DNA from: Sphingobacteriaceae bacterium
GTDB lineage: Bacteria; Bacteroidota; Bacteroidia; B-17B0; Aurantibacillaceae
NCBI GenBank assembly: GCA_947453445.1
Contig: CANGGP010000006.1
Location: 15,999-79,998 of the forward strand
Direction of reading: 5' to 3'
DNA length: 64,000 bases
In this document: piece by piece, positions 1 to 64,000 of the stretch
How the letters are laid out: every line of letters starts with the position of its first letter
Position numbering within the stretch: position 1 is the stretch's first letter
Position numbers and translations under genes: made by a program
Notes under the pieces: generated by a model
What the model was told of the DNA's origin: nothing
Seen by the model: the letters and a program-made list of their open reading frames with translations, nothing else
The model's database searches: none

Positions 1-1055
1 AACACTTTTCGTGGAGATTTATAATTACAAGTTACTTGGTCATTCTCTTTCACCTTCCGTATGCCTTCAAGTAAAATGTGATCTGTTGGCGATAATCCAT
101 CCTTAATCACATATAAATCGGGCATTTCAGCAGCTACACTAATTTCACGGGCATGAACACGTTTATCGCTATCAATGACATAAACATATTTTTTTTCCAG
201 AATTTCGAATGTTGATTTTTGAGGTATTAGCAGTGCATTTTTATACGCGATGGTCATTTGCACATTACCGGTTTCACCATGTCGCAATAAGGCTTCAGGG
301 TTTGGAAAAGTTGCCCGAAATGCGATATTGCCGGTTTCGTTATTAAAATCAGCTTCAATTGTTTTAACCGTTCCTGGATACTTAAACAATTGGTTGTTCG
401 CCATCAATAAATTTACCTTTATCAAATTCTCGTTGGTCACTTTAGCCTTGTAATTAAGATATTCGGTTTCAGGAACATTGAAGTAAACCCACATCTGGCT
501 GTTGTCAGACAATGTGGTTACTAAATCTCCCTCATTTAACATGCTTCCAAGTCTCACTTGAAAGTGATCCATGATGCCATCAAAGGGTGCTTTTATCTCC
601 GTGAATTGCAGATGGGTTTGGGCCAGCGACAATTCGGCCTCTGCCTTATCCAACTTGGCTTTTGCCAGTGCCAATTCATTTGGCGACACTACATTTTTGT
701 CGTACAGAAGTTTGGTGTTTTGGTATTCAATGTTTGCAAAATCGGCCTCAGCTTTGGCCTTTTGCGCTTCTGCCTTGTATATAAGGGGCATAATCTGAAA
801 CATCAATTGTCCCCTTTTTACACTTTGTCCTTCGTCAACATAAATGCTTTGCACGTATCCTTTTTCAAGGGCGCGTAATTCAATGTGTTGTATCGCCTTG
901 ATCTGACAAACGTAATTCCTTGTAACTATTGTATCAGCTAATAAAGCTGAAGTACTCACAAAATTCGTTTCGGTTTTTATTTCTTCCTTTTTTGGATTAC
1001 ATGCTGCAAATAAAAACACAGCAGATAAACTTAGAAAAACAATGGTTCTTCTCAT
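1..1055 (-). CDS. efflux RND transporter periplasmic adaptor (membrane fusion protein); C-terminus runs off the window start
   Basis: My reverse translation from the ATG at 1055 gives MRRTIVFLSLSAVFLFAACNPKK (lipoprotein-type signal), then IKAPFDGIMDHFQVRLGSMLNEGDLVTTLSDNSQMWVYFNVPE and GNIAFRATFPNPEALLRHGETGNV, which are typical MFP motifs. It is absent from the ORF track because it is open-ended. Confidence 0.8.
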   Translation of the reverse strand, partial: MRRTIVFLSLSAVFLFAACNPKKEEIKTETNFVSTSALLADTIVTRNYVCQIKAIQHIELRALEKGYVQSIYVDEGQSVKRGQLMFQIMPLIYKAEAQKAKAEADFANIEYQNTKLLYDKNVVSPNELALAKAKLDKAEAELSLAQTHLQFTEIKAPFDGIMDHFQVRLGSMLNEGDLVTTLSDNSQMWVYFNVPETEYLNYKAKVTNENLIKVNLLMANNQLFKYPGTVKTIEADFNNETGNIAFRATFPNPEALLRHGETGNVQMTIAYKNALLIPQKSTFEILEKKYVYVIDSDKRVHAREISVAAEMPDLYVIKDGLSPTDHILLEGIRKVKENDQVTCNYKSPRKV

Positions 1056-1146
1056 GGTTAGTTTTTTTATTAAATAATAGGTGATAAAATCCGGTGGACA
1101 CCGCGTACAATAAACCAGAAAATGCTTGCGAAGAAGCAGCGAATGC

Positions 1147-1593
1147 CTAAATTCTTAACACACGAAGGCGAATGAATTTTTTTTGCGAAAAAACAAATTC
1201 GCATTGGAATCTTATTATGTTTAGTGAACTATTCTTATAGATTGGGGCATTTGTAGCGGTTACTGTGTTGAATGCATAAAGTACCTTATGGGTTTCTTTT
1301 TTGCCTGCACTTTCATCTTCCGTTTCATTTTCAAATAGAGGCCAAAAATCAGGACAGTTATTTTTGCTTGGTGTAAAAAGTAAATTCAGCAAATGGTTGC
1401 TAGACTGATCGCGAATGTCTTCCGTGTGCAGTTGATGTGACTTTGATGCAGGTGAGATTGCTAAATTATTGGCTTTTGGCGCAGACATTGAAACGCAACA
1501 GAAGACAGCTGACAATAACAATTTTAAAAATAAGCCATTCCTCATCGGAGTATGCTTGTTCCTATCATTAAATAATTTGAATTGCTTCAACAT
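1147..1593 (-). CDS. hypothetical small secreted protein (start possibly at the internal Met, 1545)
   Basis: 148-aa ORF. The internal MRNGLFLKLLLSAVFCCVSMSAPKA resembles a signal peptide. I recognise no family. Confidence 0.3.
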   Translation of the reverse strand: MLKQFKLFNDRNKHTPMRNGLFLKLLLSAVFCCVSMSAPKANNLAISPASKSHQLHTEDIRDQSSNHLLNLLFTPSKNNCPDFWPLFENETEDESAGKKETHKVLYAFNTVTATNAPIYKNSSLNIIRFQCEFVFSQKKFIRLRVLRI

Positions 1594-2164
1594 TGTTAAG
1601 CGTTATTTGAGTGCAAATGTAGTTTTCGGAAAGGTTCTTAGCTTATATATATAATTTATCTCATCCATAAACTTTTTATATGCAAACAAGGATAAGGCAT
1701 GCGTACAAAGACTTGACAACTTAATTGACAAAGATGATTAAGAAAGATTCACTTCTTCACTTAACATTAATTAACCGGAGAATTTTGATTTATAGATTCG
1801 AAGAATTCGCGTAAAAAGATTTATTAAAAAGCCCCAAAATTGCTTCAATTAAAGTCAAGCGACAATGTATTGATTTCAAAATATTCAAAGGCCTGTTTCA
1901 AATTTAAATTAGGAAATCAATGTAACCAGAAATTTACAAAGTGAATTTTGTGAAAACCGGAAATAGTTTACTGAAATGATTCGTGAATTAACGAAAATTT
2001 AAATTTAGATGAATAATTCTAAAAGTCTTTTATAGCATGACAATTAAGGTATAATTTAAAAAATCGAGAACCAAGATTTAAATTTTAAATAGCAATTTAA
2101 TACCTGTGATTTTAGATGCATTCTGATTTGACGAAACAAGTCTGTATTTTGTGAAATTCGTCGA

Positions 2165-2185
2165 CATCATCATCATCATCATCAT
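2165..2185. repeat. (CAT)7 trinucleotide microsatellite, (ATG)7 on the minus strand
   Basis: Direct reading: gtcgaC ATCATCATCATCATCATCAT atg. It lies in a 660-bp ORF-free stretch downstream of the TetR gene. Confidence 0.95.
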
Positions 2186-2257
2186 ATGCATAAGTTGAGA
2201 TTAAAAAACACTTCAGTAATCATAAATAAAACCATTTATCAAAACGATGTTGTCTAC

Positions 2258-2938
2258 CTAATTTATAGCAATGGTTGAAAAAAGAAGTGTCAACAAAAAG
2301 TCAATTAACTTCTTATCATCCTGTTGCTTCGGAAAATCAGTCAAAGAAGGTAAGTTCTGTTTGAAAAAATTTTGTGAATGGGCAATTTCAATGATGGAGC
2401 TTGCCAAGGAATGTGGGTATTTGTACTTGGGATTATATTCTTTGATTAAAGCCGCGAAACTTTCACAAAGGTCTTTATAGGGCTTAAAAAGTCGGTCTTT
2501 ATTATCCTTTCCGATGTTACGGGTTAAATATGTTTTTGATCCTTCCCATATCACCAATTGATAAGCTTCTGTTTCGGTTAAGAAATCGTTTTGCTGCTGT
2601 GTTGGTTTGGGTTCTTCGGCAATGAGTTTAATGATGGTTTGTAATTTAATTTTTGGGTCGGTTACATTGTTCAAACCAATGAGTACTTTGTATTCAAGAA
2701 AACGCCAATACCAAGTAATGATGTAAACCAACAAGCGGTGTTTGTTCTCAAAATACCGATAAATACTGGCCTCTGTGGTATTTACTTCCTGTGCCAATTT
2801 TTTAAAAGTAAAATCTTCAAAACCAATTTTATTAATTAATAATAAGCCGTGCTTTACAATTTTTTTACCCAAAACCGAGTCTTCAGGATTTCGAAGAAAA
2901 AGCCGGTCATTCATTTTTATGCGCAAGTCCAAATCCAT
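2258..2938 (-). CDS. TetR/AcrR family transcriptional regulator
   Basis: N-terminal HTH region: GKKIVKHGLLLINKIGFEDFTFKKLAQEVNTTEASIYRYFENKHRLL. It is divergent from the exporter operon at 3047. Confidence 0.85.
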   Translation of the reverse strand: MDLDLRIKMNDRLFLRNPEDSVLGKKIVKHGLLLINKIGFEDFTFKKLAQEVNTTEASIYRYFENKHRLLVYIITWYWRFLEYKVLIGLNNVTDPKIKLQTIIKLIAEEPKPTQQQNDFLTETEAYQLVIWEGSKTYLTRNIGKDNKDRLFKPYKDLCESFAALIKEYNPKYKYPHSLASSIIEIAHSQNFFKQNLPSLTDFPKQQDDKKLIDFLLTLLFSTIAIN

Positions 2939-2990
2939 ATTCTCAATTTAAAGTACAAATATAATAAATAAATGCTAAACAATCATAAAT

Positions 2991-3005
2991 GATAGCTTTA
3001 CTATC
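2991..3005. promoter_or_regulatory. inverted repeat GATAG-N5-CTATC, candidate TetR operator
   Basis: Seen in the TetR/exporter divergent intergenic region, just upstream of the -7 box. The arms are short, so this is weak. Confidence 0.2.
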
Positions 3006-3022
3006 TTTGTAAATATTATTGC

Positions 3023-3030
3023 TATATTTG
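3023..3030 (+). promoter_or_regulatory. Bacteroidota -7 promoter box TATATTTG
   Basis: Matches the TAnnTTTG consensus, 16 nt upstream of the ATG at 3047. There is no clean TTTG -33 element at canonical spacing. Confidence 0.4.
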
Positions 3031-3046
3031 CAGAAACATTGAAACG

Positions 3047-5281
3047 ATGAAAAAATCTGCCTTACTTTTTAAATGGTTGTTTACCCAAAGGGCCATCATT
3101 TATAAAATATACTTATTGGCCCTTTTGCAAGGCGCCATGTATTTGGCCATTCCCTTAGGCATACAAGGCATCGTGACCTACATCATGGCCGGTAGTTTTT
3201 CGGCATCACTCATTTTATTGAGCTGCATAACCATTACCATTATTGTTTTTATTGCCTATTTTCAATTGTGGCAAATGCGCATCAACGAAACCTTAAACCA
3301 AAGCATCTTTGGTAATTTGACCTCAAAAGTGAATTTTCTTTTGAGTCGTTCAAGCGGATCGCAAGAGATGTTAACACAATTAAACAAATTTACCGAAGTG
3401 GTGATTTTGCAAAAAGGAATCAGTAAAATATTACTTGATTTTTCATTCTCAGTCATCAGTATCGTTTTTGGTTTATTTATTCTGCCTGCCTACAGCTCGT
3501 GGTTTTTTGTGTTCAGTATTGTTTTAAGTTTAAGTTTTTACTTTATCATTATTTATTATGGCAAAAAAGGCATCGACAGCAACATGGCTACTTCCAATCA
3601 AAAATACGACCTATTAGAATGGTTCCAAAAAAATGCCATTCATCCTCAAAAGGAATCAATCACAGCCGGTACCGACCATCATCTTGAAAAATATTTCACA
3701 GCGCGCAGCACCCACTTTTCAATTTTAGAAAAACAATTTAAAGGCATCATCATTTTCAAAATACTATTTATTGCGGCTCTTCTTTTTCTAGGCGCATTCT
3801 TGGTGCAAAGCGGTGATTTAAACATTGGCCAATTTATTGCCTCCGAAATCATCATCTTTCTTGTGATTAATGCGGTGGAAAAATTGGTGGGCAGCTTAAA
3901 CATTTGTTACGACATTGTTACAGCCTTGTATAAAATTGAAGGCATGTTCGAAGAGCAAAAAGACCTTTCTTTTATTTCAGAAGATACACTGCCACTTAAA
4001 AGCTTGGGTACAATATACAGCCACCCCTATTCCAAGAAAATTAAATTCTCATTATTGGCTTTGGGTTTTACTTTTCTTGTTATTTTATTCATGCCATGGA
4101 CGCAAAACATACGATCAACGGGCAAAGTAAGCACCTTAAACCCTGAAAACAGACCCCAAGAAATCAGTTCAAGAATAGCAGGACGTGTTGAAAAATGGTT
4201 TATTAAGGAAGGTGATTTTGTGCGTAAAAACGACACCATTGCCTTTATTTCTGAAATTAAAGACGAATATGTCGATCCGCAATTAATCAGTCGATCTGAG
4301 AAAATCATTCAATCAAAAGAAACCTCATTGTCATCTTATGAATCAAAGATAAGGGCTGTGAATTCTCAAATTGACGCCTTAAACAAAGCCTTGCTGCTGA
4401 AGATGGAACAAGCCAGAAATAAAATCCTCCAAAGCAAAATGAAAATTTTAACCGACAGCATTGATTGTCAGGTTGCCGCTAACAATTACAAAGTGGCCGA
4501 AGAACAATTAAAGCGTTATGATGATTTGATGGTGAAGGGTGTGATTTCAAAAACCGATTTAGAAAACCGTCGCGTTAAATTACAAGAAGCGCTTTCTAAA
4601 AAAACTTCGGCTGACAATAAATTTTTATCGGCAAAAAATGAATTGCTCAATGCTGAAATTGAATTAAACACCATACAGCAAGACTTCCAAGAGAAACTCA
4701 TGAAAGCGGAGTCGGATAAATTTTCGGCCTTGTCGCTTTTATATGAAGGCGAAGGATCATTAACCAAACTTCAAAACCAATTGGCCAATTACAGCATGCG
4801 TAAAGGATTTTATTATGTATTGGCGCCTCAGGATGGTAATATTGCCAAAACATATATTCAAGGTATTGGTGAAATTATTAAGGAAGGAACTGCACTTTGC
4901 GAAATTGTTCCAACACAAAATGAAAGAGCTGTTGAATTGTATGTAATGCCAATTGATTTGCCTTTGATTCAAAAAGGTCAGCGTGTGCAATTGCAATTCG
5001 ACGGCTGGCCTGCATTTGTTTTCTCGGGCTGGCCCGGTATCAGTTACGGCACTTATTCGGCAGAAATTGTGGCCTTCGACAGAACCGTTTCTGACAATGG
5101 TAAATTTAGGGTATTGGCGAAAAGTAGCGGTAAAGCATGGCCGGATGCCATTCAGCTGGGCAGTGGTGTGCAAGGATTTGCCCTCTTAAAAAATGTGCCT
5201 TTGATTTATGAATTGTGGCGAAAGGTAAATGGTTTTCCGCCTGAATATTATCAAACAAAAACCGAAACCAAATCGAAGTAA
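3047..5281 (+). CDS. fusion protein: ABC-exporter-type transmembrane domain (no ATPase domain) plus HlyD-family periplasmic adaptor
   Basis: Residues 1 to about 305 have six hydrophobic helices and an ABC type-1 exporter TMD pattern (LLALLQGAMYLAIPLGIQGIV; GDLNIGQFIASEIIIFLVINAVEKLVGSL). Then come a TM helix, the HlyD barrel/lipoyl motif (GRVEKWFIKEGDFVRKNDTIAFI), a long coiled coil and a C-terminal beta-barrel. Confidence 0.75.
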   Translation: MKKSALLFKWLFTQRAIIYKIYLLALLQGAMYLAIPLGIQGIVTYIMAGSFSASLILLSCITITIIVFIAYFQLWQMRINETLNQSIFGNLTSKVNFLLSRSSGSQEMLTQLNKFTEVVILQKGISKILLDFSFSVISIVFGLFILPAYSSWFFVFSIVLSLSFYFIIIYYGKKGIDSNMATSNQKYDLLEWFQKNAIHPQKESITAGTDHHLEKYFTARSTHFSILEKQFKGIIIFKILFIAALLFLGAFLVQSGDLNIGQFIASEIIIFLVINAVEKLVGSLNICYDIVTALYKIEGMFEEQKDLSFISEDTLPLKSLGTIYSHPYSKKIKFSLLALGFTFLVILFMPWTQNIRSTGKVSTLNPENRPQEISSRIAGRVEKWFIKEGDFVRKNDTIAFISEIKDEYVDPQLISRSEKIIQSKETSLSSYESKIRAVNSQIDALNKALLLKMEQARNKILQSKMKILTDSIDCQVAANNYKVAEEQLKRYDDLMVKGVISKTDLENRRVKLQEALSKKTSADNKFLSAKNELLNAEIELNTIQQDFQEKLMKAESDKFSALSLLYEGEGSLTKLQNQLANYSMRKGFYYVLAPQDGNIAKTYIQGIGEIIKEGTALCEIVPTQNERAVELYVMPIDLPLIQKGQRVQLQFDGWPAFVFSGWPGISYGTYSAEIVAFDRTVSDNGKFRVLAKSSGKAWPDAIQLGSGVQGFALLKNVPLIYELWRKVNGFPPEYYQTKTETKSK

Positions 5282-5292
5282 AATAAAAGTAT

Positions 5293-6687
5293 ATGTATAA
5301 ATTGTTTTTTTTCCTTCTTGTTGTAATTGCATCACAGGGTATTTCACAAAATACAGCATCAATTACTTACGATTTATTTTTATCGAATGTTTTGCAAAAC
5401 AATCCCCTTGCAAAAAGAGCAGAAAATGAAAAACAATATGGCGAAATGCAATTACGAGCGGCCAAAGGCAATTACGACCCGGTTTTGAGCGGTTCGTACG
5501 ACCAAAAACAATTTAATGGCACCAATTACTTTACCAATTTAAACAGTGAACTGAAGCAAGCCATTTTCACCTCACAATATTTAAAATTTGGTTATGACTA
5601 TGGCAATGGTAACTACATCAATCCCGAAAACAATTCGCTTGTACCCGGACAAGCCTATTTGGGCATAGAAGTAGGTTTATTACAAGGCATGCGCATTGAT
5701 AAACGGAGGGCCGAATTTTTAAAGTCGAAAGAATATGTCAACTACTATGAAGCTGAACAGCGCATTCAACTCAATGCCTTATTATTTGAATCCTCACAAA
5801 GGTATTTTGATTGGTTGTTTAATTTAAAACAATTGGCATTGAATCAATATTTTATGCAAATAGCCAAACAGCGATTAAATGGTATTGAGGCTCTGGCAGG
5901 GAGCGGCGAAAGACCAACGGTTGACACCATTGAAGCCGCTATATTTTACCAAGGCCGTTTATCGGATTTACAAAATGCGCTTATTGAAAACCAAAAAGTG
6001 AGTAATGATTTACTAGCCTTTAACTGGCAAAAGGATAGGGCTGCCGGTTTTAGTGAAAGCTTAAGCACAAACGACAGCTTGGATTTGTTTTTTAATAAAG
6101 CAAAAAAAATATTGACTGAGCAACTCTATCAAAATCAAACGACCAACCCTGTAATTACAAAATACAATTCGTTGCAAAAAGTTTTGGAAGTAGAGAATAG
6201 ACTTAAAAGAGAAATGATAAAACCCTTGTTAAATGTGAAGTACAATCTTTTGTCGAACAACGCTGTAACGGCATACCCCATGTTGTCGACCAACAATTAC
6301 AAAGTAGGCATGCAGTTATCTTTTCCTGTCTTTTTAAGAAATCCTTCAAATGCTTATAAAATGGCAAAAATTAATGCCAACAATAACCAATTAGAAGTAA
6401 TGAATAAATCAAACGAATTGTCGTTTAAAATACAGGCGCTCAAAAAAACAATGGGCATTTTAGCCGACCAGTTACAAAATGCCGAAAAAACGGCCAAGTA
6501 CAGCAAAATGCTTGAGGAGGCTGAAAAATTAAAATTCTTGAATGGCGAAAGCACTTTGTTTATGCTGAATACAAGAGAAAGTAAATGGTTGGAGTCGGAA
6601 ATAAAATTGGCGGAGTTTAAATTAAAATTTATCAAAACCTTGGTAAACCTCATTTATTTAAACGGTGATTTAAATTATGCCTTTTAA
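5293..6687 (+). CDS. TolC family outer-membrane efflux protein
   Basis: 464 aa with a signal peptide and a two-repeat helical/beta architecture typical of the OEP family. It starts 11 nt after the HlyD-fusion gene. Confidence 0.8.
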   Translation: MYKLFFFLLVVIASQGISQNTASITYDLFLSNVLQNNPLAKRAENEKQYGEMQLRAAKGNYDPVLSGSYDQKQFNGTNYFTNLNSELKQAIFTSQYLKFGYDYGNGNYINPENNSLVPGQAYLGIEVGLLQGMRIDKRRAEFLKSKEYVNYYEAEQRIQLNALLFESSQRYFDWLFNLKQLALNQYFMQIAKQRLNGIEALAGSGERPTVDTIEAAIFYQGRLSDLQNALIENQKVSNDLLAFNWQKDRAAGFSESLSTNDSLDLFFNKAKKILTEQLYQNQTTNPVITKYNSLQKVLEVENRLKREMIKPLLNVKYNLLSNNAVTAYPMLSTNNYKVGMQLSFPVFLRNPSNAYKMAKINANNNQLEVMNKSNELSFKIQALKKTMGILADQLQNAEKTAKYSKMLEEAEKLKFLNGESTLFMLNTRESKWLESEIKLAEFKLKFIKTLVNLIYLNGDLNYAF

Positions 6688-7191
6688 TCAATGATGATCT
6701 CTCACCAAACGAGCACCGTAAATAGAATAAATCTCTTCATTTGTTTGCAGTGAAATTAATTCACCACTTACAACCGATTTACGCAAATAAACTTTCAATT
6801 TTGATCCATCCTCAGCCACTTCAGCACCTTCCTCCATTCCTACATAATAATTGCACGAGAGATTTTTTATTTGAGCGACTTGCTCATAAATTACATTCAA
6901 CTCCGCTTCATTAGGCAAACGCCATCTTTCGCCCATTTTTAAGGCCTCCTCTTCGGCTTGCACCACATTCATAATGCCTAAATCTTTGTCCATAATATCT
7001 AATTGACCTATGGTACTGAATGTAATTTCCCCTTTATTATTTTCATCCTTACTTCGATGCGATTCTATGCCTGCCTTGTCGGCCATTGTGTCAATAGCCA
7101 TGGCAAGTTGCACTTCATTTGTTTTCTCGTTGCGACTGCATGCCATCAACATTAAACTAAAAAAAATAAATGCAATAGATTTCATAAGCAA
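6688..7191 (-). CDS. lipoprotein, possible DUF1566-like
   Basis: Lipobox in FFSLMLMACSRNEK. The WRLPNEAELNVIYEQ motif resembles the WRLPxxxEL signature of DUF1566. Confidence 0.55.
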   Translation of the reverse strand: MLMKSIAFIFFSLMLMACSRNEKTNEVQLAMAIDTMADKAGIESHRSKDENNKGEITFSTIGQLDIMDKDLGIMNVVQAEEEALKMGERWRLPNEAELNVIYEQVAQIKNLSCNYYVGMEEGAEVAEDGSKLKVYLRKSVVSGELISLQTNEEIYSIYGARLVRDHH

Positions 7192-7329
7192 TACTTTTAA
7201 TTAAATTAGACAAACTAGTTTCTCAAATTAAATTAAAAAATGATTGCGCAAACAAATTTTTCTTTTTTGAAAAATCTGACACAAAATGAAGGGAAAAATG
7301 TGAAAAGGGCTTAAATATTCGGATGGACT

Positions 7330-7707
7330 TTACTCCACCTCAATGTATTTAAAAGGCACTTCGGTCATTGATTCATAATCCTTGCCAACTTCCAACCACT
7401 CCTCATCATCTTGATCATAAATCCAATTAATATGGGTTTGGGCACCATTGTTCATCAAAACCTCGGTGTTTTTGAATAAATCCAATAAACACTTCGATGA
7501 ACTTGTATTAAAATATTCTAATTGTAAGGTGATTTCAAACTTTTTAGGATTTGTTTTACCAAAGGCTTCAACGGCATCCAAAAGATTTCTAAAGAATTCG
7601 ATTGTGTTTTCAGGAATACAACGCCCTTTCATTTCCAAAGTTCCTGCTTTTGGGTCGAGCAAGATAGAGGGTGTTTTGGCTGTGCCATGCACTAAATAAG
7701 CTTCCAT
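7330..7707 (-). CDS. DUF1987 / SiaC-like regulatory protein
   Basis: 125 aa. TPSILLDPKAGTLEMKGRCIPENTIEFF and LEYFNTSSSKCLLDLF match my recollection of the DUF1987 family. Confidence 0.65.
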   Translation of the reverse strand: MEAYLVHGTAKTPSILLDPKAGTLEMKGRCIPENTIEFFRNLLDAVEAFGKTNPKKFEITLQLEYFNTSSSKCLLDLFKNTEVLMNNGAQTHINWIYDQDDEEWLEVGKDYESMTEVPFKYIEVE

Positions 7708-7809
7708 AATCGTATCGCTTTATATTGTTATAAATATAAGGGCTTATAAAAATATTGTTTTTTTTCATTAATGCAAAGTGAAAAATTATACTTCTTTCAC
7801 TTTTTGCTA

Positions 7810-8268
7810 CTAAAGGGGATTAGAATGGTGAAAAACAGGGCTATTACTTATTTTTTTTGGTCGAATGCTTTGGTTTAGTCTTTTACGCATGTATTGCCAA
7901 TACGATTTGGTGTAATTTACAAAAACCTCTTCTCCTGCCATAATATTTCTTGATGCTACAATATAACAACGGTCTCCAAAAATAATATAATCGCTGTTGT
8001 TTTTGAGTCCTTTAACCCTTACAATGCCTGCAGCATCATTGGCGTAACGGGCCTTGTACTGTGGGGTGTGCATTGCATCGATGCACAAATCGGATCTTAA
8101 AAAAAACAAATATTGATCAACTTTATTGCGGGCTCTTCTGCGGTATTCGTTGTAGCCAATAATTTCGCCCCTGTACTCAATAATTTTACTGTCTTTTTTA
8201 ATGGCCTTGGTGGTAAACAAACCCTTCCCTGCTCCCGGTAATTTCGATTTTTTGACGATGAGTGCCAT
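7810..8268 (-). CDS. SET domain-containing protein (putative protein lysine methyltransferase)
   Basis: KSKLPGAGKGLFTTKAIKKDSKIIEYRGEII, RYANDAAG (in place of the RFxNHS motif) and GEEVFVNYTKSYW (ELxxDY-type post-SET tyrosine). Confidence 0.75.
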   Translation of the reverse strand: MALIVKKSKLPGAGKGLFTTKAIKKDSKIIEYRGEIIGYNEYRRRARNKVDQYLFFLRSDLCIDAMHTPQYKARYANDAAGIVRVKGLKNNSDYIIFGDRCYIVASRNIMAGEEVFVNYTKSYWQYMRKRLNQSIRPKKISNSPVFHHSNPL

Positions 8269-8434
8269 ATTTTAAGCATGCAATGATACTAAAATCAATT
8301 CGCATTTTTATTGATCTTGATTTAAAAGAATACAATCGCCTAAGGGTGCTTGGACATAGAAACGAATCATGCAAGCCTTGTTAATTATTGCTTGCGCGTT
8401 TTTTATTTACATTTATTCAATTTAATTAACAACC

Positions 8435-10732
8435 ATGAAGTTCTGCCTATACCTCTTTTGTATTGTTTGCTTTTGCTTGAAACTTGAGGATTCAAATGCA
8501 CAAAACAACAATTTATGCAAGTATGTAAACACCTTTATCGGCACAAAAAAAATGGGACATACTTTTCCCGGTGCCTGCGTACCTTTTGGCATGGTGCAAT
8601 TGAGTCCTGATACCGACACCTTACCATACCTCATCAACGGCAAATACAATGCTGATGTTTACCGTTATTGTGCCGGCTATCAGTATGATGACAAAAGTAT
8701 TATTGGCTTTAGTCATACGCATTTTAGTGGCACGGGTCATTCAGATTTAGGGGACTTTTTACTGATGCCCTCTACCGGCGCAGTGCATCTGAATCCCGGC
8801 ATTGCCGGCCTAAAAGGTAGTGGTTATCGTTCGGCCTTTAAGCATGAAAATGAAAAAACGCAGCCCGGTTATTACAGTGTTTTATTGGATGATCATCGCA
8901 TTCAAGCTGAGTTAACTGCCAGCGAAAGGGTTGGCTTTCACCGTTACACTTTTCCGAAGTCAGACTCGGCGCATATAGTGTTGGATTTAGGATACGGCTT
9001 ATACAATTACCCTGATAAAAGTGTTTGGTGTGTTGCCAGAATTGAAAACGACACATTGATTACCGGCTACAAGCAATGTGTTGGATGGGCCCGCACCAGA
9101 ACCCTATATTTTGCGATGGTTTTATCGAAACCCATGCGATCTTTTGGATCCAACAATCCCGCAAAAAAAGAAGTCTACAAAGGCTTTTGGCGAAAATTTG
9201 ATCAATCAACAAATTTCCCCGATTTGGCCGGTCGCGATTTAAAATTGTATATGGATTTTAAAACAGAGGCACAAGAAAGTATTCAAATTAAATTTGCCAT
9301 CTCGGCTGTAAGCATTGATGGTGCTTTGATGAATTTGAGTGCGGAAATTCCACATTTTAATTTTGAAAAAACCAAACAAGAAGCGCTCAACAAATGGGAG
9401 AAAGAACTCTCGAAAGTGAACATAGAAGCGGATGAAGAAGTGAAAACAAATTTTTACACCGCCATGTACCATGCCTTTATCTCTCCGAATATTTTTATGG
9501 ATGTGGATCAGCAATACAAAGGATTAGATTACAGAACACACCGTGCTGAAAATTTCACGAATTACAGCACCTTTTCTTTATGGGACACTTACCGCGCCTT
9601 GCATCCACTTTTTAATATTATACAAATTGAAAAAAACAAAAACATGGTGCAATCGATGATGGCGCATTATCATCAAAGTGCTTTACACATGCTGCCCATT
9701 TGGAGTCATTTCGGAAACGACAATTGGTGCATGAGCGGATACCATGCTACATCGGTGATTGCCGATGCGATTGTAAAAAACGGCACTTTGATGGATGCCA
9801 AAAATGCCTTGGATGCCTGTGTTCGGACCGCTGAAAAATCAGATTATGAAGGCATAGGTGATTACATGCGCTTGGGTTATGTGCCCATGGAAGCCTCACG
9901 CGTTTCGGTGTCGAATACATTGGAATATGCCTACGACGATTGGTGCATTGCACAATTGGCGAGGAAAGCAAACGACACTTTGGTATACAACAGATTTATG
10001 AATCGTTCAAAAAATTATACACATGTATTTGACACAAAAAGTGGATTTGTGAAAGCAAAAAATGCCCGCGGGGAATTCACAAAACAATTTGATGCTTTGA
10101 GCACAAGTAATCAAGGACTCATTGAAGGCAATGCGTGGAATTATAGTTTTTTTGTGCCACAAGACCCTGATCATTTAATCCAATTAATGGGCGGCAAAAA
10201 AAAGTTCAACAGCAAACTCGACAGTTTATTTAATATGTATTTGCCTGGTAAGTATTTTGCCGAAACCGAAGACATTACCCGCGAAGGTATTATTGGCACT
10301 TATGTTCACGGCAATGAGCCGGCACATCATGTGCCCTATTTGTATAATTTTTCTGGCGAAGCTTTTAAAACACAGGCCATTTTAAGAAAAATCATGAGCA
10401 ACCAATATCGTGCAAGTGCCGATGGCTTGGGTGGAAATGACGATTGCGGACAAATGAGTGCTTGGTATATCTTTAGTGCTTTGGGTTTTTATCCCTTTGC
10501 ACCGGCCTCAAACACCTATCAATTGGGAAGTCCTGTTGTGCAAAGTGCGATCATCCATTTAGAAAATGGCAAACAATTTAAAATTTTAGTCGAAAATCAA
10601 AGCGCAAAAAACATTTACGTAAAATCAGTTTATTTAAATGGACAATTGATGAGAGGCACCAACATATCGCATCAAGATATTATGCAAGGCGGCACGCTTA
10701 AATTCATCATGGATGAAAAGCCTTTTAAATAA
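8435..10732 (+). CDS. GH92 family alpha-mannosidase
   Basis: Signal peptide, then YVNTFIGTKKMGHTFPGACVPFGMVQLSPDT, GNEPAHHVPYLYN and GNDDCGQMSAWYIFSALGFYP, which are classic GH92 motifs. Confidence 0.9.
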   Translation: MKFCLYLFCIVCFCLKLEDSNAQNNNLCKYVNTFIGTKKMGHTFPGACVPFGMVQLSPDTDTLPYLINGKYNADVYRYCAGYQYDDKSIIGFSHTHFSGTGHSDLGDFLLMPSTGAVHLNPGIAGLKGSGYRSAFKHENEKTQPGYYSVLLDDHRIQAELTASERVGFHRYTFPKSDSAHIVLDLGYGLYNYPDKSVWCVARIENDTLITGYKQCVGWARTRTLYFAMVLSKPMRSFGSNNPAKKEVYKGFWRKFDQSTNFPDLAGRDLKLYMDFKTEAQESIQIKFAISAVSIDGALMNLSAEIPHFNFEKTKQEALNKWEKELSKVNIEADEEVKTNFYTAMYHAFISPNIFMDVDQQYKGLDYRTHRAENFTNYSTFSLWDTYRALHPLFNIIQIEKNKNMVQSMMAHYHQSALHMLPIWSHFGNDNWCMSGYHATSVIADAIVKNGTLMDAKNALDACVRTAEKSDYEGIGDYMRLGYVPMEASRVSVSNTLEYAYDDWCIAQLARKANDTLVYNRFMNRSKNYTHVFDTKSGFVKAKNARGEFTKQFDALSTSNQGLIEGNAWNYSFFVPQDPDHLIQLMGGKKKFNSKLDSLFNMYLPGKYFAETEDITREGIIGTYVHGNEPAHHVPYLYNFSGEAFKTQAILRKIMSNQYRASADGLGGNDDCGQMSAWYIFSALGFYPFAPASNTYQLGSPVVQSAIIHLENGKQFKILVENQSAKNIYVKSVYLNGQLMRGTNISHQDIMQGGTLKFIMDEKPFK

Positions 10733-10749
10733 TTACAAATCTTAAAAAG

Positions 10750-11571
10750 TTAACAACCGCCTCCTCCGAGCGAAATACTAAATTCTTCCTGAACCGGAAC
10801 TCCTTGAGCGTTTTTAGCCATTTTCCAAGGTTGCATGGTTGAAATTACTCTTAATATGGCTTCATCTATTTTTTTGTCAGAAGAACTTCGAGTCAATTTT
10901 GCCATTATAATTTCTCCTTTGGTATTCACTGAAAATCGAACCGCGGCTTGCGCTATTTTATCAAAATTATTTTTACCCGGAAACGGTTTAACCAAATGTT
11001 CATTAAGATAATCGGAAAATTGAGTATAACCACCCGGCATCATGGCTTCTTCGTTGGGTATAACAGTCAAGGTGTATTCAGCCTCCTTAATGCCATTATC
11101 TTTATCGGCATTGCTGATCCATTCTTTGTATTTGAATTTTAACTTCACAATCATATCAGTGCCTAAATCAGCCTTTAACAAAAGCTCTTTTTGTTGTTTG
11201 TTTAAAGCGTGACCCGTACCAATGGCATTTTGGTATTGTCCATCACATTTAACAACAAGTTCAATACTTACATAATCAATTAAATTTTCGTAATCTGCAC
11301 GTGCATGCACGTAATTATCTTGCGCAAATAATGTGATATTTTCTTTAGCGCGGTTTATTTGTAGAAGGTCATTTATTTTGGTGTATGTTTTCGATTCTGC
11401 CCTAAAATTACGTTCAAAATCAGGCATTAACTCACAAACAAAACTCAAACCTACTATTTTATCATATTTCATTACCGGTGTATATCTGCCGGTATAATTC
11501 AATTTTTGATTTTGTGCGATTAGGCTGCTTAAGCTGTAAACAAAAAGAATGATGAGGAGAACATTTTTCAT
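10750..11571 (-). CDS. secreted hypothetical protein with a TonB-C-like C-terminal domain
   Basis: Signal peptide MKNVLLIILFVYSLSSLIAQ. The C-terminal VRFSVNTKGEIIMAKLTRSSSDKKIDEAILRVISTMQPWKMAKNAQGVPV resembles a TonB C-terminal fold. Confidence 0.55.
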   Translation of the reverse strand: MKNVLLIILFVYSLSSLIAQNQKLNYTGRYTPVMKYDKIVGLSFVCELMPDFERNFRAESKTYTKINDLLQINRAKENITLFAQDNYVHARADYENLIDYVSIELVVKCDGQYQNAIGTGHALNKQQKELLLKADLGTDMIVKLKFKYKEWISNADKDNGIKEAEYTLTVIPNEEAMMPGGYTQFSDYLNEHLVKPFPGKNNFDKIAQAAVRFSVNTKGEIIMAKLTRSSSDKKIDEAILRVISTMQPWKMAKNAQGVPVQEEFSISLGGGGC

Positions 11572-11583
11572 AGGTGTATTTTT

Positions 11584-12072
11584 TTACTTATTACTATTAA
11601 TTGGCGTGGTTTTAATTGCTAAAATATATTTTACTACAACGTCTTTTTCAACATCGCTTAAGTGTGCACGCATCGACATATCACCAATAATTTGCGCCCA
11701 CTTTACTTCATTATAAGCCTGAATGTTTTTAGCAGGGTGGCATTTAATACAAGCACCCGAATTGTAAATGGCATGTCCCTGTTCAAGCGTACTAAGTGTT
11801 ACGGCCGTTAATTGCGGGTATTTAATCATCAATGTTGTGAGGTGCAGTTCGGTGGGCACATAATCAAAAACGGGTAATTTGTTTATTGGAAAAGGATAAA
11901 GACTCACCGAAGGTGCTGCATTTTGAACTGTGCCACTTGATGTTTCTGCAGGCTTAATAATGTCTTGAGAGGTATTCGTTGAAGTTTGCGATTGATTTAT
12001 TTTCTTATGTGTAGTACACTGCACAATGATGAAAATGGATAAAGAGAGCAAAAACAATAGAGTGCTTTTCAT
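11584..12072 (-). CDS. c-type cytochrome-like protein (single CxxCH)
   Basis: Signal peptide, an S/T-rich linker and a CIKCH haem-binding motif. Confidence 0.6.
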   Translation of the reverse strand: MKSTLLFLLSLSIFIIVQCTTHKKINQSQTSTNTSQDIIKPAETSSGTVQNAAPSVSLYPFPINKLPVFDYVPTELHLTTLMIKYPQLTAVTLSTLEQGHAIYNSGACIKCHPAKNIQAYNEVKWAQIIGDMSMRAHLSDVEKDVVVKYILAIKTTPINSNK

Positions 12073-12316
12073 CGATTAAATTTTTATCAAGTTAGAGAAA
12101 TAAAATTATTTGCGAATCCTTCGAATTCGTTAAAAATGCAAACAATTGTTATTTTTAAACAGGACAATTTTTTATGTTCGAATCGCCATTCATCAATGAA
12201 ACCTAATTCAGTTGAGCAACAAATCCTTGTTTTGCTTCAGCACATGCTATCCACAGATCAAAATCAAGCATTTTAAGCCTAAAAATTAAGCCATACGCAC
12301 ATTTATTGAGAATCGT

Positions 12317-12324
12317 TATATTTG
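12317..12324 (+). promoter_or_regulatory. Bacteroidota -7 promoter box TATATTTG
   Basis: Matches TAnnTTTG, 41 nt upstream of the ATG at 12366. Confidence 0.4.
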
Positions 12325-12365
12325 TTATTCATACATTAAAATCAATTTTTTAAACCATTAAATAC

Positions 12366-15300
12366 ATGAAAAAATTAATTCATTATTTCATTTTGTTATT
12401 TATCTCCGGCAACATCTTCGCGCAACAAACTGGCGACACCATTGTTGTGAAAGGTTTTAAATACGGCAGCAATACCCGCGACACGGTGATTAATTTTCCG
12501 AGTGGCAACACCACTTACGAGAAAATTATTTTAAAATACAACATGCGTTGCAAAAATAATTTGGTTTCAACCCAAGCAGCACCCAACCAAGGCTGTGGAG
12601 AATGGGATTACTCGTGTAATACTTATATCGTTGATTCGTCAAAAATTGAGAATGCCTTGTTTACCAACCCAAACTACATGGTTTCTAATTTCACCGGTTC
12701 TGTTTTTCCGTATACCAGTCAGGCCCTTTATGATTATTACAATTTTTCGCAAACAAGCGTAACACTTAATTCAGTGGTTTCCGAAAACCAATATACCCTT
12801 GGCAATGGCAGCAATGCCATGAGCAATGTGATCAAGCCCAATGTAAAATCGGGCCGCACAATGGTTTTATTTACAGCCGCAGAGTTAAGCGCAGCCGGAT
12901 TAACCGCAGGCAACATCAATGGCTTGATGTTAAATGTTTCGGGCAGTGGTGCTTCAGTAAATTTTTTAAAAATTGGTATTCAACAAACCACCTTAACAGC
13001 CTTAAATGCCAATACAGTAGCGGTGAGTGGTTACAGCACCTATTACCATAGCAACTATACTTTTACCACCGGTGTGAACCGTATACAATTTCCGGCGCCG
13101 GCTTTTGTTTGGAACGGCAGCAGCAATTTATTACTCGATATTTCTTACACCAATACCAATCCCAACAATCCTTTATTCATAAGCGGCACCAATACTTCAT
13201 CGGTAATGACCCTATTCGCCAATAACAATTACGCCTTGGATTTATCTGCTTTGGGACATGTGATTTTAAATGCGCCAAGTTTATCGAACATCAGCAATGA
13301 AATGACGGTTTCTTTTTGGGCATATGGCAATGCTGCTTTATTGCCAAACAATACCTCCATTTTGTATGGCTACGACAGCAATCCAAACAACCGTAATTTT
13401 AATTTGCATTTACCATGGAGTAACAGCAACATGTATTTTGATTGCGGTTTTGCCAATGGCGGTTATGATAGAATTAATAAAGCCGCGGTACCTGCCGAAA
13501 TCAGCGGACAATGGAATCATTGGGCTTTTACCAAAAATGCCGTGAGCGGTGATATGAAAATTTACTTAAATGGTTTTCTTTGGCATTCAGGCACTGCCAT
13601 GACCAAAACCATTAGCATTTTAACGATGATTTTAGGTAAAGACAATGCTTTACAAAACAACTGGAAAGGAAAAATAAATGAATTGAGCATTTGGAATAAA
13701 GAACTGAGTCAAAGCGACATTCAAGCCTGGATGAACAAACAAATTAATAACACGCATCCATTTTACACCAATTTGATGGCTTATTACAAACTCGATGAAG
13801 GAACAGGTCAAGTTGTGACTGATTCAAAAAACAACCTCACATCAACCGGTGTTAACTTGCAATGGACTTATGACAGAGGAACTAATCTCTTTAAGTCCTT
13901 TACTGAAAGTAGCAGCAGACCTAATGTTGTGTTTTTAAGGGGGACATACAATTTAACGACGGCTACTGTTACTGTAAAAGATTCAATCAGAAGAAATGCC
14001 AATGTGGTTCAACAATATTCTATTACTTCAAATGCAGGTATTAGTCCAATGACCGATGATCAAGTGGTTTTGGTTTCAACACAAAACTTATATCAGGCAT
14101 CACCAATTTATACTTATAACGGCGACACTGGGGTATTAACAGGCACTACAGCCGTAAACAATTTCAGCGTATTAAATATTACTGATTTACCTTATTACAA
14201 ACGTTACCCATATTTCAACGAAATCATGTCCTTTGTAACCCCATACGGCAAAGGCCTTTCGTTGGGTGCTAACGGAAAAAGTTGGTATTACGACGTGAGC
14301 GATTTTGCACCTATTTTAAAAGGAAAAAAACGATTATTGATGACATTAGGCGGCGAAAATCAAGAACAAATGGATTTGGATTTTTGGTTTATTGTTGGAA
14401 CACCGCCACGCACTGTATTACAATACGATCAATTGTGGCAAGGTGCTGCAAGGGCCGGCGGAGCTGCAATTGCAAGTATTAACAACGATACACGTTTCCC
14501 TGTTTTAACCCAAAGTATTTTACCTACAGCACAAAGTTTTAAATTACGTTCTACCATTACTGGTCATGGCGCGCAAGGTGAGTTTTCGCAGAATGGCGGT
14601 ACCATTTATCATAATTTTAATATAGCGGGTGGAGCCCCTGAGTTTACATGGCAGATCACACAAAAATGTTCTGATAACCCAATGATTGCACAAGGTGGCA
14701 CTTGGGTTTATCCCCGTCAAGGCTGGTGTCCGGGACAAGCATCTTTATTAAAAGAATTTAATTTAACACCGTTTATCAGCCCGGGCAACACTGTTACATT
14801 GGATTATGGTTGTTCAAACCCACCGAACATTACTGGTGATTATCGTTATATCGTTGCCAACCAATTTATCAGTTATGGCGCCATGAACAAAACATTAGAT
14901 GCCGCGGTGATTGATGTGTTGCAACCAAGTGATAAATTTTTGTATTCTAAATTCAATCCAATTTGCTCAAATCCGGTAATCGTTGCGCGAAATACCGGCT
15001 CAACAACTTTAACCGGTATGACCATCGATTATTGGATTAACAATGCATCTGCCAAAGAAACGTATACATGGACAGGTTCATTGGCCTCGATGGACACTGC
15101 TATTATTGTATTGCCTTTGGGTAATCTTTGGAAAGCACCAACCTTATCAAGCGGCAATAAATTTAATGTAGATATTAAAAAGGCCAATGCAGCAGTTGAC
15201 CAATATACATACAACAATGTATACCATTCTGCATTTGAACTACCAATCAGCATTTCAAACTCTTTCACCATTGTTTTTAAAACCAATAATTATCCTTCGG

Positions 15301-15842
15301 AAGATACATACACATTAACCGACGATGTTGGTAATTTAATTGCCGTAAGCTCTTTAACAGCAGCCAACACAGTATTTAATGATTACTACGAATTAATTGG
15401 CTGTTTTAAATTAAAGGTTGAAGATGTTGGCGGCGACGGCGTGCAATGGTGGGCCAATGCTGCACAAGGAACAGGTTATATTCAATTAAAAGACGCAGCA
15501 GGTAACATCGTGAAAACTTTTAATCCTGATTTTGGTAACGGATTTGAATTTAGTTTCACAACCTATGATGCCAGCAATTTGGTGGGCTTACAAGACAATG
15601 GTTTGACTTATGCAGTAAACATTTATCCAAATCCTGCACACGATAAATTTATCCTACAAGGCAATATACCTGATGGCGCTGAAATAAAAATCACCAATAT
15701 GCTGGGTCAAATGTTTGAAGTACCAAGCACCAAAACAGCCATTGGATTTGAATTTGATGCCGGTAAATTAAAACCCGGCGTTTATGTGGTTTCAATTTCA
15801 AAAGACAATCGAACAAGCATTAAAAAAATTGTGATTCAATAA
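12366..15842 (+). CDS. PNGase F-like protein with a large LamG-containing insertion and a T9SS type-A C-terminal sorting domain
   Basis: GCGEWDYSCNTYIV, FVTPYGKG...YYDVSDFAPILKG...DFWFIVGTPP and TITGHGAQGEF...RQGWCPGQ parallel motifs I recall from Elizabethkingia PNGase F. The LamG-like block is MTVSFWAYGN...INELSIWNKELSQSDIQAWM. The C-terminus is YPNPAHDKFILQG...GVYVVSISKDNRTSIKKIVIQ. Confidence 0.75.
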   Translation: MKKLIHYFILLFISGNIFAQQTGDTIVVKGFKYGSNTRDTVINFPSGNTTYEKIILKYNMRCKNNLVSTQAAPNQGCGEWDYSCNTYIVDSSKIENALFTNPNYMVSNFTGSVFPYTSQALYDYYNFSQTSVTLNSVVSENQYTLGNGSNAMSNVIKPNVKSGRTMVLFTAAELSAAGLTAGNINGLMLNVSGSGASVNFLKIGIQQTTLTALNANTVAVSGYSTYYHSNYTFTTGVNRIQFPAPAFVWNGSSNLLLDISYTNTNPNNPLFISGTNTSSVMTLFANNNYALDLSALGHVILNAPSLSNISNEMTVSFWAYGNAALLPNNTSILYGYDSNPNNRNFNLHLPWSNSNMYFDCGFANGGYDRINKAAVPAEISGQWNHWAFTKNAVSGDMKIYLNGFLWHSGTAMTKTISILTMILGKDNALQNNWKGKINELSIWNKELSQSDIQAWMNKQINNTHPFYTNLMAYYKLDEGTGQVVTDSKNNLTSTGVNLQWTYDRGTNLFKSFTESSSRPNVVFLRGTYNLTTATVTVKDSIRRNANVVQQYSITSNAGISPMTDDQVVLVSTQNLYQASPIYTYNGDTGVLTGTTAVNNFSVLNITDLPYYKRYPYFNEIMSFVTPYGKGLSLGANGKSWYYDVSDFAPILKGKKRLLMTLGGENQEQMDLDFWFIVGTPPRTVLQYDQLWQGAARAGGAAIASINNDTRFPVLTQSILPTAQSFKLRSTITGHGAQGEFSQNGGTIYHNFNIAGGAPEFTWQITQKCSDNPMIAQGGTWVYPRQGWCPGQASLLKEFNLTPFISPGNTVTLDYGCSNPPNITGDYRYIVANQFISYGAMNKTLDAAVIDVLQPSDKFLYSKFNPICSNPVIVARNTGSTTLTGMTIDYWINNASAKETYTWTGSLASMDTAIIVLPLGNLWKAPTLSSGNKFNVDIKKANAAVDQYTYNNVYHSAFELPISISNSFTIVFKTNNYPSEDTYTLTDDVGNLIAVSSLTAANTVFNDYYELIGCFKLKVEDVGGDGVQWWANAAQGTGYIQLKDAAGNIVKTFNPDFGNGFEFSFTTYDASNLVGLQDNGLTYAVNIYPNPAHDKFILQGNIPDGAEIKITNMLGQMFEVPSTKTAIGFEFDAGKLKPGVYVVSISKDNRTSIKKIVIQ

Positions 15843-15860
15843 TACTTCTCTTAAGAGACC

Positions 15861-16622
15861 GTGAATAAACTAGAGGTAATCAATAAAGTTAGTCGAATTA
15901 CCTGGTTGTTCTGGTTCATGAAAATTGTTGCCACTACATTGGGTGAAACTTTGGGTGATTTTCTTTCCATGACTTTAGGTCTTGGTTACATGATTGGAAT
16001 TGCCATCACACTAAGTTTATTCAGCATTCTTATTGTATTTCAATTAAACTTAAAAAGGTTTATACCACTCGTTTATTGGTTGGTTATTATAGCAACAACA
16101 ACATTGGGCACTGAAATCTCAGATTATTTAGATAGAAGCTTAGGATTAGGTTACAGCTTGGGCAGCAGCATCCTTTTTTGTTGTTTAATATGCACACTTA
16201 TAATCTGGCGATTAAAGTTCAAAAACTTGTCGGTTTATCCAATTTCTGACCGATTAAAAGAAATGTATTATTGGATGGCCATTTTATTCTCAAATTGTTT
16301 GGGTACAGCATTTGGCGATTATTTAGGAGATAATTTAGGCTTAAGTTATTTATGGGGTGCGGCTATCACCGGATGCATTATTTTAATCGTCATTGGCTTG
16401 CATTATTTCACACAGTTAAACCAAATCGTATTGTTTTGGATTGCCTTTATTTTCACAAGACCCTTTGGTGCCACATTTGGAGATTTACTGACCAAACCAA
16501 TTGCGAAGGGCGGTTTAAATTTTGGCACTGCACAAGCCAGTTTAATCGCCATTTTAATCATGGGCATATTAATATACTATTCAAATCAAATGAATCAAAA
16601 AGAAGAACAAAGGACTATCTAA
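15861..16622 (+). CDS. polytopic membrane protein with a four-fold internal repeat (GTG start)
   Basis: Four copies of a helix-LGxxxxDxL-xxxLGLGY unit: TLGETLGDFLSMTLGLGY, TLGTEISDYLDRSLGLGY, CLGTAFGDYLGDNLGLSY and PFGATFGDLLTKPIAKGGLNFG. Confidence 0.65.
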   Translation: MNKLEVINKVSRITWLFWFMKIVATTLGETLGDFLSMTLGLGYMIGIAITLSLFSILIVFQLNLKRFIPLVYWLVIIATTTLGTEISDYLDRSLGLGYSLGSSILFCCLICTLIIWRLKFKNLSVYPISDRLKEMYYWMAILFSNCLGTAFGDYLGDNLGLSYLWGAAITGCIILIVIGLHYFTQLNQIVLFWIAFIFTRPFGATFGDLLTKPIAKGGLNFGTAQASLIAILIMGILIYYSNQMNQKEEQRTI

Positions 16623-16643
16623 AAAGCGAATAATTAAAAAACT

Positions 16644-16672
16644 AAAAAGGCAGATTTCTCTGCCTTTTTTTT
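16644..16672. terminator. bidirectional rho-independent terminator
   Basis: aaaaaGGCAGAtttcTCTGCCtttttttt lies between convergent genes. Confidence 0.8.
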
Positions 16673-16683
16673 ATGATGATGAA

Positions 16684-17847
16684 TTAATTATCGCCAAACA
16701 AATCTGAATCACTCACGCATTTGCATTTAGGATTCGGTCGTGGATTAATCACAATTTCAAACGGTTTAAAGGCTTTGGTTTCGCGATCGAATTTTAAAGT
16801 AATGCGAACTTCAGATTTAATGGTGACACCGTTTTTTACAGCTGCATTCCAAGCATTCATGCCATTGGCAGCTTCTAAAACCAATTTATTTAAATCGGCA
16901 TTGGCACCTGCAACCATGGCTTTTTTAATGCTTCCATCGAAATTCAATTGTAATTTGAGTTCAGAGCTTGCAGACTTCCATTTTTTCTTTTGCTTTTTAC
17001 TTAGTGTAATATTGTCTTTAAAAAAAGCATTTAAATCTTCATCTCCTCCGCCGTAACATGCCGGGCGACAAGCCTTGGTGTCTTTCGAACGTTTAGGTTT
17101 GTTAGCGGTAGGACTTGCTTTTTTCTTGATTGTTGTTTCGGCAGCCGCACTACTCTCTTCAGGATCCGGCTCTTTCACTGTTTCCTTTTTTGGTGTTTCA
17201 ACAGGCGCCTCGGTTTTGGCAACAGGCTCTTCTGCCTTGGCAACCGGCACTTCAGCTTTCGCGGCAGGCGCTTCTGTTTTTTTCACAGGCGCTTCAGTTT
17301 TCGCAACAGGTGTTTCTGCTTTTTTGGTTTCAGCTACCGACTCTGTTTTTGCTGGCGCAGGTGCTTCTGTTTTTACGGCAACCGGCTCAGCCTTTTTCGC
17401 CGCAGGCGCACCGCCTTTAGGTACGTAATAAATGTAGAAACCTTGCACCGATTTATATTCATCTCCGCCGGCATTTTCACTGCATTGGCACATGTTTTGG
17501 TAAATTGTTTTGGCTTGAAAAAATTCAGGATACGTCATGATTAAATTTTCCCAACGCTCTTGGTTGTATTCTTCTCTATTCGCAATATCATCAGGTGAAG
17601 ATTCAGTATAAACCAATACTATTTTAGAAATGCTAAAAGTCTTTACCGAGTCTGCCGAACTTGTTGTATTCATTCCACTTGTACCACGCTTCGATCGCGC
17701 AAAAACATAATTGTTGTTATGCATTTTATACGGACTCGTGATTGAGTCAGCTTGAAAAGTCAAATCATAAAATGAAGGACCTTGACCAAAATAAACATTG
17801 GCCGTTAAAACGGTGGCTATTGCCAAAAAAAATCTGAAATGTTTCAT
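16684..17847 (-). CDS. secreted protein with an Ala/Pro/Lys/Glu-rich repeat linker
   Basis: Signal peptide MKHFRFFLAIATVLTANVYFGQ, central KTEAPVAK-type repeats and a C-terminal globular domain. Confidence 0.65.
   Translation of the reverse strand: MKHFRFFLAIATVLTANVYFGQGPSFYDLTFQADSITSPYKMHNNNYVFARSKRGTSGMNTTSSADSVKTFSISKIVLVYTESSPDDIANREEYNQERWENLIMTYPEFFQAKTIYQNMCQCSENAGGDEYKSVQGFYIYYVPKGGAPAAKKAEPVAVKTEAPAPAKTESVAETKKAETPVAKTEAPVKKTEAPAAKAEVPVAKAEEPVAKTEAPVETPKKETVKEPDPEESSAAAETTIKKKASPTANKPKRSKDTKACRPACYGGGDEDLNAFFKDNITLSKKQKKKWKSASSELKLQLNFDGSIKKAMVAGANADLNKLVLEAANGMNAWNAAVKNGVTIKSEVRITLKFDRETKAFKPFEIVINPRPNPKCKCVSDSDLFGDN
17190..17410 (-). repeat. degenerate in-frame tandem repeats encoding (K/A)(T/A)EAPVAK units
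   Basis: Protein segment AEPVAVKTEAPAPAKTESVAETKKAETPVAKTEAPVKKTEAPAAKAEVPVAKAEEPVAKTEAPVE. The local GC is visibly higher than in the flanks. Confidence 0.8.
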
Positions 17848-17963
17848 ATGCGTTAATGGTGTAATATTAAAAAATATATTTGGATAATTTATTTTTTAAA
17901 GGGGAAAAGCAATTATTTGACAAATAATGGTTTCATTTACACTTTAAAGTAAACGACCTTGGT

Positions 17964-19490
17964 ATGACGGAAAAAAAAGATTTAAAACTAACAGTCTTGT
18001 TTTATCTGTTTTTGCTCATTATAGTTGGCACCCGTGTGTTTATTTATTTCGAATACAATTTAAAAATTATTGATACCGACCAAGCGTATATGTGGTTGGG
18101 CGCTAGCGATTTTTCAAAAGGACATTTTTACGAACCCCGTTATTACGGCCAAGACTATAACACATTTATGGAAGCCTTCTTGGCCTCTTCCCTGCTTCAC
18201 TTCAAATTAAAGGTTTATCAAGTGTTGCCCATTGTTACCAATTTCCTTTCCTTGTTTCCCTTTCTTTTCATGGCCTTTTATCTGTTTCTTAAAAACAGAA
18301 AAATGCATGCCTTAATCGTGTTAAGCATACTGATATGTTTGCCCTCTCAATACGACTTAATGAATACTTTACCAAGGGGTTTTGTTTGTGGCTTATTTTT
18401 TACCTCATTTTTTATTCTAAGCATTAACGATCCACAAAATTTGTTTTTGCTATTCATGAATTCTGTAATGGCCATATTAGGCTATTATGTGAACCAAAAT
18501 TCTGTTCTGGTGAGTATCCCTTTCTTATTTTATTTATTTCTCATTCACCGAAAACACAAAACATATTATTATGTAAGCGGCACAGCATTATTAACGGCCT
18601 ATCCCATCGACCTCTTCTTCAATGCTTTCTACAGAGCTCATCCCGAATACGTTTGTCAATCAACCTTCAATTTCTTTTCACCAAAATATTTTATTCAATC
18701 GATCTGTCATCTAGACGAACGCTTTCAGCACATCAGCTTTTTCCTTCCGAACCAATGTTATTCGCTGCTTCTAAGTTTTATAATTCTAGGGATAATTTTT
18801 TATCGCCACAATAAAAAAGCCTTAATGGCATTTGGTGCTTTTTTGCTCATCATTATTTTCTCCTTCTTTGCCAGCAAAATATCCGATGGAAGCACTTGGG
18901 TATTTATGTCATACAGCCGAATGTTTTTAGGCATACCCATCCTCTTTTGTTTATTACTTTCAAGTATCCAATTTAATCCGAATAAATTCAGCAAGGTTTT
19001 CATCATTATACCTTTATTATTTTCCATCTATAAAATTTCTACTTTAAAATCTAATTTAGACAAAGAAGATATTCGTGATATTGCAAGAGGCGTAAGGGTT
19101 TTATCGATTGAGTCGGCCATTAACATGAGCCATTTTTACAAAAACCAGTGCACCAAAAACAATTGCAATTTTTTACTGGTTTCGAGCACTTTTTGGCTTA
19201 ATACCATTGTGAGTTGTGCCGGCCCGGCCCTTGACGAAACTTATCCCGAAACACAAGAAACTAGATTTGAAAAAAGATATTGGGTTAGAAATAAAAACAA
19301 AAACAGACTGATCAACACATTTGTTTTTTTATCGAGTGATTACGAGTTAGATAAAATCACGCCTAAAGAAAATGGATTCAAATTAAAACGCTTGGATGAT
19401 TACGGATTATTTTTGGTCACAAACAACCAATTGCCAATGGGTACATTCATCAATACCATCAATGCCATTGAGCCCGGATTGAATGATTAA
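17964..19490 (+). CDS. polytopic membrane protein, possibly a GT-C-type glycosyltransferase (weak)
   Basis: 508 aa with about 10 or more hydrophobic helices followed by a soluble C-terminal region of about 130 aa. No diagnostic motif recognised. Confidence 0.5.
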   Translation: MTEKKDLKLTVLFYLFLLIIVGTRVFIYFEYNLKIIDTDQAYMWLGASDFSKGHFYEPRYYGQDYNTFMEAFLASSLLHFKLKVYQVLPIVTNFLSLFPFLFMAFYLFLKNRKMHALIVLSILICLPSQYDLMNTLPRGFVCGLFFTSFFILSINDPQNLFLLFMNSVMAILGYYVNQNSVLVSIPFLFYLFLIHRKHKTYYYVSGTALLTAYPIDLFFNAFYRAHPEYVCQSTFNFFSPKYFIQSICHLDERFQHISFFLPNQCYSLLLSFIILGIIFYRHNKKALMAFGAFLLIIIFSFFASKISDGSTWVFMSYSRMFLGIPILFCLLLSSIQFNPNKFSKVFIIIPLLFSIYKISTLKSNLDKEDIRDIARGVRVLSIESAINMSHFYKNQCTKNNCNFLLVSSTFWLNTIVSCAGPALDETYPETQETRFEKRYWVRNKNKNRLINTFVFLSSDYELDKITPKENGFKLKRLDDYGLFLVTNNQLPMGTFINTINAIEPGLND

Positions 19491-19570
19491 TGAATAATTA
19501 CGCGTTATTGAAAGGGAAATTAACGCTTGATGCACGTCAATAGAAATTCAAAATCGTTGTTTTATAACGC

Positions 19571-20350
19571 TTATTTATCTTGAATCATGCGCACAATTTT
19601 TAGCACCAAACTTCTTGGTGCAAAGCGAACTGAATTTGCCATGAGATAATTCATCATGCCGTGAATGGCCACAACCTTTCCGTTCATCATTGCGCGATAA
19701 CCGTATTCAGCCACTTCTTTAGAGCTTGGTAAATTTTTATTCTTAAACAATTTACTCTCTTGTAAATCGGCAGCATCTTTAAATCCACTAATGGTAGCAC
19801 CCGGGCACAAGGCCGTTATCGTAACTCCGGTGTTGGCTATTTCGTTACTGATGGCCTCGGTTAGATGCAATACATAAGCCTTCGTAGCATAGTATACCGC
19901 CATGGTTGGTCCTGGCTGAAAAGCCGCCGCTGATGCAACATTCATGATCTTACCGTTTTTGTTTTGCACCATTTCAGGCAAATACAAACGTGTTAATTCA
20001 GTTAAAGCTACAATGTTTAATTGCATCATTTGTTGCATTTTTTCCTGACTCGACTCATGAAACAAACCAAAATCACCAAAGCCGGCATTGTTAATCAAAT
20101 AATCAACTTTTAAATTCTTAGCTTTTACATCATCATATAATGCTTTTGACGCATTGGGCTTCGACAAATCCATTTCAATGGTGCAAACCTTTATTTGATA
20201 TTGTTTTTCCAATTGTAATTTTAATTCATTCAATTTTTGAATGTTTCTGGCAACCAATATCAAATCATCGCCATGTGCTGCGTGAACAATTGCCAATTCT
20301 AAACCTATACCACTTGATGCACCTGTAATTAAAGCTGTTTTTTTCATCAT
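19571..20350 (-). CDS. SDR family oxidoreductase
   Basis: TGASSGIGLELA cofactor motif, NNAG, and YYATKAY catalytic motif. Confidence 0.9.
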   Translation of the reverse strand: MMKKTALITGASSGIGLELAIVHAAHGDDLILVARNIQKLNELKLQLEKQYQIKVCTIEMDLSKPNASKALYDDVKAKNLKVDYLINNAGFGDFGLFHESSQEKMQQMMQLNIVALTELTRLYLPEMVQNKNGKIMNVASAAAFQPGPTMAVYYATKAYVLHLTEAISNEIANTGVTITALCPGATISGFKDAADLQESKLFKNKNLPSSKEVAEYGYRAMMNGKVVAIHGMMNYLMANSVRFAPRSLVLKIVRMIQDK

Positions 20351-20405
20351 AAATCTTAACGAAGATAGAATCTTTTCATCGGTGTTTAATACGTTTTATG
20401 AAAAT

Positions 20406-21479
20406 TTAATTTTGTTTCTTTTCATACAGAAATGCCATTGGCGGCGTGTAGCGCATGAGTAGTTCAAATCCGCCATGATTTCTTGAATAAACACCAATTG
20501 GTGAGAAGCTAAAATCATAGCCTAAACCAATGGCATATTGCTCCGATTTTTCATAAATGTACTGTAATGATATGCATTGTTGACTTCTGTAAAATGCGCC
20601 CAAAGCCATGGAAGAGCGTTTATTTAAACCGGTGTATTTTGAGTTTTCACTAAAATAATAACTAATAAAACTTCCGGCGGCAAAGTAAAGCACCGTGCCT
20701 TGCAAACACACATTGAACGAAGGTGAAAACCCTACATTGGCTTTAGGCGCCAAATACACAAGCTCCCCATGCACATTAAAACGGTAATCACTGTTTTGTT
20801 TTTGAACAAAAAAACCTTGTTTCGCGGCAGCTAAATGATACATCGATAAGCCAACATTCATGCGTTTAAGGCCATACTCCCCCACCCGTTTATTGCGTTC
20901 TTGTAAGGCCCACAAAACACCGCCCGCAAAATCAGGATACACCTGATAAAAAGAATTGAAACTTTCACCCGACGACAAACTTTTATCATAGGTACTGCCA
21001 TTAAATTGATTTGAAAAAATAAGTGATTCGTTTTCAATTTGTTTTTGATACAAACCCGCTTGTATGCCGAAAGATAAAAACTGCTTGGCGCTTAAAGGCA
21101 CAAAATAAGCCACATTTAAATTTGTTTGTAAGCTACTGTATCTGCTGATGCCGGCTTTATCGTTGTATATTGAAAAACCACCTGCCAATCGACTCAGTGA
21201 GCGCTCTTTAAAAGTCATTCCCCGGTGTTTGTCAACTTGTTGCCAATTATCGGGTTTAAACTTCATGTCCAAATTCATTCCAAAAGTTTTATAAGGAAGC
21301 GTAATGTTTCGCCATTGGTCTTTATACGATATCGAAGCCCTTAATACATGGTTTGCCCCGGTTAATGCCGGATTTAATAAAGATGGATTTTCGTTGTACA
21401 TGCTGAATTGTGGATCTTGGGCCGAGCAAATACCACACATAAAAAGCAAACACAACAAATATTGTTTAATACTTCCCAT
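20406..21479 (-). CDS. PorP/SprF family type IX secretion system membrane protein
   Basis: Signal peptide, then the QDPQFSMYNENPSLLNPALTGA family signature and beta-barrel-like alternation. Confidence 0.85.
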   Translation of the reverse strand: MGSIKQYLLCLLFMCGICSAQDPQFSMYNENPSLLNPALTGANHVLRASISYKDQWRNITLPYKTFGMNLDMKFKPDNWQQVDKHRGMTFKERSLSRLAGGFSIYNDKAGISRYSSLQTNLNVAYFVPLSAKQFLSFGIQAGLYQKQIENESLIFSNQFNGSTYDKSLSSGESFNSFYQVYPDFAGGVLWALQERNKRVGEYGLKRMNVGLSMYHLAAAKQGFFVQKQNSDYRFNVHGELVYLAPKANVGFSPSFNVCLQGTVLYFAAGSFISYYFSENSKYTGLNKRSSMALGAFYRSQQCISLQYIYEKSEQYAIGLGYDFSFSPIGVYSRNHGGFELLMRYTPPMAFLYEKKQN

Positions 21480-21886
21480 TATTTAATCAAGGTGATATTA
21501 CCTGCTCTTTTAAATACTTCTCCCTCTTTGGTTTTGGCCTTTATCACAAACATGTAAATGCCATTTTCAAGCACTTGCCCTTTATAATAACCATCCCAAC
21601 AAAAATCAATGGCATACGACTCAAAAAGCAATTCGCCAAAACGATTAAATACCATCACCTCAAATTCATCTACACATTGATCCCATCCCTCCAAACAAAA
21701 ACGGTCGTTTTTACCGTCGCCATTGGGACTAAAAGCATTGGGTGTTTTTAAGGATTCAATGGTGCATGGTGGGTGATGAATGAATATGGGTGAAAAAACA
21801 GAATGAAATACGGCAAATGATTTTTGAACAAAAATCAAGCTAAAAAAAATGAAGTAAATAATTTTTCTAAATTTGAAACTAATCAT
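21479..21886 (-). CDS. minimal T9SS type-B (gliding-motility-associated) C-terminal domain protein
   Basis: Signal peptide plus PNAFSPNGDGKNDRFCLEG...VMVFNRFGELLFES...WDGYYKGQVLENGIYMFVIKA. Its stop overlaps the PorP start (TAATG). Confidence 0.8.
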   Translation of the reverse strand: MISFKFRKIIYFIFFSLIFVQKSFAVFHSVFSPIFIHHPPCTIESLKTPNAFSPNGDGKNDRFCLEGWDQCVDEFEVMVFNRFGELLFESYAIDFCWDGYYKGQVLENGIYMFVIKAKTKEGEVFKRAGNITLIK

Positions 21887-21942
21887 TCGTCAAATTATAA
21901 TGGCTTCAATCAAATATATCAATTCAAAAGAATCCTATTGAC

Positions 21943-22458
21943 ATGAATGAGGGAAAGGATAAATTATTGCTTAAAAAGAAATGTTTGCTCGAAAAATTTC
22001 CCGGCAAAGGTGGCTGGACATTTACCCGACTTCCTGAAATAGACAAGAATAAAAACAAATCATTTGGTTGGATAAAAGTGAGGGGATTTATCGATGGCAT
22101 TGAAATTCGAAAGTACCACCTCATGCCCATGGGAGACGGGCATTTGTTCCTTCCTGTGAATGCACAAATTCGCAAAAAAATAAAGAAAGAAAGCGGTGAT
22201 ACCGTTGAAGTAATTTTGTATACTGATCTTGAACCACTCGACATTCCGGAGGAGTTTTTAATGTGTTTAAAGGATGAACCTGAAGCAAACAAATTCTTCA
22301 AATCATTGAGTGAAAGTGAAAAAAAATTTTACATCCAATGGATATATTCTGCTAAAAAAACAGAAACTAAAATCAGCAGAATGGCCACCTCGATTAATAA
22401 ACTGAAGAAAAAATTAAAATTATACGCCCCCGAAAAAAATGAAACTTATGAGCAATGA
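21943..22458 (+). CDS. DUF1905 plus YdeI/OmpD-associated family protein
   Basis: GKGGWTFTRLPE...GWIKVRGFIDGIEIRKYHLMPMGDGHLFLPVNAQIRKKI and the C-terminal FYIQWIYSAKKTETKISRM. Confidence 0.7.
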   Translation: MNEGKDKLLLKKKCLLEKFPGKGGWTFTRLPEIDKNKNKSFGWIKVRGFIDGIEIRKYHLMPMGDGHLFLPVNAQIRKKIKKESGDTVEVILYTDLEPLDIPEEFLMCLKDEPEANKFFKSLSESEKKFYIQWIYSAKKTETKISRMATSINKLKKKLKLYAPEKNETYEQ

Positions 22459-22912
22459 AAAAATAATCATTTCGAAAATAGAGATCAACGCAAACACACA
22501 AAAAGTGTGGGATGTCTTAACAAATCCAAATGAAACAAAAAAATACATGTTTGGATGTGAAACTGTTTCAGACTGGAAAGTTGGCAGTGATTTGTTGTGG
22601 AACGGGGAATACCAAGGTGAAAAAATGACCTTTGTGAAAGGAAATATTATTCAACTCACCCCTGAAAAATGCTTGGTTTACAGCGTATTTGACCCCAATA
22701 ACAAAAACATGGAAGACATTCCTCAAAACTATTTGAATGTTACTTATCTTTTGGAAAAGTCAGCTTCCGGCACAGTACTAACCGTTACCCAAGGTGATTA
22801 CAATAAAGTGGCTGATGGCGAGAAGCGATATGCCGAATCGTATAATAACGGTGAAGGTTGGAATCCCATTTTAAAAGAAATAAAAAAAATTGCTGAACAC
22901 AAAGACGAATAA
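22439..22912 (+). CDS. SRPBCC (AHSA1/START-like) domain protein
   Basis: IEINANTQKVWDVLTNPNETKKYMFG...VTQGDY...GWNPILKEIKKIAE. Confidence 0.7.
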   Translation: MKLMSNEKIIISKIEINANTQKVWDVLTNPNETKKYMFGCETVSDWKVGSDLLWNGEYQGEKMTFVKGNIIQLTPEKCLVYSVFDPNNKNMEDIPQNYLNVTYLLEKSASGTVLTVTQGDYNKVADGEKRYAESYNNGEGWNPILKEIKKIAEHKDE

Positions 22913-22913
22913 A

Positions 22914-23501
22914 ATGGTCTACAGTTTAATTTTAAGCAACATTGCCAAGCATATACAGTTAACGAAAAAGGAAGAGGATCTTTTTTTGTCATTATTGGAA
23001 GAGAAGAAAATAAGAAAGAAACAATTTCTTTTGCATGAAAATGAAATCAGCAAATTCACCGCCTTTGTAAACAAGGGCTGTTTACGTTCCTATTCTATTG
23101 ATCGCAATGGCTTTGAACACATTTTACAATTAGCACCGCCAAATTGGTGGATTGCCGATTTGCACAGCTTAATCAGCAAACAACCGGCCAAATTAAATAT
23201 TGATGCATTGGAAGACAGTGAACTACTTTTACTTTACAGAGAAGATCATGAAAAACTTTTTTCGGATGTGCCCAAATTTGAAAGGTTTTTTCGAATCCTC
23301 ACCGAAAACGCCATGGCGGCAACGCACAGCCGTTTATTGGATTATATGGGACTCAACGCCCAAGAACGTTATGAAGGATTTTGCAACAGATACCCATCTC
23401 TCATGCGCAGTTTGCCGCAAAAGCAAATAGCCGCCTACATTGGCGTTACGCCTGAATTTTCAAGCAAAATGAAAGCAGATCTTTTAAGAAAGCAGAAATG
23501 A
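22914..23501 (+). CDS. Crp/Fnr family transcriptional regulator
   Basis: cNMP-binding fold (KKQFLLHENEISKFTAFVNKGCLRSY) and a C-terminal HTH (LPQKQIAAYIGVTPEFSSKM). I prefer the ATG at 22914, just after the upstream stop, to the ORF-track start at 22890. Confidence 0.8.
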   Translation: MVYSLILSNIAKHIQLTKKEEDLFLSLLEEKKIRKKQFLLHENEISKFTAFVNKGCLRSYSIDRNGFEHILQLAPPNWWIADLHSLISKQPAKLNIDALEDSELLLLYREDHEKLFSDVPKFERFFRILTENAMAATHSRLLDYMGLNAQERYEGFCNRYPSLMRSLPQKQIAAYIGVTPEFSSKMKADLLRKQK

Positions 23502-23576
23502 CTTAACGTATATTAACGCAATTTCTTAACCTAGATTATTAGTAAACCAGTGCTTCATGGTTTAATTTTGATCTGC

Positions 23577-24449
23577 ATGAATCGATTGGAATTTATTCGG
23601 AAAGGCTTTTTGGGAACAGGCATTTTTATGTCGACCACTAACCTTGCGAAAACAATTCAACCCAACATTGAAGAAATAATTCCTTTGGATGTTGTGGGAT
23701 TTAATCACTTGCCTGCATTAAAAAGTAAAATCATGGAAAACACAATTATACACAAAGCCGACACACGTGGTCATGCCAACCATGGCTGGTTAAACTCTTA
23801 TCATAGTTTTAGTTTCGCAAATTATTACAATCCTGAGCGTATGCACTTTGGCGTGTTACGTGTTTTAAATGACGATTGGGTTGATGCCGGAATGGGATTT
23901 GGCACACACCCTCATGATAACATGGAAATTATTTCAATACCGCTTGATGGTGATTTGGAACACAAAGACAGCATGGGCAATTTAGCTGTGATCAAAAACG
24001 GCGACATTCAAGTGATGAGTGCCGGCACAGGCATTACGCATAGCGAGTACAATAAAAACCAAGATAAGCCGGTGAAATTTCTTCAAATTTGGGTCTTTCC
24101 AAATAAAAGAAACGTAAAACCACGCTACGATCAAATCACCTTAAAAGCTGAAGACAGGCACAATCAATTGCAACAAATCGTTTCACCAAATCCGGATGAT
24201 GCAGGCGCTTGGATTCACCAAAACGCTTGGTTTCATTTGGGTAAGTTGGATGCCGGATATAAAACAGAATACAAATTGAAAGCCAAAGAAAACGGCGTTT
24301 ATGTTTTTGTTTTAAGCGGTGAACTTAACTTAAACAAGCAATTGCTTAATCAACGCGACGGCTTTGGAATTTGGAACATTGATAAATTGGAAATTGAAGC
24401 AAAAACCAATGCCGAAATATTAATTATGGAAGTACCTATGACTTTATAA
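23577..24449 (+). CDS. pirin family protein with an N-terminal extension (alternative starts at 23550 GTG and 23733 ATG)
   Basis: RGHANHGWLNSYHSFSFANYYNPERMHFGVLRVLNDD...GFGTHPHDNMEIISIPLDGDLEHKDSMGN. Confidence 0.85.
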   Translation: MNRLEFIRKGFLGTGIFMSTTNLAKTIQPNIEEIIPLDVVGFNHLPALKSKIMENTIIHKADTRGHANHGWLNSYHSFSFANYYNPERMHFGVLRVLNDDWVDAGMGFGTHPHDNMEIISIPLDGDLEHKDSMGNLAVIKNGDIQVMSAGTGITHSEYNKNQDKPVKFLQIWVFPNKRNVKPRYDQITLKAEDRHNQLQQIVSPNPDDAGAWIHQNAWFHLGKLDAGYKTEYKLKAKENGVYVFVLSGELNLNKQLLNQRDGFGIWNIDKLEIEAKTNAEILIMEVPMTL

Positions 24450-24524
24450 TTAAGAATTAAGAATAAGTAATAAATAATAAACAATAAGTAATAAGTAATA
24501 AGCAATAAGTAATAACCAATAAAA
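24448..24524. repeat. 11 tandem heptamers (consensus AATAAGT)
   Basis: Direct reading: aattaag aattaag aataagt aataaat aataaac aataagt aataagt aataagc aataagt aataacc aataaaa. The array fills the pirin-yceI spacer. Confidence 0.9.
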
Positions 24525-24533
24525 AAATAAAAA

Positions 24534-25067
24534 ATGAGCAAAGTAACATGGAACATGGACCCAACACACAGTGAATTGGGCTTTAAAGTAAAACACATGA
24601 TGGTAACAAACCTAAGCGGTAAGTTCACCGATTTTAGTGTGCAAGCAAGCAGCGATGATGATCAATTTTCTAATCCTGCCATTTCATTTAGTGCAAAAAT
24701 TGCTTCTGTAAACACAGGCCAAGAGCAACGCGATACGCATTTGCGTTCTCCTGAATTTTTTGATGTGGAAGCACATCCTGAAATGACATTCAAAGCTTCT
24801 AAAATGGAAAAAATAAGTGATGAAAACTACAAAATGCATGGTGATTTAACCATTAAAGGTGTTAGCAAACCGGTGCAATTAGATGTTGAATTTGGTGGTA
24901 TTGGTAAAGATCCTTGGGGAAATACCAAAGCAGGTTTTACAGTGAATGGTAAAATTAAACGCAGCGATTTTGGTTTAACTTGGAATGCACCGTTGGAAAC
25001 TGGTGGTGTTTTGGTGAGCGACGAAGTACGCATCAACAGCGAAATACAATTGGTAAAAGGCGCTTAA
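24534..25067 (+). CDS. YceI family (polyisoprenoid-binding) protein
   Basis: WNMDPTHSELGFKVKHMMVTNLSGKF...RDTHLRSPEFFDVEAHPEMTF...HGDLTIKGVSKPV. Confidence 0.85.
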   Translation: MSKVTWNMDPTHSELGFKVKHMMVTNLSGKFTDFSVQASSDDDQFSNPAISFSAKIASVNTGQEQRDTHLRSPEFFDVEAHPEMTFKASKMEKISDENYKMHGDLTIKGVSKPVQLDVEFGGIGKDPWGNTKAGFTVNGKIKRSDFGLTWNAPLETGGVLVSDEVRINSEIQLVKGA

Positions 25068-25087
25068 TAGAAAACATATATAAAATA

Positions 25088-25115
25088 GAAAATCCCGCTT
25101 ATGGTGGGATTTTCT
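25088..25115. terminator. bidirectional rho-independent terminator
   Basis: aGAAAATCCCgcttatggtGGGATTTTCtattt lies between convergent genes. Confidence 0.75.
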
Positions 25116-25129
25116 ATTTATTATACATT

Positions 25130-26557
25130 TCAAACCAATACACCTATCACACAAATATCATCTACTTGTTCGTGGTTAGTTCCTTTCCAAAGCTCAATTG
25201 TTTGATCCAAAATTTCCCTTTGTATTAATGCAGGTTTTCCCGCCATTGATAACAACACATTTTCAAATTGTTTATACCTAAATTTTTTGCCATCCGGTCC
25301 GCCAAATTGATCGGCGTATCCGTCGGTAAAAGTGTAAATCGCGTCGCCGCTTTGTAATTGTAATTGCTGCAAACTAAAAGGCTTTTGTATAACATGTTGT
25401 CCGCAGGGTTGGCGATCAGCTTTATGAATCGTTAATGCACCTTCTCTAACCATATACAAATCATTATTGGCTGAAGCAAAAGAAAGCAATTTGTTTTGTT
25501 TGTTCAGTTTACAAATACAAATATCCATGCCATCTTTGTTTTCAGTGCTTTGTCCCGACTGATTCAATGCGGCAATGATTCGCTCCCTTATGCGATTTAA
25601 AATCACTTCGGGTGAATGATACTTTTGTTGCACAATCACATCTTCTAAAAACGATAATGCCAACATGGTCATAAATCCGCCGGGTACACCATGACCTGTG
25701 CAATCGGCAGTAACATAAAATATCTCTCCTTCGGTTTCATGCACCCAATAAAAATCACCGCTCACAATGTCTTTTGGTTTGAACAGCACAAAACTATCTT
25801 TAAAACATGAATTGAATTTTTGTTCCGAAGGAAGCAAGGCGCGTTGAATATTCTTCGCATAATTAATACTGTCGGTTATTTCACGGTTCTTATGTTCTAG
25901 TGCATCTTTTTGATCTTGTATTTCTACTTTTTGCGCCAGTACTTCAATGTGTTTTTGTTCAATCAGCTTGTTCGAAAATTCAAGTTCCAAACGAATGCGA
26001 ATATCATTGTAAATTAATCGGTAACGCGAACGTATCACAAAAATGCTAAAGATGCCTACAGTAAAAGTGATGAGGGTGCCGTTGATCAAAAATTCTTCAA
26101 AGCTTAAAGGACTGTTGAAATAAAACAAAATTAAATTCACGGCTATGGTAATCGCGGCTACCATCAATGATAATTGGATTTCCCACAACACCAGCATACC
26201 AACACCAATAAATAAAACCATGTAGGCAAAGGCATGTTTCTGAAAGTGGGCCAAATCCATTAAGGTCCACATGTATGCATTTTGCACCGAAATACCCAGC
26301 ACCAAAATAAACATGCAGTAATAAATACTCATGCCAATTTTTTTTCTGAATAACAAGGCTAACGAGGCAACGACGGCAACACTAATTCTAAAAATTAAAA
26401 AGGAAAAAATGTGTTGAGGAAAAACAAAATAGTCACTGATAAACCAAAATAGGTTTAACACAATGCCTACCCATGCAGTAATCTCCTGAAATTTTTCAGT
26501 TGACTTGTCAAACTCAAGTTTAACAATGTGATCGGGGATATTAGAATGTACTTTCAA
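25130..26557 (-). CDS. membrane-anchored PP2C/SpoIIE family protein phosphatase (apparent TTG start)
   Basis: Multi-helix N-terminal membrane domain, a coiled coil, then GDFYWVHETEGEIFYVTADCTGHGVPGGFMTMLA and DGYADQFGG. Confidence 0.8.
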   Translation of the reverse strand: MKVHSNIPDHIVKLEFDKSTEKFQEITAWVGIVLNLFWFISDYFVFPQHIFSFLIFRISVAVVASLALLFRKKIGMSIYYCMFILVLGISVQNAYMWTLMDLAHFQKHAFAYMVLFIGVGMLVLWEIQLSLMVAAITIAVNLILFYFNSPLSFEEFLINGTLITFTVGIFSIFVIRSRYRLIYNDIRIRLELEFSNKLIEQKHIEVLAQKVEIQDQKDALEHKNREITDSINYAKNIQRALLPSEQKFNSCFKDSFVLFKPKDIVSGDFYWVHETEGEIFYVTADCTGHGVPGGFMTMLALSFLEDVIVQQKYHSPEVILNRIRERIIAALNQSGQSTENKDGMDICICKLNKQNKLLSFASANNDLYMVREGALTIHKADRQPCGQHVIQKPFSLQQLQLQSGDAIYTFTDGYADQFGGPDGKKFRYKQFENVLLSMAGKPALIQREILDQTIELWKGTNHEQVDDICVIGVLV

Positions 26558-26563
26558 TTTTAC

Positions 26564-26598
26564 AGAAGCATCAAAACTTGGTTTGTTTTGATGCTTCT
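26564..26598. terminator. perfect 14-bp hairpin without a clear U-tract
   Basis: AGAAGCATCAAAACttggtttGTTTTGATGCTTCT lies between two minus-strand genes. Confidence 0.45.
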
Positions 26599-26614
26599 AT
26601 AAAATTAGAAAATA

Positions 26615-28255
26615 TTAGGTTTGTAAAACACCTAAATTAAATTTCTTTGTAATTGGGGCATGATTTGCCATTTCGATACCTTGGCTAATCACCGAGCGTG
26701 TTTTTAATGGATCAATGATGGCATCAATCCACAAACGGGATGCTGCATAGTACGGTGTGGTTTGCACATCGTAACGATCCTTGATTTTGTTAAACAACTC
26801 GTTTTCTTTTTCAGGCGTAATTTCTTCGCCTTTGGCTTTTAAACTGGCCACTTCAATTTGCACCAATACCTTAGCAGCTTGCGCACCGCCCATCACGGCA
26901 ATTTTGGCAGTGGGCCATCCAACAATAATTCTTGGGTCGTATGCTTTTCCGCACATGGCGTAATTGGCGGCACCATAACTGTTACCGACAATAATCGTAA
27001 ACTTTGGCACTACCGAATTCGACATGGCATTTACCAATTTAGCGCCATCTTTAATAATACCGCCTTGCTCTGAACGAGAGCCAACCATAAAGCCGGTTGC
27101 ATCTTGAATAAACACCAAGGGAATTTTTTTCTGATTACAATTCATGATAAAGCGTGCAGCCTTATCGGCACTATCGCTGTATATAACGCCACCAAATTGC
27201 ATTTCGTTGCTGTTGGCAGGTTTTTTAGCTTTTACAATTTTTCTTTGATTGGCAACAATGCCAACTGCCCATCCGTCGATGCGGGCCAAGGTGCATATAA
27301 TTGATTGCCCGTAATGTTCTTTATACTCTTCGTGTTCGCTGTCATCCACCAAGCGTTCAATAATTTCATGCATATCGTATTGCTTGTCGCGCGAATCGGG
27401 CAGGATGCCATAAATTTCATGCATGTCTTTTTTAGGCGGCAAACTTTTTTCGCGGCTAAACCCCGCTTTATCATAATCACCTACCTTGTTCATGATGTTG
27501 CGAATGCGTGTTAAGCAATCGGCATCATCCAAACACTTGTAATCGGTTACCCCACTCACTTCGCAATGTGTTGTTGCCCCGCCCAAACTTTCATTGTCAA
27601 TGTTTTCGCCAATGGCTGCTTTTACCAAATAACTGCCGGCCAAAAAAATGGACCCTGTTTTATCAACAATCATGGCTTCGTCGCTCATAATTGGCAAATA
27701 AGCTCCACCCGCCACACAACTACCCATTACTGCTGCTATTTGCAAAATACCTTCGCTGCTTAAAATGGCATTGTTTCTGAAGATGCGTCCGAAATTTTCT
27801 TTGTCAGGAAAAATCTCATCCTGCAAAGGCAAATAAACACCGGCACTGTCAACCAAATAAATAATCGGCAATCTGTTTTCAAGCGCAATTTCTTGGGCAC
27901 GTAAATTTTTCTTGCCTGTTATCGGAAACCACGCGCCCGCCTTTACTGTAGCATCATTGGCAACAACAATACATTGCCTGCCACTCACATAACCAATCAC
28001 CACAATCACGCCACCGGCCGGACAGCCACCATGTTCGGCATACATTTCGTAACCGGCAAATTCACCAATTTCAAAACGCTCTGTTCCTTTGTCAAGTAAA
28101 AAATCAATGCGTTCACGGGCCGACATTTTACCTTGTTCATGTAATTTATCGATGCGTGATTTGCCACCACCCAAATGCACTTTATTTAAACGGTTTTGCA
28201 TTTGGCTCAACAAGAGCTTCATGGCATCTTCGTTTTTATTAAATTCTAAATCCAT
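26615..28255 (-). CDS. acyl-CoA carboxylase beta subunit (carboxyltransferase; methylcrotonyl-/propionyl-CoA carboxylase type)
   Basis: 546 aa. GGGKSRIDKLHEQGKMSARERIDFLLD, VVANDATVKAGAWFP and YLVDSAGVYLPLQ. Confidence 0.85.
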   Translation of the reverse strand: MDLEFNKNEDAMKLLLSQMQNRLNKVHLGGGKSRIDKLHEQGKMSARERIDFLLDKGTERFEIGEFAGYEMYAEHGGCPAGGVIVVIGYVSGRQCIVVANDATVKAGAWFPITGKKNLRAQEIALENRLPIIYLVDSAGVYLPLQDEIFPDKENFGRIFRNNAILSSEGILQIAAVMGSCVAGGAYLPIMSDEAMIVDKTGSIFLAGSYLVKAAIGENIDNESLGGATTHCEVSGVTDYKCLDDADCLTRIRNIMNKVGDYDKAGFSREKSLPPKKDMHEIYGILPDSRDKQYDMHEIIERLVDDSEHEEYKEHYGQSIICTLARIDGWAVGIVANQRKIVKAKKPANSNEMQFGGVIYSDSADKAARFIMNCNQKKIPLVFIQDATGFMVGSRSEQGGIIKDGAKLVNAMSNSVVPKFTIIVGNSYGAANYAMCGKAYDPRIIVGWPTAKIAVMGGAQAAKVLVQIEVASLKAKGEEITPEKENELFNKIKDRYDVQTTPYYAASRLWIDAIIDPLKTRSVISQGIEMANHAPITKKFNLGVLQT

Positions 28256-28266
28256 ATTCTTTATGT

Positions 28267-28773
28267 TTAATTCTTTATCATTTTAAGGTATTTAACCAAC
28301 TCTTCAAGGTAATCAATTGTTTTGTTGTTTACAGAACGTTTAATCACCAAATTTGAATCCTTCACTTTTTCTGAAGTTGCGCATTTAAAGTTGGCTTGTA
28401 GCGCCGCGGCAATACTTTGCGCCACCGCATCGTCTTCGTTGCAGGCATTGATCACCAAATCAAATTGTTTTTCGTGCCATTTATGCAACAAGGTGCTTTT
28501 TGGCAAATGCAAAAAATTCAAATCATGTTTAAGAACACTTTGCCAATCGGCATAGGTAGCGGCTTTCGCTTGATCTTCCACATAATAAACCTCCACATAT
28601 TTTTGCAGTTTTACAATGAATTGATCAATCTGACTTTTATTGATGTTTTCTTTACTGTTTAATACCAAAGCGATTTTTTGGATGTTGGTCCAAGTTAAAA
28701 ACTGTTTGTTTTTTGAGGACTCAAAATTTTTAATGATCGACTTTAGTTGAATATCTGCAAGAAACTTGCGCAT
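28267..28773 (-). CDS. hypothetical protein
   Basis: 168-aa ORF, 1-nt overlap with the upstream nrnA-like gene. No motif recognised. Confidence 0.55.
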   Translation of the reverse strand: MRKFLADIQLKSIIKNFESSKNKQFLTWTNIQKIALVLNSKENINKSQIDQFIVKLQKYVEVYYVEDQAKAATYADWQSVLKHDLNFLHLPKSTLLHKWHEKQFDLVINACNEDDAVAQSIAAALQANFKCATSEKVKDSNLVIKRSVNNKTIDYLEELVKYLKMIKN

Positions 28774-29771
28774 TAGAACAATGTTTTAATTGTATTGAGA
28801 AATAATTCCTCGGTTTTACTTAAACTGATATCACTTCTGCCGCCGGCTGCATTCACATGTCCGCCGCCATTAAAATAAGCCCTGGCAAATTTATTCACAT
28901 CAATTGTTCCTTTACTTCTAAAAGATACTTTGATATAATCTTTTGTTTCGTTGAACAAGGCGCACACTTTAATACCCTTGATAGAAAAAGGATAGTTCAC
29001 GATGCCTTCTAAATCGCCTTTTTGATAATCAAATTGTTCAAGTTCTTTTTCAGTGATTAAAAAATATGCAACAGGATGGTCTTTTAACACCACCAATTTT
29101 TCTGATAGCGCATAACCCAATAAACGAAGGCGATCATAGCTGTAGCTATCGTATACATGACTGTGAATTTCACTGGGTTGGATGCCTGTTTTCAACAATT
29201 CAGCAAGAATAGCATGTGTTTTTGCACTCACACTCGGAAATTTAAACGAGCCCGTATCAGTCATTAGTCCGGTATATAAACAAGCGGCAATTTTTGCATT
29301 GATTAATTTCTTTTGGCCTAATCCAACAATAAAATCATATACCAATTCACAAGTGCTACAGGCCTTAACATCATGAAAATAATAAGCAGCATAATCTTCA
29401 GGTTGTTGGTGGTGATCAATCATCACTTTAGGGGCTTTGGCCTTGCTCACTAATTCGCCTAAACTTTCAATCCTTTTGAGTGAATTAAAATCGAGGGTGA
29501 AAATTAAATCGGCCTTTTGCAGGGCTTTTGACACTTTGTTGGCATCGGTTTCAAAATTTAGCACCTGTTTATTGCCAGGTAACCAGTATAAAAACTCAGG
29601 ATATGCATTTGGAACAATTACTTTGCATTTTTTCCCCAAGGCAGTTAAAAATTGGCTTAGGGCCAAACAACTACCCATGGCATCACCATCCGGACTCCAA
29701 TGCGCCAAAATGGCTATTTGTTCGGTTTTTTTTAGCAGGGCTTTAAACTTCGGGAATGAATCTTTACGCAT
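28773..29771 (-). CDS. nrnA: DHH family phosphoesterase (oligoribonuclease/pAp phosphatase NrnA-like); alternative GTG start at 29819
   Basis: HWSPDGDAMGS, the MIDHHQQP DHH motif, and a C-terminal GGGHVNAAGG DHHA1 motif. Confidence 0.8.
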   Translation of the reverse strand: MRKDSFPKFKALLKKTEQIAILAHWSPDGDAMGSCLALSQFLTALGKKCKVIVPNAYPEFLYWLPGNKQVLNFETDANKVSKALQKADLIFTLDFNSLKRIESLGELVSKAKAPKVMIDHHQQPEDYAAYYFHDVKACSTCELVYDFIVGLGQKKLINAKIAACLYTGLMTDTGSFKFPSVSAKTHAILAELLKTGIQPSEIHSHVYDSYSYDRLRLLGYALSEKLVVLKDHPVAYFLITEKELEQFDYQKGDLEGIVNYPFSIKGIKVCALFNETKDYIKVSFRSKGTIDVNKFARAYFNGGGHVNAAGGRSDISLSKTEELFLNTIKTLF

Positions 29772-29835
29772 AGTTTCGGTTACAAGGGTAAATTTAGGCT
29801 TTAGGGTACAAAAAACCACTAAAATCTCAAAATAA

Positions 29836-29868
29836 TTTGCTTTAAATACATTTTTTTAGCTATATTTG
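29836..29868 (+). promoter_or_regulatory. Bacteroidota sigma-A type promoter (TTTG-N21-TATATTTG)
   Basis: -33 TTTG at 29836-29839 and -7 TATATTTG at 29861-29868, 31 nt upstream of the rpsU ATG. Confidence 0.65.
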
Positions 29869-29899
29869 CCGCTCTAATTTTAAAACAAAAGAATTAAAC

Positions 29900-30097
29900 A
29901 TGTTAATAGTACAAATTAAAGAAGGCGACAACATCGAAAAAGCTCTTAAAAAGTATAAGAAGAAATTCGAAAAAACAGGCGTGGTAAAGGAATTACGCGA
30001 ACGTTCAAAATTCACTAAACCGTCTATTCGTCGTCGCGAAACTGTAATTAAAGCTGCTTATAAGCAAAAATTGCAAATCGGCGCTATCGAAAAATAG
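29900..30097 (+). CDS. rpsU: 30S ribosomal protein S21
   Basis: 65 aa. IEKALKKYKKKFEKTGVVKELRERSKFTKPSIRRRE. Confidence 0.9.
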   Translation: MLIVQIKEGDNIEKALKKYKKKFEKTGVVKELRERSKFTKPSIRRRETVIKAAYKQKLQIGAIEK

Positions 30098-30172
30098 TAG
30101 CCAATTTATTTTAAATATATTGCAATCCTAATTTGAAATTATTAATTTCGAGTTAGGATTTTTTATTGCTCA

Positions 30173-31066
30173 ATGGTGGACGGTGTTGTAAACGGATTTT
30201 ATGCCTACTTAAACCTTCAAAAACGGTTTAGCCCTCTAACCTTGAGAAGTTACCGGTCTGATTTAGAACAATTTTTCAGTTTTATAGAATCAGAAATCCA
30301 ACTCAAAGATCTTAACAGCATTCAACATCATCACATCAGGGGTTACATGGGGCAATTAATGCAAGATGGTTTATCTCCTGTAAGTGTGAACCGCAAACTC
30401 AGCACCCTAAAATCTTTCTTTAAATACGCCCTTAAATCGGGTCACATTCTTCTCAATCCCGCACAAAAAGTAATTGGTCCAAAAAAACCAAAACGTTTAC
30501 CAGTATTTGTTGAAGAACAGCAAATGGACAAGGTTTTTAATGAATTACAATTTGTAGATGATTTTGAAAACAACAGAAATAAGTTATTGGTTGATGTTCT
30601 ATATCAAACAGGCATACGCAGGGCAGAACTCATTGAAATAAAAGAAACAGACCTTGATTTGTATGGCTTAAAATTAAAAGTGTTGGGAAAACGCAACAAA
30701 GAACGCATCATCCCTTTTGGTTTAGGTTTAAAACGTAATTTACAAAACTACCTAAACGATAAAAAAGCAAACAATTTTGATAGCCCTTATTTGTTTGTGA
30801 ATAAAAAAGGACAGCGTTTAAGTGCCCAAAACGTGAACAAAATTGTAAACACCATTTTAGCAATGGTTACTACCAATAAAAAGAAAAGTCCACACGTTTT
30901 GCGACACAGTTTTGCTACCAATTTATTAAACAACGGGGCCGATTTAAATGCCGTGAAGGAACTTTTGGGACATGCCAATTTAAGCGCGACCCAAATTTAC
31001 ACCCACAATACCATAGAGAAATTAAAAAAATCATATAAACAAGCTCACCCAAGGTCGGGTGAGTAA
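30173..31066 (+). CDS. tyrosine recombinase, XerC/XerD-like
   Basis: N-terminal SAM-like domain (TLRSYRSDLEQFF) and catalytic motifs (YQTGIRRAEL, HVLRHSFATNLL, LLGHANLSATQIYTH). It sits in the housekeeping rpsU-recombinase-hpf context. Confidence 0.85.
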   Translation: MVDGVVNGFYAYLNLQKRFSPLTLRSYRSDLEQFFSFIESEIQLKDLNSIQHHHIRGYMGQLMQDGLSPVSVNRKLSTLKSFFKYALKSGHILLNPAQKVIGPKKPKRLPVFVEEQQMDKVFNELQFVDDFENNRNKLLVDVLYQTGIRRAELIEIKETDLDLYGLKLKVLGKRNKERIIPFGLGLKRNLQNYLNDKKANNFDSPYLFVNKKGQRLSAQNVNKIVNTILAMVTTNKKKSPHVLRHSFATNLLNNGADLNAVKELLGHANLSATQIYTHNTIEKLKKSYKQAHPRSGE

Positions 31067-31086
31067 AAGAAAAAAGGAGGAATCAT

Positions 31087-31395
31087 ATGACTATCAACAT
31101 CCAATCCGTGCACTTTGATGCCGACAGAAAACTACTCGACTTTGTAAATGAAAAAGTTGAAAAACTGAATGTGTTTTATGACGGAATTATTACCAGCGAA
31201 ATAACACTCCGTTTAGATAAAAGCAGCAATGCTGAAAATAAAATTTCAGAAATACGCATGACAGGTAAAGGGCAAGAATTTTTTGCCAAAAAACAATGCG
31301 CCTCGTTTGAAGAAGCTACAGATTTGGCTTGTGAGGCCCTAAGAAGTCAAATTACCAAACACAAACAAAAAAAGATAATTCACGGCGGACATTAA
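31087..31395 (+). CDS. hpf: ribosome hibernation/translation inhibitor factor (HPF/RaiA family)
   Basis: 102 aa. MTINIQSVHFDADRKLLDFVNEKVEKLNVFYDGI. Confidence 0.8.
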   Translation: MTINIQSVHFDADRKLLDFVNEKVEKLNVFYDGIITSEITLRLDKSSNAENKISEIRMTGKGQEFFAKKQCASFEEATDLACEALRSQITKHKQKKIIHGGH

Positions 31396-31414
31396 ACGGT
31401 GTTCATCATAAATT

Positions 31415-31447
31415 AAGCCGTTGCAAGGCGCAACGGCTTTTTCTTTT
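31415..31447 (+). terminator. rho-independent terminator
   Basis: AAGCCGTTGCaaggcGCAACGGCTTtttcttttcc. Confidence 0.85.
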
Positions 31448-31475
31448 CCATAAATCAATTACCTTTAAGATCTCT

Positions 31476-32162
31476 ATGAGGCCAATTGTGATATTGTTAT
31501 TTTTGGTTTTAACCGCCAATTTATTTGGGCAAGACAAAACCAAACAAAATGCCGCCTTTACCATTCGTGGTAATGTGGGCATACCAAAATCTGTATCAAG
31601 CCAAGTATTCAATACCTGTTTTAAAGGTGTGGTTGAATCAAATCTGAGTGCCAACGCCAGGGTTTTTAAAAACATGTTTGTAGGCGTTGGTTATCAAAAT
31701 TCATTTTTTCAAAACAACAAATTAATTTTCCTCAATCACATTTCACCAAGCGCAGCAGTGCCATACGACACCAAGCTCATGATCAATAGCGGTTTTCTGA
31801 AAATCGGTTACGATCAATTCTTTTCTGAAATTGGTTATTTTAGTTATGCACTCAATGCGGGTTATGCCTTTGCCCAGTATAAAAATGTAATCCCCGATAC
31901 TTCTTTTAAAAACATGCCTGCAGTGGGTAATAAGTTTAGTGCACCATTTCTTCAACCTGAGTTTTCAGTCAATTTTATAGCAGAAGATTTGCTCAGTTTT
32001 TCCCTCATGATTTCTTACAACAATTTATTTTACAACTTCGATCCAAAAGCCCCGCGAATGGCGCATTTTCAAGCTGTGAGCGATTTAATGCAGGGCCATC
32101 ACAACAAATACATCATGAGTTGGATTAACTTTGGATTTGGATTTAATATTTTGATTAATTAA
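31476..32162 (+). CDS. hypothetical outer-membrane beta-barrel-like protein
   Basis: Signal peptide MRPIVILLFLVLTANLFGQ, alternating aromatic/Gly beta-strand pattern and a C-terminal NFGFGFNILIN. Confidence 0.55.
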   Translation: MRPIVILLFLVLTANLFGQDKTKQNAAFTIRGNVGIPKSVSSQVFNTCFKGVVESNLSANARVFKNMFVGVGYQNSFFQNNKLIFLNHISPSAAVPYDTKLMINSGFLKIGYDQFFSEIGYFSYALNAGYAFAQYKNVIPDTSFKNMPAVGNKFSAPFLQPEFSVNFIAEDLLSFSLMISYNNLFYNFDPKAPRMAHFQAVSDLMQGHHNKYIMSWINFGFGFNILIN

Positions 32163-32170
32163 AAACACAA

Positions 32171-34168
32171 ATGATTACAGCAGAAACACCCATAAAATTC
32201 GACCGTAAAAAACATAAAGACGCAGCCCTTTTAGAGCTTTACCACAACATTCTCAAGCCTCGCATGATCGAAGAAAAAATGCTGCTGCTTTTGCGCCAAG
32301 GTAAAATTGCAAAATGGTTCAGCGGCATTGGCCAAGAAGCGATATCTGTAGGTGTTGCCGCGGCGCTTGCGAACGACGAATACATTCTACCCATGCACCG
32401 TAATTTAGGTGTTTTCACCACCCGTGAAATTCCTTTAAACCGTTTGTTCTCGCAGTTTCAAGGCAAACCGGGCGGCTTTACCCAAGGCCGCGACCGTTCA
32501 TTTCATTTTGGTACACAACAATATAAAATCATCGGTATGATTTCCCACTTAGGTCCGCAAATGGGCGTGGCCGATGGCATTGCCTTAGCGAACAAAATAA
32601 AAAAAGAAAAAAAAGTTACCGTTGTTTTTAGCGGCGATGGCGGCGCCAGTGAAGGTGATTTTCATGAAAGCATCAACACCGCAGCCGTGTGGGATTTACC
32701 TGTAATTTTTGTGATTGAGAATAACGGTTACGGGCTTAGTACACCCAGCAACGAACAATTTAAATGCAAATCGTTTGCCGATAAGGCCATTGGATATGGC
32801 ATTGAAGGTGTTACTGTAGACGGCAACAATATTTTAAAAGTTTTTGAAACCGTTAAAAATTTAGCTGAGAGCATCCGCGAAAATCCCCGTCCCGTTTTAT
32901 TAGAATGTGTTACCTTCCGCATGCGCGGTCATGAAGAAGCCAGCGGAACAAAATATGTACCAAAAGAATTACTTGAAATTTGGGGAAGAAAAGATCCTGT
33001 TATGAGTTTCGAAAAATTCTTAATTGGTGAAGGAGTATTAACCGACGACATCATCGAAAAAGAAAAAGCGATGATCAAAAGAGAAATTGAAGAAGGTTTA
33101 GAAATTGCTTTTGCTGAATTAAATCCCAAACCCGATACACAGAAAGAATTATCTGAACTCTTTAAACCATTTGAATTATCAAGGCCAATTCCATCGTCGG
33201 CAAAAACAAACATGAGGTTTATCGATGCAGTGAGCAATGCCTTAAAATTGGCCATGCAAAAGCATCCTAACCTGGTGCTCATGGGTCAGGATATAGCCGA
33301 TTATGGCGGTGTGTTTAAAATCACCGAAGGATTTGTAGAAGCGTTTGGAAAAGAACGTGTGCGCAATACCCCCTTGTGTGAAAGTGCCATTCTTGGTGCG
33401 GGCTTCGGCCTTTCAATCAACGGTCATAAAGCCATGGTGGAAATGCAGTTTGCTGATTTTGTAAGTGAAGGCATGACGCAAATTGTGAATAACCTGGCCA
33501 AGAGCCATTACCGTTGGGGACAAAATGCAGATGTGGTGGTGCGCATGCCAACAGGTGCTGCAGTGGCTGCGGGACCATTTCACAGCCAAAGCAATGAGGC
33601 TTGGTTTTTTAAAACGCCTGGTTTAAAAATTGCCTACCCGGCTTTTCCAAATGATGCAAAAGGATTACTACTGTCTGCTTTTGAAGATCCAAATCCCGTA
33701 ATGTACTTCGAACACAAAGCACTATATAGAAGCATTACTGAAGACGTGCATGATGATTATTTTACCATTCCTTTTGGTAAAGCCAAGCGATTAAAAGAAG
33801 GATACGACTTAACAATAGTAACCTATGGATTAGGCGTGCACTGGGCCTTGGAAGCCTTGGCTGAAAATCCTGATATTGATGCCGACTTAATTGACTTAAG
33901 AACATTGGCACCATTGGATATGGATTGTGTGTATCAATCAGTTCAAAAAACCGGCAAGGTCATTGTATTTCATGAAGACACTTTAACCGGTGGTATCGCT
34001 GCCGAAATAGCCGCGCTCATTAGCGAAAATTGCTTCGCTTATTTGGATGCCCCTGTGATGCGCGAAGGAAGTTTAGACACTCCGGTGCCAATGAATGTGG
34101 ATTTAGAACATAACTTTTTACCCAAAGAAAGATTCAAAGAAAAATTATTAAAACTTTGGAGCTATTAA
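32171..34168 (+). CDS. fused 2-oxoacid (branched-chain keto acid) dehydrogenase E1 alpha/beta subunit
   Basis: The alpha part has the TPP motif GDGGASEGDFHESINTAAVWDLPVIFVIENNGYG. The beta part has GQDIADYGGVFKITEGF...RVRNTPLCE. Confidence 0.9.
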   Translation: MITAETPIKFDRKKHKDAALLELYHNILKPRMIEEKMLLLLRQGKIAKWFSGIGQEAISVGVAAALANDEYILPMHRNLGVFTTREIPLNRLFSQFQGKPGGFTQGRDRSFHFGTQQYKIIGMISHLGPQMGVADGIALANKIKKEKKVTVVFSGDGGASEGDFHESINTAAVWDLPVIFVIENNGYGLSTPSNEQFKCKSFADKAIGYGIEGVTVDGNNILKVFETVKNLAESIRENPRPVLLECVTFRMRGHEEASGTKYVPKELLEIWGRKDPVMSFEKFLIGEGVLTDDIIEKEKAMIKREIEEGLEIAFAELNPKPDTQKELSELFKPFELSRPIPSSAKTNMRFIDAVSNALKLAMQKHPNLVLMGQDIADYGGVFKITEGFVEAFGKERVRNTPLCESAILGAGFGLSINGHKAMVEMQFADFVSEGMTQIVNNLAKSHYRWGQNADVVVRMPTGAAVAAGPFHSQSNEAWFFKTPGLKIAYPAFPNDAKGLLLSAFEDPNPVMYFEHKALYRSITEDVHDDYFTIPFGKAKRLKEGYDLTIVTYGLGVHWALEALAENPDIDADLIDLRTLAPLDMDCVYQSVQKTGKVIVFHEDTLTGGIAAEIAALISENCFAYLDAPVMREGSLDTPVPMNVDLEHNFLPKERFKEKLLKLWSY

Positions 34169-34188
34169 ATTAGCCTAACAAGATCCTA

Positions 34189-34788
34189 CTAGTACACATT
34201 TAAAAACAAACACCCATTTGGCGTAATTGTAAAGTTTTCAGTGCGATTTATCCAATTACCTGCATGAGAATAGAAGAAATGTAAACTGTGTACACCTGCA
34301 TCAAGGTTAAAATTTGTATACCCGGTTTGAGCGCAATCACTTGGCATATTTGGTAATAAGGTGCACGTTCCTTGTTCAACGCCATCCAAGGTTAAATGAA
34401 TTCCTTGGTACCACCAATGCGAAGCCGAATAAAGTGTTATCTTCCCTTTTGGCATAAAAGTGCTAAAACTCTTCTCTATCGCGTTTGATTTCAAACCGCT
34501 TTTTGAAAATGCTTCTAACTTAAAAATGTAATCCTTGGCGGTATTGGTGTCTGTTTTAAACGTTACAACATTTCCGGTTGCATTTGTGCCATCAGGTAAT
34601 GTCCATAGCAAATTGGCCGCATCTGCACTGGTATTTGTTAAATAAATTTGCTCCCCAACAGTATAGGAAGTTTTATCACTTGTAAAATTGGCCGTAGGCT
34701 TTGGCTCATCTGTTAAAACAACTGATGTATGCTTCTTGCCACATGTCAAAAAAATAACGGCTATGAGAAGTAAAAATGTTTTCTTCAT
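34189..34788 (-). CDS. lipoprotein with a PKD-like domain
   Basis: The lipobox is AVIFLTCGKK. The PKD-like segment is ANFTSDKTSYTVGEQIYLTNTSADAANLLWTLPDGT. Confidence 0.6.
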   Translation of the reverse strand: MKKTFLLLIAVIFLTCGKKHTSVVLTDEPKPTANFTSDKTSYTVGEQIYLTNTSADAANLLWTLPDGTNATGNVVTFKTDTNTAKDYIFKLEAFSKSGLKSNAIEKSFSTFMPKGKITLYSASHWWYQGIHLTLDGVEQGTCTLLPNMPSDCAQTGYTNFNLDAGVHSLHFFYSHAGNWINRTENFTITPNGCLFLNVY

Positions 34789-34867
34789 TGAAGAGTTACT
34801 GAAGGAATTAACGAAAAATAAACTGAAATTATTGTCTTAATTTACGATTTTTGAAAGACTCTTTGAC

Positions 34868-34875
34868 TAAATTTG
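34868..34875 (+). promoter_or_regulatory. Bacteroidota -7 promoter box TAAATTTG
   Basis: Matches TAnnTTTG, 17 nt upstream of the ATG at 34893. This supports that start over the TTG at 34851. Confidence 0.35.
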
Positions 34876-34892
34876 AATTTACAATTTTTACC

Positions 34893-35912
34893 ATGATAGA
34901 CTTACGAAGTGACACTGTAACCAAACCCTCCAAAGCCATGTTGGATGCCATGATGGTGGCGCCTGTAGGTGATGATGTTTTTCATGAAGACCCAAGCATT
35001 ATTGAACTTGAAACATACGGTGCACAATTGTTTGGCAAAGAAGCAGCTTTGTATTGTCCTAGTGGCACCATGACCAATCAAATTGCCATTAAGGTGCACA
35101 CACAGCCCGGTGATGAATTATTATGTGATGTAAATTCACACATATACAATTATGAAGGTGGTGGTATTTCTTTTAATTCGGGTGTGCAAGCAAAATTATT
35201 AAACGGACATGAAGGCAGACTGAGTGCAGAGATGATTGAACAAAACATTAATGCAGAATTTGACTGGTTAACGCGCACTTCACTTGTATGCATCGAAAAT
35301 ACTGTAAACCGAGCAGGAGGCAGTTATTATACAAGTCAACAAATTGAACCCATCACTGCACTTTGTAAAAACAAAAATTTAAAATTACACCTCGATGGGG
35401 CACGTATTTTTAATGCCTTAACCGAAACAGGAGAATCCACTTTATCGGTGGGCAAAATGGTAGATTCATTATCAGTATGCTTGTCAAAAGGTTTGGGTGC
35501 TCCTGTAGGATCACTGTTGATTGGCAACAATGATTTCATTAAAAAAGCACGTAAATACCGAAAAGTATTTGGTGGCGGCATGCGCCAAGCGGGCTTCTTA
35601 GCAGCCGCCGGTTTGTTTGCCTTAAAAAACAATGTGAAGCGCTTGCATGAAGATCACCAAAAAGCGAAAACACTTGAGCTTACTTTAAAATCCCTTCCAT
35701 ACGTTGAATCTGTTTTGCCTGTTTATACCAACATTGTTATTTTTAATCTCAAAAAAGAAATGACAGGTGAAAAATTTGAAAAGATTTTGGCCTCGCACGA
35801 TATAAGAATTTCAGCATTTGGTAAGCAAACCATTCGAATGGTGACCCATTTAGATTTTACCGATGCCATGTTAAATCAAACCATTGAAATATTAAAAAAG
35901 ATAAACCAGTAA
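34893..35912 (+). CDS. ltaE: low-specificity L-threonine aldolase
   Basis: MIDLRSDTVTKPSKAMLDAMMVAPVGDDVFHEDPS...CPSGTMTNQIA...SVCLSKGLGAPVGS. Confidence 0.85.
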   Translation: MIDLRSDTVTKPSKAMLDAMMVAPVGDDVFHEDPSIIELETYGAQLFGKEAALYCPSGTMTNQIAIKVHTQPGDELLCDVNSHIYNYEGGGISFNSGVQAKLLNGHEGRLSAEMIEQNINAEFDWLTRTSLVCIENTVNRAGGSYYTSQQIEPITALCKNKNLKLHLDGARIFNALTETGESTLSVGKMVDSLSVCLSKGLGAPVGSLLIGNNDFIKKARKYRKVFGGGMRQAGFLAAAGLFALKNNVKRLHEDHQKAKTLELTLKSLPYVESVLPVYTNIVIFNLKKEMTGEKFEKILASHDIRISAFGKQTIRMVTHLDFTDAMLNQTIEILKKINQ

Positions 35913-35913
35913 A

Positions 35914-37899
35914 TTGATTCCTAAGAACACCATTGATAGTATTTTTGAAGCTGCCCACGTTGAAGAAGTGGTTGGAGAATTTGTGACGCTTAAAAAACGC
36001 GGCACCAACTTACTAGGTCTTTGCCCCTTTCACGGCGAAAAAACACCTTCATTTACTGTATCGCCGGTAAAAGGCATTTACAAATGTTTTGGTTGCGGTA
36101 AAGCCGGCAATTCAGTCAATTTTATCATGGACCATTTAAAGTTATCTTATCCTGAAGCTTTAAAATGGTTGGCCAAAAAATATGGCATCGAAATCATTGA
36201 ACGCGAAATAACCCCTGAAGAAAAGGAACAACAAACCGAGCGCGAGAGCATGCTCATTGTGATGCAATATGCACAAAGGTATTTCAGCGACATCATGATG
36301 AATAACGATGAAGGCAAATCAATTGGCTATTCATATTTTATGGAGCGTCAATTGCGTCATGATATTGTAACTAAATTTCAATTGGGTTATAGTTTAGAAG
36401 AAAGAAATGCCTTTACAACAGCTGCCTTAAGAAATGGTTATGCCCCAAAATACTTGGCCAAAACCGGCATGAGTATTGTGAGTAATCGTCATGTTGAAGG
36501 CACTGAAATTACTGCGCAAGATTTATTTGACCGTTACGCCGGAAGGGTGATGTTTCCGATTCATGACGACGGAGGCCGTGTGGTTGCCTTTGGTGGAAGA
36601 ACCTTAAGCAGCGATAAAAAAACAGCCAAGTATATTAATAGTCCTGAAACCGACATTTACAACAAGAGTAAAATTTTGTATGGATTGTGGATGGGAAAAA
36701 AAGCCATTCAAGAAAAAGATTCATGCTTTTTGGTTGAAGGATACATGGATGTGATTGCCATGCATCAAGCGGGCATTGAAAATGTGGTGGCCTCCAGTGG
36801 TACTTCATTAACCATTGATCAGATAAAATCCATTCATCGATTCACAAAAAACATTGTGGTATTGTATGATGGTGATGAAGCCGGACAAAAAGCCAGTAAC
36901 CGCGCCATTCCTTTGTTATTGGAGGAAGGCATGAATGTGCGATTGTTGATGTTTCCTGATAATGATGATCCGGATTCATTCAGCAGAAAAGTAACAGCAG
37001 AAGCATTTCAAAATTATTTGAATGAAAACACCACTGATTTTTTATACTTCAAAGCAAAAAAATTAAAAGACGAAACAAAAAACGACCCGATAAAAAGAGC
37101 AGGTGTCATTAAGGACATTGTTGACAATATTTCTCTGATTCCTGATAACATTATTCGCAGCATCTATGTAAAAGAGTGTGCCAACATTATGGAAATTGAA
37201 GAAAGCATTCTTCAATTGGAAGTAAATAAAATAAGGCGAAAAGGTAATTTTAAAAACAAAGAGGCTGAACCGACAACGCCGGCGGCAGCAACTGAAACCG
37301 AGCTGATTGAGAACCTCGACAAACCGGTACAGGAAGGCACTACATTTAATTTTGATGCAGAGGAAGAAAAATTACTGTGCATATTAATTGAATTTGGCGG
37401 TTTACTTGTAACAACACAGGCTGAAGATGAAGTTCAAAAAGAGCACGAATTACAAATTACACTTGGTGAGTTCATTATTTTTGAACTTTGGCGTGATAAA
37501 ATCACATACGAAAACCCAATTTACAATACAATATTGGAGGAGTATATTGGATATCTGGAGCGCCAAATATTGCCCAAAATTGATGATTTTAAAAATTCTC
37601 CTAACCCAATCATTTCGAACTTTGTTGTGAATAAAGTAATTGAATCACACGAATTAAGTAAAGGTTGGAGTAAATTTGGCGTCACCGTTCCTTCGCGTGA
37701 TCGCCTTGCAAAAAAAGACGCCGACAAAACCTTGTTTAGTTATAAAAGCAAACGCTTAAATAAACTAACATTTGAGCTTAGAAATAGATTAAAAGAAATT
37801 CAAGACGAAGAGGAACTAGAGGTATTAAAAGAAATACACTATTTGGATACGCTTAAACAGCGAATAAACAAACTATTGGGCAGAGAAGTAATACGTTAA
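35914..37899 (+). CDS. dnaG: DNA primase (apparent TTG start)
   Basis: Zinc-finger region CPFHGEKTPSFTVSPVKGIYKCFGCGKAGN and TOPRIM motifs EGYMDVIA and VLYDGDEAGQKA. Confidence 0.9.
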   Translation: MIPKNTIDSIFEAAHVEEVVGEFVTLKKRGTNLLGLCPFHGEKTPSFTVSPVKGIYKCFGCGKAGNSVNFIMDHLKLSYPEALKWLAKKYGIEIIEREITPEEKEQQTERESMLIVMQYAQRYFSDIMMNNDEGKSIGYSYFMERQLRHDIVTKFQLGYSLEERNAFTTAALRNGYAPKYLAKTGMSIVSNRHVEGTEITAQDLFDRYAGRVMFPIHDDGGRVVAFGGRTLSSDKKTAKYINSPETDIYNKSKILYGLWMGKKAIQEKDSCFLVEGYMDVIAMHQAGIENVVASSGTSLTIDQIKSIHRFTKNIVVLYDGDEAGQKASNRAIPLLLEEGMNVRLLMFPDNDDPDSFSRKVTAEAFQNYLNENTTDFLYFKAKKLKDETKNDPIKRAGVIKDIVDNISLIPDNIIRSIYVKECANIMEIEESILQLEVNKIRRKGNFKNKEAEPTTPAAATETELIENLDKPVQEGTTFNFDAEEEKLLCILIEFGGLLVTTQAEDEVQKEHELQITLGEFIIFELWRDKITYENPIYNTILEEYIGYLERQILPKIDDFKNSPNPIISNFVVNKVIESHELSKGWSKFGVTVPSRDRLAKKDADKTLFSYKSKRLNKLTFELRNRLKEIQDEEELEVLKEIHYLDTLKQRINKLLGREVIR

Positions 37900-38178
37900 C
37901 AACTGTTCATTCCTCAAAAAACTTCTTGTTCGCTATTCACTTCTGTTAATTATTAATTCATGGAAGTTCAATTAATTTAATTACATTTAATTGGTAAAAT
38001 CCTGTCGGTAGCTAATACAACTAAATGAATGGTGATTGTTTCAATCAAACCGTTTCATTTTTGAAAACTATTTTTCCTTTGTACCAATGGTTTTTACTTC
38101 GGAACCTATAGAAATATAAATTGAGCAATTTTAAAACACAATAGAATCAGATAACTCAACCGCTTAAAAAATAAAACT

Positions 38179-40935
38179 ATGAAAAGAAAAATTTACCAAT
38201 TATTATTTAGTGCAAACAAAGCGCTTTTAGCCTTAGTCATGACTTTATTCGTAACTGGGTCGTTTTCGCAAAACACTTACACCTTTAATTATACGGGTGG
38301 TCAACAAACAATTAACCTTCAGGCCGGCACCTACACAATTGAAATGTGGGGGGGCGATGGCGGCGATAATTTGGGCAATGGAAGCTCAACGGTTTTTCAA
38401 TCCGGAGGAAAAGGAGGTTATTCAATTGGCACCTATACCTTGGCAAGTGCAACAACCCTTTACGTAAATGTTGGCGGCAAAGGCAGTAATTCAACAAGCA
38501 CCTTAAATGTAACTGTTCCGGGCGGCTATAATGGCGGAGGTTACGGAAGTTTAAATACAACAAGCGGTAAAGTAAGCGGTGCTGCCGGTGGCGGTGCTTC
38601 ACATGTTGCAACGGCAACCGGAACTTTGGGTGCATTATCAACGAACACATCAGCCGTGTTAATTGTGGCAGGCGGCGGTGGCGGTGCCGGTGAAAGTAAC
38701 TATGCAAATAGTAATACATCTTATAATTCAAACGGCGGCGCCGGCGGCGGATTGTCGGGTGCTCAAAATATAGCAACCGGCTATCAAGGTCGTCATGGCA
38801 AAGGTGGCACACAAACTGTTGGTGGTACCGGAGGCGACAATGGTAGTGCCGTGGCCGGTATACCTTTACAAGGTATTTTTGGTGTGGGTGGATATAACAC
38901 TGCTTCAGGCACAAATAGCAGTGCAGGCGGCTCAGGTATTGGCGGCGGTGGCGGTGGCTGGTATGGCGGCGGTGCAGGTTGGGGCGGCGCAGCCACAGCC
39001 TATCAAGCCGGTTCAGGCGGCGGCGGCTCAGGATATGTTGGCGGTGTAATTAGCGGTGTAACATATAGTATTGGTCAAACCGGATTTGTAACTAGTCCAA
39101 TCACCACTGGCAATGGCTTTGTTTTAATTAAAGAATTATGTAGTATCACTCTTAGTAACAATGTTACAGGCAACAACAATGTAGCAATTTGCGCCGGAAC
39201 CAGTTTAACCTTAACAACCAACGCCATAAGCAATTATTCTTGGAGCAATGGCAGTACGGCTTCTTCAATTGTAGTGAATCCGTCAGGGTCAACCATTTAT
39301 TCTTTAACCGCCACTTCACCTTCAAATTGTATTTCAACCAGGGTAATGTCGGTAAACGTAAGTTCAGGTCTGCCAAGTTTATCAATCACTAGCAGCACCA
39401 ACACTACTTGTTTAGGAAAAACAGTAACACTAACTGCCAGCGGTGCAGTAACGTATACATGGACCAATGGTATTGTGAATGGTGCGGCCTTCACCCCTTC
39501 TGCTACCCAATCATACACGGTAACCGGACAAAATGGTTGCGGCACATCCACAGCCGTAACAGCCGTTAGTATTGCTCCGCTTGCCGTTTCATTGATTAGT
39601 ACCCCTACCATTGTGTGTGCAGGTAGCACTTCTACACTCAATGCATCAACGGCAGCCACTTCATATTCTTGGTATCCGATTTTATCTACTGCTTCCAATT
39701 CACTTGTGGTGAGTCCACAAGCAAACACCATTTATACAGTTGCTGTTTCTGACGGTACCTGTTTTGGTGCAGCCACAGTGGCTGTGAATACTAACCCTGT
39801 ACCAACTGTTGTTGCTACACCAAGTTTGGCCTCCATCTGTTCCGGTGATCAAATTGTTTTATCTGCAATTGGCGCCAACAGTTTTACTTGGACACCTGGA
39901 AACATGAGCGGCAATTCAGTAACCGTTAGTCCAACCGCCCCTACGCCATACCAAGTTGTTGGTACCAATAGTTTTGGTTGCACAGGTGCTGCAAATCTTG
40001 CCATTATTGTGAATCCAAGTCCAACCCTAAATATTGTTGCCTCCACCAATTTCATTTGCGCTGGCGATCCTGTTACCCTTACAGTGAATGGCGCCAATTC
40101 GTATACTTGGAATTCAGTTTCTAATAACACTTCAATAAGTGTTAACCCTTTGGTAAGCACCACGTATAGTGTAAGTGGACTTTTAAACGGTTGTTATGGA
40201 GATACAAGTGTTCAGATTTCGGTGTTCATTCCTACTTTGTCGATCAGCGGCAATACTTCTATTTGCTCGGGGCAAACTGCAACCATTATTGCGACCGGTG
40301 CCAATACTTACAATTGGAGTAACGGCTTTAACACAGCAGCCATTCAAGTATCACCAAGCAGCAACACCGTTTATACTGTTTCAGCTTTAACCACTTCAGG
40401 AAGCATTAATTGTGCAAGTGCCGGTTCGGTGCAAGTGCAAGTGAAACCGCTGCCTAGTGTAACAATTACAGCCTCAAAAAACGAAATATGTAAAGGTGAA
40501 ACTGCAACTTTAACGGCAAGCGGCGCCAATACTTATACATGGAGTAATGGTTCGAATGGCACAAGTATTTCGCCTAGCTCATCATTGGTTACAACATTTG
40601 TGTTTACTGTAACCGGCAACAGTACATTAAATTGTATTAATACTGCCACGGCTCAGTTTAAAGTTAATTCATGTAATGGTTTCGATGAAAACAAAATCTC
40701 GAGTGTAAGCTTTAACGTTTACCCTAATCCTAATAATGGCAATTTTAATGTTATTTCAACTTCAAATTTGCATTTAACCATCACAAATGAATTAGGTCAG
40801 GTTATAAAATCTTTTGAATTAAATTCAGATAATCATTTTACGATATCGATCGACGAATTATCATCAGGTATTTATTTTGTAGTTGCAAACGATGCCAACA
40901 GCACTCAATACCAAAAAATAATTATCAATAAATAA
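38179..40935 (+). CDS. T9SS type-A cargo: glycine-rich domain plus 7 Cys-pair Ig-like repeats plus C-terminal sorting domain (paralogue 1)
   Basis: Signal peptide. YTFNYTGGQQTINLQAGTYTIEMWGGDGG...LYVNVGGKG...VLIVAGGGGGAG...GGGGGWYGGGAG...GNGFVLIKE, then seven units of about 75 aa (ICxGxxxxLxAxGAxxYxW...Y.V......C). The C-terminus is VYPNPNNGNFNV...GIYFVVAND...IIINK. Confidence 0.85.
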   Translation: MKRKIYQLLFSANKALLALVMTLFVTGSFSQNTYTFNYTGGQQTINLQAGTYTIEMWGGDGGDNLGNGSSTVFQSGGKGGYSIGTYTLASATTLYVNVGGKGSNSTSTLNVTVPGGYNGGGYGSLNTTSGKVSGAAGGGASHVATATGTLGALSTNTSAVLIVAGGGGGAGESNYANSNTSYNSNGGAGGGLSGAQNIATGYQGRHGKGGTQTVGGTGGDNGSAVAGIPLQGIFGVGGYNTASGTNSSAGGSGIGGGGGGWYGGGAGWGGAATAYQAGSGGGGSGYVGGVISGVTYSIGQTGFVTSPITTGNGFVLIKELCSITLSNNVTGNNNVAICAGTSLTLTTNAISNYSWSNGSTASSIVVNPSGSTIYSLTATSPSNCISTRVMSVNVSSGLPSLSITSSTNTTCLGKTVTLTASGAVTYTWTNGIVNGAAFTPSATQSYTVTGQNGCGTSTAVTAVSIAPLAVSLISTPTIVCAGSTSTLNASTAATSYSWYPILSTASNSLVVSPQANTIYTVAVSDGTCFGAATVAVNTNPVPTVVATPSLASICSGDQIVLSAIGANSFTWTPGNMSGNSVTVSPTAPTPYQVVGTNSFGCTGAANLAIIVNPSPTLNIVASTNFICAGDPVTLTVNGANSYTWNSVSNNTSISVNPLVSTTYSVSGLLNGCYGDTSVQISVFIPTLSISGNTSICSGQTATIIATGANTYNWSNGFNTAAIQVSPSSNTVYTVSALTTSGSINCASAGSVQVQVKPLPSVTITASKNEICKGETATLTASGANTYTWSNGSNGTSISPSSSLVTTFVFTVTGNSTLNCINTATAQFKVNSCNGFDENKISSVSFNVYPNPNNGNFNVISTSNLHLTITNELGQVIKSFELNSDNHFTISIDELSSGIYFVVANDANSTQYQKIIINK

Positions 40936-40993
40936 CTGATCCATTTCAAAATTTTAAAATTTAATTGACCTAAAAATTAAACCAAGCAATAAC

Positions 40994-43633
40994 ATGAAAA
41001 GAAAATTTTTCGAATTCTTGATCACCGGCAAAAATTTCAGTTTTGCGCTCGTATTTGTTTTAATTTGTGCCTATTCACAAGCACAAACCACTTATACTTT
41101 TAATTACACAGGCAGTCAACAAACTGTTAATTTAACACCCGGCACATACGATATAAAGGCTTGGGGTGGCGATGGTTATACGCAAACAAGTGGATACAAC
41201 GGAAAAGGCGGTTACTCAAATGGCATTTTAACGCTAACTTCTGCACAAACCATTTATGTTTATGTAGGCGGACTTGGTTCATATCCATCAAGTGGTGTTT
41301 CAGGAAATGTGTGGACATTTAATGGTGGTGGCGTTGGATATCCTGCTAGCAATACAGCGTATGGAAACGGAGGCGGCGCCTCTGATGTTAGAACTGTTGG
41401 TGGTTTATGGGATAATAGTTCTAGTTTGGCAAGCAGGGTAATAGTAGCAGGTGGCGGTGGTGCCGGCCGAAATACTTCATACATTGGCGGTAACGGCGGT
41501 GGCCTTGTAGGTGGAACAGGAACTTATTTTAGTCCGGATCAAACCGGAGGACCTACGGGAGGCACCCAAACAGCCGGAGGATTAAACACAGGTTACACTT
41601 CCGGACTTACAACAGCCACTTTAGGTAAAGCAATGACTTGGGATGGTACCACATTAACCGCGAGTTTTCTTGCAGGCGGTGGTGGTGGTTATTATGGCGG
41701 TGCCTCAGGAAGGGTGGCCGGCGGCGGCGGTTCCTCATACATTGGAGGCGTTAGCAGTGGAACCACCATCATGTTTGGTCAAACCGGTTTTGTGACCAAT
41801 CCCGTTGCTTCAAGCGGAAACGGAATGGTCATCATCACTGAGTTGTGTAACATCACCCTCAACAATAACCTTACAGGAAACAACAATGTGGCCATTTGTG
41901 CAGGAACATCTTTATCCTTAACAACCAATGCCATCAGTAATTATTCCTGGAGTAATGGAAGCACTGCGTCTTCAATTGTTGTAACACCAAGTGTAAGTAC
42001 TGTATATACCTTAACAGCTACATCGCCTTCAAACTGTGTAGCAACGCGCATTTTAACAGTAACTGTTAGTTCCGGTAATCCTACCCTTTCAATTAATACC
42101 GGCACCAACGTGATTTGTGCTGGTCAATCACTAATTTTCACTGCATCTGGAGCCAACACTTATACTTGGTCGAACAGCATCGTAAATGGTTCAATTTATA
42201 CACCAAGCGTAACTTCAACCTATACAGTATTAGGGCAAAATGGTTGTGGTATTTCTTCCGCTGTAACCACAATTAGTGTTGCACCATTACCTGTTAGTGT
42301 GATCAGCAACCCTACTGTAGTTTGTGCAGGAAGTACATCCACTTTAACAGCTGCCACTTCAGCCACATCTTTCACTTGGTTCCCGGTTTCGGTGAATGCT
42401 TCATCCATGATGGTTAGTCCCATCAGCAATGCGATTTATACGGTGGTTGCCTCAAATGGCACATGTTTAGGTGCAGCCACAGTGGCGGTAAATGCCAATC
42501 CGATACCAACCATTGTTGCTACACCTTCATTGGCTACAATATGTTCGGGCGATCAAATTGTGTTAAGTGCAACCGGCGCCAATAGTTTTACATGGTCACC
42601 GGGCAATACAAGCGGTAGTTCGGTAACCGTTAGTCCAACCGCACCTACACCCTACCAAGTGGTTGGCACCAATAGCTTTGGCTGTTCAGGTGTAGCGAAT
42701 CTAGCCATTATTGTAATTCCAGGTCCAAGTTTATCAATTGTATCAGATGCCAATTTAATTTGTAAAGGATCGGCCGTTAATTTGAGTGTAACAGGTGCTA
42801 ATTCATATACATGGAGTAGTGGTTCAAACAATTCGACCATTAGTGTGAGTCCAACGGTTACAAGTACCTACAGTGTTATCGGTGATGTAAACGGCTGTTT
42901 GGGTAATACAGTCATCAGTGTGTCTGTATTAAACCCGAGTGTAGCTGTTAGCGGCAATACTTCCATTTGTTCGGGTGAGTCGGCAACACTTATTGCTTCA
43001 GGTGCCACTTCGTACTCTTGGAATACAGGTGCAAGTGGCAATAGTATACTTGTGAATCCTACAAGCAACACCACGTATACTGTTTATGCTTCAACCAATT
43101 CAATTAGTATAAACTGTCCGAGTACAAAATCGGTAACTGTAAATGTTAAACCTTTGCCCACCATCATCGCAAGTATTAACAGTACCAATGTGTGCAAGGG
43201 CGATGCTTGTATTTTAAATGCCTCCGGGGCAGCAAGCTATACATGGAGCACAGGCAATAATACACCTAGCATTACTTTAACGCATACCCTTTTAACCACC
43301 GTAATTTATAGTGTGAGTGGCACAAGCACACTTAATTGCGTGAACAATGCTACACTACAAGTAAAGGTAAATGCTTGCACCGGTATTGATGAATTAAACA
43401 AGGATAAAACATTACTACAGGTTTATCCTAATCCGAACAACGGTAGTTTCTTAATTGCGTCGAAATACAACGGTGAAATATTTATATTAAATCAACTTGG
43501 TCAGCTTGTTAAACAATTAAAAATCAATGAAGGCGAACAAGTAAACGTTAGTGATTTGGCGCCGGGCGTTTATTACATCAATGTTTCAAGTAGAATAGAA
43601 CAATCTAGTTTAAAAATTATTGTGACCAAATAA
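40994..43633 (+). CDS. T9SS type-A cargo: glycine-rich domain plus 7 Cys-pair Ig-like repeats plus C-terminal sorting domain (paralogue 2)
   Basis: Same architecture. YTFNYTGSQQTVNLTPGTYDIKAWGGDG...RVIVAGGGGAG...GNGMVIITE. Repeat 4 is nearly identical to paralogue 1. The C-terminus is VYPNPNNGSFLI...GVYYINV...KIIVTK. Confidence 0.85.
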   Translation: MKRKFFEFLITGKNFSFALVFVLICAYSQAQTTYTFNYTGSQQTVNLTPGTYDIKAWGGDGYTQTSGYNGKGGYSNGILTLTSAQTIYVYVGGLGSYPSSGVSGNVWTFNGGGVGYPASNTAYGNGGGASDVRTVGGLWDNSSSLASRVIVAGGGGAGRNTSYIGGNGGGLVGGTGTYFSPDQTGGPTGGTQTAGGLNTGYTSGLTTATLGKAMTWDGTTLTASFLAGGGGGYYGGASGRVAGGGGSSYIGGVSSGTTIMFGQTGFVTNPVASSGNGMVIITELCNITLNNNLTGNNNVAICAGTSLSLTTNAISNYSWSNGSTASSIVVTPSVSTVYTLTATSPSNCVATRILTVTVSSGNPTLSINTGTNVICAGQSLIFTASGANTYTWSNSIVNGSIYTPSVTSTYTVLGQNGCGISSAVTTISVAPLPVSVISNPTVVCAGSTSTLTAATSATSFTWFPVSVNASSMMVSPISNAIYTVVASNGTCLGAATVAVNANPIPTIVATPSLATICSGDQIVLSATGANSFTWSPGNTSGSSVTVSPTAPTPYQVVGTNSFGCSGVANLAIIVIPGPSLSIVSDANLICKGSAVNLSVTGANSYTWSSGSNNSTISVSPTVTSTYSVIGDVNGCLGNTVISVSVLNPSVAVSGNTSICSGESATLIASGATSYSWNTGASGNSILVNPTSNTTYTVYASTNSISINCPSTKSVTVNVKPLPTIIASINSTNVCKGDACILNASGAASYTWSTGNNTPSITLTHTLLTTVIYSVSGTSTLNCVNNATLQVKVNACTGIDELNKDKTLLQVYPNPNNGSFLIASKYNGEIFILNQLGQLVKQLKINEGEQVNVSDLAPGVYYINVSSRIEQSSLKIIVTK

Positions 43634-43683
43634 TTTTCAGTAATTCGCATTCACAATATTTTATTGAATATAAAATCATAAAA

Positions 43684-43714
43684 AAGGCTTGGTGTTGTAC
43701 CAAGCCTTTTTTTT
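43684..43714. terminator. bidirectional rho-independent terminator
   Basis: aaaaaGGCTTGGTgttgTACCAAGCCtttttttt lies between convergent genes. Confidence 0.85.
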
Positions 43715-43733
43715 AGGAATAAATAAAATAAGA

Positions 43734-44441
43734 TTACACCTCCACCAAGGTGCCTACTTTTTCGCCAGACACCAAGCGACTCAAATTGCCCTTCTTGTTC
43801 ATATCGAACACAATAATTGGTAAGTTATTTTCTTTACACAGTGTAAAGGCGGTCATATCCATTACTTCAAGACCTTTGTTATACACTTCTTCAAACTTAA
43901 TTGTATCGTACTTGGTGGCATTTTTGTCTTTTTCAGGATCTGCAGTATAAATACCATCTACACGAGTGCCTTTTAGAATCACACCTGCTTCTATTTCAAT
44001 TGCCCTTAGTGTGGCCGCTGTATCAGTTGTAAAATATGGGTTTCCGGTGCCTGCACCAAAAATCACAACACGGTTTTTTTCTAAATGACGAACGGCTTTA
44101 CGGCGAATAAATGGTTCGCAAATTTGTTCCATTTTTATGGCGCTTTGCAAACGTGTTTGTACACCCAATCCTTCTAAAGCACTTTGAATAGCCATACTGT
44201 TAATTACTGTAGCAAGCATGCCCATGTAATCACCATGTACTCTATCCATGCCGCCTTTTTCGGCTTGAATGCCTCTGAAAATATTTCCACCACCAATCAC
44301 AATCGCTATTTGGCAACCCAATTCATGTACCGCTTTAATTTCTCTGGCATATTCCATCAAACGTTCTTGATCAATACCAAATCCTTTGCTTCCCATGAGG
44401 GCTTCTCCGCTTAACTTTAATAATATTCTTTTGTATTTCAT
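43734..44441 (-). CDS. pyrH: UMP kinase
   Basis: [15 protein letters not shown]...[10 protein letters not shown]...[19 protein letters not shown]. Confidence 0.92.
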
Positions 44442-44502
44442 GTGATTTTATGTGCTGTTACTAATTGGTAATTATATTCGGTTCATTGAAAATAAAATTA
44501 TC

Positions 44503-44533
44503 AAAAAAAATCCCGACTGATAAGGTCGGGATT
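44503..44533 (-). terminator. rho-independent terminator downstream of tsf
   Basis: The minus strand reads aaTCCCGACcttatcaGTCGGGAtttttttt. Confidence 0.8.
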
Positions 44534-44539
44534 AAATGA

Positions 44540-45364
44540 TTAAGCTAATGAATAGCGTTTTAATGCTGAAACGGTGAGGTCTTTTTCAACGCTTTGCAAA
44601 TACTGACGCACTGTCATTTTGTTATCGATAAAATACTCTTGGTTTAACAAAGTAGATTCTTTGTAAAATTTGTTCAATTTACCTTGTGCAATTTTTTCAA
44701 CCATGTCTTCAGATTTTCCTTCAGCACGGGTAGTTTCGCGGGCAATGTCTAATTCACGGTTAATGGTGGTTTGATCAACATCATCTTTATCGATTGCAAC
44801 CGGTGCCATTGCTGCTGCTTGCATGGCGATGTTTTTTGCCACTTCGTCGCTCACAGGTTTATTGAAACCCAAGGCTACTGCTAAACGGTTACCCGGATGA
44901 ATATATCCTGACACTTGAGCAGCTGTGATGATTGAATAATATCCGATGTCGATTTTCTCTCCAATTTTACCAACTTGTTCCATGAACTTATCACCTACAG
45001 TGATGTCGTTGTTGTATGGCAATGCTTTTAATTCATCAATAGTGTTTGGATGTTTCTCTAAAGCGATTTGTGCAACTGATTCTGCAAACGCGATAAAATC
45101 AGCGTTCTTAGCCACGAAATCTGTTTCACAATTTACACTTATCACGATTGCTGTTTTACGGTCACTTGTAGCCTTAGAAAGCACAACACCTTCTTTAGCA
45201 TCACGATCCTGACGGTTAGCCGCTACTTTAGCGCCTTTTTTACGAAGAAAATCTACTGCGGCTTCAAAATCACCGTTACTTTCTTCTAATGCTTTTTTAC
45301 AATCCATCATGCCGGCACCTGTTTGCTGGCGTAATTTATTTACTTCTGCTGCTGTAATAGCCAT
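44540..45364 (-). CDS. tsf: translation elongation factor Ts
   Basis: MAITAAEVNKLRQQTGAGMMDCKKALEESNGDFEAAVDFLRKKG. Confidence 0.92.
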   Translation of the reverse strand: MAITAAEVNKLRQQTGAGMMDCKKALEESNGDFEAAVDFLRKKGAKVAANRQDRDAKEGVVLSKATSDRKTAIVISVNCETDFVAKNADFIAFAESVAQIALEKHPNTIDELKALPYNNDITVGDKFMEQVGKIGEKIDIGYYSIITAAQVSGYIHPGNRLAVALGFNKPVSDEVAKNIAMQAAAMAPVAIDKDDVDQTTINRELDIARETTRAEGKSEDMVEKIAQGKLNKFYKESTLLNQEYFIDNKMTVRQYLQSVEKDLTVSALKRYSLA

Positions 45365-45438
45365 TTTTCTTATTGTTTATTAATTATTATTTATTTCGTG
45401 TTCGGTACTATTTTTGTGAAGAATGTTCTTCATCAATC

Positions 45439-45474
45439 AAAAAAAACGGTCAACCTGTTTTTCAGAATGACCGC
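45439..45474 (-). terminator. weak hairpin plus U-tract between rpsB and tsf (possible attenuator)
   Basis: The minus strand reads gCGGTCAttctgaaaaacaggtTGACCGtttttttt. The stem is 6 bp and the loop is large. Confidence 0.35.
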
Positions 45475-45495
45475 TTTAATAAATTTAATTTAAAA

Positions 45496-46344
45496 TTATT
45501 TTTTTGCTGCCACTCTGCGACGTGGTTTTTTAGCACCACCTTTTTCTTCTTCTTCTTCAGCACCTTTAATAACAACACCGTGCGCCAATTCTTCTGCTTC
45601 TGAAGCGCTCAATTCTTTGGTATCTTGTTCTTCAGCGTTGGCTTCTTTATCCATTTTACGATCAGCCAAACCATCTTTGATAGCGCTTACCATTAATTCA
45701 ATGATATAAGCGATAGATGTTGAAGCATCATCATTTGCAGGAATTGCGTAGTCAACTTGATTAGGATTTGAATTGGTATCAACAATTGCAAAAGTTGGAA
45801 TGTTTAAGCGTTTTGCTTCAGCAACTGCAATGTGTTCCTTGGTGATATCAACAATAAACAAGGCAGATGGTAAACGGCTTAAATCAGCGATTGAACCAAA
45901 TTGTGTTTCTAATTTTGCACGCTCGCGAGAAAACTGTAAACGTTCACGCTTAGATACATTAGAGAAAGTACCATCGGCAAACATTTTATCGATTTGACCC
46001 ATGCGACGCACCGATTTACGGATGGTTGCAAAGTTGGTTAACATACCGCCCGGCCAACGTTCAGTAACGTATGGCATGTTTACGGTTTTAACTTTTTCAG
46101 AAACGATATCTTTTGCTTGTTTTTTGGTAGCTACGAATAAAACTTTACGACCTGAACGCGCAATTTGTTTCAAAGCATTGGCTGCTTCTTCAATTTTCGC
46201 AACAGTTTTGTTTAAGTCAATGATATGAATACCATTTTTTTCGGCATAAATGTAAGGAGCCATTGCTGGATTCCATTTGCTTTTAAGGTGGCCGAAATGT
46301 GCACCTGATTCAAGTAATTCGTTAAACGATGTTTTTGTTGACAT
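45496..46344 (-). CDS. rpsB: 30S ribosomal protein S2
   Basis: MSTKTSFNELLESGAHFGHLKSKWNPAM. I start at Met37 of the track ORF, because the longer ORF overlaps the rpsI 3' end. The tail is acidic then basic (AEEEEEKGGAKKPRRRVAAKK). Confidence 0.9.
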   Translation of the reverse strand: MSTKTSFNELLESGAHFGHLKSKWNPAMAPYIYAEKNGIHIIDLNKTVAKIEEAANALKQIARSGRKVLFVATKKQAKDIVSEKVKTVNMPYVTERWPGGMLTNFATIRKSVRRMGQIDKMFADGTFSNVSKRERLQFSRERAKLETQFGSIADLSRLPSALFIVDITKEHIAVAEAKRLNIPTFAIVDTNSNPNQVDYAIPANDDASTSIAYIIELMVSAIKDGLADRKMDKEANAEEQDTKELSASEAEELAHGVVIKGAEEEEEKGGAKKPRRRVAAKK

Positions 46345-46375
46345 TTGTTTTTCTCTTTCTGTGTATAGCTTAATA

Positions 46376-46762
46376 TTAACGTTTGCTGAATTGGAAACGG
46401 GCACGTGCCTTCTTTTGACCAAACTTCTTACGCTCAACCATGCGTGGATCACGGGTAATTAAACCTGCAGCACGTAAATCTTTCTTTAACTCAGGATTCA
46501 TTTCAACCAAAGCTTTAGCAACCGCTAAACGAATGGCTTGGGCTTGACCTGTAATACCACCACCGTTTACATTTACTTTTACATCGTAATTGTTACGCAC
46601 ATTAGAAACTACCAATGATTGGGTAACATAAAAATGTAAAGTTGGGGTTGTAAAATATTCTTTGTAATCTCTGCCATTCACAACAATATTACCTGTACCT
46701 ACTGTAACGTAAGCACGAGCTACTGAAGTTTTTCTGCGACCTGATGTATTAATTACTTCCAT
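46376..46762 (-). CDS. rpsI: 30S ribosomal protein S9
   Basis: GRRKTSVARAYV...GGGITGQAQAIRLAVAKAL...RDPRMVERKKFGQKKARARFQFSKR. Confidence 0.92.
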   Translation of the reverse strand: MEVINTSGRRKTSVARAYVTVGTGNIVVNGRDYKEYFTTPTLHFYVTQSLVVSNVRNNYDVKVNVNGGGITGQAQAIRLAVAKALVEMNPELKKDLRAAGLITRDPRMVERKKFGQKKARARFQFSKR

Positions 46763-46771
46763 TTAATTTAT

Positions 46772-47227
46772 TTATTTGATTTTGCTTAGATCTACTTTTT
46801 TAGGTTGTTGTGCATCATGCCCGTGGTTAGTACCGGCAAAAATGCGCACGTTTGTATTAAGGGTACGTCCCAAACGTCCTTTTGGCAACATACCATGAAT
46901 GGCATGTGTTAAAATTTCGGTTGGTTTTGAAGCCATTAATTCTTTTGGTGTGGCAAAACGTTGACCACCCGGATGACCGGTATAACGAACGTATTCTTTA
47001 TCGGTTAATTTCTTACCGGTAAAACGAACTTTATCAGCATTGATGATAATGACATTGCTGCCTGAATCAGAATGCGGTGTATAGCTGGTTTTATGCTTAC
47101 CACGTAATAACATTGCTACTTTAGAAGCTAAACGTCCAACCACTTCATTTTCAGCGTCAACAAGCAACCACTCTTTGTTTGCGGTGGCTTTGTTGGTAAA
47201 TTTTGTTTTATAACTTAATGCGTCCAC
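46772..47227 (-). CDS. rplM: 50S ribosomal protein L13 (GTG start)
   Basis: KEWLLVDAENEVVGRLASKVAMLLRGKHK...YVRYTGHPGG...MLPKGRLGR. Confidence 0.92.
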   Translation of the reverse strand: MDALSYKTKFTNKATANKEWLLVDAENEVVGRLASKVAMLLRGKHKTSYTPHSDSGSNVIIINADKVRFTGKKLTDKEYVRYTGHPGGQRFATPKELMASKPTEILTHAIHGMLPKGRLGRTLNTNVRIFAGTNHGHDAQQPKKVDLSKIK

Positions 47228-47265
47228 TTTATTAAATTTTATTGTTTTCCCTAAAATAGGGGGTG

Positions 47266-47296
47266 CAAATGTAGGAAGTTTTTTTTACTGAACAAA
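47266..47296 (-). promoter_or_regulatory. Bacteroidota sigma-A type promoter for the rplM operon (TTTG-N19-TACATTTG)
   Basis: The minus strand reads TTTG ttcagtaaaaaaaacttcc TACATTTG, with the -7 box ending 38 nt upstream of the rplM start. Confidence 0.7.
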
Positions 47297-47331
47297 ACTT
47301 TTTTACAAAAAGAGAGGTGTTTTTCAACAAT

Positions 47332-48102
47332 TTAAAGCACCGAAAATACAAAATCGGCATTTTTGGTAGTTATTTCTGCCACTTGGGCCATGCTGCAGTT
47401 TTTAAGTTCAGCTAATTTTTTTGCAATTTCCAACAAATAAACGGGTTCATTGCGCTTTCCTCTAAATGGCACCGGTGCCAGATAAGGCGCATCGGTTTCA
47501 AGTACCAAATGTTCTAAGTCTATTTGCTCTACAACCTTATCCAAGCCGGCATTTTTAAAGGTGAGCACCCCTCCTATCCCCAACTTAAAGTTTTTTAAGG
47601 CCAGTATTTGATTGGCTTGTTCTAAATTGCCCGAAAAACAATGAAATATACCCTTTGGTAATTTTGAATAAGACTTTAACACTTCATAAATCTCATCAAA
47701 TGCATCGCGACAATGGATTACAATAGAATAGTTGTATTGTAATGCCCAATTGATTTGAATTTGAAATGCCTCTATTTGCGCTTTGATAAAGGTTTTATCC
47801 CAATATAAATCAATGCCAATTTCGCCTATAGCCGCAAATTTTCGTTTGGCCAACCAGGTTTCCATAACAGCCAATTCTTCCAAATAATTTTCTTTTACGT
47901 CGCAAGGATGCAAACCCATCATGGCAACACAATGATCGGGAAATGCGGCTTCCAAAGCCATCATCGCGGCTATTGAACCACTGCTGATATTCGGTAAATA
48001 AAATTTAGAAACACCGTTCGCGAGGGCTTTTTGTATCAGTGCATTGCGATCGTGATCAAATTCAGTTGCATATAAATGCGTGTGTGTATCAACAAACATC
48101 AC
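47332..48102 (-). CDS. TatD family hydrolase
   Basis: FVDTHTHLY, VIHCRDAFDE, GIFHCFSG and LVLETDAPYLAPVPFRGKRNEP. Confidence 0.88.
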   Translation of the reverse strand: MMFVDTHTHLYATEFDHDRNALIQKALANGVSKFYLPNISSGSIAAMMALEAAFPDHCVAMMGLHPCDVKENYLEELAVMETWLAKRKFAAIGEIGIDLYWDKTFIKAQIEAFQIQINWALQYNYSIVIHCRDAFDEIYEVLKSYSKLPKGIFHCFSGNLEQANQILALKNFKLGIGGVLTFKNAGLDKVVEQIDLEHLVLETDAPYLAPVPFRGKRNEPVYLLEIAKKLAELKNCSMAQVAEITTKNADFVFSVL

Positions 48103-48683
48103 TAATGCAGCGCTTCTACGGTTACTTTCGCAACGTTTAACAGCTCATTTTTTGAGGCACCACTTTGGCTTAACACCTTGAGTCCGCATAATGCATTGAA
48201 CAAAAAGGTACTGTATGATTTTACCGGTTTCGATAAATGCAAAACTTTCTTGTTTTGTGCATCCATTAACCATTCAGAAAATATTTCTTGCAAGTTTTCT
48301 TTGTTGTTGCAAATAATCTCTGATGTTTGAATACACAATTTACTCATTTCAGCGGCGGCATTCACCATTAAACAACCGTTTTCTTTGGGATGATTAATGA
48401 GGTGATTAACCGCTTCTTTAAACAGAAACTCAATCTTCTCTAAACCATTCATCTCTTTCTTGTCAACACTTTCAAAAGCGGCTTCTTGATTTGATTTATA
48501 AAACTCAAGCGATTGCAAATACAAACTGTGCTTGTCGCTGAAAGAATCATATAAACTACTGCGACTAAGGCCGGTGGCTTTCAAAATCTCGTCGATAGAG
48601 GTGCCGTTATAACCTTTTGTTTGAAAAATGTGCGCTGCTGCACTAAGAACTTCGTTACGATTAAATTGTTTTACTTTAGGCAT
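48102..48683 (-). CDS. TetR/AcrR family transcriptional regulator (track ORF extends to 48725)
   Basis: FNRNEVLSAAAHIFQTKGYNGTSIDEILKATGLSRSSLYDSFSDKHSLY. It is divergent from the MMPL transporter gene. Confidence 0.8.
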   Translation of the reverse strand: MPKVKQFNRNEVLSAAAHIFQTKGYNGTSIDEILKATGLSRSSLYDSFSDKHSLYLQSLEFYKSNQEAAFESVDKKEMNGLEKIEFLFKEAVNHLINHPKENGCLMVNAAAEMSKLCIQTSEIICNNKENLQEIFSEWLMDAQNKKVLHLSKPVKSYSTFLFNALCGLKVLSQSGASKNELLNVAKVTVEALH

Positions 48684-48833
48684 AATGTTGAATAAAATGC
48701 TAATATAGTGTAACGGAACATACATTCCAAGAAAATCATATTTTTTTTCTAGGGCTTTGGTGCAAATTCACATAAGGTATCTTTTCTTTTTTACTATCTT
48801 AGCGCCTCAATTTTTGTAATTAATACAGCCATT

Positions 48834-51188
48834 ATGTGGAAATACTTTTCGGGCATTTTGTTGAGAAATAAACTGGCTTTTTTTATCGGCATTTTACTGA
48901 GTACGGCATTTATGGCTTACCATGCAATAAAGGTTGAGTTATCGTACGAATTTGCTAAAATTTTACCTGCAAACGACAGTACTTTTATTGATTACCAAGA
49001 CTTCAGGAAAAAATTTGGTGAAGACGGGAATGTGATGGTGATGGGATTTGCCGACACCAATTTGTTTCAGTTGGAAAAATTTAAAGATTGGGTTGAGGTT
49101 AACAAACAAATCAAAAACATTGCCGGCGTTAAAGAAATTTTATCCATTCCTACCATTTTCAAATTGAGTAAGAATGACAGTTTACATAAATTTCAATTTG
49201 TTCCATTAATTCAAAACCCCATTCAAAGTCAAGTTGAAGTTGACAGCCTGAAAAAAGAAGTTTTTACGGCGAAATTTTATGAGGGGATCATATACAACCG
49301 TGAAACTGGCGCCAATTTGATTGCCATTACTTTTAAGAAAAAAGATTTGGATTCGGAGCGAAGGCTTAAAATGGTAAGTGAAATTAAAACCATTGGAGAT
49401 GCCTTTGCAAAGAAGCATGCTTTAGATATTCACTACTCAGGTATGCCTTATATTCGTTCAGCTTTGATGACCAAGGTGAAGCACGAAATGACGCTGTTCT
49501 GTATTTTAGCAGTGATTGTTACGGCCATTATCCTTTGGTTGTTTTTCCGTTCAACTGTAATTGTTCTCTTTTCGTTGGTTGTTGTTTTGATTGGTGTTGT
49601 GTGGTCGTTTGGCGTGATGCAGTTATTTGATTACCACATTACCATGTTGTCGAGTTTGGTAGCCCCATTAATCATGGTGATTGGATTACCAAATTGTATT
49701 TTCCTCATCAATAAATTTCAGTCGGAGTTTGCCGCACATGGCAATAAAATTAAGGCTTTGGCCAGAACCATTGAAACCATTGGTGTAACCTTGTTTTTAG
49801 CCAACATTACCACTGCCATTGGTTTTGGCGTGTTGTATTTTACGCAAAGTAATTTATTGGTTGAATTTGGTGTTGTGGCTGCCATAAGTGTTATGTTAAC
49901 TTATTTAATCACCTTAATACTAGTACCGATTATTTTAAATCAGCTGCCATCACCAAAACCAAAACACATTAAACACCAAGATGGTAAACGCATTAATATT
50001 ATTTTAGATACCATTGATTACTTGGTTCAAAACCACAGAAAGGCTATTTATAGCATTTCTGCCGCACTCACACTCATTTCATTTTGGGGCATGACCTTTA
50101 TTGATATGAATGGTTACGTGGTGGATGATTTGCCTGAGAAAGATCCGGTGTATACAGATTTAAAATTCTTTGAAAGTAATTTTAAAGGTGTATTGCCATT
50201 TGAAATTTCGGTGGATACAAAAAAATCAAAAGGTTTATTTGAAAACAATGCCAAAGCATTGTATAAAATTAAGCGTTTAGAAAAAATCTTTTCTGAGTAT
50301 CCTGAATTTTCAAAACCTATTTCCATTGTTGAAGGCATTAAATATTCATACCAAGCTTACAAGGGTGGTGAAGCAAAATTTTATAAAATGCCTTCTGTAG
50401 ATGATTTAAAAGAATTGTCAGATTTTTCGGGTTCTTTAACCGGCCAAAACAACCGATTAAAAAACTTTATCGACACCAATAAACAAAGCACCCGCATCAG
50501 TTATCAAATGGCGGATGTAGGTTCTAAAAAGATGAAATCATTAATGGCAGAAATTCATCCTAAAGTTGACTCCATATTTGATCCAAGCGAATACCATGTT
50601 GTGTTTACCGGACACAGTTTAAATTATTTAAAGAGCAATGATTATTTATTATCCAATTTACTTGAAAGTTTAGTGATAGAAGTCGTGTTAATTGCATTGG
50701 TGGGCATTGCGCTATTTCGTTCAGTAAGAATTATTGTGCTATCGAAACTACCTTGTTTAATACCTTTGGTGATAACAGCAGGTGTGATGGGCTTTTTGGA
50801 CATCCGTTTTAAACCATCCACCATTTTGATTTTTAGTATTGCCTTTGGTATCTCGTCCGACGGCACAATCTATTTTCTTACCAAATACCGCCAGGAATTA
50901 AAAAAGCACGGTAAAAGCGCAGCAGCGGCCATTTCAGCGGCCATTCACGATACCGGCTTAAGCATGATTTACACATCCATTATTTTATTCAGTGGCTTCG
51001 CCATTTTCACTGCATCTAGTTTTGGCGGCACGGTGGCTTTGGGTGTTTTGGTATCCTTAACCTTGTTATTGTCGATGTTTACCAATCTTATTTTATTACC
51101 CGCCATTTTATTGTCGATACACCGTAAATCGCTCAAAAAGGAAATTATTGAAACGCCATTAATCGACATTGATGATTCGGTTGAGTGA
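48834..51188 (+). CDS. MMPL/RND superfamily transporter
   Basis: 784 aa with two 6-TM bundles (about aa 215-370 and 610-760), each preceded by a large soluble loop. This is RND/MMPL topology. Confidence 0.8.
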   Translation: MWKYFSGILLRNKLAFFIGILLSTAFMAYHAIKVELSYEFAKILPANDSTFIDYQDFRKKFGEDGNVMVMGFADTNLFQLEKFKDWVEVNKQIKNIAGVKEILSIPTIFKLSKNDSLHKFQFVPLIQNPIQSQVEVDSLKKEVFTAKFYEGIIYNRETGANLIAITFKKKDLDSERRLKMVSEIKTIGDAFAKKHALDIHYSGMPYIRSALMTKVKHEMTLFCILAVIVTAIILWLFFRSTVIVLFSLVVVLIGVVWSFGVMQLFDYHITMLSSLVAPLIMVIGLPNCIFLINKFQSEFAAHGNKIKALARTIETIGVTLFLANITTAIGFGVLYFTQSNLLVEFGVVAAISVMLTYLITLILVPIILNQLPSPKPKHIKHQDGKRINIILDTIDYLVQNHRKAIYSISAALTLISFWGMTFIDMNGYVVDDLPEKDPVYTDLKFFESNFKGVLPFEISVDTKKSKGLFENNAKALYKIKRLEKIFSEYPEFSKPISIVEGIKYSYQAYKGGEAKFYKMPSVDDLKELSDFSGSLTGQNNRLKNFIDTNKQSTRISYQMADVGSKKMKSLMAEIHPKVDSIFDPSEYHVVFTGHSLNYLKSNDYLLSNLLESLVIEVVLIALVGIALFRSVRIIVLSKLPCLIPLVITAGVMGFLDIRFKPSTILIFSIAFGISSDGTIYFLTKYRQELKKHGKSAAAAISAAIHDTGLSMIYTSIILFSGFAIFTASSFGGTVALGVLVSLTLLLSMFTNLILLPAILLSIHRKSLKKEIIETPLIDIDDSVE

Positions 51189-51354
51189 TGAGATATTCAT
51201 GCTGCGTAATAAATTTATTTTATTATCAAAAAACTGTTTTAGCTGTTGTCAAATCTTGATCAATACTAAGCACTGAAAAAAAATAATTCATTAAATTTTT
51301 AATCAGAAATTTGTTTTTTTGTAACTTCACTTGATTAATCAAATAATTAAAACT

Positions 51355-54105
51355 ATGAAACAAAAATATCTAACTAAAATAATCCTCAATCAATTTGGGT
51401 TATTGGGTTTTGTGCTGTTTGCCACTGTAATTATACCCAACTCATCAATGGGCCAATTATCGTATACTTTTACGCCTTGTGGTGCAACTGGCGCTAATGG
51501 TCCTACTCAAACACAAGCAAATAGCACTTATTCAACTGGCAACAGCTTAAATGGTTCGGTTACTATCACAGGAAACGGCATACAGCAGTTTACAGTGCCT
51601 ACAACCGGCATTTGGAAAATTGATGCCCGTGGAGCATCCGGTTATCCTTTCGGATCAGGTGGTAGAGGCGCAAGAATTTACGGTGAAGTTAGTTTAAATG
51701 CAGGTGACGTTTTAAAAATTGTTGTTGGACAATTGGGTAATTTCTGTAACAGTAGTGGTAATTTACAATATGGCGGAGGCGGTGGTTCATTTGTGGCACG
51801 ACTTAATAATACGCCGCTTGTTATTGCAGGTGGTGGTGGTGGCTCGCATGCAGGATCGTACGCAGCAAGTTCTGCGGATGGAACAGTTGTGACCACTGGT
51901 AATACCGGTGCAGGTTCAACCGCCGGTGCAGGCGGTAGTGGTGGGTCTGGCGGCGCAGCTTCATCTTCAGCCAACGGTGGCGCTGGATTTTATGGTGATG
52001 GTGGCGGTACAACAGGACCTGCTTTATCGTTTACAAACGGCGCCCAAGGTGGTAATGTTGGTTGCGGAGCATACACTTATGGCGGCGTTGGCGGTTTTGG
52101 CGGCGGCGGCGGCACGCAAAGTTATAATAACAACCGCGGCGGCGGCGGCGGCGGCTATAGTGGCGGCGGCGGCGGTCAACTTGGCCAGCCTACTTGTTGG
52201 GGCGGCGGCGGCGGCTCATTTAATTCAGGCGCAAACCAAATCAATCAATCTGGCGCTAACACCTTCAGTGATGGTATCGTTATTATTACCGAAGCTTGTA
52301 ATATGAATTTAAGTGCTTCAACGAATACCAACGTGAACAATACAAGCACTACCATTTGTTCGGGTCAAACCTTAACATTAACCACTAATGGCGTTAGCAG
52401 TTATTCGTGGAGCACAGGCGCTACAACCTCCTCTATTGTTGTTACGCCAACTGCCAGCATATTATATACCTTGTCAGCCACCTCTCCTTTTAGTTGCACA
52501 GCATCCAGAAGTTTAAGTGTGACAGTGAACAGTGGTTTACCGGTTCTTTCAGTGGCAACAACACCAACCAATAATATTTGTCTTGGTAAAACAGTAACGC
52601 TTACAGCCAGCGGTGCCAACTCCTATTCATGGACAGGCGGCGTAAGCAACGGAACAAGTTTTGCACCAAGCACCACATCTAATTACATTGTAACAGGTCA
52701 AAATGCATGTGGTACTGCTACTGCTCAAGCGGGTGTAACTGTTGCACCATTGGTAGTAACAGCTATTACAAGCAACTCTAGTGTTTGCGCAGGCCAATCA
52801 ACTTCTTTAATTGCTACTTCAGCGGTTAATGGATATACATGGACGCCCTTTAATTTTATTGGATCTACTGTTTTGGTTAATCCGGTTGTAAATACCATTT
52901 ATACTGTCACTGCCTCTGATGGAACCTGCGCTGGAACAGCAACTGTTAGTGTGTCGGCATTACCAATCCCTACCATCACAAGTGTATCAAGTTCAACAAA
53001 CTTTTGTGAAGGCAGTTCTGCGACCTTAACAGCCGGAGGAGCGATTGCGTATACTTGGCAGCCAGGCAATGTAACCGGTAATACTATTGTTGTAACGCCT
53101 GTTGTACCTACACTCTACACCGTTACAGGTATTGGCAGTAACAGTTGCTTTGCCAGCGCAAATCAAATTGTGATCGTTAATCCATCTCCTACTTTAAATA
53201 TTAGTTCAAGTAATCCACTCATTTGTTTAGGAGGAAATGCCACCATAAATATTAACGGAGCTTCAACTTACACATGGAACAGCGGGGCCAATTCAAGCAG
53301 CTTGGTGGTAAGTCCAATTCAAAACACAACCTATACAGTGGTTGGTGAAGATGCAACAACCAATTGCAAAAGCACCAGCACCATTGCTGTATCGGTTTTC
53401 AGTCCATCCTTAAGCATTACCGGAAACACGGCCATTTGTATCGGCGCATCGGCTACTTTGCAAGCAAGTGGCGGCAACACTTATAATTGGAGCAATGGCG
53501 GACCAAGTGCAATTAATATTGTTAATCCAAGCAGTACAACCATTTATTCTGTGAGCGCACTTACTAATTCAGGAAGTATCAATTGTTCAAGCAGTGCTAG
53601 CATCCAAGTAGTAGTGAAACCAAATCCAAGTATTACTGTTGTGCCAAGCAGAAGTGTAATTTGTAAAGGTGAAACTGCAAATGTTTCAGCTACAGGCGCA
53701 CAAACCTACACTTGGAGCACAGGTGATATCACTGCTTCGGTGAATGTAACTTCAAGTTTAGTCACCACTATTAATTATACAGTAACAGGCACCAGCAGTT
53801 TAGGTTGTGTTGGCAGCAATTCAACCTCAGTAAAAATTAATTCATGCATTGGTTTGGAAACGTATACCGGATTAGACCAAAGTTTCATCCTTTTTCCAAA
53901 TCCCAATCAGGGTCATTTTGTGATTGAATGCGCTACAGATATACAAGTATCAGTTTACAATCAAATTGGAGAACTAATTGTGACAAAACAATTAAGTGGG
54001 GCTAAACAATACGATATGGATTTAAGCCAGTTGAATGCAGGCGTTTATTTTATTTCTGCCTTTGACGGAAACAATCGCATCTACAAAAAGATGATTGTAG
54101 AATAA
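51355..54105 (+). CDS. T9SS type-A cargo: ALK/LTK-like glycine-rich domain plus 7 Cys-pair Ig-like repeats plus C-terminal sorting domain (paralogue 3; track ORF starts at TTG 51331)
   Basis: FTPCGATGANGPTQTQANSTY...IQQFTVPTTGIWKIDARGASG...LKIVVGQLG...GGGGGSFVA...PLVIAGGGGGS...GGGGGGYSGGGGG...DGIVIITE, then seven Ig-like units. The C-terminus is LFPNPNQGHFVIE...GVYFISAFDGNNRIYKKMIVE. Confidence 0.85.
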   Translation: MKQKYLTKIILNQFGLLGFVLFATVIIPNSSMGQLSYTFTPCGATGANGPTQTQANSTYSTGNSLNGSVTITGNGIQQFTVPTTGIWKIDARGASGYPFGSGGRGARIYGEVSLNAGDVLKIVVGQLGNFCNSSGNLQYGGGGGSFVARLNNTPLVIAGGGGGSHAGSYAASSADGTVVTTGNTGAGSTAGAGGSGGSGGAASSSANGGAGFYGDGGGTTGPALSFTNGAQGGNVGCGAYTYGGVGGFGGGGGTQSYNNNRGGGGGGYSGGGGGQLGQPTCWGGGGGSFNSGANQINQSGANTFSDGIVIITEACNMNLSASTNTNVNNTSTTICSGQTLTLTTNGVSSYSWSTGATTSSIVVTPTASILYTLSATSPFSCTASRSLSVTVNSGLPVLSVATTPTNNICLGKTVTLTASGANSYSWTGGVSNGTSFAPSTTSNYIVTGQNACGTATAQAGVTVAPLVVTAITSNSSVCAGQSTSLIATSAVNGYTWTPFNFIGSTVLVNPVVNTIYTVTASDGTCAGTATVSVSALPIPTITSVSSSTNFCEGSSATLTAGGAIAYTWQPGNVTGNTIVVTPVVPTLYTVTGIGSNSCFASANQIVIVNPSPTLNISSSNPLICLGGNATININGASTYTWNSGANSSSLVVSPIQNTTYTVVGEDATTNCKSTSTIAVSVFSPSLSITGNTAICIGASATLQASGGNTYNWSNGGPSAINIVNPSSTTIYSVSALTNSGSINCSSSASIQVVVKPNPSITVVPSRSVICKGETANVSATGAQTYTWSTGDITASVNVTSSLVTTINYTVTGTSSLGCVGSNSTSVKINSCIGLETYTGLDQSFILFPNPNQGHFVIECATDIQVSVYNQIGELIVTKQLSGAKQYDMDLSQLNAGVYFISAFDGNNRIYKKMIVE

Positions 54106-54124
54106 TTTCAATTGATACCAATAA

Positions 54125-54155
54125 AAAAGCCTCCTAAATGGGAGGCTTTTTTTTT
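54125..54155. terminator. bidirectional rho-independent terminator
   Basis: aaaaAGCCTCCtaaatGGGAGGCTttttttttt lies between convergent genes. Confidence 0.85.
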
Positions 54156-55311
54156 AATTTAATTTCTGTATCGCTAAGAGAATGTTTTTTTCTTGATCAT
54201 TGAAATGCAATCCTCGTCGCTCGAAAACCTTTGTATTGGTTTCGAATAATTTTTCATTTTGATAACGCTCAAAGCCCTCGCTCCCACCCCAACTAAATGA
54301 AGGAATGTATGTTGGCGGAAAACCACCGCCAAAGATATTACAACCTACACCTACAACAGTTCCGGTATTAAACATTGTATTTATACCTGATTTGGAATAA
54401 TCGCCCATAATTAATCCGCAAAATTGCAAACCTGTATCAATGGCTTTTTTTAAGGGATAATTGTACAGTTTTACATTTGCGTAATTGTTTTTTAAATTGC
54501 TGTTATTGGTATCGGCACCTAAATTGCACCATTCACCGATCACAGAATTTCCCAAAAAGCCATCATGTGCCTTGTTGCTGTACCCAAAAATAACGCTGTT
54601 ATTTACCTCGCCCCCTACTTTGCTATGCGGACCTATGGTTGTTGCCCCATAAATTTTTGCCGACATTTTTAATGCACTGTGCTCACATAAAGCGAAAGGA
54701 CCTCTAACCACCGAGCCTTCCATGATTTCGCTATCTTCTCCCAAATAAATAGGTCCGCTTTGTGTGTTTAAAACACAAGCAGTTGCTTTGGCGCCTTTTT
54801 CAAGAAAAACCAAATTGCGGTCACCTATTACGGTCACAGAAGCATCAAGTTTTTCGGATTGGCGTTGATTGGTGATTAAATGAAAATCTGCTTTTAGGGC
54901 AATGTCATTTTTTGTAAAAATATCACTTGGCGTTGAAATGCTTAATACTTCGGCATCAAGTTCTTTTTTACTGAGGGATTCGTATGACTGAAGTATTTCA
55001 TTGTGTTTATAGGCAATCAACAATTGTCCACTGTACAAAGCTTCGTTGTTTTGCAAGCCTTGAATGGCAGCAAGTAATTTAGCATCAGGACAAACAGAGG
55101 CATTGATGAATAAGTTGTTTTGACTTAAATTCAATTTGTATTTTTCGCTCAGATATTCTTTACAATGATAAGAAATCGACAATCCAAGGGCTTTTTCCCA
55201 TTTTTGGGCAATCGTTAAAATACCAATTCTAATTTCAGAGATGGGTCTAGTGAAAGTTAAGGGCAAAAGATTATTCCAGGTTTGTTCGTTGTCAAACAAA
55301 ACTACATTCAT
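54154..55311 (-). CDS. GlmU-like putative sugar nucleotidyltransferase/acyltransferase (left-handed beta-helix)
   Basis: MNVVLFDNEQTWNNLLPLTFTRPISEIRIGILTI plus C-terminal hexapeptide-type repeats (IGPHSKVGGEVNNSVIFGYSNKAHDGFLGNSVIGEWCNLGADTNNSN). It overlaps the upstream gene by 4 nt. Confidence 0.7.
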   Translation of the reverse strand: MNVVLFDNEQTWNNLLPLTFTRPISEIRIGILTIAQKWEKALGLSISYHCKEYLSEKYKLNLSQNNLFINASVCPDAKLLAAIQGLQNNEALYSGQLLIAYKHNEILQSYESLSKKELDAEVLSISTPSDIFTKNDIALKADFHLITNQRQSEKLDASVTVIGDRNLVFLEKGAKATACVLNTQSGPIYLGEDSEIMEGSVVRGPFALCEHSALKMSAKIYGATTIGPHSKVGGEVNNSVIFGYSNKAHDGFLGNSVIGEWCNLGADTNNSNLKNNYANVKLYNYPLKKAIDTGLQFCGLIMGDYSKSGINTMFNTGTVVGVGCNIFGGGFPPTYIPSFSWGGSEGFERYQNEKLFETNTKVFERRGLHFNDQEKNILLAIQKLN

Positions 55312-58300
55312 TTTTTCAATCTTTTTTTGGCTTTAATAATTTTGAATTCAGTACGACGATTTACTGCATGTTCAGCATCGGTACATGGTACATTATTAAA
55401 ACACTTATTAATAATTTTTGTTTCGCCGTAACCAATCGGTTTTAAGCGATCTTTGCTAATGCCTTTGGCTACAAGGTAGTCGACCGCGGCTTGTGCTCTT
55501 TTACGAGAAAGATTTAAATTAAAACCGTAACTCGATTGGGCATCGGTGTGTGAGCTAATTTCCAAATCCAGTTTAGGATTTCCGTTTAATACTTCGAAAG
55601 CTTTATCCAATACTTTTTTGGCTTCATCTGTTACTTCAAATTTACCATAGCCGTAATAAATATTCTCAACAATGGTAATGCTAATTTCCATGTCGATGGC
55701 AGCCTCTTCGTCTTTTTCACGCTGTAGGCGCTCTTCTTCATCTTTACGGGCTTGTTCTTTTTGCGCCAACAATTCAGCTTCTTTTATGCGTTTGGCTTCT
55801 TTAGCGGCTTCTTCCTTAATACGTTTTGCTTCAAGCGCAGCTTCTTCCTTATTTTTCTTTTCAAGGCCGGCTAATTCTTTAGCGGTTTTCTCGGCCAATT
55901 CACGTTCTTGTTTGGCGACTAGGTCGGCAGCTTTTTTCGCAGCCAATTCTCTTTCGGCTTTGGCGCGCATTTCGCGTTTTTTGGCTTCCGTCATTTTTAA
56001 CCAAGGATCATCAACTGAAAATTCGCCCATGGCATTTTTATCGGCCTCTAAAATTTTAAAGGTGAACATACCCGATTCAAGTTCTATCACGCGGTAAACC
56101 TTTCCTTTGCTATCTGCCAAGCGAATTGATTTTACACCAACCATACCCGGGTCGTTTGGATCTGATTCAAAAAGATAATTCTTTTCGGCACTTAAATTTT
56201 TGAAACTAAACTTACCATAAGGAGAAGTAACGATTTTACGGGGATTCGTTCCGTCTTCGTCTTTCACTGTTAGATGTGCATTGGCAATTGGTTTATTGTT
56301 TTGATCATATAGATAACCATAAATTCCCATCACCATGTTTGCATCGCCTGCATCCATATCGGCCATCAAGTTCTTGTCGGAGCTTAAGATTTTAAAATCG
56401 AAATTCTCTTCTTTATCTTTTACGATCGATTTAACCTCTTTACCTGATTTATTGGTGATGGTAATGCGAGTACCCGGCGGCAATTGCACATCACCTTCAT
56501 CGATTGATACAATGAAATTTTGATCGCCCGGAATATTTCTAAATGCAAAAGCACCGAATTCGTTGGTGGTTGTTTCACCAATTACTTCACCGGCTTGATT
56601 CAAGATTTTCACTTTAACGTTTTTCATGGCTTTAGAAGCCTTGTCGCCCGACATTAAAGTACCTGCAAATGAAATATCTTCATCGGCTGCCATATCGTTG
56701 ATGACGCTTTTTTCGGAAGATAAAATTTTGAAAGCAAAATCTTCTTTTGTTTTCACATAAGATTTCATCTCCTTACCAGCTCTGTTTGTGAGGGTAATTT
56801 TTGTACCATCCGGAAGATGTAAATCTTCATCATCCACGGTTACAATATAATTTTGATCACCCGGAATATTTTTAAAAGTAAAGTTTCCGTTTTCATCGGT
56901 TTCGGTTTCACCCAATACTTCACCCGATTGGTTCACAATTTTTACCTTCACTTTTTTCATGGCCACATTGGCCTGATCACCTGAAAATAATTTTCCGGCA
57001 AATGAAACATCTTGCGCTTCGGTATCAGACATTGGCACCACTTCTCCACTCACATTTTTAAATCCAAATTTTCCGTTCGGCAATTTGGTGGCAACACCGG
57101 TAATAACCGTATCTTTTTGGGCAAGGTAATATTTCTTTCTGCCGATCATTTGGGCATCTACCTCATCAACCACTGCCATGTATTTTTTCTCACTCGATAA
57201 ATTTTTGAAAACAAATTGCCCTTTATTATCTGTTACGGTGCTATCAATTTTTCTACCGTTTTCATCGTATAACACAACCTTCTTTTCGGCGGCAACGTCT
57301 TTTACATTTTTACTAAGTAATACTGTTCCTCCTAATTGGAATGACTTATCCTTAAATCTGAAAAAATAAATATCATCTTTTCCTTTACCACCGGTGCGGT
57401 TAGATGAGAAATAACCGCTTGAATCGGTTAAAAAAGTAACGCCAAAATCATCGGTACTGCTGTTCAGTTGAATGCCTTCGTTACGATTCAAAATCCATTT
57501 GTTGTCAATTCTGTTTGCAGAGTATATATCTAATCCACCAAAACCAGGCAGACCATTTGAAGAGAAAAACAATTTACCATCTTTACGAATGGTTGGAAAC
57601 ATTTCATCGCCGCTGGTATTAATATCGGGACCAAGATTCACGGGCGTTCCCCAATTGATTGAATCATTTTTAACGCACATCCAAATATCTTTGCCGCCAA
57701 AACCACCGGGCATATCGCTTGTAAAGAAAAGTGTTTTATTATCGGCGCTAATGCTAGGATGCGCAATTGAATAATCATCGCTTGAAAAAGGCAATACTTT
57801 AATGTCTTTCCATGAGCGGTTTGATCCTTTTGCGGTATAAATTTTTGAGCGATTTACAAAGCCTTTCTTTTGTATGTTTAACACCCTTGTGAAATAAAGT
57901 GTTTTACCATCAACGCTTAAACAAGCTGGACCATCGTGGTATTCGGAGCTTAGTTTTTTAGAAAGTGTTTTTGATTTTTTTAATTTCTCGCCTTCAATTT
58001 CAGAAACAAACATTTGAATATAAGGCAAACCATCGCTGCTATTTACTTCATAGTTTACAAAATCGAAGCTTTCGTGTTCGGCCACAAACATTAGTTTGTT
58101 ATTGGCTACATAAGGCGAAAACTCAGCTTTTTCGGTGTTTATTCCGTCGATGTTTTGCACACTGTATTCAACCGGCTTGGCAAGGTAATAATTGATTTCT
58201 GCACAAAACTTGAGTGCTTTTTTCGCATACTCATCATTTGGGGCCTTTTGCAAATACAGATTATAGTATTTTGCGGCCTCTTCGTATTTGGTATTTGATT

Positions 58301-58607
58301 TTAATACTTGTGCAAATTTATAATACACATCATTTTCGAGTGGTGCTGCATCTGTTATTTCAACTGCTTGGCGATAACAAGCCTCGGCATTGGCGTAATC
58401 ATTTAATTTAAGGTAAATGCTACCAAGTTTTAGGTTGGCGGCTTGACGCTCGGTTGCTATTTTTGATTTCTGTGCTTTTTTATAAAACGGAATTGCCTCG
58501 GCATATTGTTCGTTGGCAAAAAGCAAATCACCTTTGGTTAATTGGGCATTACCAATTAAAGAACATACTACGAGAAAGGCAATGGTATAAAGTTTTGATA
58601 ATCTCAT
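55308..58607 (-). CDS. large OmpA-family protein: TPR, TolB-like beta-propeller, carboxypeptidase-regulatory-like repeats, Lys/Glu coiled coil and OmpA C-terminal domain
   Basis: TPR-like N-terminus (YAEAIPFYKKAQ, YANAEACYRQAV). PD40-like blades (DGKTLYFT, NKTLFFTSDMPGGFGGKDIW, GKLFFSSNGLPGFGGLDIY). Repeats of the ENGNFTFKNIPGDQNYIV type. The C-terminus is EISSHTDAQSSYGFNLNLSRKRAQAAVDYLVAKG...NRRTEF. Confidence 0.85.
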   Translation of the reverse strand: MRLSKLYTIAFLVVCSLIGNAQLTKGDLLFANEQYAEAIPFYKKAQKSKIATERQAANLKLGSIYLKLNDYANAEACYRQAVEITDAAPLENDVYYKFAQVLKSNTKYEEAAKYYNLYLQKAPNDEYAKKALKFCAEINYYLAKPVEYSVQNIDGINTEKAEFSPYVANNKLMFVAEHESFDFVNYEVNSSDGLPYIQMFVSEIEGEKLKKSKTLSKKLSSEYHDGPACLSVDGKTLYFTRVLNIQKKGFVNRSKIYTAKGSNRSWKDIKVLPFSSDDYSIAHPSISADNKTLFFTSDMPGGFGGKDIWMCVKNDSINWGTPVNLGPDINTSGDEMFPTIRKDGKLFFSSNGLPGFGGLDIYSANRIDNKWILNRNEGIQLNSSTDDFGVTFLTDSSGYFSSNRTGGKGKDDIYFFRFKDKSFQLGGTVLLSKNVKDVAAEKKVVLYDENGRKIDSTVTDNKGQFVFKNLSSEKKYMAVVDEVDAQMIGRKKYYLAQKDTVITGVATKLPNGKFGFKNVSGEVVPMSDTEAQDVSFAGKLFSGDQANVAMKKVKVKIVNQSGEVLGETETDENGNFTFKNIPGDQNYIVTVDDEDLHLPDGTKITLTNRAGKEMKSYVKTKEDFAFKILSSEKSVINDMAADEDISFAGTLMSGDKASKAMKNVKVKILNQAGEVIGETTTNEFGAFAFRNIPGDQNFIVSIDEGDVQLPPGTRITITNKSGKEVKSIVKDKEENFDFKILSSDKNLMADMDAGDANMVMGIYGYLYDQNNKPIANAHLTVKDEDGTNPRKIVTSPYGKFSFKNLSAEKNYLFESDPNDPGMVGVKSIRLADSKGKVYRVIELESGMFTFKILEADKNAMGEFSVDDPWLKMTEAKKREMRAKAERELAAKKAADLVAKQERELAEKTAKELAGLEKKNKEEAALEAKRIKEEAAKEAKRIKEAELLAQKEQARKDEEERLQREKDEEAAIDMEISITIVENIYYGYGKFEVTDEAKKVLDKAFEVLNGNPKLDLEISSHTDAQSSYGFNLNLSRKRAQAAVDYLVAKGISKDRLKPIGYGETKIINKCFNNVPCTDAEHAVNRRTEFKIIKAKKRLKK
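56345..57012 (-). repeat. in-frame tandem duplication of a unit of about 111 aa inside the OmpA-family gene
   Basis: DVSFAGKLFSGDQANVAMKKVKVKIVNQSGEVLGETETDENGNFTFKNIPGDQNYIVTVDDEDLHLPDGTKITLTNRAGKEMKSYV aligns with DISFAGTLMSGDKASKAMKNVKVKILNQAGEVIGETTTNEFGAFAFRNIPGDQNFIVSIDEGDVQLPPGTRITITNKSGKEVKSIV. Coordinates are approximate. Confidence 0.8.
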
Positions 58608-58614
58608 ATAATTC

Positions 58615-59541
58615 TTACAAGAAACGTGGATTGATTAAACGTGATGTTTTCTTGGCTGCCAGGTCATATCCCAACATTAATTCATGACTGCCTCCAAGTC
58701 GACGTGAATCAGAAATTCCTGAATCGTAAGAATAGGCAATTCTAAAATGATCTGACATGTAGTATTGAAACAACATACCCGGACCATAGCCTGCGCGATA
58801 AAATGCGCCAAGCCAAAGTTTTTTATGCAAGAAAAAATTAAGATTTAAGTCTAATCCGAAATTATTACCTACTTGTTTCATTAAAATGGTTGGGGCGAAC
58901 ACGGTGTTTTTATCGATAATAAAAGAATAACCGGCGGTTAAAAATAAATGTGTTTTTAAGCGGTATTTAAAATCGTTTCCGCCGGCAACAACAGGGGCGT
59001 ATGTGTAAACATTCGGATTGTTAAGATGGGTGGCGCTTAATCCAACAAAATATTTGGTTGAGCGCAAATACATACCGGCATTAATATCCAAAGCGCTTGG
59101 CGTTTGATTTTGCATTAACTGAGAAGGCACTTCACCTTCTTTGAAATTAATTTTACTGAAATTAAATTGGTAGCGGTTATAACCGGCATTTAAACCAAAG
59201 CCCAATTTGGTTTTGCGGTCAATTTTTAAAATATAAGCGGCATTGCCATAGGCTGCAATAACGTTGCGCGGCCCCATGATATCATTCACAACTGTTAAAC
59301 CAACACCAACATTTTTTTTCACAATTGGTGAGTGCACACTAAAGCAAGTTGTTTGAGGGGCTCCATCGAATCCCACCCATTGTTTTCTGGTTGAAACAGT
59401 TGCCGCCAAACCATCGCGGGCACCGGCATAACCTGGATTAATGACCATTTGGTTGAACTGATAAAGGTTGTACTGAGCATCTTGTTGCGCCTTGCCGGCC
59501 AAGAAACCCATTAAACTTAAAAGTGTAAATAATTTTTTCAT
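58615..59541 (-). CDS. PorP/SprF family type IX secretion system membrane protein
   Basis: Signal peptide, then the QQDAQYNLYQFNQMVINPGYAGA family signature. It ends 7 nt before the OmpA-family gene. Confidence 0.88.
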   Translation of the reverse strand: MKKLFTLLSLMGFLAGKAQQDAQYNLYQFNQMVINPGYAGARDGLAATVSTRKQWVGFDGAPQTTCFSVHSPIVKKNVGVGLTVVNDIMGPRNVIAAYGNAAYILKIDRKTKLGFGLNAGYNRYQFNFSKINFKEGEVPSQLMQNQTPSALDINAGMYLRSTKYFVGLSATHLNNPNVYTYAPVVAGGNDFKYRLKTHLFLTAGYSFIIDKNTVFAPTILMKQVGNNFGLDLNLNFFLHKKLWLGAFYRAGYGPGMLFQYYMSDHFRIAYSYDSGISDSRRLGGSHELMLGYDLAAKKTSRLINPRFL

Positions 59542-59718
59542 TCTTGTTTTTATTTATTTTGGTGCTTTATCAGGTTAAGTCAACAGAATGTTTTTTGTGA
59601 TTTTTATTGGTTTCCAAATCTATTTTTAACATCACAATATTACTAAATTATCTGATAAAACAAAATTTTTCTTTTACTGCAAATCAAGGATTTAAGCGTG
59701 ATTGATTAACATTTTGAT

Positions 59719-60525
59719 TTAATCTTTAATGAGTTCAACCCAACCTTTTCGGGGGCTAGTTCCATTACCCAAATCAATGATATAAAAATAGGTACTGGAA
59801 GCTAATTTAACCAGTTGGTCTTTTGTTGGCCAAACATTGTTTTTATTGTCGTAATTCTTGGTTTTGAATATTTCGTAGCCCCAACGGTTATAAATGGTGA
59901 CTTCATTGTTGGGATATTTCTCTATGTCTTCGATGATCCATGTTTCATTTACACCATCGTTGTTTGGGGTAACACCATGATAAATTGTAATGTTACAATC
60001 AACTGAACTGTTTACGATGTCGTAACTGGCATTAATGGTTGTATCTGCCCTTACATTTCCTTTTTTATCTATACTTTGAAGTAAAACTTGCACGGCATAT
60101 TTACCGGGGGCTAAACTATCGATCATACTGCAATTACCTTTAGGGCAATAGGCACTTGAGGCCCAGATAAATGTTGGTGTAAAGTTAAGCGCAGAGGAAA
60201 GCACCTCTAACTTAATAAAAGCATCCGCGTTTTTATCCCTACACAATAGTGAATTAACAAAAGCTGACAAGGTATAACTCGGTTTGATATCCGGAATGGT
60301 TTTTTGAATGATGATGGGCTGTAGATAACCTTGTGTAATCATCATATTGGCGGCGGGACCAAAAGTTTGCACAAAAGGTTCGCCAACGTTATCACTGATG
60401 TAAACACCGCTGGTTCCAAGTTGATGGTCGCCACCGGCCGAGTTGATGACTTGTTGGGCTTTATTTTGCAGGGTTATAATGATGAAGCAAAATAAGACTG
60501 TTTCTTTCAATACTTTTAATTTCAT
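59719..60525 (-). CDS. small T9SS type-B C-terminal domain protein
   Basis: Signal peptide, N-terminal SAGGDHQLGTSGVYISDNVGEPFVQTF...ITQGYLQP motif. The C-terminus is GVTPNNDGVNETWIIEDIEKYPNNEVTIYNRWGYEIFK...STYFYIIDLG. Confidence 0.8.
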   Translation of the reverse strand: MKLKVLKETVLFCFIIITLQNKAQQVINSAGGDHQLGTSGVYISDNVGEPFVQTFGPAANMMITQGYLQPIIIQKTIPDIKPSYTLSAFVNSLLCRDKNADAFIKLEVLSSALNFTPTFIWASSAYCPKGNCSMIDSLAPGKYAVQVLLQSIDKKGNVRADTTINASYDIVNSSVDCNITIYHGVTPNNDGVNETWIIEDIEKYPNNEVTIYNRWGYEIFKTKNYDNKNNVWPTKDQLVKLASSTYFYIIDLGNGTSPRKGWVELIKD

Positions 60526-60614
60526 ATTTTTATTTTTAATTCAGGTCCGTAAGATTCTTTTTTTTTATAGCTCAATACTATCATTTTTATTTACTTTTTG
60601 ATTAGCGTACAATA

Positions 60615-63600
60615 TTATTTTATTTGTAGCCAATTGGTTCCATCAGAAATAATTTCGATTCCGAGATTATTACCAAGACCAACAGCGGCAGTTCCAGTTA
60701 AATCAATGTAGGATGAAACTGTTCGAGCACTTCCTGAACGATTAACTATGACATACCTTCTATTTGGACAAGTGCTTGCGGCAGGCAATGTAATTGAGCT
60801 AACGGCAGTAATAACATAATATACTGAGCCGGTTCCGTCAAGGGTTAGCACTCCCGTTCCGCTGGATTTAATTATGGTTGAAGCAAACGAACCTTTTATA
60901 TCCATGGTGCTTAAGGCTGTAGTTGTACCTATGCCTAAATTTCCTGTAGAAAAATCACCATAAATAAGTGGTGTTACACTGGTTGCGGAATTGGCGATGT
61001 ATAATTTATTTGAATTGGTTTCGTAATAACCAGCTTGCGAGCCAATGAATACGTTATTACTGCTATTGCCTGATTGGTAGCCGGCAAAATTTCCCATTAT
61101 TACGTTTGCGCTTCCTGTATTTCCATAACCCGCAGAAGTACCCACATAAACGTTACCGGCCCCTGTTGCTTGATCACCTGCTGAGAATCCGAAGGCTACG
61201 TTATTGTTACTTGTGGAATTTGTTCTTAGCGCGTACATACCATAAGCTGAGTTAAAACTTCCGGTGGTATTGTTATGCAATGAATAATAGCCTGAAGCCA
61301 CATTATAACTACCGGTGCTATTGGCATACAGTGCCAAGCTACCAAGGGCTGAGTTTTGTGAACCTGATGTATTAAATATTAATGCTTGGTTACCTATTGC
61401 TGTGTTATCAGAACCATTGCTGTTTGAATTTAAAGCACTTGACCCGAAGGCATTATTATTGCTTCCTGTGCTATTGTTTCCCAATGCAAAATAACCAAAT
61501 GCGCCATTTGATGAACCCGAATTACCCGAATACATTGCGAAGTTACCTACGGCGGTATTAAATGAACCGCTACCACTATTATTCAAAACATTGTAACCCA
61601 CGCCCACATTGCTACTGCCTGTAATATTTGAAAGTAAGGCATTCATGCCAATTGCTGTATTAAATGATCCGACAGTATTTAATTTCAAAGACTGACTACC
61701 AAATCCTGAATTTCCAATTCCATTGGTGTTTGCACTTAATGACATAAAACCAAATGCAGAATTGTTGCTAGAACTTGTATTGCTGTACAATGCGCCACTA
61801 CCCGATGCTGTGTTGAACGAACCTGTAGTGTTTGACAAGAGGGCTTGATTACCAAATGCTGCATTTTCTTGTCCGAAAGTATTTGAACCTAAACTTAAGT
61901 AACCTAAAGCTGTATTGAACAAAGTATTATCGATGGTACCGGACTTTTGATTGTTCACTCTAAAATTAAGTGCATGGTTATCGCTTGTACCAATAAAATT
62001 AAGCGAGGGTGTTGTACTGGCATTTCCGGTTAAACCCCATCCGCCACCTCCACCTGAAGGGGTTTGCCAGGTGGCATTACCACTGGCATCGGATGTGAGA
62101 ACCTTTCCGCTTGCTTGGTTACCATCTTCAAAACGCATGGTACCTGACACGTGCAAATTGGCCGATGGCACAGTTGCACTCGCTGTACCTACGGCTATGC
62201 TTCCTCCAACATAAGTATTATATGGGGTGTAAATACCCCACACATTGAAGTTAGCATCTTTAAACGCCAAAGCGGCCCAGTAATTACCATTGTATTGTGC
62301 TCCTAATACCCCGGCGGAGTTTGAATAATCGTTAAAATTATGACCAGCCATGCCTGCGGTGAAAACATCTCCCCAGTAACTTGCACCTTGAACTGCAGCA
62401 TCCACTTGATTATAGGCCCAACCTGTTCCTCCATTCACACTAAAGGTTGAACCTGTGCGCCAACCGGCAATTGTTGCTTTACCCGGACCATAATCATTTA
62501 CGGCAGAAGCATCGCGGTAAACATATAAATTATAATTACTTCCGGTATTTTGACTATTAATACCTACTCTACCATTGCCTCGAACGCGCATTAACTCATT
62601 GCTTGTACTTGATGAAGTACCTGCGTAAAACACATGGTCGGCGCCGGTGTAATCAACATGATATTGAAACTCAGTTGAAGAAGAACCTAATCCGTAGAAT
62701 TGATGATCATCATTTGAGGCTTCAAATAAAACAAGTTTTCTATTCGCAAAGGTATTGTCAAATTGTAAAGGTGCATTTGCGTTGGTGGTGCCAATTCCAA
62801 CAAAATTACTATTAAAATCACCGTAAATTAAAGTGTTGGTGCTACTATTTGCTATATGTAAAACCCCTGAATTTGTTTCATTTGAGCCGGCATCATAACC
62901 GATAAAAACATTGTTGCTTCCTGTTGCACTTGAACCTGCATTATAACCCAAAGCTGTGTTTTTTTCACCGGTATAATTATTACTTAAAGCATTTACTCCA
63001 ACTGCGGAATTAAAACTTCCAACTGTGTTATACATTGCATTGTTACCCAAGGCCAAGTTATAACTGCCTGTTGTATTTGAACGCAATGAATAACCACCAA
63101 GCGATGTATTGTTCGCACCAGTAAAATTAAAGTGTTGTGATTCTGAACCTATAGCAGAGTTGTAACTACCGGTTGTTAAATTCATCAAAGTCCAATCACC
63201 TAAGGCGGTGTTCTCATTTCCTGTGTCTATACTTTTTAGAGCGTATTCACCGTAAGCACTATTCCATGTAGAAGTTGTTGTTTCATTACCTGCGGAATTT
63301 CCAAAATAAATTGAACTGTTGGCAGAGTTGATTCTACCTGCCAAACCGTTATTCACGCGAAACATTAAATCATTATTATCTGTTGTACCAAGGAAATTTA
63401 ATGATGGGGTGGTTCCGGCATTACCTGTTAAAGACCAAACATTGGTACCTGTTGCCACAGTTGTCCATATTGGTGCAGTATTGGCGCCTTGTGAAATGAG
63501 GAACTCACCTGCGCTGCCTGAAAGTCCACCGGGCATGAGGGCGTCAGAAAATTTCAAATTACCATTTACATCCAATGCTTCTGTAGCACTGGCAGTGTTA

Positions 63601-64000
63601 ATCCCTAGTAGTCCATTTGCAAAATCACCTTTCATTAAAGGTGTTGTAGAATTAGAAGAATTCGCAATCCACAAATTATCGCTGCCTGTTTCGAAATAAC
63701 CTGCATCTCTACCTAAAAATACATTACCAGTGCCGGTTGTTACAGTACGACCAGCGCGATAACCAAGGGCAACGTTATAACTACCGGTAGTTACAGAGGC
63801 CATTGCTTGTGAACCCAAAGCGGTGTTTAATGCACCACTTGTGTTAGAGAATAAAGCTGACTGACCAACAGCCGTATTTTCAAAACCGGTTGTATTGGCT
63901 TTTAGTGCTGAAAAACCACTTGCTTCATTAAAACTTCCAGTTGAGTTTGAATACATAGCCTGCGAACCACTGGCATTATTAAACGAACCGGTGCTGTTAG
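60615..64000 (-). CDS. giant repeat-rich fibre/adhesin-like protein with no recognisable T9SS sorting domain; N-terminus lies beyond the window end
   Basis: The reading frame stays open upstream of the track Met (NSTGSFNNASGSQA-MYSNSTGSF). It has long runs of 17-residue repeats (NxAxGxxALxxNTxGxx) interrupted by conserved connector motifs, and a non-repetitive C-terminal domain of about 90 aa. Confidence 0.85.
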   Translation of the reverse strand, partial: NSTGSFNNASGSQAMYSNSTGSFNEASGFSALKANTTGFENTAVGQSALFSNTSGALNTALGSQAMASVTTGSYNVALGYRAGRTVTTGTGNVFLGRDAGYFETGSDNLWIANSSNSTTPLMKGDFANGLLGINTASATEALDVNGNLKFSDALMPGGLSGSAGEFLISQGANTAPIWTTVATGTNVWSLTGNAGTTPSLNFLGTTDNNDLMFRVNNGLAGRINSANSSIYFGNSAGNETTTSTWNSAYGEYALKSIDTGNENTALGDWTLMNLTTGSYNSAIGSESQHFNFTGANNTSLGGYSLRSNTTGSYNLALGNNAMYNTVGSFNSAVGVNALSNNYTGEKNTALGYNAGSSATGSNNVFIGYDAGSNETNSGVLHIANSSTNTLIYGDFNSNFVGIGTTNANAPLQFDNTFANRKLVLFEASNDDHQFYGLGSSSTEFQYHVDYTGADHVFYAGTSSSTSNELMRVRGNGRVGINSQNTGSNYNLYVYRDASAVNDYGPGKATIAGWRTGSTFSVNGGTGWAYNQVDAAVQGASYWGDVFTAGMAGHNFNDYSNSAGVLGAQYNGNYWAALAFKDANFNVWGIYTPYNTYVGGSIAVGTASATVPSANLHVSGTMRFEDGNQASGKVLTSDASGNATWQTPSGGGGGWGLTGNASTTPSLNFIGTSDNHALNFRVNNQKSGTIDNTLFNTALGYLSLGSNTFGQENAAFGNQALLSNTTGSFNTASGSGALYSNTSSSNNSAFGFMSLSANTNGIGNSGFGSQSLKLNTVGSFNTAIGMNALLSNITGSSNVGVGYNVLNNSGSGSFNTAVGNFAMYSGNSGSSNGAFGYFALGNNSTGSNNNAFGSSALNSNSNGSDNTAIGNQALIFNTSGSQNSALGSLALYANSTGSYNVASGYYSLHNNTTGSFNSAYGMYALRTNSTSNNNVAFGFSAGDQATGAGNVYVGTSAGYGNTGSANVIMGNFAGYQSGNSSNNVFIGSQAGYYETNSNKLYIANSATSVTPLIYGDFSTGNLGIGTTTALSTMDIKGSFASTIIKSSGTGVLTLDGTGSVYYVITAVSSITLPAASTCPNRRYVIVNRSGSARTVSSYIDLTGTAAVGLGNNLGIEIISDGTNWLQIK
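60999..61916 (-). repeat. 18 consecutive 51-nt (17-residue) coding repeats
   Basis: Counted by hand from NTALGYLSLGSNTFGQE to FIGSQAGYYETNSNKLY: 18 x 17 aa = 306 aa = 918 nt, exactly matching the coordinates. Confidence 0.85.

What the first reader, a model, noticed from the sequence alone, without database searches (positions are those of the whole stretch)
2258..6687. ABC-exporter membrane domain with its ATPase replaced by a HlyD adaptor, next to TolC and TetR
The 744-aa protein begins with a six-helix ABC type-1 exporter transmembrane domain, up to the helix-6 region (GDLNIGQFIASEIIIFLVINAVEKLVGSLNICYDIVTALYKIEGMF). A nucleotide-binding domain would normally follow there. Instead the chain continues into a TM helix and a complete HlyD-type adaptor (lipoyl motif, long coiled coil, beta-barrel). 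A TolC-family gene follows 11 nt later and a TetR regulator is divergent. I see no Walker-A-containing ABC ATPase gene anywhere in the window. A type-I-secretion-like or efflux assembly whose inner-membrane component has no ATPase raises the question of how it is energised, or whether the membrane domain serves as a scaffold or sensor.
Basis: partly seen in the sequence, partly recalled or inferred. Interest (0 to 1): 0.6.

Follow-up and report, generated by a model that had tools for sequence, protein, structure and literature searches.

The report
ABC exporter domain without ATPase, fused to adaptor
A freshwater Bacteroidota bacterium carries an efflux-pump gene in which the membrane part of an ABC exporter has lost its ATP-burning motor and is joined directly to the periplasmic adaptor that docks onto a TolC channel, so the pump must get its energy from something other than its own ATPase.

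Summary
ORF 3047-5281 (744 aa) is a six-helix ABC type-1 exporter membrane domain (AF2 pLDDT 82.7; best folds PCAT1, ComA, HlyB). It runs straight into a seventh TM helix and an EmrA/HlyD-type adaptor. A TolC gene follows 11 nt later, and a divergent TetR gene faces it across a conserved palindromic operator. No ABC ATPase lies on the contig.

Relatives explain the origin. Other Bacteroidota carry a split module, tetR-abc(TMD+NBD)-hlyD-tolC. On a tree, the 25 fused forms make one clade (support 100) nested among 42 split forms, so the NBD was deleted once. The split relatives' NBDs are themselves degenerate. None of 141 representatives keeps all four canonical features (Walker A, signature, Walker-B Asp plus catalytic Glu, H-loop His).

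The NBD-less membrane domain is under strong purifying selection (dN/dS 0.064). It keeps two family-specific polar residues in the TM cores, Q40 and E267 (61 of 61). I found no relocated or co-occurring ATPase.

Best reading, inferred and not shown: a TetR-controlled tripartite exporter that runs without ATP, probably on the proton gradient.

This scan flagged the same architecture before on other DNA (e1-908888). I found no description of it in the papers searched.

The parts
2258..2938 (-). TetR-family regulator gene (226 aa), divergent from the pump genes
   Evidence: ORF. TetR_N 33 bits, above the cut-off of 24. A homologous TetR is adjacent in nearly all fused loci and in several split loci.
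2956..2963 (-). Putative -7 promoter box of tetR (reads TATATTTG on the minus strand)
   Evidence: Conserved block in the alignment of 17 intergenic regions; sequence read. That TAnnTTTG is the Bacteroidota -7 consensus is recalled, not tested.
2989..3007 (.). Putative TetR operator, a 19-bp palindrome. The family consensus has perfect 9+1+9 arms; the window copy has 6 of 9 arm pairs complementary.
   Evidence: Invariant columns TAG (2993-2995) and T.CTA (2999-3003) in 17 of 17 aligned intergenic regions; sequence. Binding is inferred.
3023..3030 (+). Putative -7 promoter box (TATATTTG) of the pump operon, 16 nt before the ATG
   Evidence: Near-invariant block; sequence. The consensus motif is recalled.
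3047..5281 (+). Fusion gene, 744 aa: ABC exporter TMD, linker, seventh TM helix, periplasmic adaptor
   Evidence: A hundred and twenty database clusters at 67-100% identity have the same length.
3047..3946 (+). Residues 1-300: six-helix ABC type-1 (type IV fold) exporter transmembrane domain with long cytoplasmic helical extensions
   Evidence: AF2 helices 15-47, 53-101, 106-149, 151-198, 205-254 and 260-299. Foldseek matches PCAT1, ComA and HlyB. Profile against PDB. dN/dS 0.064.
3845..3847 (+). Codon of Glu267 in TM6: invariant, family-specific carboxylate; candidate proton or cation site
   Evidence: E in 61 of 61 family TMDs. Asn at this position in ComA. F, M or V in three canonical exporters of the same genome. 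Codon checked. The role is inferred.
3947..4030 (+). Residues 301-328: deletion junction, made of the remnant of the TMD-NBD linker followed by the cytoplasmic N-terminus of the former HlyD
   Evidence: Comparison with split relatives L031, L047, L039 and L049. Low pLDDT here.
4031..4090 (+). Residues 329-348: seventh TM helix, the adaptor's membrane anchor
   Evidence: Helix 329-348 in the full-length model. It is followed by the conserved PWTQ motif shared with split HlyD proteins.
4091..5278 (+). Residues 349-744: periplasmic adaptor with a lipoyl domain, two roughly 85-residue hairpin helices and a beta-barrel
   Evidence: Pfam HlyD_3, HlyD_D23 and Biotin_lipoyl_2. Helices 411-496 and 502-584 with pLDDT around 90. 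Best folds are EmrA 4tko at 4.3e-09 and HlyD 5c21 at 2.1e-06.
5293..6687 (+). TolC-family outer-membrane factor gene (464 aa)
   Evidence: OEP 76.3 bits with two stretches. A homologue follows the adaptor in nearly all fused and split loci.

Best explanation
The three genes encode a TetR-repressed, TolC-dependent tripartite exporter. Its inner-membrane component is an ABC type-1 exporter membrane domain that has lost its nucleotide-binding domain and become covalently joined to its EmrA/HlyD-type adaptor.

Shown by the calls:
- The ancestor was a split module, tetR-abc(TMD+NBD)-hlyD-tolC, common in Bacteroidota.
- One in-frame deletion removed the NBD and the start of hlyD.
- This happened once, essentially within one GTDB genus.
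- The fused gene has since been kept under strong purifying selection in both halves.
- The NBD of the split relatives was already non-canonical at the signature, catalytic Glu, H-loop and Q-loop.

Inferred:
- The membrane domains still dimerise and form the translocation path.
- The 1:1 fusion gives a hexameric adaptor ring on three TMD dimers under a TolC trimer.
- Transport is not driven by ATP hydrolysis but by the proton gradient. The invariant, unpaired Glu267 in TM6 (with Gln40 in TM1) is the candidate coupling site.
- This would make the pump work like EmrAB-TolC, with an ABC-fold membrane domain in place of the MFS transporter. It would be the natural counterpart of the NBD-less MsbA and LmrA constructs that transport on a pH gradient.
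- The substrate is probably a small molecule sensed by the TetR protein. It is unknown.
For: Architecture.

Origin by deletion:
- Split relatives have an ABC protein of 540-600 or about 700 aa, then HlyD of about 455 aa, then TolC.
- The junction maps to the end of the TMD linker and the HlyD N-terminus.
- The tree of 67 rows puts 25 of 25 fused forms in one clade (SH-aLRT 100), needs one change, and nests it among the split forms.

Distribution:
- In an even sample of the phylum, 92 of 401 genomes match. The window's own genome is the only fused form among the matches listed; 24 matches were not listed.
- In the window's own genus, 22 of 36 other genomes match. About 20 are fused, at 52-89% identity.

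Selection:
- Fused TMD dN/dS has median 0.064 over 24 pairs, against 0.053 for HlyD.

Degenerate ancestral NBD:
- In 45 locus NBDs: full Walker A in 31, signature SGG in 0, catalytic Glu in 4, H-loop His in 2.
- In 141 database representatives, none has all four canonical features; 72 have none of them.
- Four canonical exporters of the same genome score four of four.
- PF00005 scores are 43-75 bits for the nine relatives that hit the model, against 80-128 bits for most of the genome's own NBDs.

No partner ATPase.

Loss of NBD-facing constraint:
- Ten residues conserved in at least 90% of split forms but not of fused forms lie in the cytoplasmic loops: P100, L111, R114, F116, W192, E195, R198, F203, K204, Y216. 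F203 and K204 sit at the ICL2 apex.

Family-specific polar residues in the TM cores: Q40 and E267, 61 of 61.

Precedents, from passages read:
- MsbA without its NBD performs pH-gradient-dependent ethidium efflux and raises erythromycin IC50 (PMC4979069).
- SbmA/BacA are proton-driven, NBD-less, ABC-like TMDs that use a glutamate ladder. That paper also cites NBD-less LmrA (PMC8442886).

Regulation: conserved palindrome and divergent -7 boxes.
Against: - No transport, proton coupling or oligomer state has been measured or modelled. The complex predictor was unavailable.
- A single conserved Glu is weak evidence for proton coupling. It could bind a cationic substrate instead.
- The TMD evolves somewhat faster relative to HlyD in fused forms than in split forms. 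At HlyD identity 0.8-0.9, TMD identity is 0.749 against 0.846. dN/dS is 0.064 against 0.018. This would also fit a reduced role.
- Many fused-pair dS values exceed 1, so the dN/dS values are approximate.
- The split relatives' degenerate NBD is itself under purifying selection (median 0.036 over 8 pairs). It therefore still does something in them, and most keep the Walker A Lys (44 of 45), so slow hydrolysis cannot be excluded for them.
- The coupling loops are long and still present, unlike in SbmA, which lacks coupling helices (PMC8442886).
- A housekeeping NBD moonlighting in trans is not excluded.
- The full-length model is of low confidence (pLDDT 65.3).
Confidence: 0.5

Rival explanations
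1. Scaffold or anchor. The membrane domain no longer transports. It serves as a multi-helix anchor, assembly platform or sensor for the adaptor-TolC duct. The duct would then act as a passive or facilitated outlet, or would serve another inner-membrane transporter.
For: - There is no energy module.
- The TMD is modestly relaxed relative to HlyD after the loss of the NBD.
- NBD-facing loop residues are relaxed.
- The adaptor half is the better conserved one: 0.76 identity against 0.67.
Against: - A mere anchor would not keep dN/dS at 0.064 over 300 residues.
- It would not keep the invariant polar residues Q40 and E267 in the TM cores, or the TM6 motif shared with the split transporters.
- The adaptor already has its own TM anchor, residues 329-348.
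- No second transporter gene is conserved beside the fused loci.
Confidence: 0.25
2. Split system. A separately encoded ABC ATPase docks on the retained cytoplasmic loops and drives the pump with ATP.
For: - The long intracellular helical extensions and loops are still present.
- The genome has six stand-alone NBD genes plus one contig-end fragment without an adjacent permease gene.
Against: - The ancestral NBD was covalently attached and already degenerate.
- No family-type NBD is in the genome.
- The stand-alone NBDs without an adjacent permease are LptB and GldA equivalogs, or of LolD/MacB, FtsE or ABC-2 type, and one importer-type fragment at a contig end. These types pair with other TMD folds.
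- Orthologues of the three unassigned ones are present in most genus genomes, whether or not those genomes have the fusion.
- Only 3 of 32 fused loci hold any NBD ORF nearby, each of a different kind.
- Residues at the loop apices that are conserved in split forms are not conserved in fused forms.
Confidence: 0.1
3. Relic. The fusion is a decaying, non-functional remnant of a pump that lost its motor.
For: Loss of a domain normally considered essential.
Against: - Intact ORFs at 52-89% identity occur in about 20 genomes of the genus and in 29 ORFs of related loci.
- dN/dS is 0.05-0.06 in both halves.
- The operator, promoter boxes and TolC partner are conserved.
Confidence: 0.03

Closest known systems
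Split Bacteroidota module tetR-abc-hlyD-tolC (for example Salibacter halophilus KCTC 52047, locus L047)
   Same: - Homologous TetR, TMD, adaptor and TolC in the same order.
- The same family-specific TM1 and TM6 motifs.
- The direct evolutionary source of the fusion.
   Different: The relatives keep a roughly 240-residue, non-canonical NBD and a separate hlyD gene. As far as my searches show, the family itself is uncharacterised. Its best NCBIfam match is the NHLP bacteriocin ABC model at 169 bits, against a cut-off of 853.
Type I secretion and PCAT exporters (HlyB/HlyD/TolC, PCAT1, ComA)
   Same: - Closest solved folds and sequence profiles for the TMD.
- HlyD-type adaptor with an N-terminal TM helix.
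- TolC partner.
- The solved HlyB/D entry holds six HlyB chains. This would suit a 1:1 fusion if HlyD is also six, which is recalled.
   Different: - There is no NBD, so no ATP drive.
- No C39 or C39-like domain.
- No cargo gene with a secretion signal is evident.
- TetR control points to small-molecule efflux rather than protein secretion.
EmrAB-TolC (MFS-type, proton-driven tripartite pump)
   Same: - EmrA is the best structural match of the adaptor half, at 4.3e-09.
- Long hairpin, an N-terminal TM anchor and no lipid anchor.
- The proposed energisation by the proton gradient.
   Different: The transporter is ABC-fold, not MFS. The transporter and adaptor form one polypeptide.
SbmA/BacA (SLiPT) and engineered NBD-less MsbA-MD and LmrA-MD
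   Same: ABC-exporter-like membrane domains that work without an NBD on the proton gradient. Acidic residues are essential (passages of PMC8442886 and PMC4979069).
   Different: - SbmA is an importer with an extra TM0. It lacks coupling helices and has no adaptor or TolC.
- There was no SbmA_BacA Pfam hit here.
- MsbA-MD and LmrA-MD are laboratory truncations, whereas this is a natural, selected one.

Membership tests
ABC type-1 (type IV fold) exporter transmembrane domain, Pfam PF00664 | Score over the Pfam gathering cut-off (28 bits) | tested here: not met
   The window protein scores 17.2 bits, and residues 1-320 score 24.1 bits. Seven of 10 relatives tested score 32-63 bits over the full model. 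Many database homologues carry a precomputed PF00664 hit.
ABC type-1 (type IV fold) exporter transmembrane domain, Pfam PF00664 | Six long TM helices extending into the cytoplasm, with a fold like solved exporters | tested here: met
   AF2 pLDDT 82.7 with six helices of 33-50 residues. Foldseek matches PCAT1, ComA, HlyB, TM287/288 and TmrAB at probability 1.00, with TM-score 0.6-0.78. The family profile hits ComA at 3.9e-16.
ABC transporter (ATP-driven, complete) | Nucleotide-binding domain with Walker A, Walker B, signature and H-loop, in the protein or the operon | tested here: not met
   No PF00005 hit in the protein or on the contig. No family-type NBD in the genome.
ABC transporter (ATP-driven, complete) | Homodimerisation of the TMDs | not testable with these tools
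HlyD/EmrA-type periplasmic adaptor | TM anchor, lipoyl domain, alpha-hairpin and beta-barrel | tested here: met
   Pfam HlyD_3 45.2 bits, HlyD_D23 32.2 bits, Biotin_lipoyl_2 25.6 bits. Model elements. EmrA and HlyD are the top folds. NCBIfam type_I_hlyD scores 76.5 bits, below its cut-off of 208.65.
Type I secretion system (protein secretion) | ATP-hydrolysing ABC component and a cognate secreted substrate | tested here: not met
   There is no NBD. No candidate cargo gene lies between or beside the three genes. The cargo was not searched for genome-wide.
TolC / outer membrane factor | Two OEP repeats | tested here: met
   PF02321 scores 76.3 bits with two stretches. NCBIfam TolC scores only 19 bits, against a cut-off of 225.
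TetR-family repressor with divergent operator | N-terminal TetR HTH and a palindrome in the divergent intergenic region | tested here: met
   TetR_N 33 bits, above 24. A 19-bp palindrome is conserved in 17 intergenic regions. Binding was not tested.
SbmA/BacA (SLiPT) secondary transporters | SbmA_BacA sequence family, TM0, and absence of coupling helices | tested here: not met
   No such Pfam hit. There are six helices without a TM0, and long intracellular loops are retained. The protein may work like SbmA but is not a member.

The most novel reading that the evidence does not exclude
A whole, large Bacteroidota family of T1SS/PCAT-derived exporters has given up ATP hydrolysis as its power source and runs its TolC-linked pumps on the proton gradient through the ABC-fold membrane domain. 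The family has 1440 representatives at E<=1e-30. Its homodimeric NBDs are degenerate at both sites. The window's clade is the end point, where the now dispensable NBD was deleted and the TMD was welded to its adaptor. This would be a natural, stepwise transition from primary to secondary active transport within one pump lineage.
Probability: 0.3. Interest if true: 0.85.

Novelty: new variant of a known kind. Interest (0 to 1): 0.72.

Why it matters
ABC exporters are defined by their ATPase. Whether their membrane domains can work as secondary transporters has been argued from laboratory truncations (MsbA-MD, LmrA-MD) and from the distant SbmA/BacA family. Here nature has made the truncation itself, inside a tripartite pump, and has kept it under selection. 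The intermediate stage, an intact but catalytically degenerate NBD, is still alive in sister lineages.

That gives a matched set of natural proteins (split with a degenerate NBD, and fused without an NBD) in which to test three things:
- how an ABC-fold domain is energised without ATP hydrolysis;
- what the degenerate NBD does;
- what stoichiometry a transporter-adaptor fusion imposes.

It also flags a mis-annotation. These genes are filed simply as 'HlyD family efflux transporter periplasmic adaptor subunit'.

Tried and rejected
Oligomer state is therefore untested.
- First dN/dS script: it timed out. I rewrote it on the existing alignment.
I corrected and resent it.
- Script 65: it stopped with an error after printing the junction rows I needed.
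- Expression: no RNA holder was listed for the stretch. All nine holders are DNA runs of freshwater or lake metagenomes from three studies.
- Outgroup: L080, the most distant relative, was dropped from the tree because its HlyD match was too short. Seven other incomplete loci were dropped too, so the root is at the midpoint only.
- N-terminal extension: the roughly 140-aa extension of the roughly 700-aa split forms has no Pfam hit. It aligns to the N-terminus of the LssB model only within a whole-protein match.
- Literature searches: plus a term search in the tripartite-pump review PMC8277102 (first 300,000 characters held), found no TMD-adaptor fusion and no doubly degenerate homodimeric exporter family. 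Searches found the SbmA, MsbA and LmrA precedents.
- Earlier-findings look-up by place found nothing.
- Pseudogene reading: rejected, see the rival explanations.

Full report
**Observation**

- a TetR-family gene at 2258-2938 on the minus strand;
- a 744-aa ORF at 3047-5281;
- a 464-aa TolC-family ORF at 5293-6687, 11 nt downstream.

Pfam finds HlyD_3, HlyD_D23 and Biotin_lipoyl_2 in the C-terminal half of the 744-aa protein. It finds OEP in the next gene and TetR_N in the divergent one.

The N-terminal 320 residues score only 24.1 bits on ABC_membrane, under the cut-off of 28. The assignment nevertheless holds:
- The NCBIfam PrtD model aligns residues 16-305 to its TMD half only.
- A profile of 61 family TMDs (alignment A1) hits ComA at 3.9e-16, HlyB at 4.4e-12 and PCAT1 at 2.5e-11 over the whole domain.
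- An AF2 model of residues 1-335 (pLDDT 82.7, pTM 0.74) shows six helices of 33-50 residues. Its best structural matches are PCAT1, ComA and HlyB, with TM-score 0.6-0.78 and at least 250 chains at E<=0.001.

The full-length model is weaker (pLDDT 65.3). It shows a seventh TM helix (329-348), lipoyl strands, two hairpin helices of about 85 residues (pLDDT around 90) and a beta-barrel. Its best folds are EmrA (4.3e-09) and HlyD.

No PF00005 match lies on the contig that holds the window; the genome has 45 on other contigs.

**Where it comes from**

A scan of species genomes returned 80 related loci. I classified their ORFs with the window's four domains.
- Twenty-nine ORFs, the window's included, carry TMD and HlyD in one frame (about 745-769 aa, or fragments).
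- Forty-seven carry the TMD in an ABC protein of 540-600 aa, or of about 700 aa with an N-terminal extension. A separate HlyD of about 455 aa and a TolC follow.

In the cultured Salibacter halophilus the order is tetR, abc (583 aa), hlyD (460 aa), tolC (475 aa). Comparing junctions shows where the window protein was cut. It keeps the TMD up to the short linker after the last helix and then continues directly with the cytoplasmic N-terminus of HlyD.

A maximum-likelihood tree of 67 complete rows (TMD plus HlyD) was built; eight incomplete loci were dropped, including the most distant relative, L080. It puts all 25 fused forms in one clade with SH-aLRT 100. One change explains the distribution, and the clade is nested among the split forms. 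The root is at the midpoint only. The polarity (loss of the NBD) rests on 149 of the 150 best family representatives having an NBD.

**How widespread**

- The protein database holds at least 120 clusters at 90% identity with the same length and 67-100% identity. They are named, if at all, 'HlyD family efflux transporter periplasmic adaptor subunit' or similar.
- The TMD profile finds 1440 representatives at E<=1e-30. Only one of the best 150 is fused.
- In an even sample of the phylum, 92 of 401 genomes match. The window's own genome is the only fused form among the matches listed; 24 matches were not listed.
- In the window's own GTDB genus, 22 of 36 other genomes match. About 20 show the single-frame fused form at 52-89% identity, and one (G428) shows a split form.

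The fusion is therefore a lineage-specific innovation inside a large split family.

The stretch is held in freshwater and lake metagenome runs of three studies. A 9,288-nt contig of the third study bridges the junction with 11 substitutions and no indel.

**The ancestral NBD was already degenerate**

I aligned 45 NBDs from the split loci with four canonical TMD-NBD exporters of the window's own genome.

| Feature | Count in 45 locus NBDs |
|---|---|
| Full Walker A | 31 |
| Walker A Lys | 44 |
| Signature SGG | 0 (an LSG shifted by one column in about 11) |
| Asp at the Walker-B position | 18 (Glu in 25) |
| Catalytic Glu | 4 (Asp in 34) |
| H-loop His | 2 |
| Q-loop Gln | 2 |

In 141 NBDs of the best database representatives, none has all four canonical features: 72 have none, 56 have one and 13 have two. 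The four controls have all four.

PF00005 scores are 43-75 bits for the nine relatives that hit the model, against 80-128 bits for most of the genome's own NBDs. L080, whose record title names a gammaproteobacterial family, has no PF00005 hit at all.

Each locus has one ABC gene. Both ATP sites of a homodimer would therefore be degenerate; that the proteins form homodimers is inferred. These NBDs are still under purifying selection (median dN/dS 0.036 over 8 pairs). They retain some role, perhaps nucleotide binding, but this is not known.

**Is the NBD-less membrane domain still functional?**

Yes, by selection.
- Median dN/dS is 0.064 for the TMD and 0.053 for HlyD over 24 fused pairs. Many dS values exceed 1, so these are approximate.
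- Mean identity among fused forms is 0.67 for the TMD and 0.76 for HlyD.
- The TMD is somewhat more relaxed than in split forms: dN/dS 0.018 there, and lower TMD identity at equal HlyD identity.

The relaxation is concentrated where an NBD would sit. Fourteen residues are conserved in at least 90% of 42 split rows but not in 25 fused rows. Ten of them lie in the cytoplasmic loop regions (P100, L111, R114, F116, W192, E195, R198, F203, K204, Y216). F203 and K204 are at the apex of the second loop in the model. That these contact the NBD is inferred from the general architecture of ABC exporters.

Ten positions are invariant in all 61 TMDs. The only polar ones inside TM cores are Q40 (TM1) and E267 (TM6), at similar depth near the periplasmic side. 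ComA has Asn at the E267 position. Three canonical exporters of the same genome have F, M or V there.

**Is there an ATPase elsewhere?**

- An HMM of the family NBD finds in the window's genome only canonical TMD-NBD exporters (148-180 bits) and generic stand-alone NBDs (100 bits or less). True family members score 288-356 bits.
- The TMD has no paralogue in the genome.
- Among the stand-alone NBD genes, those with an adjacent permease belong to Mla (two complete copies and a fragment beside an MlaD gene), Pst, MacB-type (two copies), ABC-2 (two copies), Nos and FecCD systems. SufC and an ABC-F protein account for two more.
- Six stand-alone NBD genes and one contig-end fragment lack an adjacent permease:
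  - an LptB equivalog and a GldA equivalog;
  - LolD-like, MacB/LolD-like and FtsE-like proteins;
  - a weak ABC-2-type protein;
  - an importer-type fragment at a contig end.
  None is of the exporter type.
- Orthologues of the three unassigned ones are present in most genomes of the genus. At the E-value cut-offs, 41, 39 and 41 of 41 genomes match, the window's genome included. By my reading of the rows that is about 36, 38 and 39 of the 40 others. These include genomes that lack the fusion, so none co-occurs with it.
- Only 3 of 32 fused loci have any NBD ORF in the held flanks, each of a different kind.

A housekeeping NBD acting in trans is not excluded.

**Regulation**

Seventeen aligned tetR-pump intergenic regions share a perfect-consensus 19-bp palindrome. 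The window copy is at 2989-3007, with 6 of 9 arm pairs complementary. It is flanked by two outward-facing TATATTTG boxes at 2956-2963 (minus strand) and 3023-3030 (plus strand). This is the usual layout of a TetR-repressed efflux operon. The -7 consensus is recalled.

**How it most likely works**

Shown: the architecture, the origin by a single deletion, selection on both halves, the degenerate ancestral NBD, and the absence of a detectable partner ATPase.

Inferred: the TMDs dimerise and form the substrate path. Six fusion chains build the adaptor ring under a TolC trimer; the solved HlyB/D entry holds six HlyB chains, and that it also holds six HlyD is recalled. Energy comes from the proton gradient, with E267 as the candidate coupling site.

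Precedents, from passages I read:
- NBD-less MsbA mediates pH-gradient-dependent ethidium efflux and raises erythromycin IC50 from 0.004 to 0.094 uM. A triple carboxylate mutant is inactive (PMC4979069).
- SbmA and BacA are proton-driven, ABC-like TMDs with an essential glutamate ladder. That paper also cites NBD-less LmrA (PMC8442886).

The adaptor's best structural match is EmrA, from a proton-driven tripartite pump. I put this reading at about 0.5.

Rival readings:
- scaffold or passive conduit, 0.25;
- trans-acting ATPase, 0.1;
- relic, 0.03.

**Comparison with the known, and novelty**

The protein is not a member of complete ABC transporters (no NBD), of T1SS in the strict sense (no ATPase and no evident cargo), or of SbmA/BacA (no sequence match, no TM0, loops retained). 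It is a member of the ABC exporter TMD fold and of the HlyD/EmrA adaptor family.

My literature searches and a term search of a comprehensive review (only its first 300,000 characters are held) found no transporter-adaptor fusion of this kind and no family of exporters with both sites degenerate. Supplements were not consulted.

This scan noted the same architecture earlier in another genome (e1-908888), with the same reading. I had reached mine before seeing it, and I tested the claims here. The new points, as far as that summary shows, are the family-wide degeneracy of the ancestral NBD, the genus-level restriction, the relaxed loop apices, the co-occurrence test and the operator.

I rate this a new variant of a known kind, with interest 0.72.

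Noticed in passing
window 3-1055 (-): A 3'-open ORF encodes a lipoprotein-type HlyD_D23/HlyD_3 adaptor. It belongs to a second, separate efflux system that runs off the window start.
   Followed up: partly
L080:7950-12194: A MAG whose record title names Pseudohongiellaceae carries the same abc-hlyD-tolC module at 26% identity. Its NBD has no Walker A and no PF00005 hit at all, so the NBD has decayed further in a lineage outside Bacteroidota.
   Followed up: partly
L034, L053, L063 and similar loci (ABC proteins of about 700 aa): A subclade of the split family has a roughly 140-aa N-terminal extension with no Pfam hit. In L034 it aligns to the N-terminus of the LssB type I secretion model, so it may be a C39-like domain. 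This subclade keeps an LSG remnant of the signature, and has Asp and Gln at the catalytic Glu and H-loop positions.
   Followed up: partly
window 7330-8268 (-): A SiaC-family regulatory phosphoprotein (125 aa) lies next to a small SET-domain protein (152 aa). A second SET-domain protein lies on contig C24 of the same genome.
   Followed up: no
G000 contig C58, locus L096:3424-4065 (-): A 214-aa stand-alone ABC ATPase with only weak family matches sits directly after lpxC/fabZ and lpxA. It is single-copy in 38 of 40 other genomes of the genus. Its permease partner is unknown.
   Followed up: partly
window 8435-10732 (+) and 10750-11571 (-): A GH92 glycoside hydrolase (559.8 bits) and a TonB-C-like protein. 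Both are ordinary Bacteroidota genes unrelated to the pump.
   Followed up: no

Follow-up and report, generated by a model that had tools for sequence, protein, structure and literature searches.

What is a glycine-rich domain that recalls the extracellular domain of the animal receptors ALK and LTK doing at the N-terminus of a protein from an uncultured Bacteroidota bacterium, and is the likeness one of descent or merely one of composition? The question arises from a sequence-only reading of the window (the whole 64,000-nucleotide stretch of DNA analysed here), in which the product of 51355..54105 was taken to be a T9SS cargo protein carrying an ALK/LTK-type domain. We consider it almost certain that the product is indeed an ALK-type glycine-rich domain (GRD) on a T9SS cargo protein. 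What the domain does in this setting, and where the animal version came from, can be answered with less assurance.

Architecture of the protein and its secretion system

The open reading frame lies on the + strand and ends at 54105, with a start at either 51331 (TTG) or 51355 (ATG); the ATG is the start chosen in the public gene call, whose product has 916 aa. Its parts, together with two genes further along the window, are as follows:

51355..51453, + strand: predicted Sec signal peptide (aa 1-33, MKQKYLTKIILNQFGLLGFVLFATVIIPNSSMG), read from the sequence, with likely cleavage before Gln34
51454..52302, + strand: the whole glycine-rich head (residues 34-316, 283 aa), from motifs, homology and model
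51454..51828, + strand: head residues 1-125, the N-terminal portion of the TNF-like subdomain, from the 97-residue search and the AF2 strands
51829..52230, + strand: head residues 126-259 (43% Gly), the glycine-rich subdomain, from DSSP, pLDDT and Foldseek
52231..52302, + strand: C-terminal strands of the TNF-like subdomain, closing the head (head residues 260-283, ...SDGIVIITEACN), from AF2
52303..53874, + strand: stalk of seven Ig-like repeats of ~72 aa (aa ~317-840), from the repeat motif and Pfam Ig_7
53890..54099, + strand: T9SS type-A C-terminal sorting domain (CTD; aa 846-915), from PF18962 and TIGR04183
55308-58607, - strand: PorE-like OmpA-family protein (NF052230 T9SS_PorE, 5.3e-113, below the curated cutoff)
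58615-59541, - strand: PorP/SprF (TIGR03519, 9.1e-74, 248 bits against a cutoff of 90.6; PF11751, 4.4e-66)

Read directly, the predicted signal peptide begins with a basic stretch and continues into a hydrophobic core, and in all three paralogues of the window the predicted +1 position is a Gln, in keeping with the Bacteroidetes Q-rule. The motif string on which the sequence-only reading was based is present in full and in the order given, with limits that shift only from 51451-52300 to 51454-52302. Within head residues 1-125 lie the strand and helix of YTFTPCGATGANGPTQ as well as IQQFTVP and VLKIVVGQLG. Each stalk repeat has two Cys and a C.G..(L/V).A.G...Y.W motif (motif starts at aa 335, 409, 478, 551, 624, 695 and 770), and the stalk is matched by Ig_7 (3.1e-6) and, below that model's cutoff, by PKD_5 (1.7e-3). 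The sorting domain scores above the cutoffs of both PF18962 Por_Secre_tail (3.4e-12, 46.9 bits; cutoff 27) and TIGR04183 (2.2e-9, 37.2 bits; cutoff 23). The fusion of the head to seven Ig-like repeats and a T9SS sorting domain, as originally proposed, is thus borne out by the repeat motifs and by both models. The PorE-like and PorP/SprF genes at 55308..59541 show that the genome has a T9SS. In their repeats, their PF18962/TIGR04183 sorting domain and, if the signal peptide predicted here is real, that feature too, the Bacteroidota T9SS type-A cargo proteins with stalks of Ig_7 ("CHU_C-associated") repeats agree with this protein, the difference being that its head is a GRD instead of an enzyme or a known adhesin domain. 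The gene is surrounded by housekeeping genes only (an MMPL transporter, a nucleotidyl transferase), with no conserved partner and no functional clue. Two short open reading frames overlap the head (51678-51974 on the - strand and 51908-52306 on the + strand); their Pro/Ala-rich translations suggest that they are shadows of GGN codon runs.

Relationship of the head to ALK and LTK

The head carries, in order, CGAxGxxGPTQ...Y, IQxWxVP..Y.I.A.GA.GG, VLxIxVGQxG, GGGGGS(F/Y)V, PLxxAGGGGG, GGFGGGGG, GGGGGYxGG and a final beta-strand, and this series aligns both with ALK and with the consensus of the family; the motif GxVxITE is kept in the family and in both other paralogues of the window. When the first 97 head residues were searched with phmmer against 177,635 PDB sequences, only ALK (4.8e-10), LTK (7.5e-8) and SCD-2 of C. 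elegans (2.6e-3) were found, and a profile of 56 family members matched the same three (2.9e-50, 3.7e-41 and 4.5e-24, respectively) and nothing else credible. The notion that this is low-complexity glycine bias with no real domain behind it could draw on the glycine content of the head (29%, against 8% in the remainder of the protein), on an empty PF12810 hmmscan and on the bias score of 54 with which the full head found only ALK and LTK (5e-10), but it is ruled out for practical purposes by the same matches from the glycine-poor first 97 residues at a bias score of 0.8, by the strength of the profile matches and by a confident structural model whose fold match is exclusive to ALK, LTK and SCD-2.

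This AF2 (AlphaFold) model (pLDDT 92.6, pTM 0.93) predicts a TNF-like beta-sandwich in which the glycine-rich subdomain is inserted between the sandwich's N-terminal strands and its C-terminal ones. The strands fall at head residues 3-6, 36-39, 43-47, 52-59, 72-81, 86-90, 112-116 and 121-125, with a helix at 19-26; the closing strands span 260-269 and 275-280. Foldseek against the PDB retrieved only the GRDs of ALK, LTK and SCD-2 (E 1e-13, TM 0.72-0.76), the next matches being TNF-family ligands with E above 1, so that the structural comparison suggested in the sequence-only reading came out in its favour. Head residues 126-259 have almost no regular secondary structure according to DSSP (isolated one- or two-residue strand marks), their pLDDT is mostly above 90, and they superpose on the ALK/LTK GRDs, as a TM of this size requires. 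From the combination of high pLDDT, near absence of DSSP structure and whole-domain superposition we infer a polyglycine-II geometry, and these residues presumably form a polyglycine-II-type lattice. Within the family, columns of Gly have an entropy of 1.12 as against 2.60 in the other columns, and in the glycine-rich subdomain conserved Gly motifs alternate with variable linkers. The near-invariant residues other than Gly are mainly hydrophobic or aromatic, along with two Gln and two Ser; an enzymatic reading of the head was rejected, there being no Asp, Glu, His or Cys among them.

Sequence, profile and predicted fold agree that the head is truly homologous to the module of ALK and LTK in which a TNF-like and a glycine-rich part are combined ("TG" or GRD). 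Its place is in an ALK-like subclass where the N-terminal CGAxGxxGPTQ strand and helix are retained, a feature shared with the GRDs of ALK, LTK and SCD-2 (PDB 7LRZ, 7N00, 7NWZ, 7NX1, 7LIR) along with the motif order. This opening had been read as an ALK/LTK signature, but CGAxGxxGP is common in bacterial and archaeal members and is not specific to metazoa; our head has Ala where the ALK opening has its second Cys (QAQC). The animal domains and the bacterial head (by prediction) are both extracellular. The window protein lacks, however, the kinase, transmembrane helix, EGF-like, MAM and LDLa domains of the receptors, and while its head is predicted to lie outermost, on an Ig-like stalk followed by a T9SS signal, the GRD of ALK adjoins the EGF-like domain near the membrane (PMC10605310). 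Identity to the receptor domains amounts to only ~28% when the whole domain is counted. Its putative ligand would almost certainly not be ALKAL.

The sequence-only reading had looked to hmmscan with PF12810 (ALK_LTK_GRD; gathering score 24.5 bits) as a check, and on this point it was disappointed: neither the whole protein nor the isolated head gave any match at E<=10. The model begins at the IQxWxVP motif, leaving out the CGAxGxxGPTQ helix, and it gives human ALK only 51 bits, compared with 180 bits for a C. difficile phage protein; on account of this starting point and this calibration, the absent match reflects the model and not missing homology. Indeed, 29 of 56 close relatives of the head do match it. 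The gathering score is a working threshold that belongs to a single model and does not define the homology. It is nevertheless a practical problem that a model named after ALK and LTK passes over bacterial members of the ALK-like kind and gives ALK itself a weak score, and the propagation of names has put the label "receptor protein-tyrosine kinase" on phage fibre proteins.

Paralogues in the window and relatives in phages

Two further proteins of the same general plan are encoded in tandem at 38-43 kb:

38179..40935, + strand: paralogue 1, 918 aa (PF12810 1.3e-28 over aa 43-299; Por_Secre_tail 6.5e-13)
38269-39141, + strand: head of paralogue 1, of the PF12810-core type, without the N-terminal helix insert and without Cys
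40994..43633, + strand: paralogue 2, 879 aa (PF12810 5.6e-34)
41084-41851, + strand: head of paralogue 2, of the PF12810-core type

Seven Ig-like repeats of ~72 aa, with two Cys apiece, occur in each of the three window proteins, and the stalk and CTD of paralogue 1 are 48% identical to those of the 51355..54105 protein. The heads are another matter. Their sequences confirm that the paralogues, first supposed to be more diverged, lack the CGAxGxxGPTQ opening; yet it is they that PF12810 matches strongly (101 and 119 bits for paralogues 1 and 2), and not the ALK-like head. BLASTP of the latter against the head of paralogue 2 gave nothing significant except the C-terminal strand, and hhalign of paralogue 2 against the ALK-like family reached 96% probability only over a 50-column beta-core. 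The head of paralogue 2 found no phmmer matches in the PDB. Its AF2 model, from a mixed MSA, is poor (pLDDT 59.6), and the Foldseek match of this model to ALK/LTK (E 5e-6, TM ~0.4) is weak, possibly biased by the MSA and of minor support. The cluster of paralogue 2 includes a member named "glycine-rich protein" by NCBI. The presence of different heads on similar stalks suggests that the three paralogues have different specificities.

It is to these paralogue-type heads that the experimentally studied phage relatives belong. The PtsM-type receptor-binding proteins of C. difficile phages and prophages (PtsHN10M, phiCDMH1 gp30 and phiCDHM19 gp32), annotated as "glycine rich family protein", are 41-46% identical over ~120 residues to the heads of the two paralogues (aa 1-121 of paralogue 2), and the N-terminus of phiCDHM19 gp32 matches PF12810 at 1.1e-52. 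Their N-terminal domain does not resemble the ALK-like head, a search with which found only 3 other phage records. The gene for the PtsM-type protein directly follows those for the baseplate and tail fibre, and the protein has been shown experimentally to bind the receptor SlpA (PMC9615553). In PtsHN10M the variable C-terminal half is sufficient for binding, and the isolated N-terminal glycine-rich domain (aa 1-269) bound neither C. difficile cells nor the partner PtsL, with the authors' caution that the folding of the truncations was not checked (PMC9615553). PtsM-type proteins have a variable C-terminal binding domain and lack both the Ig-like stalk and the T9SS signal; we rejected the idea that the window proteins are themselves of this type, as they have the stalk and CTD instead and lie among housekeeping, not tail-fibre, genes.

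Two structures from other phages bear on the head by resemblance. The tail fibre gp24 of the cyanophage Pam3 (PDB 7YPX) consists of a helical shaft with a TNF-like/glycine-rich tip, for which its authors report a likeness to the ALK ectodomain 7LIR (RMSD 2.6 A over 125 C-alpha), conserved glycine motifs with a variable tip and linkers and, from the structure, a proposed function in receptor recognition (PMC9608196). Like our head, it would be a non-metazoan module of TNF-like fold and glycine lattice that tips an elongated surface structure; unlike it, gp24 forms a trimer, held together by helices bundled at its N-terminus, and depends on the chaperone gp25. It was retrieved neither by the family profile against PDB sequences nor by Foldseek with either head model, and its relationship to the window protein would therefore be an indirect one, by way of that paper alone (PMC9608196). 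The adhesin gp38 of Salmonella phage S16 (PDB 6F45) has variable receptor-binding loops on a polyglycine-II sandwich scaffold at the fibre tip (PMC9608196, PMC13243192). It lacks a TNF-like subdomain and was absent from both the family-profile search of PDB sequences and the Foldseek results against the PDB, and is probably not homologous to the head, the likeness being a functional analogy only.

Possible role and ancestry of the domain

As to function, the most likely role of the head, to which we would give about an even chance, is that of a recognition or adhesion head on an Ig-like stalk. The protein would be a lollipop-like T9SS type-A cargo (Sec signal peptide, 283-residue head, seven-repeat stalk, C-terminal sorting domain) that crosses the inner membrane via Sec and the outer membrane via the T9SS, after which the sorting domain would be removed and the protein would be anchored on the cell surface through its C-terminal end, or else released. 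The head, being N-terminal, would then be its most distal part, on a stalk estimated at roughly 25 nm, and the rigid lattice of conserved glycines on the TNF-like sandwich could present the variable linker loops to a ligand, perhaps a protein or a glycan on another cell, particle or substrate. Several observations point this way: the domain of ALK and LTK binds ALKAL/AUG (according to PDB entry titles), the domain is terminal in its proteins and fused to many surface-display signals, its phage homologues sit in fibre or baseplate modules, and the pattern of conserved glycines and variable linkers is the one described for Pam3 gp24. Against it stands the failure of the isolated PtsHN10M domain to bind cells in the only experiment on a phage member, although that domain is of the paralogue type and not of the type considered here (PMC9615553).

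The same experiment would favour a structural or assembly module, that is, a stable protease-resistant cap or an oligomerisation or scaffold domain, with specificity elsewhere or absent; in PtsHN10M it is the glycine-rich domain that is conserved and the C-terminus that is variable and binds cells (PMC9615553). The strongest conservation in the family does lie in glycines and core hydrophobic residues, and the 8-10 tandem copies of the domain in some family proteins are what one might expect of a structural repeat. Nevertheless, we consider this rather unlikely. The same module is the ligand-binding site in the PDB complexes of ALK and LTK, and it forms the distal fibre tip of Pam3 gp24 (PMC9608196). 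In the window proteins, moreover, the head is outermost, and the remainder, made up of repeats and a sorting signal, offers no other functional candidate; there are even short Bacteroidota family proteins made up only of signal peptide, GRD and CTD.

Some surface adhesins carry distal ice-binding domains, and the flat glycine lattice might likewise bind ice, or some other crystalline or flat surface, with the stalk presenting it outward. This seems very improbable. The lattice of ALK packs against the TNF-like sandwich and does not offer a free flat face, the variable positions show no regular Thr/Ala ice-binding pattern, and the family occurs in C. difficile phages, in Bacillus thuringiensis and in many other phyla, including those of warm or host-associated habitats. 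What speaks for it is that the antifreeze proteins of snow fleas (springtails) use polyglycine/PPII bundles as the scaffold that binds ice, and that work on PPII bundles places these proteins together with ALK (PMC11364801, PMC13243192).

The striking similarity of the opening motifs to human ALK might also suggest a domain recently acquired from an animal, as a mimic that captures host ALKAL-type cytokines, but the distribution of the family, its size and the identities to ALK led us to reject this as having next to no likelihood. The family counts at least 15,885 cluster representatives, which come from archaea, from phages and from many phyla of bacteria; between the head and human ALK, identity over the 97 best-conserved N-terminal columns is 39%, whereas other bacterial sequences reach 48-51% over the same columns; and a distribution that is broad in prokaryotes and patchy in eukaryotes points the opposite way. 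Members, which NCBI names "glycine-rich protein", are fused to T9SS CTDs, PEP-CTERM, IPTL-CTERM and pilin N-termini, the domain following the signal peptide in Bacteroidota T9SS proteins and occupying the extreme C-terminus in proteins of Myxococcota and Proteobacteria. The fold is shared by 44 viral structure predictions, some of them named as virion structural or tail fibre proteins. The domain family is thus already catalogued and very common, and our protein adds another member to it, not a new kind of system; its novelty was overestimated at first, a comparable phage fibre tip having been solved (PMC9608196) and a phage protein with the Pfam domain assayed (PMC9615553). The claim that the bacterial role is uncharacterised fares better for cellular proteins: in the searchable literature on PF12810, Gly_rich, bacterial ALK GRDs and T9SS glycine-rich proteins, we found no functional study of cellular bacterial members and no function assigned to them. 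It does not extend to the phages, where a receptor-binding protein has been studied (PMC9615553).

Since the domain is widespread among prokaryotes and viruses but patchy among eukaryotes, it is a hypothesis open to test that the ALK ectodomain module arose in prokaryotes or phages. In a neighbor-joining (NJ) tree of the 97 N-terminal columns, metazoan monophyly was recovered in 24 and a cnidarian trio in 382 of 500 bootstraps, from an alignment too short and a sampling too biased to decide ancestry. We hold it possible, if only tentatively, that ALK's and LTK's module, TNF-like plus glycine-rich, is of prokaryotic or phage and not of animal origin, and was taken once or several times. Its source would be the surface-recognition heads of prokaryotes and phages, which form a very large pool; among prokaryotes, the CGAxGxxGPTQ-helix subclass found on our protein would stand nearest to the receptor domain, and the cnidarian GRD proteins without a kinase could be separate acquisitions.

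With the 51355..54105 protein we have a clean and well-supported case of a free-living bacterium that carries the ligand-binding module of ALK/LTK, and its combination of head, Ig-like stalk and T9SS anchor suggests surface recognition. If the prokaryotic origin is true, the bacterial members would be tractable models for ligand recognition by a polyglycine lattice.

The glycine-rich head and its likeness to ALK and LTK

The protein considered here is encoded by one long ORF with two possible start codons; the ATG is the one used in the public gene call for an identical protein, giving a product of 916 aa. This identical protein lies on contig CANFUA010000011.1 of the MAG GCA_947450055.1, and the exact sequence occurs on 15 contigs. 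Among the matches listed, the closest named relative (94% identity) is annotated as a partial hypothetical protein of a "Bacteroidota bacterium".

The target gene and the ORFs overlapping its head
51331 (TTG) or 51355 (ATG) to 54105, forward strand: target ORF
51454-52302, forward strand: glycine-rich head, residues 34-316 (283 aa)
51678-51974, reverse strand: short ORF over the head, Pro/Ala-rich translation
51908-52306, forward strand: short ORF over the head, Pro/Ala-rich translation

The composition of the two short translations suggests that these ORFs are shadows of GGN runs. By inspection, the target probably begins with a Sec signal peptide, the likely +1 residue being Gln. The head contains 29% Gly, as against 8% in the remainder of the protein, and has five Cys; the heads of the two paralogues in the window have none. 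Every motif of the ordered ALK/LTK-like string quoted in the sequence-only reading is found within residues 34-316, in the order claimed, and the seven Ig-like repeats and T9SS sorting domain that it described are likewise borne out. Behind the head is a stalk of seven repeats of ~72 residues, each with two Cys and the motif C.G..L.A.G...Y.W (Pfam Ig_7, 3.1e-6), and the C-terminus carries a T9SS type-A sorting domain (PF18962, 3.4e-12; TIGR04183, 2.2e-9).

When the entire 283-aa head was compared with all PDB sequences by phmmer, only ALK and LTK were matched (E ~5e-10), with a large bias term. The effect of glycine was removed by employing only the first 97 head residues as the query (bias score 0.8), which matched ALK (4.8e-10), LTK (7.5e-8) and SCD-2 of C. 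elegans (2.6e-3), the following match being already at E >2. Since ALK and LTK are recovered again at this low bias, a glycine-composition artefact can be rejected. A profile built from 56 relatives gave much stronger PDB matches to ALK (2.9e-50), LTK (3.7e-41) and SCD-2 (4.5e-24), and to nothing else credible.

An AlphaFold2 model of the head, based on the alignment of the 56 relatives, has a mean pLDDT of 92.6 and a pTM of 0.93. It has beta-strands at both ends and a single short helix (residues 19-26), and in head residues 126-259 DSSP structure is almost absent while the confidence is high. The structural comparison suggested as a check on the original proposal was exclusive in its result: Foldseek of the model against the PDB returned only entries for the glycine-rich domain (GRD) of ALK, LTK and SCD-2 (E down to 1.4e-13, TM 0.72-0.76, rmsd 3.8-5 A), the next matches being TNF-family ligands, such as GITRL, at non-significant E-values. 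As the glycine-rich part makes up roughly half of the head, a TM of ~0.75 implies that this part superposes too, and the model points to a polyglycine-II geometry. Together, the 97-residue search, the family profile and the model with its Foldseek matches support an ALK/LTK-type domain on this protein, and the resemblance is real.

The Pfam model and the two paralogues

A match to the Pfam model PF12810 had been proposed as the decisive test of this resemblance, but neither the full-length target nor its head taken separately gives one, with a threshold as loose as E<=10.

Scores against PF12810
phiCDHM19 gp32, C. difficile phage (locus L061, 5998-7686): 180 bits
Paralogue 1 (38179-40935, forward strand): 101 bits, 1.3e-28
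Paralogue 2 (40994-43633, forward strand): 119 bits, 5.6e-34
Human ALK GRD: 51 bits, 2.6e-13
Nearest relatives of the target (proteins P0002 and P0003): 39 and 34 bits
Target: no match

PF12810 begins at the IQxWxVP motif, so that the CGAxGxxGPTQ helix lies outside it, and at E<=1e-3 it is passed by only 29 of the 56 members of the target's family, missing the other 27. The scores and the starting point together indicate that the model is centred on a phage/bacterial core type; the missing match is thus a limitation of the model and not evidence against homology. Named ALK_LTK_GRD, it is nevertheless weaker on human ALK (51 bits) than on the C. difficile phage protein (180 bits).

The window encodes three paralogous lollipop proteins within 16 kb, all on the forward strand: a tandem pair separated by 58 nt (38179-43633) and the target (51355-54105). 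Their stalks are 45-60% identical, while their heads belong to two different GRD subtypes, a combination that fits a diversification of specificity. An hhalign comparison of the target's family with a paralogue gave 96% probability, but over a 50-column beta-core only. PHROG 7388 is common to all three proteins, although the best PHROG of each differs. An HMM of the N-terminal part fits the target (2.7e-32) and ALK (2.9e-28) far better than paralogue 2 (4.4e-7); the paralogue heads lack the ~35 residues (strand, helix, strand) that bear CGAxGxxGPTQ. The paralogues had been described as more diverged versions of the domain, yet they match PF12810 strongly, unlike the target. All three belong to one superfamily, but to different subfamilies.

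Predicted export and the likely role of the head

The T9SS machinery cluster (55308-63956, reverse strand) starts 1.2 kb from the target gene, with the PorP/SprF and PorE-like genes 1.2-5.4 kb downstream of it.

T9SS-related genes in the window
12366-15842, forward strand: second T9SS type-A cargo protein, 1158 aa, with Laminin_G_3/ConA-like lectin, PNGase F C-terminal-like domain and Por_Secre_tail
55308-58607, reverse strand: PorE-like/CHU_0125 OmpA-family protein (NF052230, 5.3e-113, below its cutoff)
58615-59541, reverse strand: PorP/SprF (TIGR03519, 9.1e-74)
60615-63956, reverse strand: 1113-aa ORF directly upstream of the PorP/SprF and PorE-like genes, with no Pfam or NCBIfam match

PorP/SprF-like genes often adjoin large T9SS cargo genes, and for this reason the 1113-aa ORF may encode cargo as well. 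The target is, by its sorting domain, a predicted T9SS type-A cargo protein. It would be exported as such, then processed and attached at its C-terminal end, which would leave the N-terminal head outermost, at the end of a stalk of seven repeats that may be ~25 nm long, as estimated from typical Ig-domain lengths.

The most likely role for the head, in our view one with somewhat better than even prospects, would be recognition or adhesion involving a ligand. Four arguments favor it. First, ALK and LTK use the module for ligand binding (according to PDB entry titles and a review, PMC10605310). Second, it forms a fibre tip in the cyanophage Pam3. Wei et al. (2022) solved the Pam3 tail fibre gp24 (PDB 7YPX), a helical shaft whose distal tip combines a TNF-like domain with one containing 39% glycine, the latter a four-layer lattice from 12 glycine-rich motifs (PMC9608196). 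They noted that the TNF-like plus Gly-rich unit resembles the C. elegans ALK ectodomain 7LIR (RMSD 2.6 A over 125 C-alpha), and proposed that the host is recognised by a conserved glycine stem that carries a hypervariable tip at its distal end (PMC9608196); modules like that of ALK, in a recognition setting and in non-animals, are therefore already in the literature. Third, across prokaryotes the domain sits at one end of the protein, either after the signal peptide (Bacteroidota T9SS proteins) or at the extreme C-terminus (many Myxococcota and Proteobacteria proteins), and is fused to display signals: T9SS C-terminal sorting domains, PEP-CTERM, IPTL-CTERM, and type IV and Flp pilin N-termini. 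It is also found with PKD, cadherin-like or EGF modules. Fourth, the window proteins offer no other candidate functional domain. Our literature searches did not find a functional study of a cellular bacterial member.

The main rival, which we consider rather unlikely, is that the head is a structural, assembly or scaffold module with no ligand of its own. The giant family members with 8-10 tandem GRD copies speak for it, as does the truncation of PtsHN10M, a PtsM-type receptor-binding protein of the kind found in C. difficile phages and prophages, which is ~54% identical to the phiCDMH1 protein matched in our paralogue-head search. According to Phetruen et al., its Pfam glycine-rich domain spans residues 14-267; on its own, the fragment 1-269 failed to bind either cells or the partner protein PtsL, whereas 259-570 sufficed for cell binding, the folding of the truncations being, as the authors point out, unchecked (PMC9615553). 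For the paralogue-type domain at least, this is real counter-evidence to the glycine-rich domain as a binding site. The arguments for recognition set out above bear against a purely structural role.

In the family, entropy is 1.12 at the Gly columns versus 2.60 in the variable linkers of the glycine-rich part, and the near-invariant positions not occupied by Gly hold chiefly hydrophobic or aromatic residues (F, P, Y, I, A, L, V), together with two Gln and two Ser. Asp, Glu, His and Cys are absent from these positions, which argues against an enzyme. Binding of ice or a flat surface, and host mimicry, are both unlikely or refuted.

Distribution and ancestry of the domain

The domain is very common. 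A word-based search found at least 816 homologues among 8,000 scored candidates, and when a profile was run exhaustively against 1.84 billion cluster representatives, at least 15,885 were matched at E<=1e-3 (9,514 at <=1e-10 and 4,726 at <=1e-30). In public records, the matches listed go by "hypothetical protein" or "glycine-rich protein". Examples of the tandem-GRD giants (proteins P0121, P0251 and others) include one of 3,708 aa with 8 matched stretches and one of 7,819 aa with 10, a layout quite unlike that of the single-head T9SS proteins.

At least 57 loci in the GTDB species representatives scanned carry the domain. Those listed come from Bacteroidota, Marinimicrobia, Myxococcota, Alpha- and Gammaproteobacteria, Verrucomicrobiota, Planctomycetota, Zixibacteria and Gracilibacteria, and, in the archaea, from Nanohalarchaeota, Woesearchaeota and Methanosarcinales (loci L028, L030, L033, L038 and L047). 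Cultured relatives that have a homologue include Fibrella forsythiae and Chitinophaga (loci L044 and L053). The Nanohalarchaeota protein (L047) ends in a hydrophobic, possibly membrane-anchoring segment. The CGA.G.GPTQ-type opening might be supposed to be metazoan-specific; as "CGxxGxxGP ... IQxWTVP" is frequent in prokaryotic homologues, it is not a metazoan hallmark. Some archaeal members also have the CGxxGxxGP opening.

With respect to phages, 44 viral models in BFVD match the head fold at E<=1e-3, some of them named as virion structural or tail fibre proteins; many are labelled "receptor protein-tyrosine kinase" through name propagation. One match to the target head is a giant CDS of Actinomycetia phage DSL-LC01 (locus L059, 6527-14377) that is named "ALK tyrosine kinase receptor" and adjoins collagen-like fibre genes; its first 2,617 residues contain no kinase domain. 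Such kinase names look like the spread of a misleading name, evidently via the glycine-rich domain. The head also matches a Synechococcus phage S-SZBM1 protein encoded beside YadA-domain and structural proteins. With 41-46% identity over ~120 residues, a paralogue head matches a "glycine rich family protein" in 30 records of C. difficile phages, and in phiCDHM19 the glycine rich family gene directly follows the baseplate, tail and tail-fibre genes and precedes the lysis cassette.

Eukaryotic homologues are few among the matches listed: one EukProt entry and cnidarian non-kinase proteins (P0028, P0078, P0087 and P0093), named loricrin-like, keratin-like or LTK-like, some of which have EGF domains. 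Identity to human ALK over the 97 best-aligned columns is 48-51% for several bacterial sequences, 41-43% for the cnidarian GRD proteins and 39% for the target. Neighbour-joining united ALK and the cnidarian proteins in only 24 of 500 bootstraps; with so short an alignment and biased sampling, this tree settles nothing about ancestry. Prokaryotes and phages carry the domain widely, whereas its occurrence in eukaryotes is patchy, which makes it plausible that the ALK module originated in a prokaryote or phage. The target is a fresh member of a known, very large domain family, and its interest lies mainly in being an example of it and in this evolutionary question, rather than in a new kind of system.

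Follow-up and report, generated by a model that had tools for sequence, protein, structure and literature searches.

When the T9SS handles type-A cargo, the sorting domain is cleaved (PorU/PorV) and replaced by an anionic lipopolysaccharide anchor. For type-B sorting domains, published work describes T9SS export followed by retention on a cognate PorP/SprF barrel, and PorE-type proteins tether that barrel to peptidoglycan. Type-B cargo, PorP/SprF and a PorE-like OmpA protein together form a characterised T9SS anchoring unit (PMC9143113, PMC12618676, PMC5053529). In Porphyromonas gingivalis, PG1035, a type-B protein of ~50 kDa with no known partner or function, sits on PorP-PorE (Gorasia 2022, PMC9143113), where PorE is PG1058 (PMC5053529). 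In Flavobacterium johnsoniae, Fjoh_3952/3951/3950 encode, in order, a type-B substrate, an SprF-like carrier and a PorE homologue, the products of which have been proposed to assemble into a static surface complex anchored to the wall (Paillat 2025, PMC12618676). The closest described fibres come from another phylum: the mosaic adhesive trimers (MATs) of Bdellovibrio bacteriovorus are long trimers with swapped tips (S74, TNF/C1q-like and lectin among them), with a conserved, beta-rich N-domain of ~130 aa after the signal peptide, a domain predicted to be cell-proximal and to bind a surface element (Caulton 2024, PMC10769870). They lie on the cell surface of a bacterium that has no T9SS, and no partner of theirs has been reported (PMC10769870).

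We analysed a 64,000-nt stretch of Sphingobacteriaceae bacterium DNA (the window), for which the initial annotation had described a five-gene minus-strand module ending in a single strong terminator. The ORF listing contained five tightly spaced minus-strand genes in the same orientation, at the positions claimed. The spacing also matched exactly: in the direction of transcription, 89, 177 and 7 nt between the first four genes and a 4-nt overlap between the last two. The features of the locus are as follows.

54123..54152, no strand assigned: intrinsic terminator hairpin, 13 bp then a T-run, strong
54154..55311, minus strand: alternative GlmU-like sugar nucleotidyltransferase/acetyltransferase, 385 aa (TIGR03991 alt_bact_glmU, 430 bits), with a 4-nt overlap with the PorE-like gene
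55308..58607, minus strand: PorE-like periplasmic tether, 1099 aa, with TPR, PD40 propeller, three or more CarboxypepD_reg domains, a K/E-rich segment and a peptidoglycan-binding OmpA_C domain
58615..59541, minus strand: PorP/SprF-family outer-membrane barrel, 308 aa (PF11751, 224 bits; TIGR03519), syntenic in relatives
59719..60525, minus strand: small type-B sorting-domain protein, 268 aa, proposed fibre adaptor/anchor (CHU_C/TIGR04131; AF2 model)
60615..64000, minus strand, open at the window edge: C-terminal 1127 aa of a MAT-like fibre, with YadA-head-like repeat blocks, neck motifs and a ~110-aa terminal domain

The set did not stop at five genes. At 16 nt upstream of the fibre gene is a second one, called at >1188 aa and likewise without a sorting domain. 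The upstream part of the fibre was taken from contig L001, of which positions 6526-20525 are 100% identical to the window. At the other end, the only strong hairpin was that at 54123-54152, after the last gene. As minus-strand RNA it folds at -19.7 kcal/mol (z = -4.0), with none of 200 shuffles folding equally well, and it is probably bidirectional because it lies between convergent genes and has A and T runs on its flanks. Both the 89-nt gap and the bulk of the 177-nt gap (59580-59724 folded) are rich in AT, and their predicted structure is weaker than that of shuffled sequence (z = +0.9 and +1.3). A sigma-70 promoter scan returned fewer sites than in shuffles, using a model ill-suited to Bacteroidota promoters. 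A prophage tail-fibre origin was rejected: the fibres carry signal peptides, the locus keeps its place near the clpB and glmU-like genes in relatives, and no phage genes were found among the neighbours whose families were checked.

The PorP/SprF protein is a full-length family match (TIGR03519, 248.5 bits against a cut-off of 90.55, covering residues 1-293), and its barrel presumably carries and anchors the type-B domain as its cognate partner. It is not the genome's single core PorP, since a second PorP paralogue occurs in the same window. The 1099-aa protein has TPR (residues 29-125), PD40 repeats, three CarboxypepD_reg domains and OmpA (984-1068) in the order seen in PorE (PMC5053529). We filed it as PorE-like, not PorE, because its NF052230 PorE score fell under the cut-off (378.5 against 600); it was likewise below the cut-off for NF053607 CHU_0125 (429.6 against 620). 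The protein is longer than P. gingivalis PorE and ~210 aa longer than its relatives. By eye, its N-terminus, MRLSKLYTIAFLVVCSLIGNAQ, contains a Cys preceded by a Val at -1 that is atypical for a lipobox, and cleavage before Gln is equally plausible. In one fibre/motif locus, PorP, TSP3 and OmpA occur as a natural fusion. The glmU-like gene overlaps the PorE-like gene and is probably co-transcribed with it; it comes after that gene in 13 of 19 related loci, and we found no functional tie that would make it part of the module.

The locus resembles the PorE-PorP-PG1035 system in having a modest-sized type-B protein on PorP, and PorP on a peptidoglycan-attached TPR/propeller/CRD/OmpA_C protein, although the three genes are dispersed in P. 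gingivalis and adjacent here. PG1035 has no known partner; the type-B protein here carries an N-terminal motif and follows fibres that lack a sorting domain. The gene order matches that of Fjoh_3952/3951/3950, except that the F. johnsoniae adhesin itself bears the type-B domain, which here is on the 268-aa protein while the large fibre has none. The initial annotation knew of no characterised example of its module, yet the anchoring-unit part of that reading is already known; what differs is a sorting domain that would act in trans for a fibre without one. The suggestion of a self-contained export system was also too broad, as the locus is an anchoring/sorting module only, with no translocon or motor gene in the ORFs scanned (a minority of those in the window).

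On L001 the fibre is 2554 aa long, and its signal peptide and conserved N-domain, which we call fibN, lie outside the window at L001:2247-2650. Its sequence runs from a Sec signal peptide through the ~115-aa fibN to a variable stalk and a swappable tip. That the fibre has neither a type-A nor a type-B sorting domain held in the visible 1127 aa, where no Pfam or NCBIfam model matched at E<=0.01, those for types A, B and C included. Sorting domains were also absent from the last 130 aa of all 81 related complete fibres, no lipobox was visible in the fibres, and a PDB sequence search with the last 228 aa of the fibre found no relative. Among the 81 complete fibres, tips were C1q (13), BclA_C (8), H_lectin (8), S74 (3), PA14 (3) and others. 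Because these tip families are trimer-forming and the repeats are YadA-head-like, we infer a trimeric fibre, predicted to be on the cell surface.

In all family members fibN comes immediately after the signal peptide, at residues ~20-135, and its AF2 model is a confident beta-sandwich (pLDDT ~90). A PDB sequence search with fibN gave no relative, and Foldseek against the PDB returned generic Ig-like/beta-sandwich folds only (E>=0.005, TM<=0.46). Against NF053851 Bdello_MAT_N, 18 of 19 N-domains matched (best E 1.2e-9). As their scores of 25-35 bits fall below the cut-off of 60, fibN is a distant relative of the MAT N-domain, outside the Bdellovibrio subfamily. With a beta-rich domain after the signal peptide and mosaic tips, both S74 and non-S74, from families similar to those of MATs, the fibre can be placed by sequence in a Bacteroidota branch of the MAT type. 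The difference is that a candidate gene for a specific partner is present here.

This candidate is the 268-aa neighbour, on which the type-B domain had correctly been placed (PF13585 CHU_C, 84.4 bits against a cut-off of 27; TIGR04131, 50.8 against 35). The protein begins with a hydrophobic N-terminus before ...NKA/QQ, a Sec signal peptide, and its gene is followed 177 nt downstream by the PorP_SprF gene. It divides into three parts.

60316..60456, minus strand: N-motif, residues 24-70 (QVINSAG...DNVGEPF..T...ITQGYLQP), proposed fibN docking element
60016..60276, minus strand: Cys-containing SprB-like Ig spacer, residues 84-170 (AF2 model; some family members match Pfam SprB)
59731..59988, minus strand: type-B T9SS sorting domain, residues 180-265 (CHU_C, TIGR04131)

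The ~50-aa N-motif has no Pfam or NCBIfam entry and, modelled alone, gives four short predicted strands at low confidence (pLDDT 50-64). Foldseek with the 268-aa protein returned generic Ig-like or beta-sandwich matches only. A homologue search with the N-motif alone yielded 5 fragments only, from a search that seems to favour matches of about the query length. Clustered at 50% identity, the motif family runs to at least 5081 clusters, in all of which the motif is N-terminal, and cluster look-ups returned 'hypothetical protein' names only. Most members are 150-175 aa proteins consisting of a signal peptide, the motif and then a type-A or type-B sorting domain; Por_Secre_tail was present in 88 and CHU_C in 19 of the best 142. 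Many are motif plus sorting domain and nothing else, and the spacer variants are consistent with an adaptor whose length can be adjusted. Most N-motif proteins carry a type-A domain, which in the majority of other Bacteroidota appears by sequence to be fused directly to the motif. Such proteins resemble type-A cargo in their processing signal, but processing would reduce them to a peptide of only ~60 residues without an enzyme or adhesin domain, and the window version is type-B. The motif is found, too, at the N-terminal end of some ordinary cargo encoded away from any fibre (as in locus L168).

The initial annotation had linked the fibre to the small type-B, PorP and OmpA/TPR genes, and this linkage was recovered in related genomes. 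Counting related species-level loci in which the upstream gene start was visible (n = 20), 19 had the order of fibN gene(s), small type-B, an optional second type-B, PorP and PorE, with one to four fibre genes lacking a sorting domain directly before the small type-B gene. The cluster of this lineage sits between the conserved housekeeping genes clpB and glmU-like, so part of the synteny could be inherited gene order. Loci were also selected by each partner separately. Short metagenome contigs or uncultured genomes are the source of most loci. Loci retrieved with a 4-sequence fibN alignment contained an N-motif ORF in 55 of 58 evaluable metagenome cases, and 3 of the 58 had no motif gene. All 56 motif ORFs from this search were on the same strand as the fibN gene and within 200 nt of it (median gap 15 nt), in two gene orders, 48 upstream and 8 downstream. 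In the reverse search, starting from the motif, a minimal motif protein adjoined a fibN gene in 4/4 evaluable loci. By comparison, 757 kb of Bacteroidota control DNA flanking other type-B genes had 0 N-motif and 0 fibN matches. The two kinds of gene are near-obligate neighbours.

The recurrence of an N-motif with a type-A or type-B domain beside fibres, in both gene orders, lends strong independent support to the suggestion that the small protein may act as carrier or anchor. Contact had been expected at the fibre's C-terminal domain. Between paralogues within one locus, the N-domains are 57.5% identical and the C-terminal tips have a median identity of 26%; docking through such hypervariable C-termini was rejected, and the best reading is that the small protein would dock the fibre's N-terminal domain. 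The Bacillus exosporium protein BclA offers an analogy: its collagen-like trimeric filaments are fixed by the N-terminus to a basal-layer protein, with a C1q-like head outward. The likeness, by analogy only, would lie in a trimeric fibre with a C1q-like head and N-terminal fixing to a dedicated partner; BclA belongs to a Gram-positive spore surface and involves no secretion-system signal.

On the basis of genome context only, the pairing of fibre and tag suggests that both an export tag and a surface anchor may be supplied in trans. Our main reading, to which we give a probability of roughly 55%, is that these adhesin fibres are anchored by their N-terminus and receive their T9SS sorting and anchoring signal from the small protein. 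The N-motif would bind fibN, probably by strand addition, and through this contact PorP-PorE would form the base of the fibre, the variable tip of which would point outward. The adaptor-fibre complex may form in the periplasm, the adaptor's sorting domain then carrying the fibre through the T9SS translocon; this is the least certain step. In type-A versions, the ~60-residue docking peptide would be left linked to surface lipopolysaccharide. A fuller version of the proposal, in which motif mini-proteins bind the fibN of MAT-like fibres lacking a sorting domain in the periplasm, pull the fibres through the translocon as T9SS cargo in trans, and remain as a lipopolysaccharide- or PorP/PorE-linked foot that is the surface partner class of MAT N-domains, is tentative. 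We found no precedent for T9SS cargo export in trans in the literature searched. In Tat 'hitchhiker' co-export, folded subunits without a signal are exported bound to a signal-bearing partner, although at the inner membrane and by other machinery.

The small protein could instead serve as an anchor only, leaving through the T9SS by itself and then staying bound to PorP-PorE (or, for type-A versions, on lipopolysaccharide), while the fibre crosses by a separate route and docks at the surface. FibN fibres may cross the outer membrane in another way, since the MAT fibres of Bdellovibrio share the N-domain and get to the surface in the absence of a T9SS (PMC10769870). In 2 of 56 motif proteins a dockerin takes the place of the sorting domain, and once a type-A domain is removed, the docking peptide left behind would make sense purely as an anchor. 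Against this, the fibres have no visible alternative export signal (neither lipobox nor sorting domain), the adaptor holds the gene pair's only export signal, and the T9SS is known to move fusion cargo in the folded state, sfGFP and mCherry included (PMC12618676, PMC10994853). We regard this separate-route explanation as rather unlikely.

That the two are independent neighbours is more doubtful still. On this view the small type-B protein would cap PorP-PorE in the manner of PG1035, or be one of its minor cargoes, and would have no physical link to the fibre, the adjacency reflecting shared regulation or inherited order. PG1035 is itself a modest-sized type-B protein bound to PorP-PorE (PMC9143113); the window also contains a second mini type-B (135 aa) and PorP pair with no adjoining fibre, and the position between clpB and the glmU-like gene would fit inherited order. 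However, the pairing holds in divergent lineages, in two gene orders and with both type-A and type-B domains, the control DNA contains neither element, and many motif proteins consist of motif and sorting domain alone.

Finally, it is very improbable that the fibre is ordinary cargo with an unrecognised T9SS signal in its C-terminal ~110 aa or in fibN, and the small protein an accessory: non-canonical sorting domains exist (NCBIfam has a type C, ChiA-like model) and the last domain of the window fibre matches no family, but the C-termini of the 81 fibres are unrelated tip folds (C1q, BclA_C, H_lectin, S74) with no shared signal, no type A, B or C model matches, and fibN resembles only generic PDB beta-sandwiches.

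At present a protein counts as a T9SS substrate if it carries a sorting domain of its own, a rule on which cargo prediction across genomes depends. If the signal is indeed supplied in trans by the small protein, an adaptor of this kind would reveal a hidden class of T9SS-dependent adhesins, including collagen-like and C1q-, lectin- and S74-tipped fibres, and would give a role to thousands of orphan tiny ORFs that seem to encode a sorting domain only. The motif/fibN pair could be used as a plug-in surface-display system. For the MAT family, the N-motif protein is a testable candidate for the element that holds MAT-type fibres on the cell.

Five minus-strand ORFs close the window, with the spacing given in the initial annotation (89, 177 and 7 nt, then a 4-nt overlap) and at the same coordinates. 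They are listed here with the other sorting-domain cargo genes of the window and a second type-B/PorP pair.

54154-55311, minus: alternative GlmU-like enzyme, 385 aa (TIGR03991, 430 bits)
55308-58607, minus: PorE-like protein, 1099 aa (TPR, PD40, CarboxypepD_reg and OmpA domains)
58615-59541, minus: PorP/SprF, 308 aa (family match)
59719-60525, minus: small type-B protein, 268 aa (type-B sorting domain at residues 180-265)
60615 to window edge, minus: fibre, 1127 aa visible
20406-21886, minus: second minimal type-B/PorP pair (135-aa CHU_C protein, 357-aa PorP/SprF paralogue)
12366-15842: 1158-aa Laminin_G/PNGase-like type-A cargo
38179-40935 and 40994-43633, plus: tandem paralogues, 918 and 879 aa (ALK/LTK-type glycine-rich domain, type-A sorting domain)
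51331-54105, convergent with the cluster: 924-aa gene product (Gly-rich N-terminal part, type-A domain)

The claim of a single strong terminator was borne out, as only the hairpin at 54123-54152 is strong (-19.7 kcal/mol, z = -4.0); both internal gaps were unstructured in the stretches folded. Pfam and NCBIfam searches confirmed that the type-B domain sits on the 268-aa protein instead of the fibre, whose visible 1127 aa matched no family in either database, type A, B and C sorting domains included. A longer public contig (L001), 100% identical to the window over 14 kb, gave a full fibre of 2554 aa with a signal peptide, preceded by a second fibre gene lacking a C-terminal sorting domain. The same fibre gene encodes 2554 aa in L001 (2247-9911) versus 2372 aa in L002 (2660-9778), a contig otherwise identical across the 14 kb common with the window; the two lengths differ in the N-terminal repeats, where either the repeat number varies or the assembly has collapsed.

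With its homologues, the 268-aa protein forms a conserved family (250-270 aa), through which we recovered 30 species-level loci, all from uncultured Bacteroidota. Their usual order is one to four tandem genes (500-2500 aa), the small type-B gene, an optional larger type-B gene encoding FG-GAP or M43/SprB/PKD domains, PorP, the PorE-like gene and often the GlmU-like gene. The latter follows the PorE-like gene in 13 of 19 loci, and no role was assigned to its product as a part of the proposed module. Genes upstream of the small type-B gene have in common only their first ~115 mature residues, here termed fibN. This domain was present in 19 of the 20 loci with a visible upstream gene start, upholding the proposed synteny of the fibre with the small type-B, PorP and OmpA/TPR genes, and absent from all 50 loci around other type-B genes. 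Several relatives (L006, L008, L011, L012 and L014) have an 864-868-aa ORF just ahead of the fibre genes, identified by Pfam as ClpB in L006 and presumed, by its size and position, to be the same in the rest. The cluster would thus keep a conserved place on the chromosome, with clpB on one side and the glmU-like gene on the other, and vary in the number and type of its fibre genes.

No sorting domain was found in the last 130 residues of any of 81 complete fibN proteins, whose tips include C1q, BclA_C, H_lectin, S74, PA14, Collar and other domains. Same-locus fibre paralogues share 57.5% identity in the N-domain versus 26% at the tip. The fibN domain is confidently predicted to be a beta-sandwich, for which no specific PDB relative was found. 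An NCBIfam model for the N-domain of Bdellovibrio mosaic adhesive trimer (MAT) fibres matched 18 of 19 fibN domains, every match falling below its cut-off. MAT fibres have the same layout as fibN fibres, and their N-domain is presumed to bind a surface element (PMC10769870).

A metagenome search with fibN returned 78 distinct loci. Among the 58 that were evaluable, 55 contained a small ORF with the ~50-aa N-terminal motif of the 268-aa protein (residues 24-70; N-motif). All 56 N-motif ORFs were on the same strand as, and at most 200 nt from, a fibN gene (median gap 15 nt), 48 upstream and 8 downstream. Typically 155-190 aa long, they encode a signal peptide, the motif and a sorting domain; a Pfam scan of nine found seven type-A domains, one type-B domain and one dockerin. 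Searching from the motif, a minimal motif protein abutted a fibN gene in 4/4 evaluable loci. At two loci (L127:10532-11317 and L108:10604-11425), the N-motif gene ends a fibN gene array and encodes a ~190-aa region in place of the T9SS sorting domain; by Pfam, the L127 region has a dockerin type I domain at its end, and the L108 protein looks alike by eye only.

The N-motif matches no Pfam or NCBIfam family. A profile search among 1.84 billion proteins yielded at least 5081 clusters at 50% identity, with the motif always N-terminal, most proteins 150-175 aa long and a second peak of lengths at 250-270 aa. The best 142 proteins included 88 with a type-A and 19 with a type-B sorting domain, and variants carry inserted Ig spacers or a duplicated motif. 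Mini-adaptors are not the only proteins with the motif, which also begins a 902-aa MopE-like type-A cargo whose gene has no fibre gene in its vicinity (L168:5808-8516).

The initial annotation knew of no characterised example of such a system, but three of its five genes form a known unit. In P. gingivalis, PorE (TPR/propeller/CRD/OmpA_C) is found in a complex with PorP and the type-B protein PG1035 (PMC9143113, PMC5053529), and F. johnsoniae has five operons, each encoding a type-B substrate, an SprF-like carrier and a PorE homologue, whose products are proposed to be static, wall-anchored complexes (PMC12618676). The domains of the 1099-aa protein are ordered as in PorE, yet it scored below both the PorE and CHU_0125 cut-offs, so we call it PorE-like only. 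Its counterparts in related loci have ~888 aa and are thus ~210 aa shorter; the additional residues, between propeller and OmpA domain, comprise more CarboxypepD_reg-like repeats and a Lys/Glu-rich segment (~residues 870-960), and may make a longer periplasmic spacer. The pair at 20406-21886 gives the genome at least two PorP paralogues. Its 135-aa protein is little beyond a signal peptide and the CHU_C domain (68 bits), lacks the N-motif, has no adjoining fibre and may be a PG1035-like cap; its stop codon shares one base with the start of the PorP/SprF paralogue, which is only 26% identical to the cluster PorP over 139 aa. At L133, a related locus with a 166-aa motif plus type-B adaptor and a fibN gene, a 626-aa protein encoded downstream of a type-B gene (14739-16619) joins PorP_SprF (247 bits), thrombospondin type-3 repeats and an OmpA domain, by sequence a natural fusion of PorP and wall-tether functions.

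Apart from the sorting domain, only the N-motif is conserved in adaptors, and only fibN in fibres. Since the two are also near-obligate neighbours, across different gene orders and sorting-domain types, mutual binding is the simplest explanation. Modelled by itself, the N-motif gave low confidence (pLDDT 50-64), which fits, but does not prove, folding upon a partner. The case is computational throughout; comparative genomics substantially supports the small type-B protein as carrier or anchor, with contact at the fibre N-terminus rather than the C-terminus as first suggested. In the literature searched, we found no T9SS adaptor described as working in trans. The adaptor might also take the fibre through the translocon, as we infer from the pair's only export signal being on the adaptor; arguing against this, MAT fibres are displayed by Bdellovibrio, which lacks a T9SS, and dockerins occur on rare adaptors. 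For adaptor-mediated anchoring as encoded in the window, the adaptor would attach to PorP through its type-B domain, and PorP in turn to the cell wall through the PorE-like protein, a tether supported by the PorP fusion at L133.
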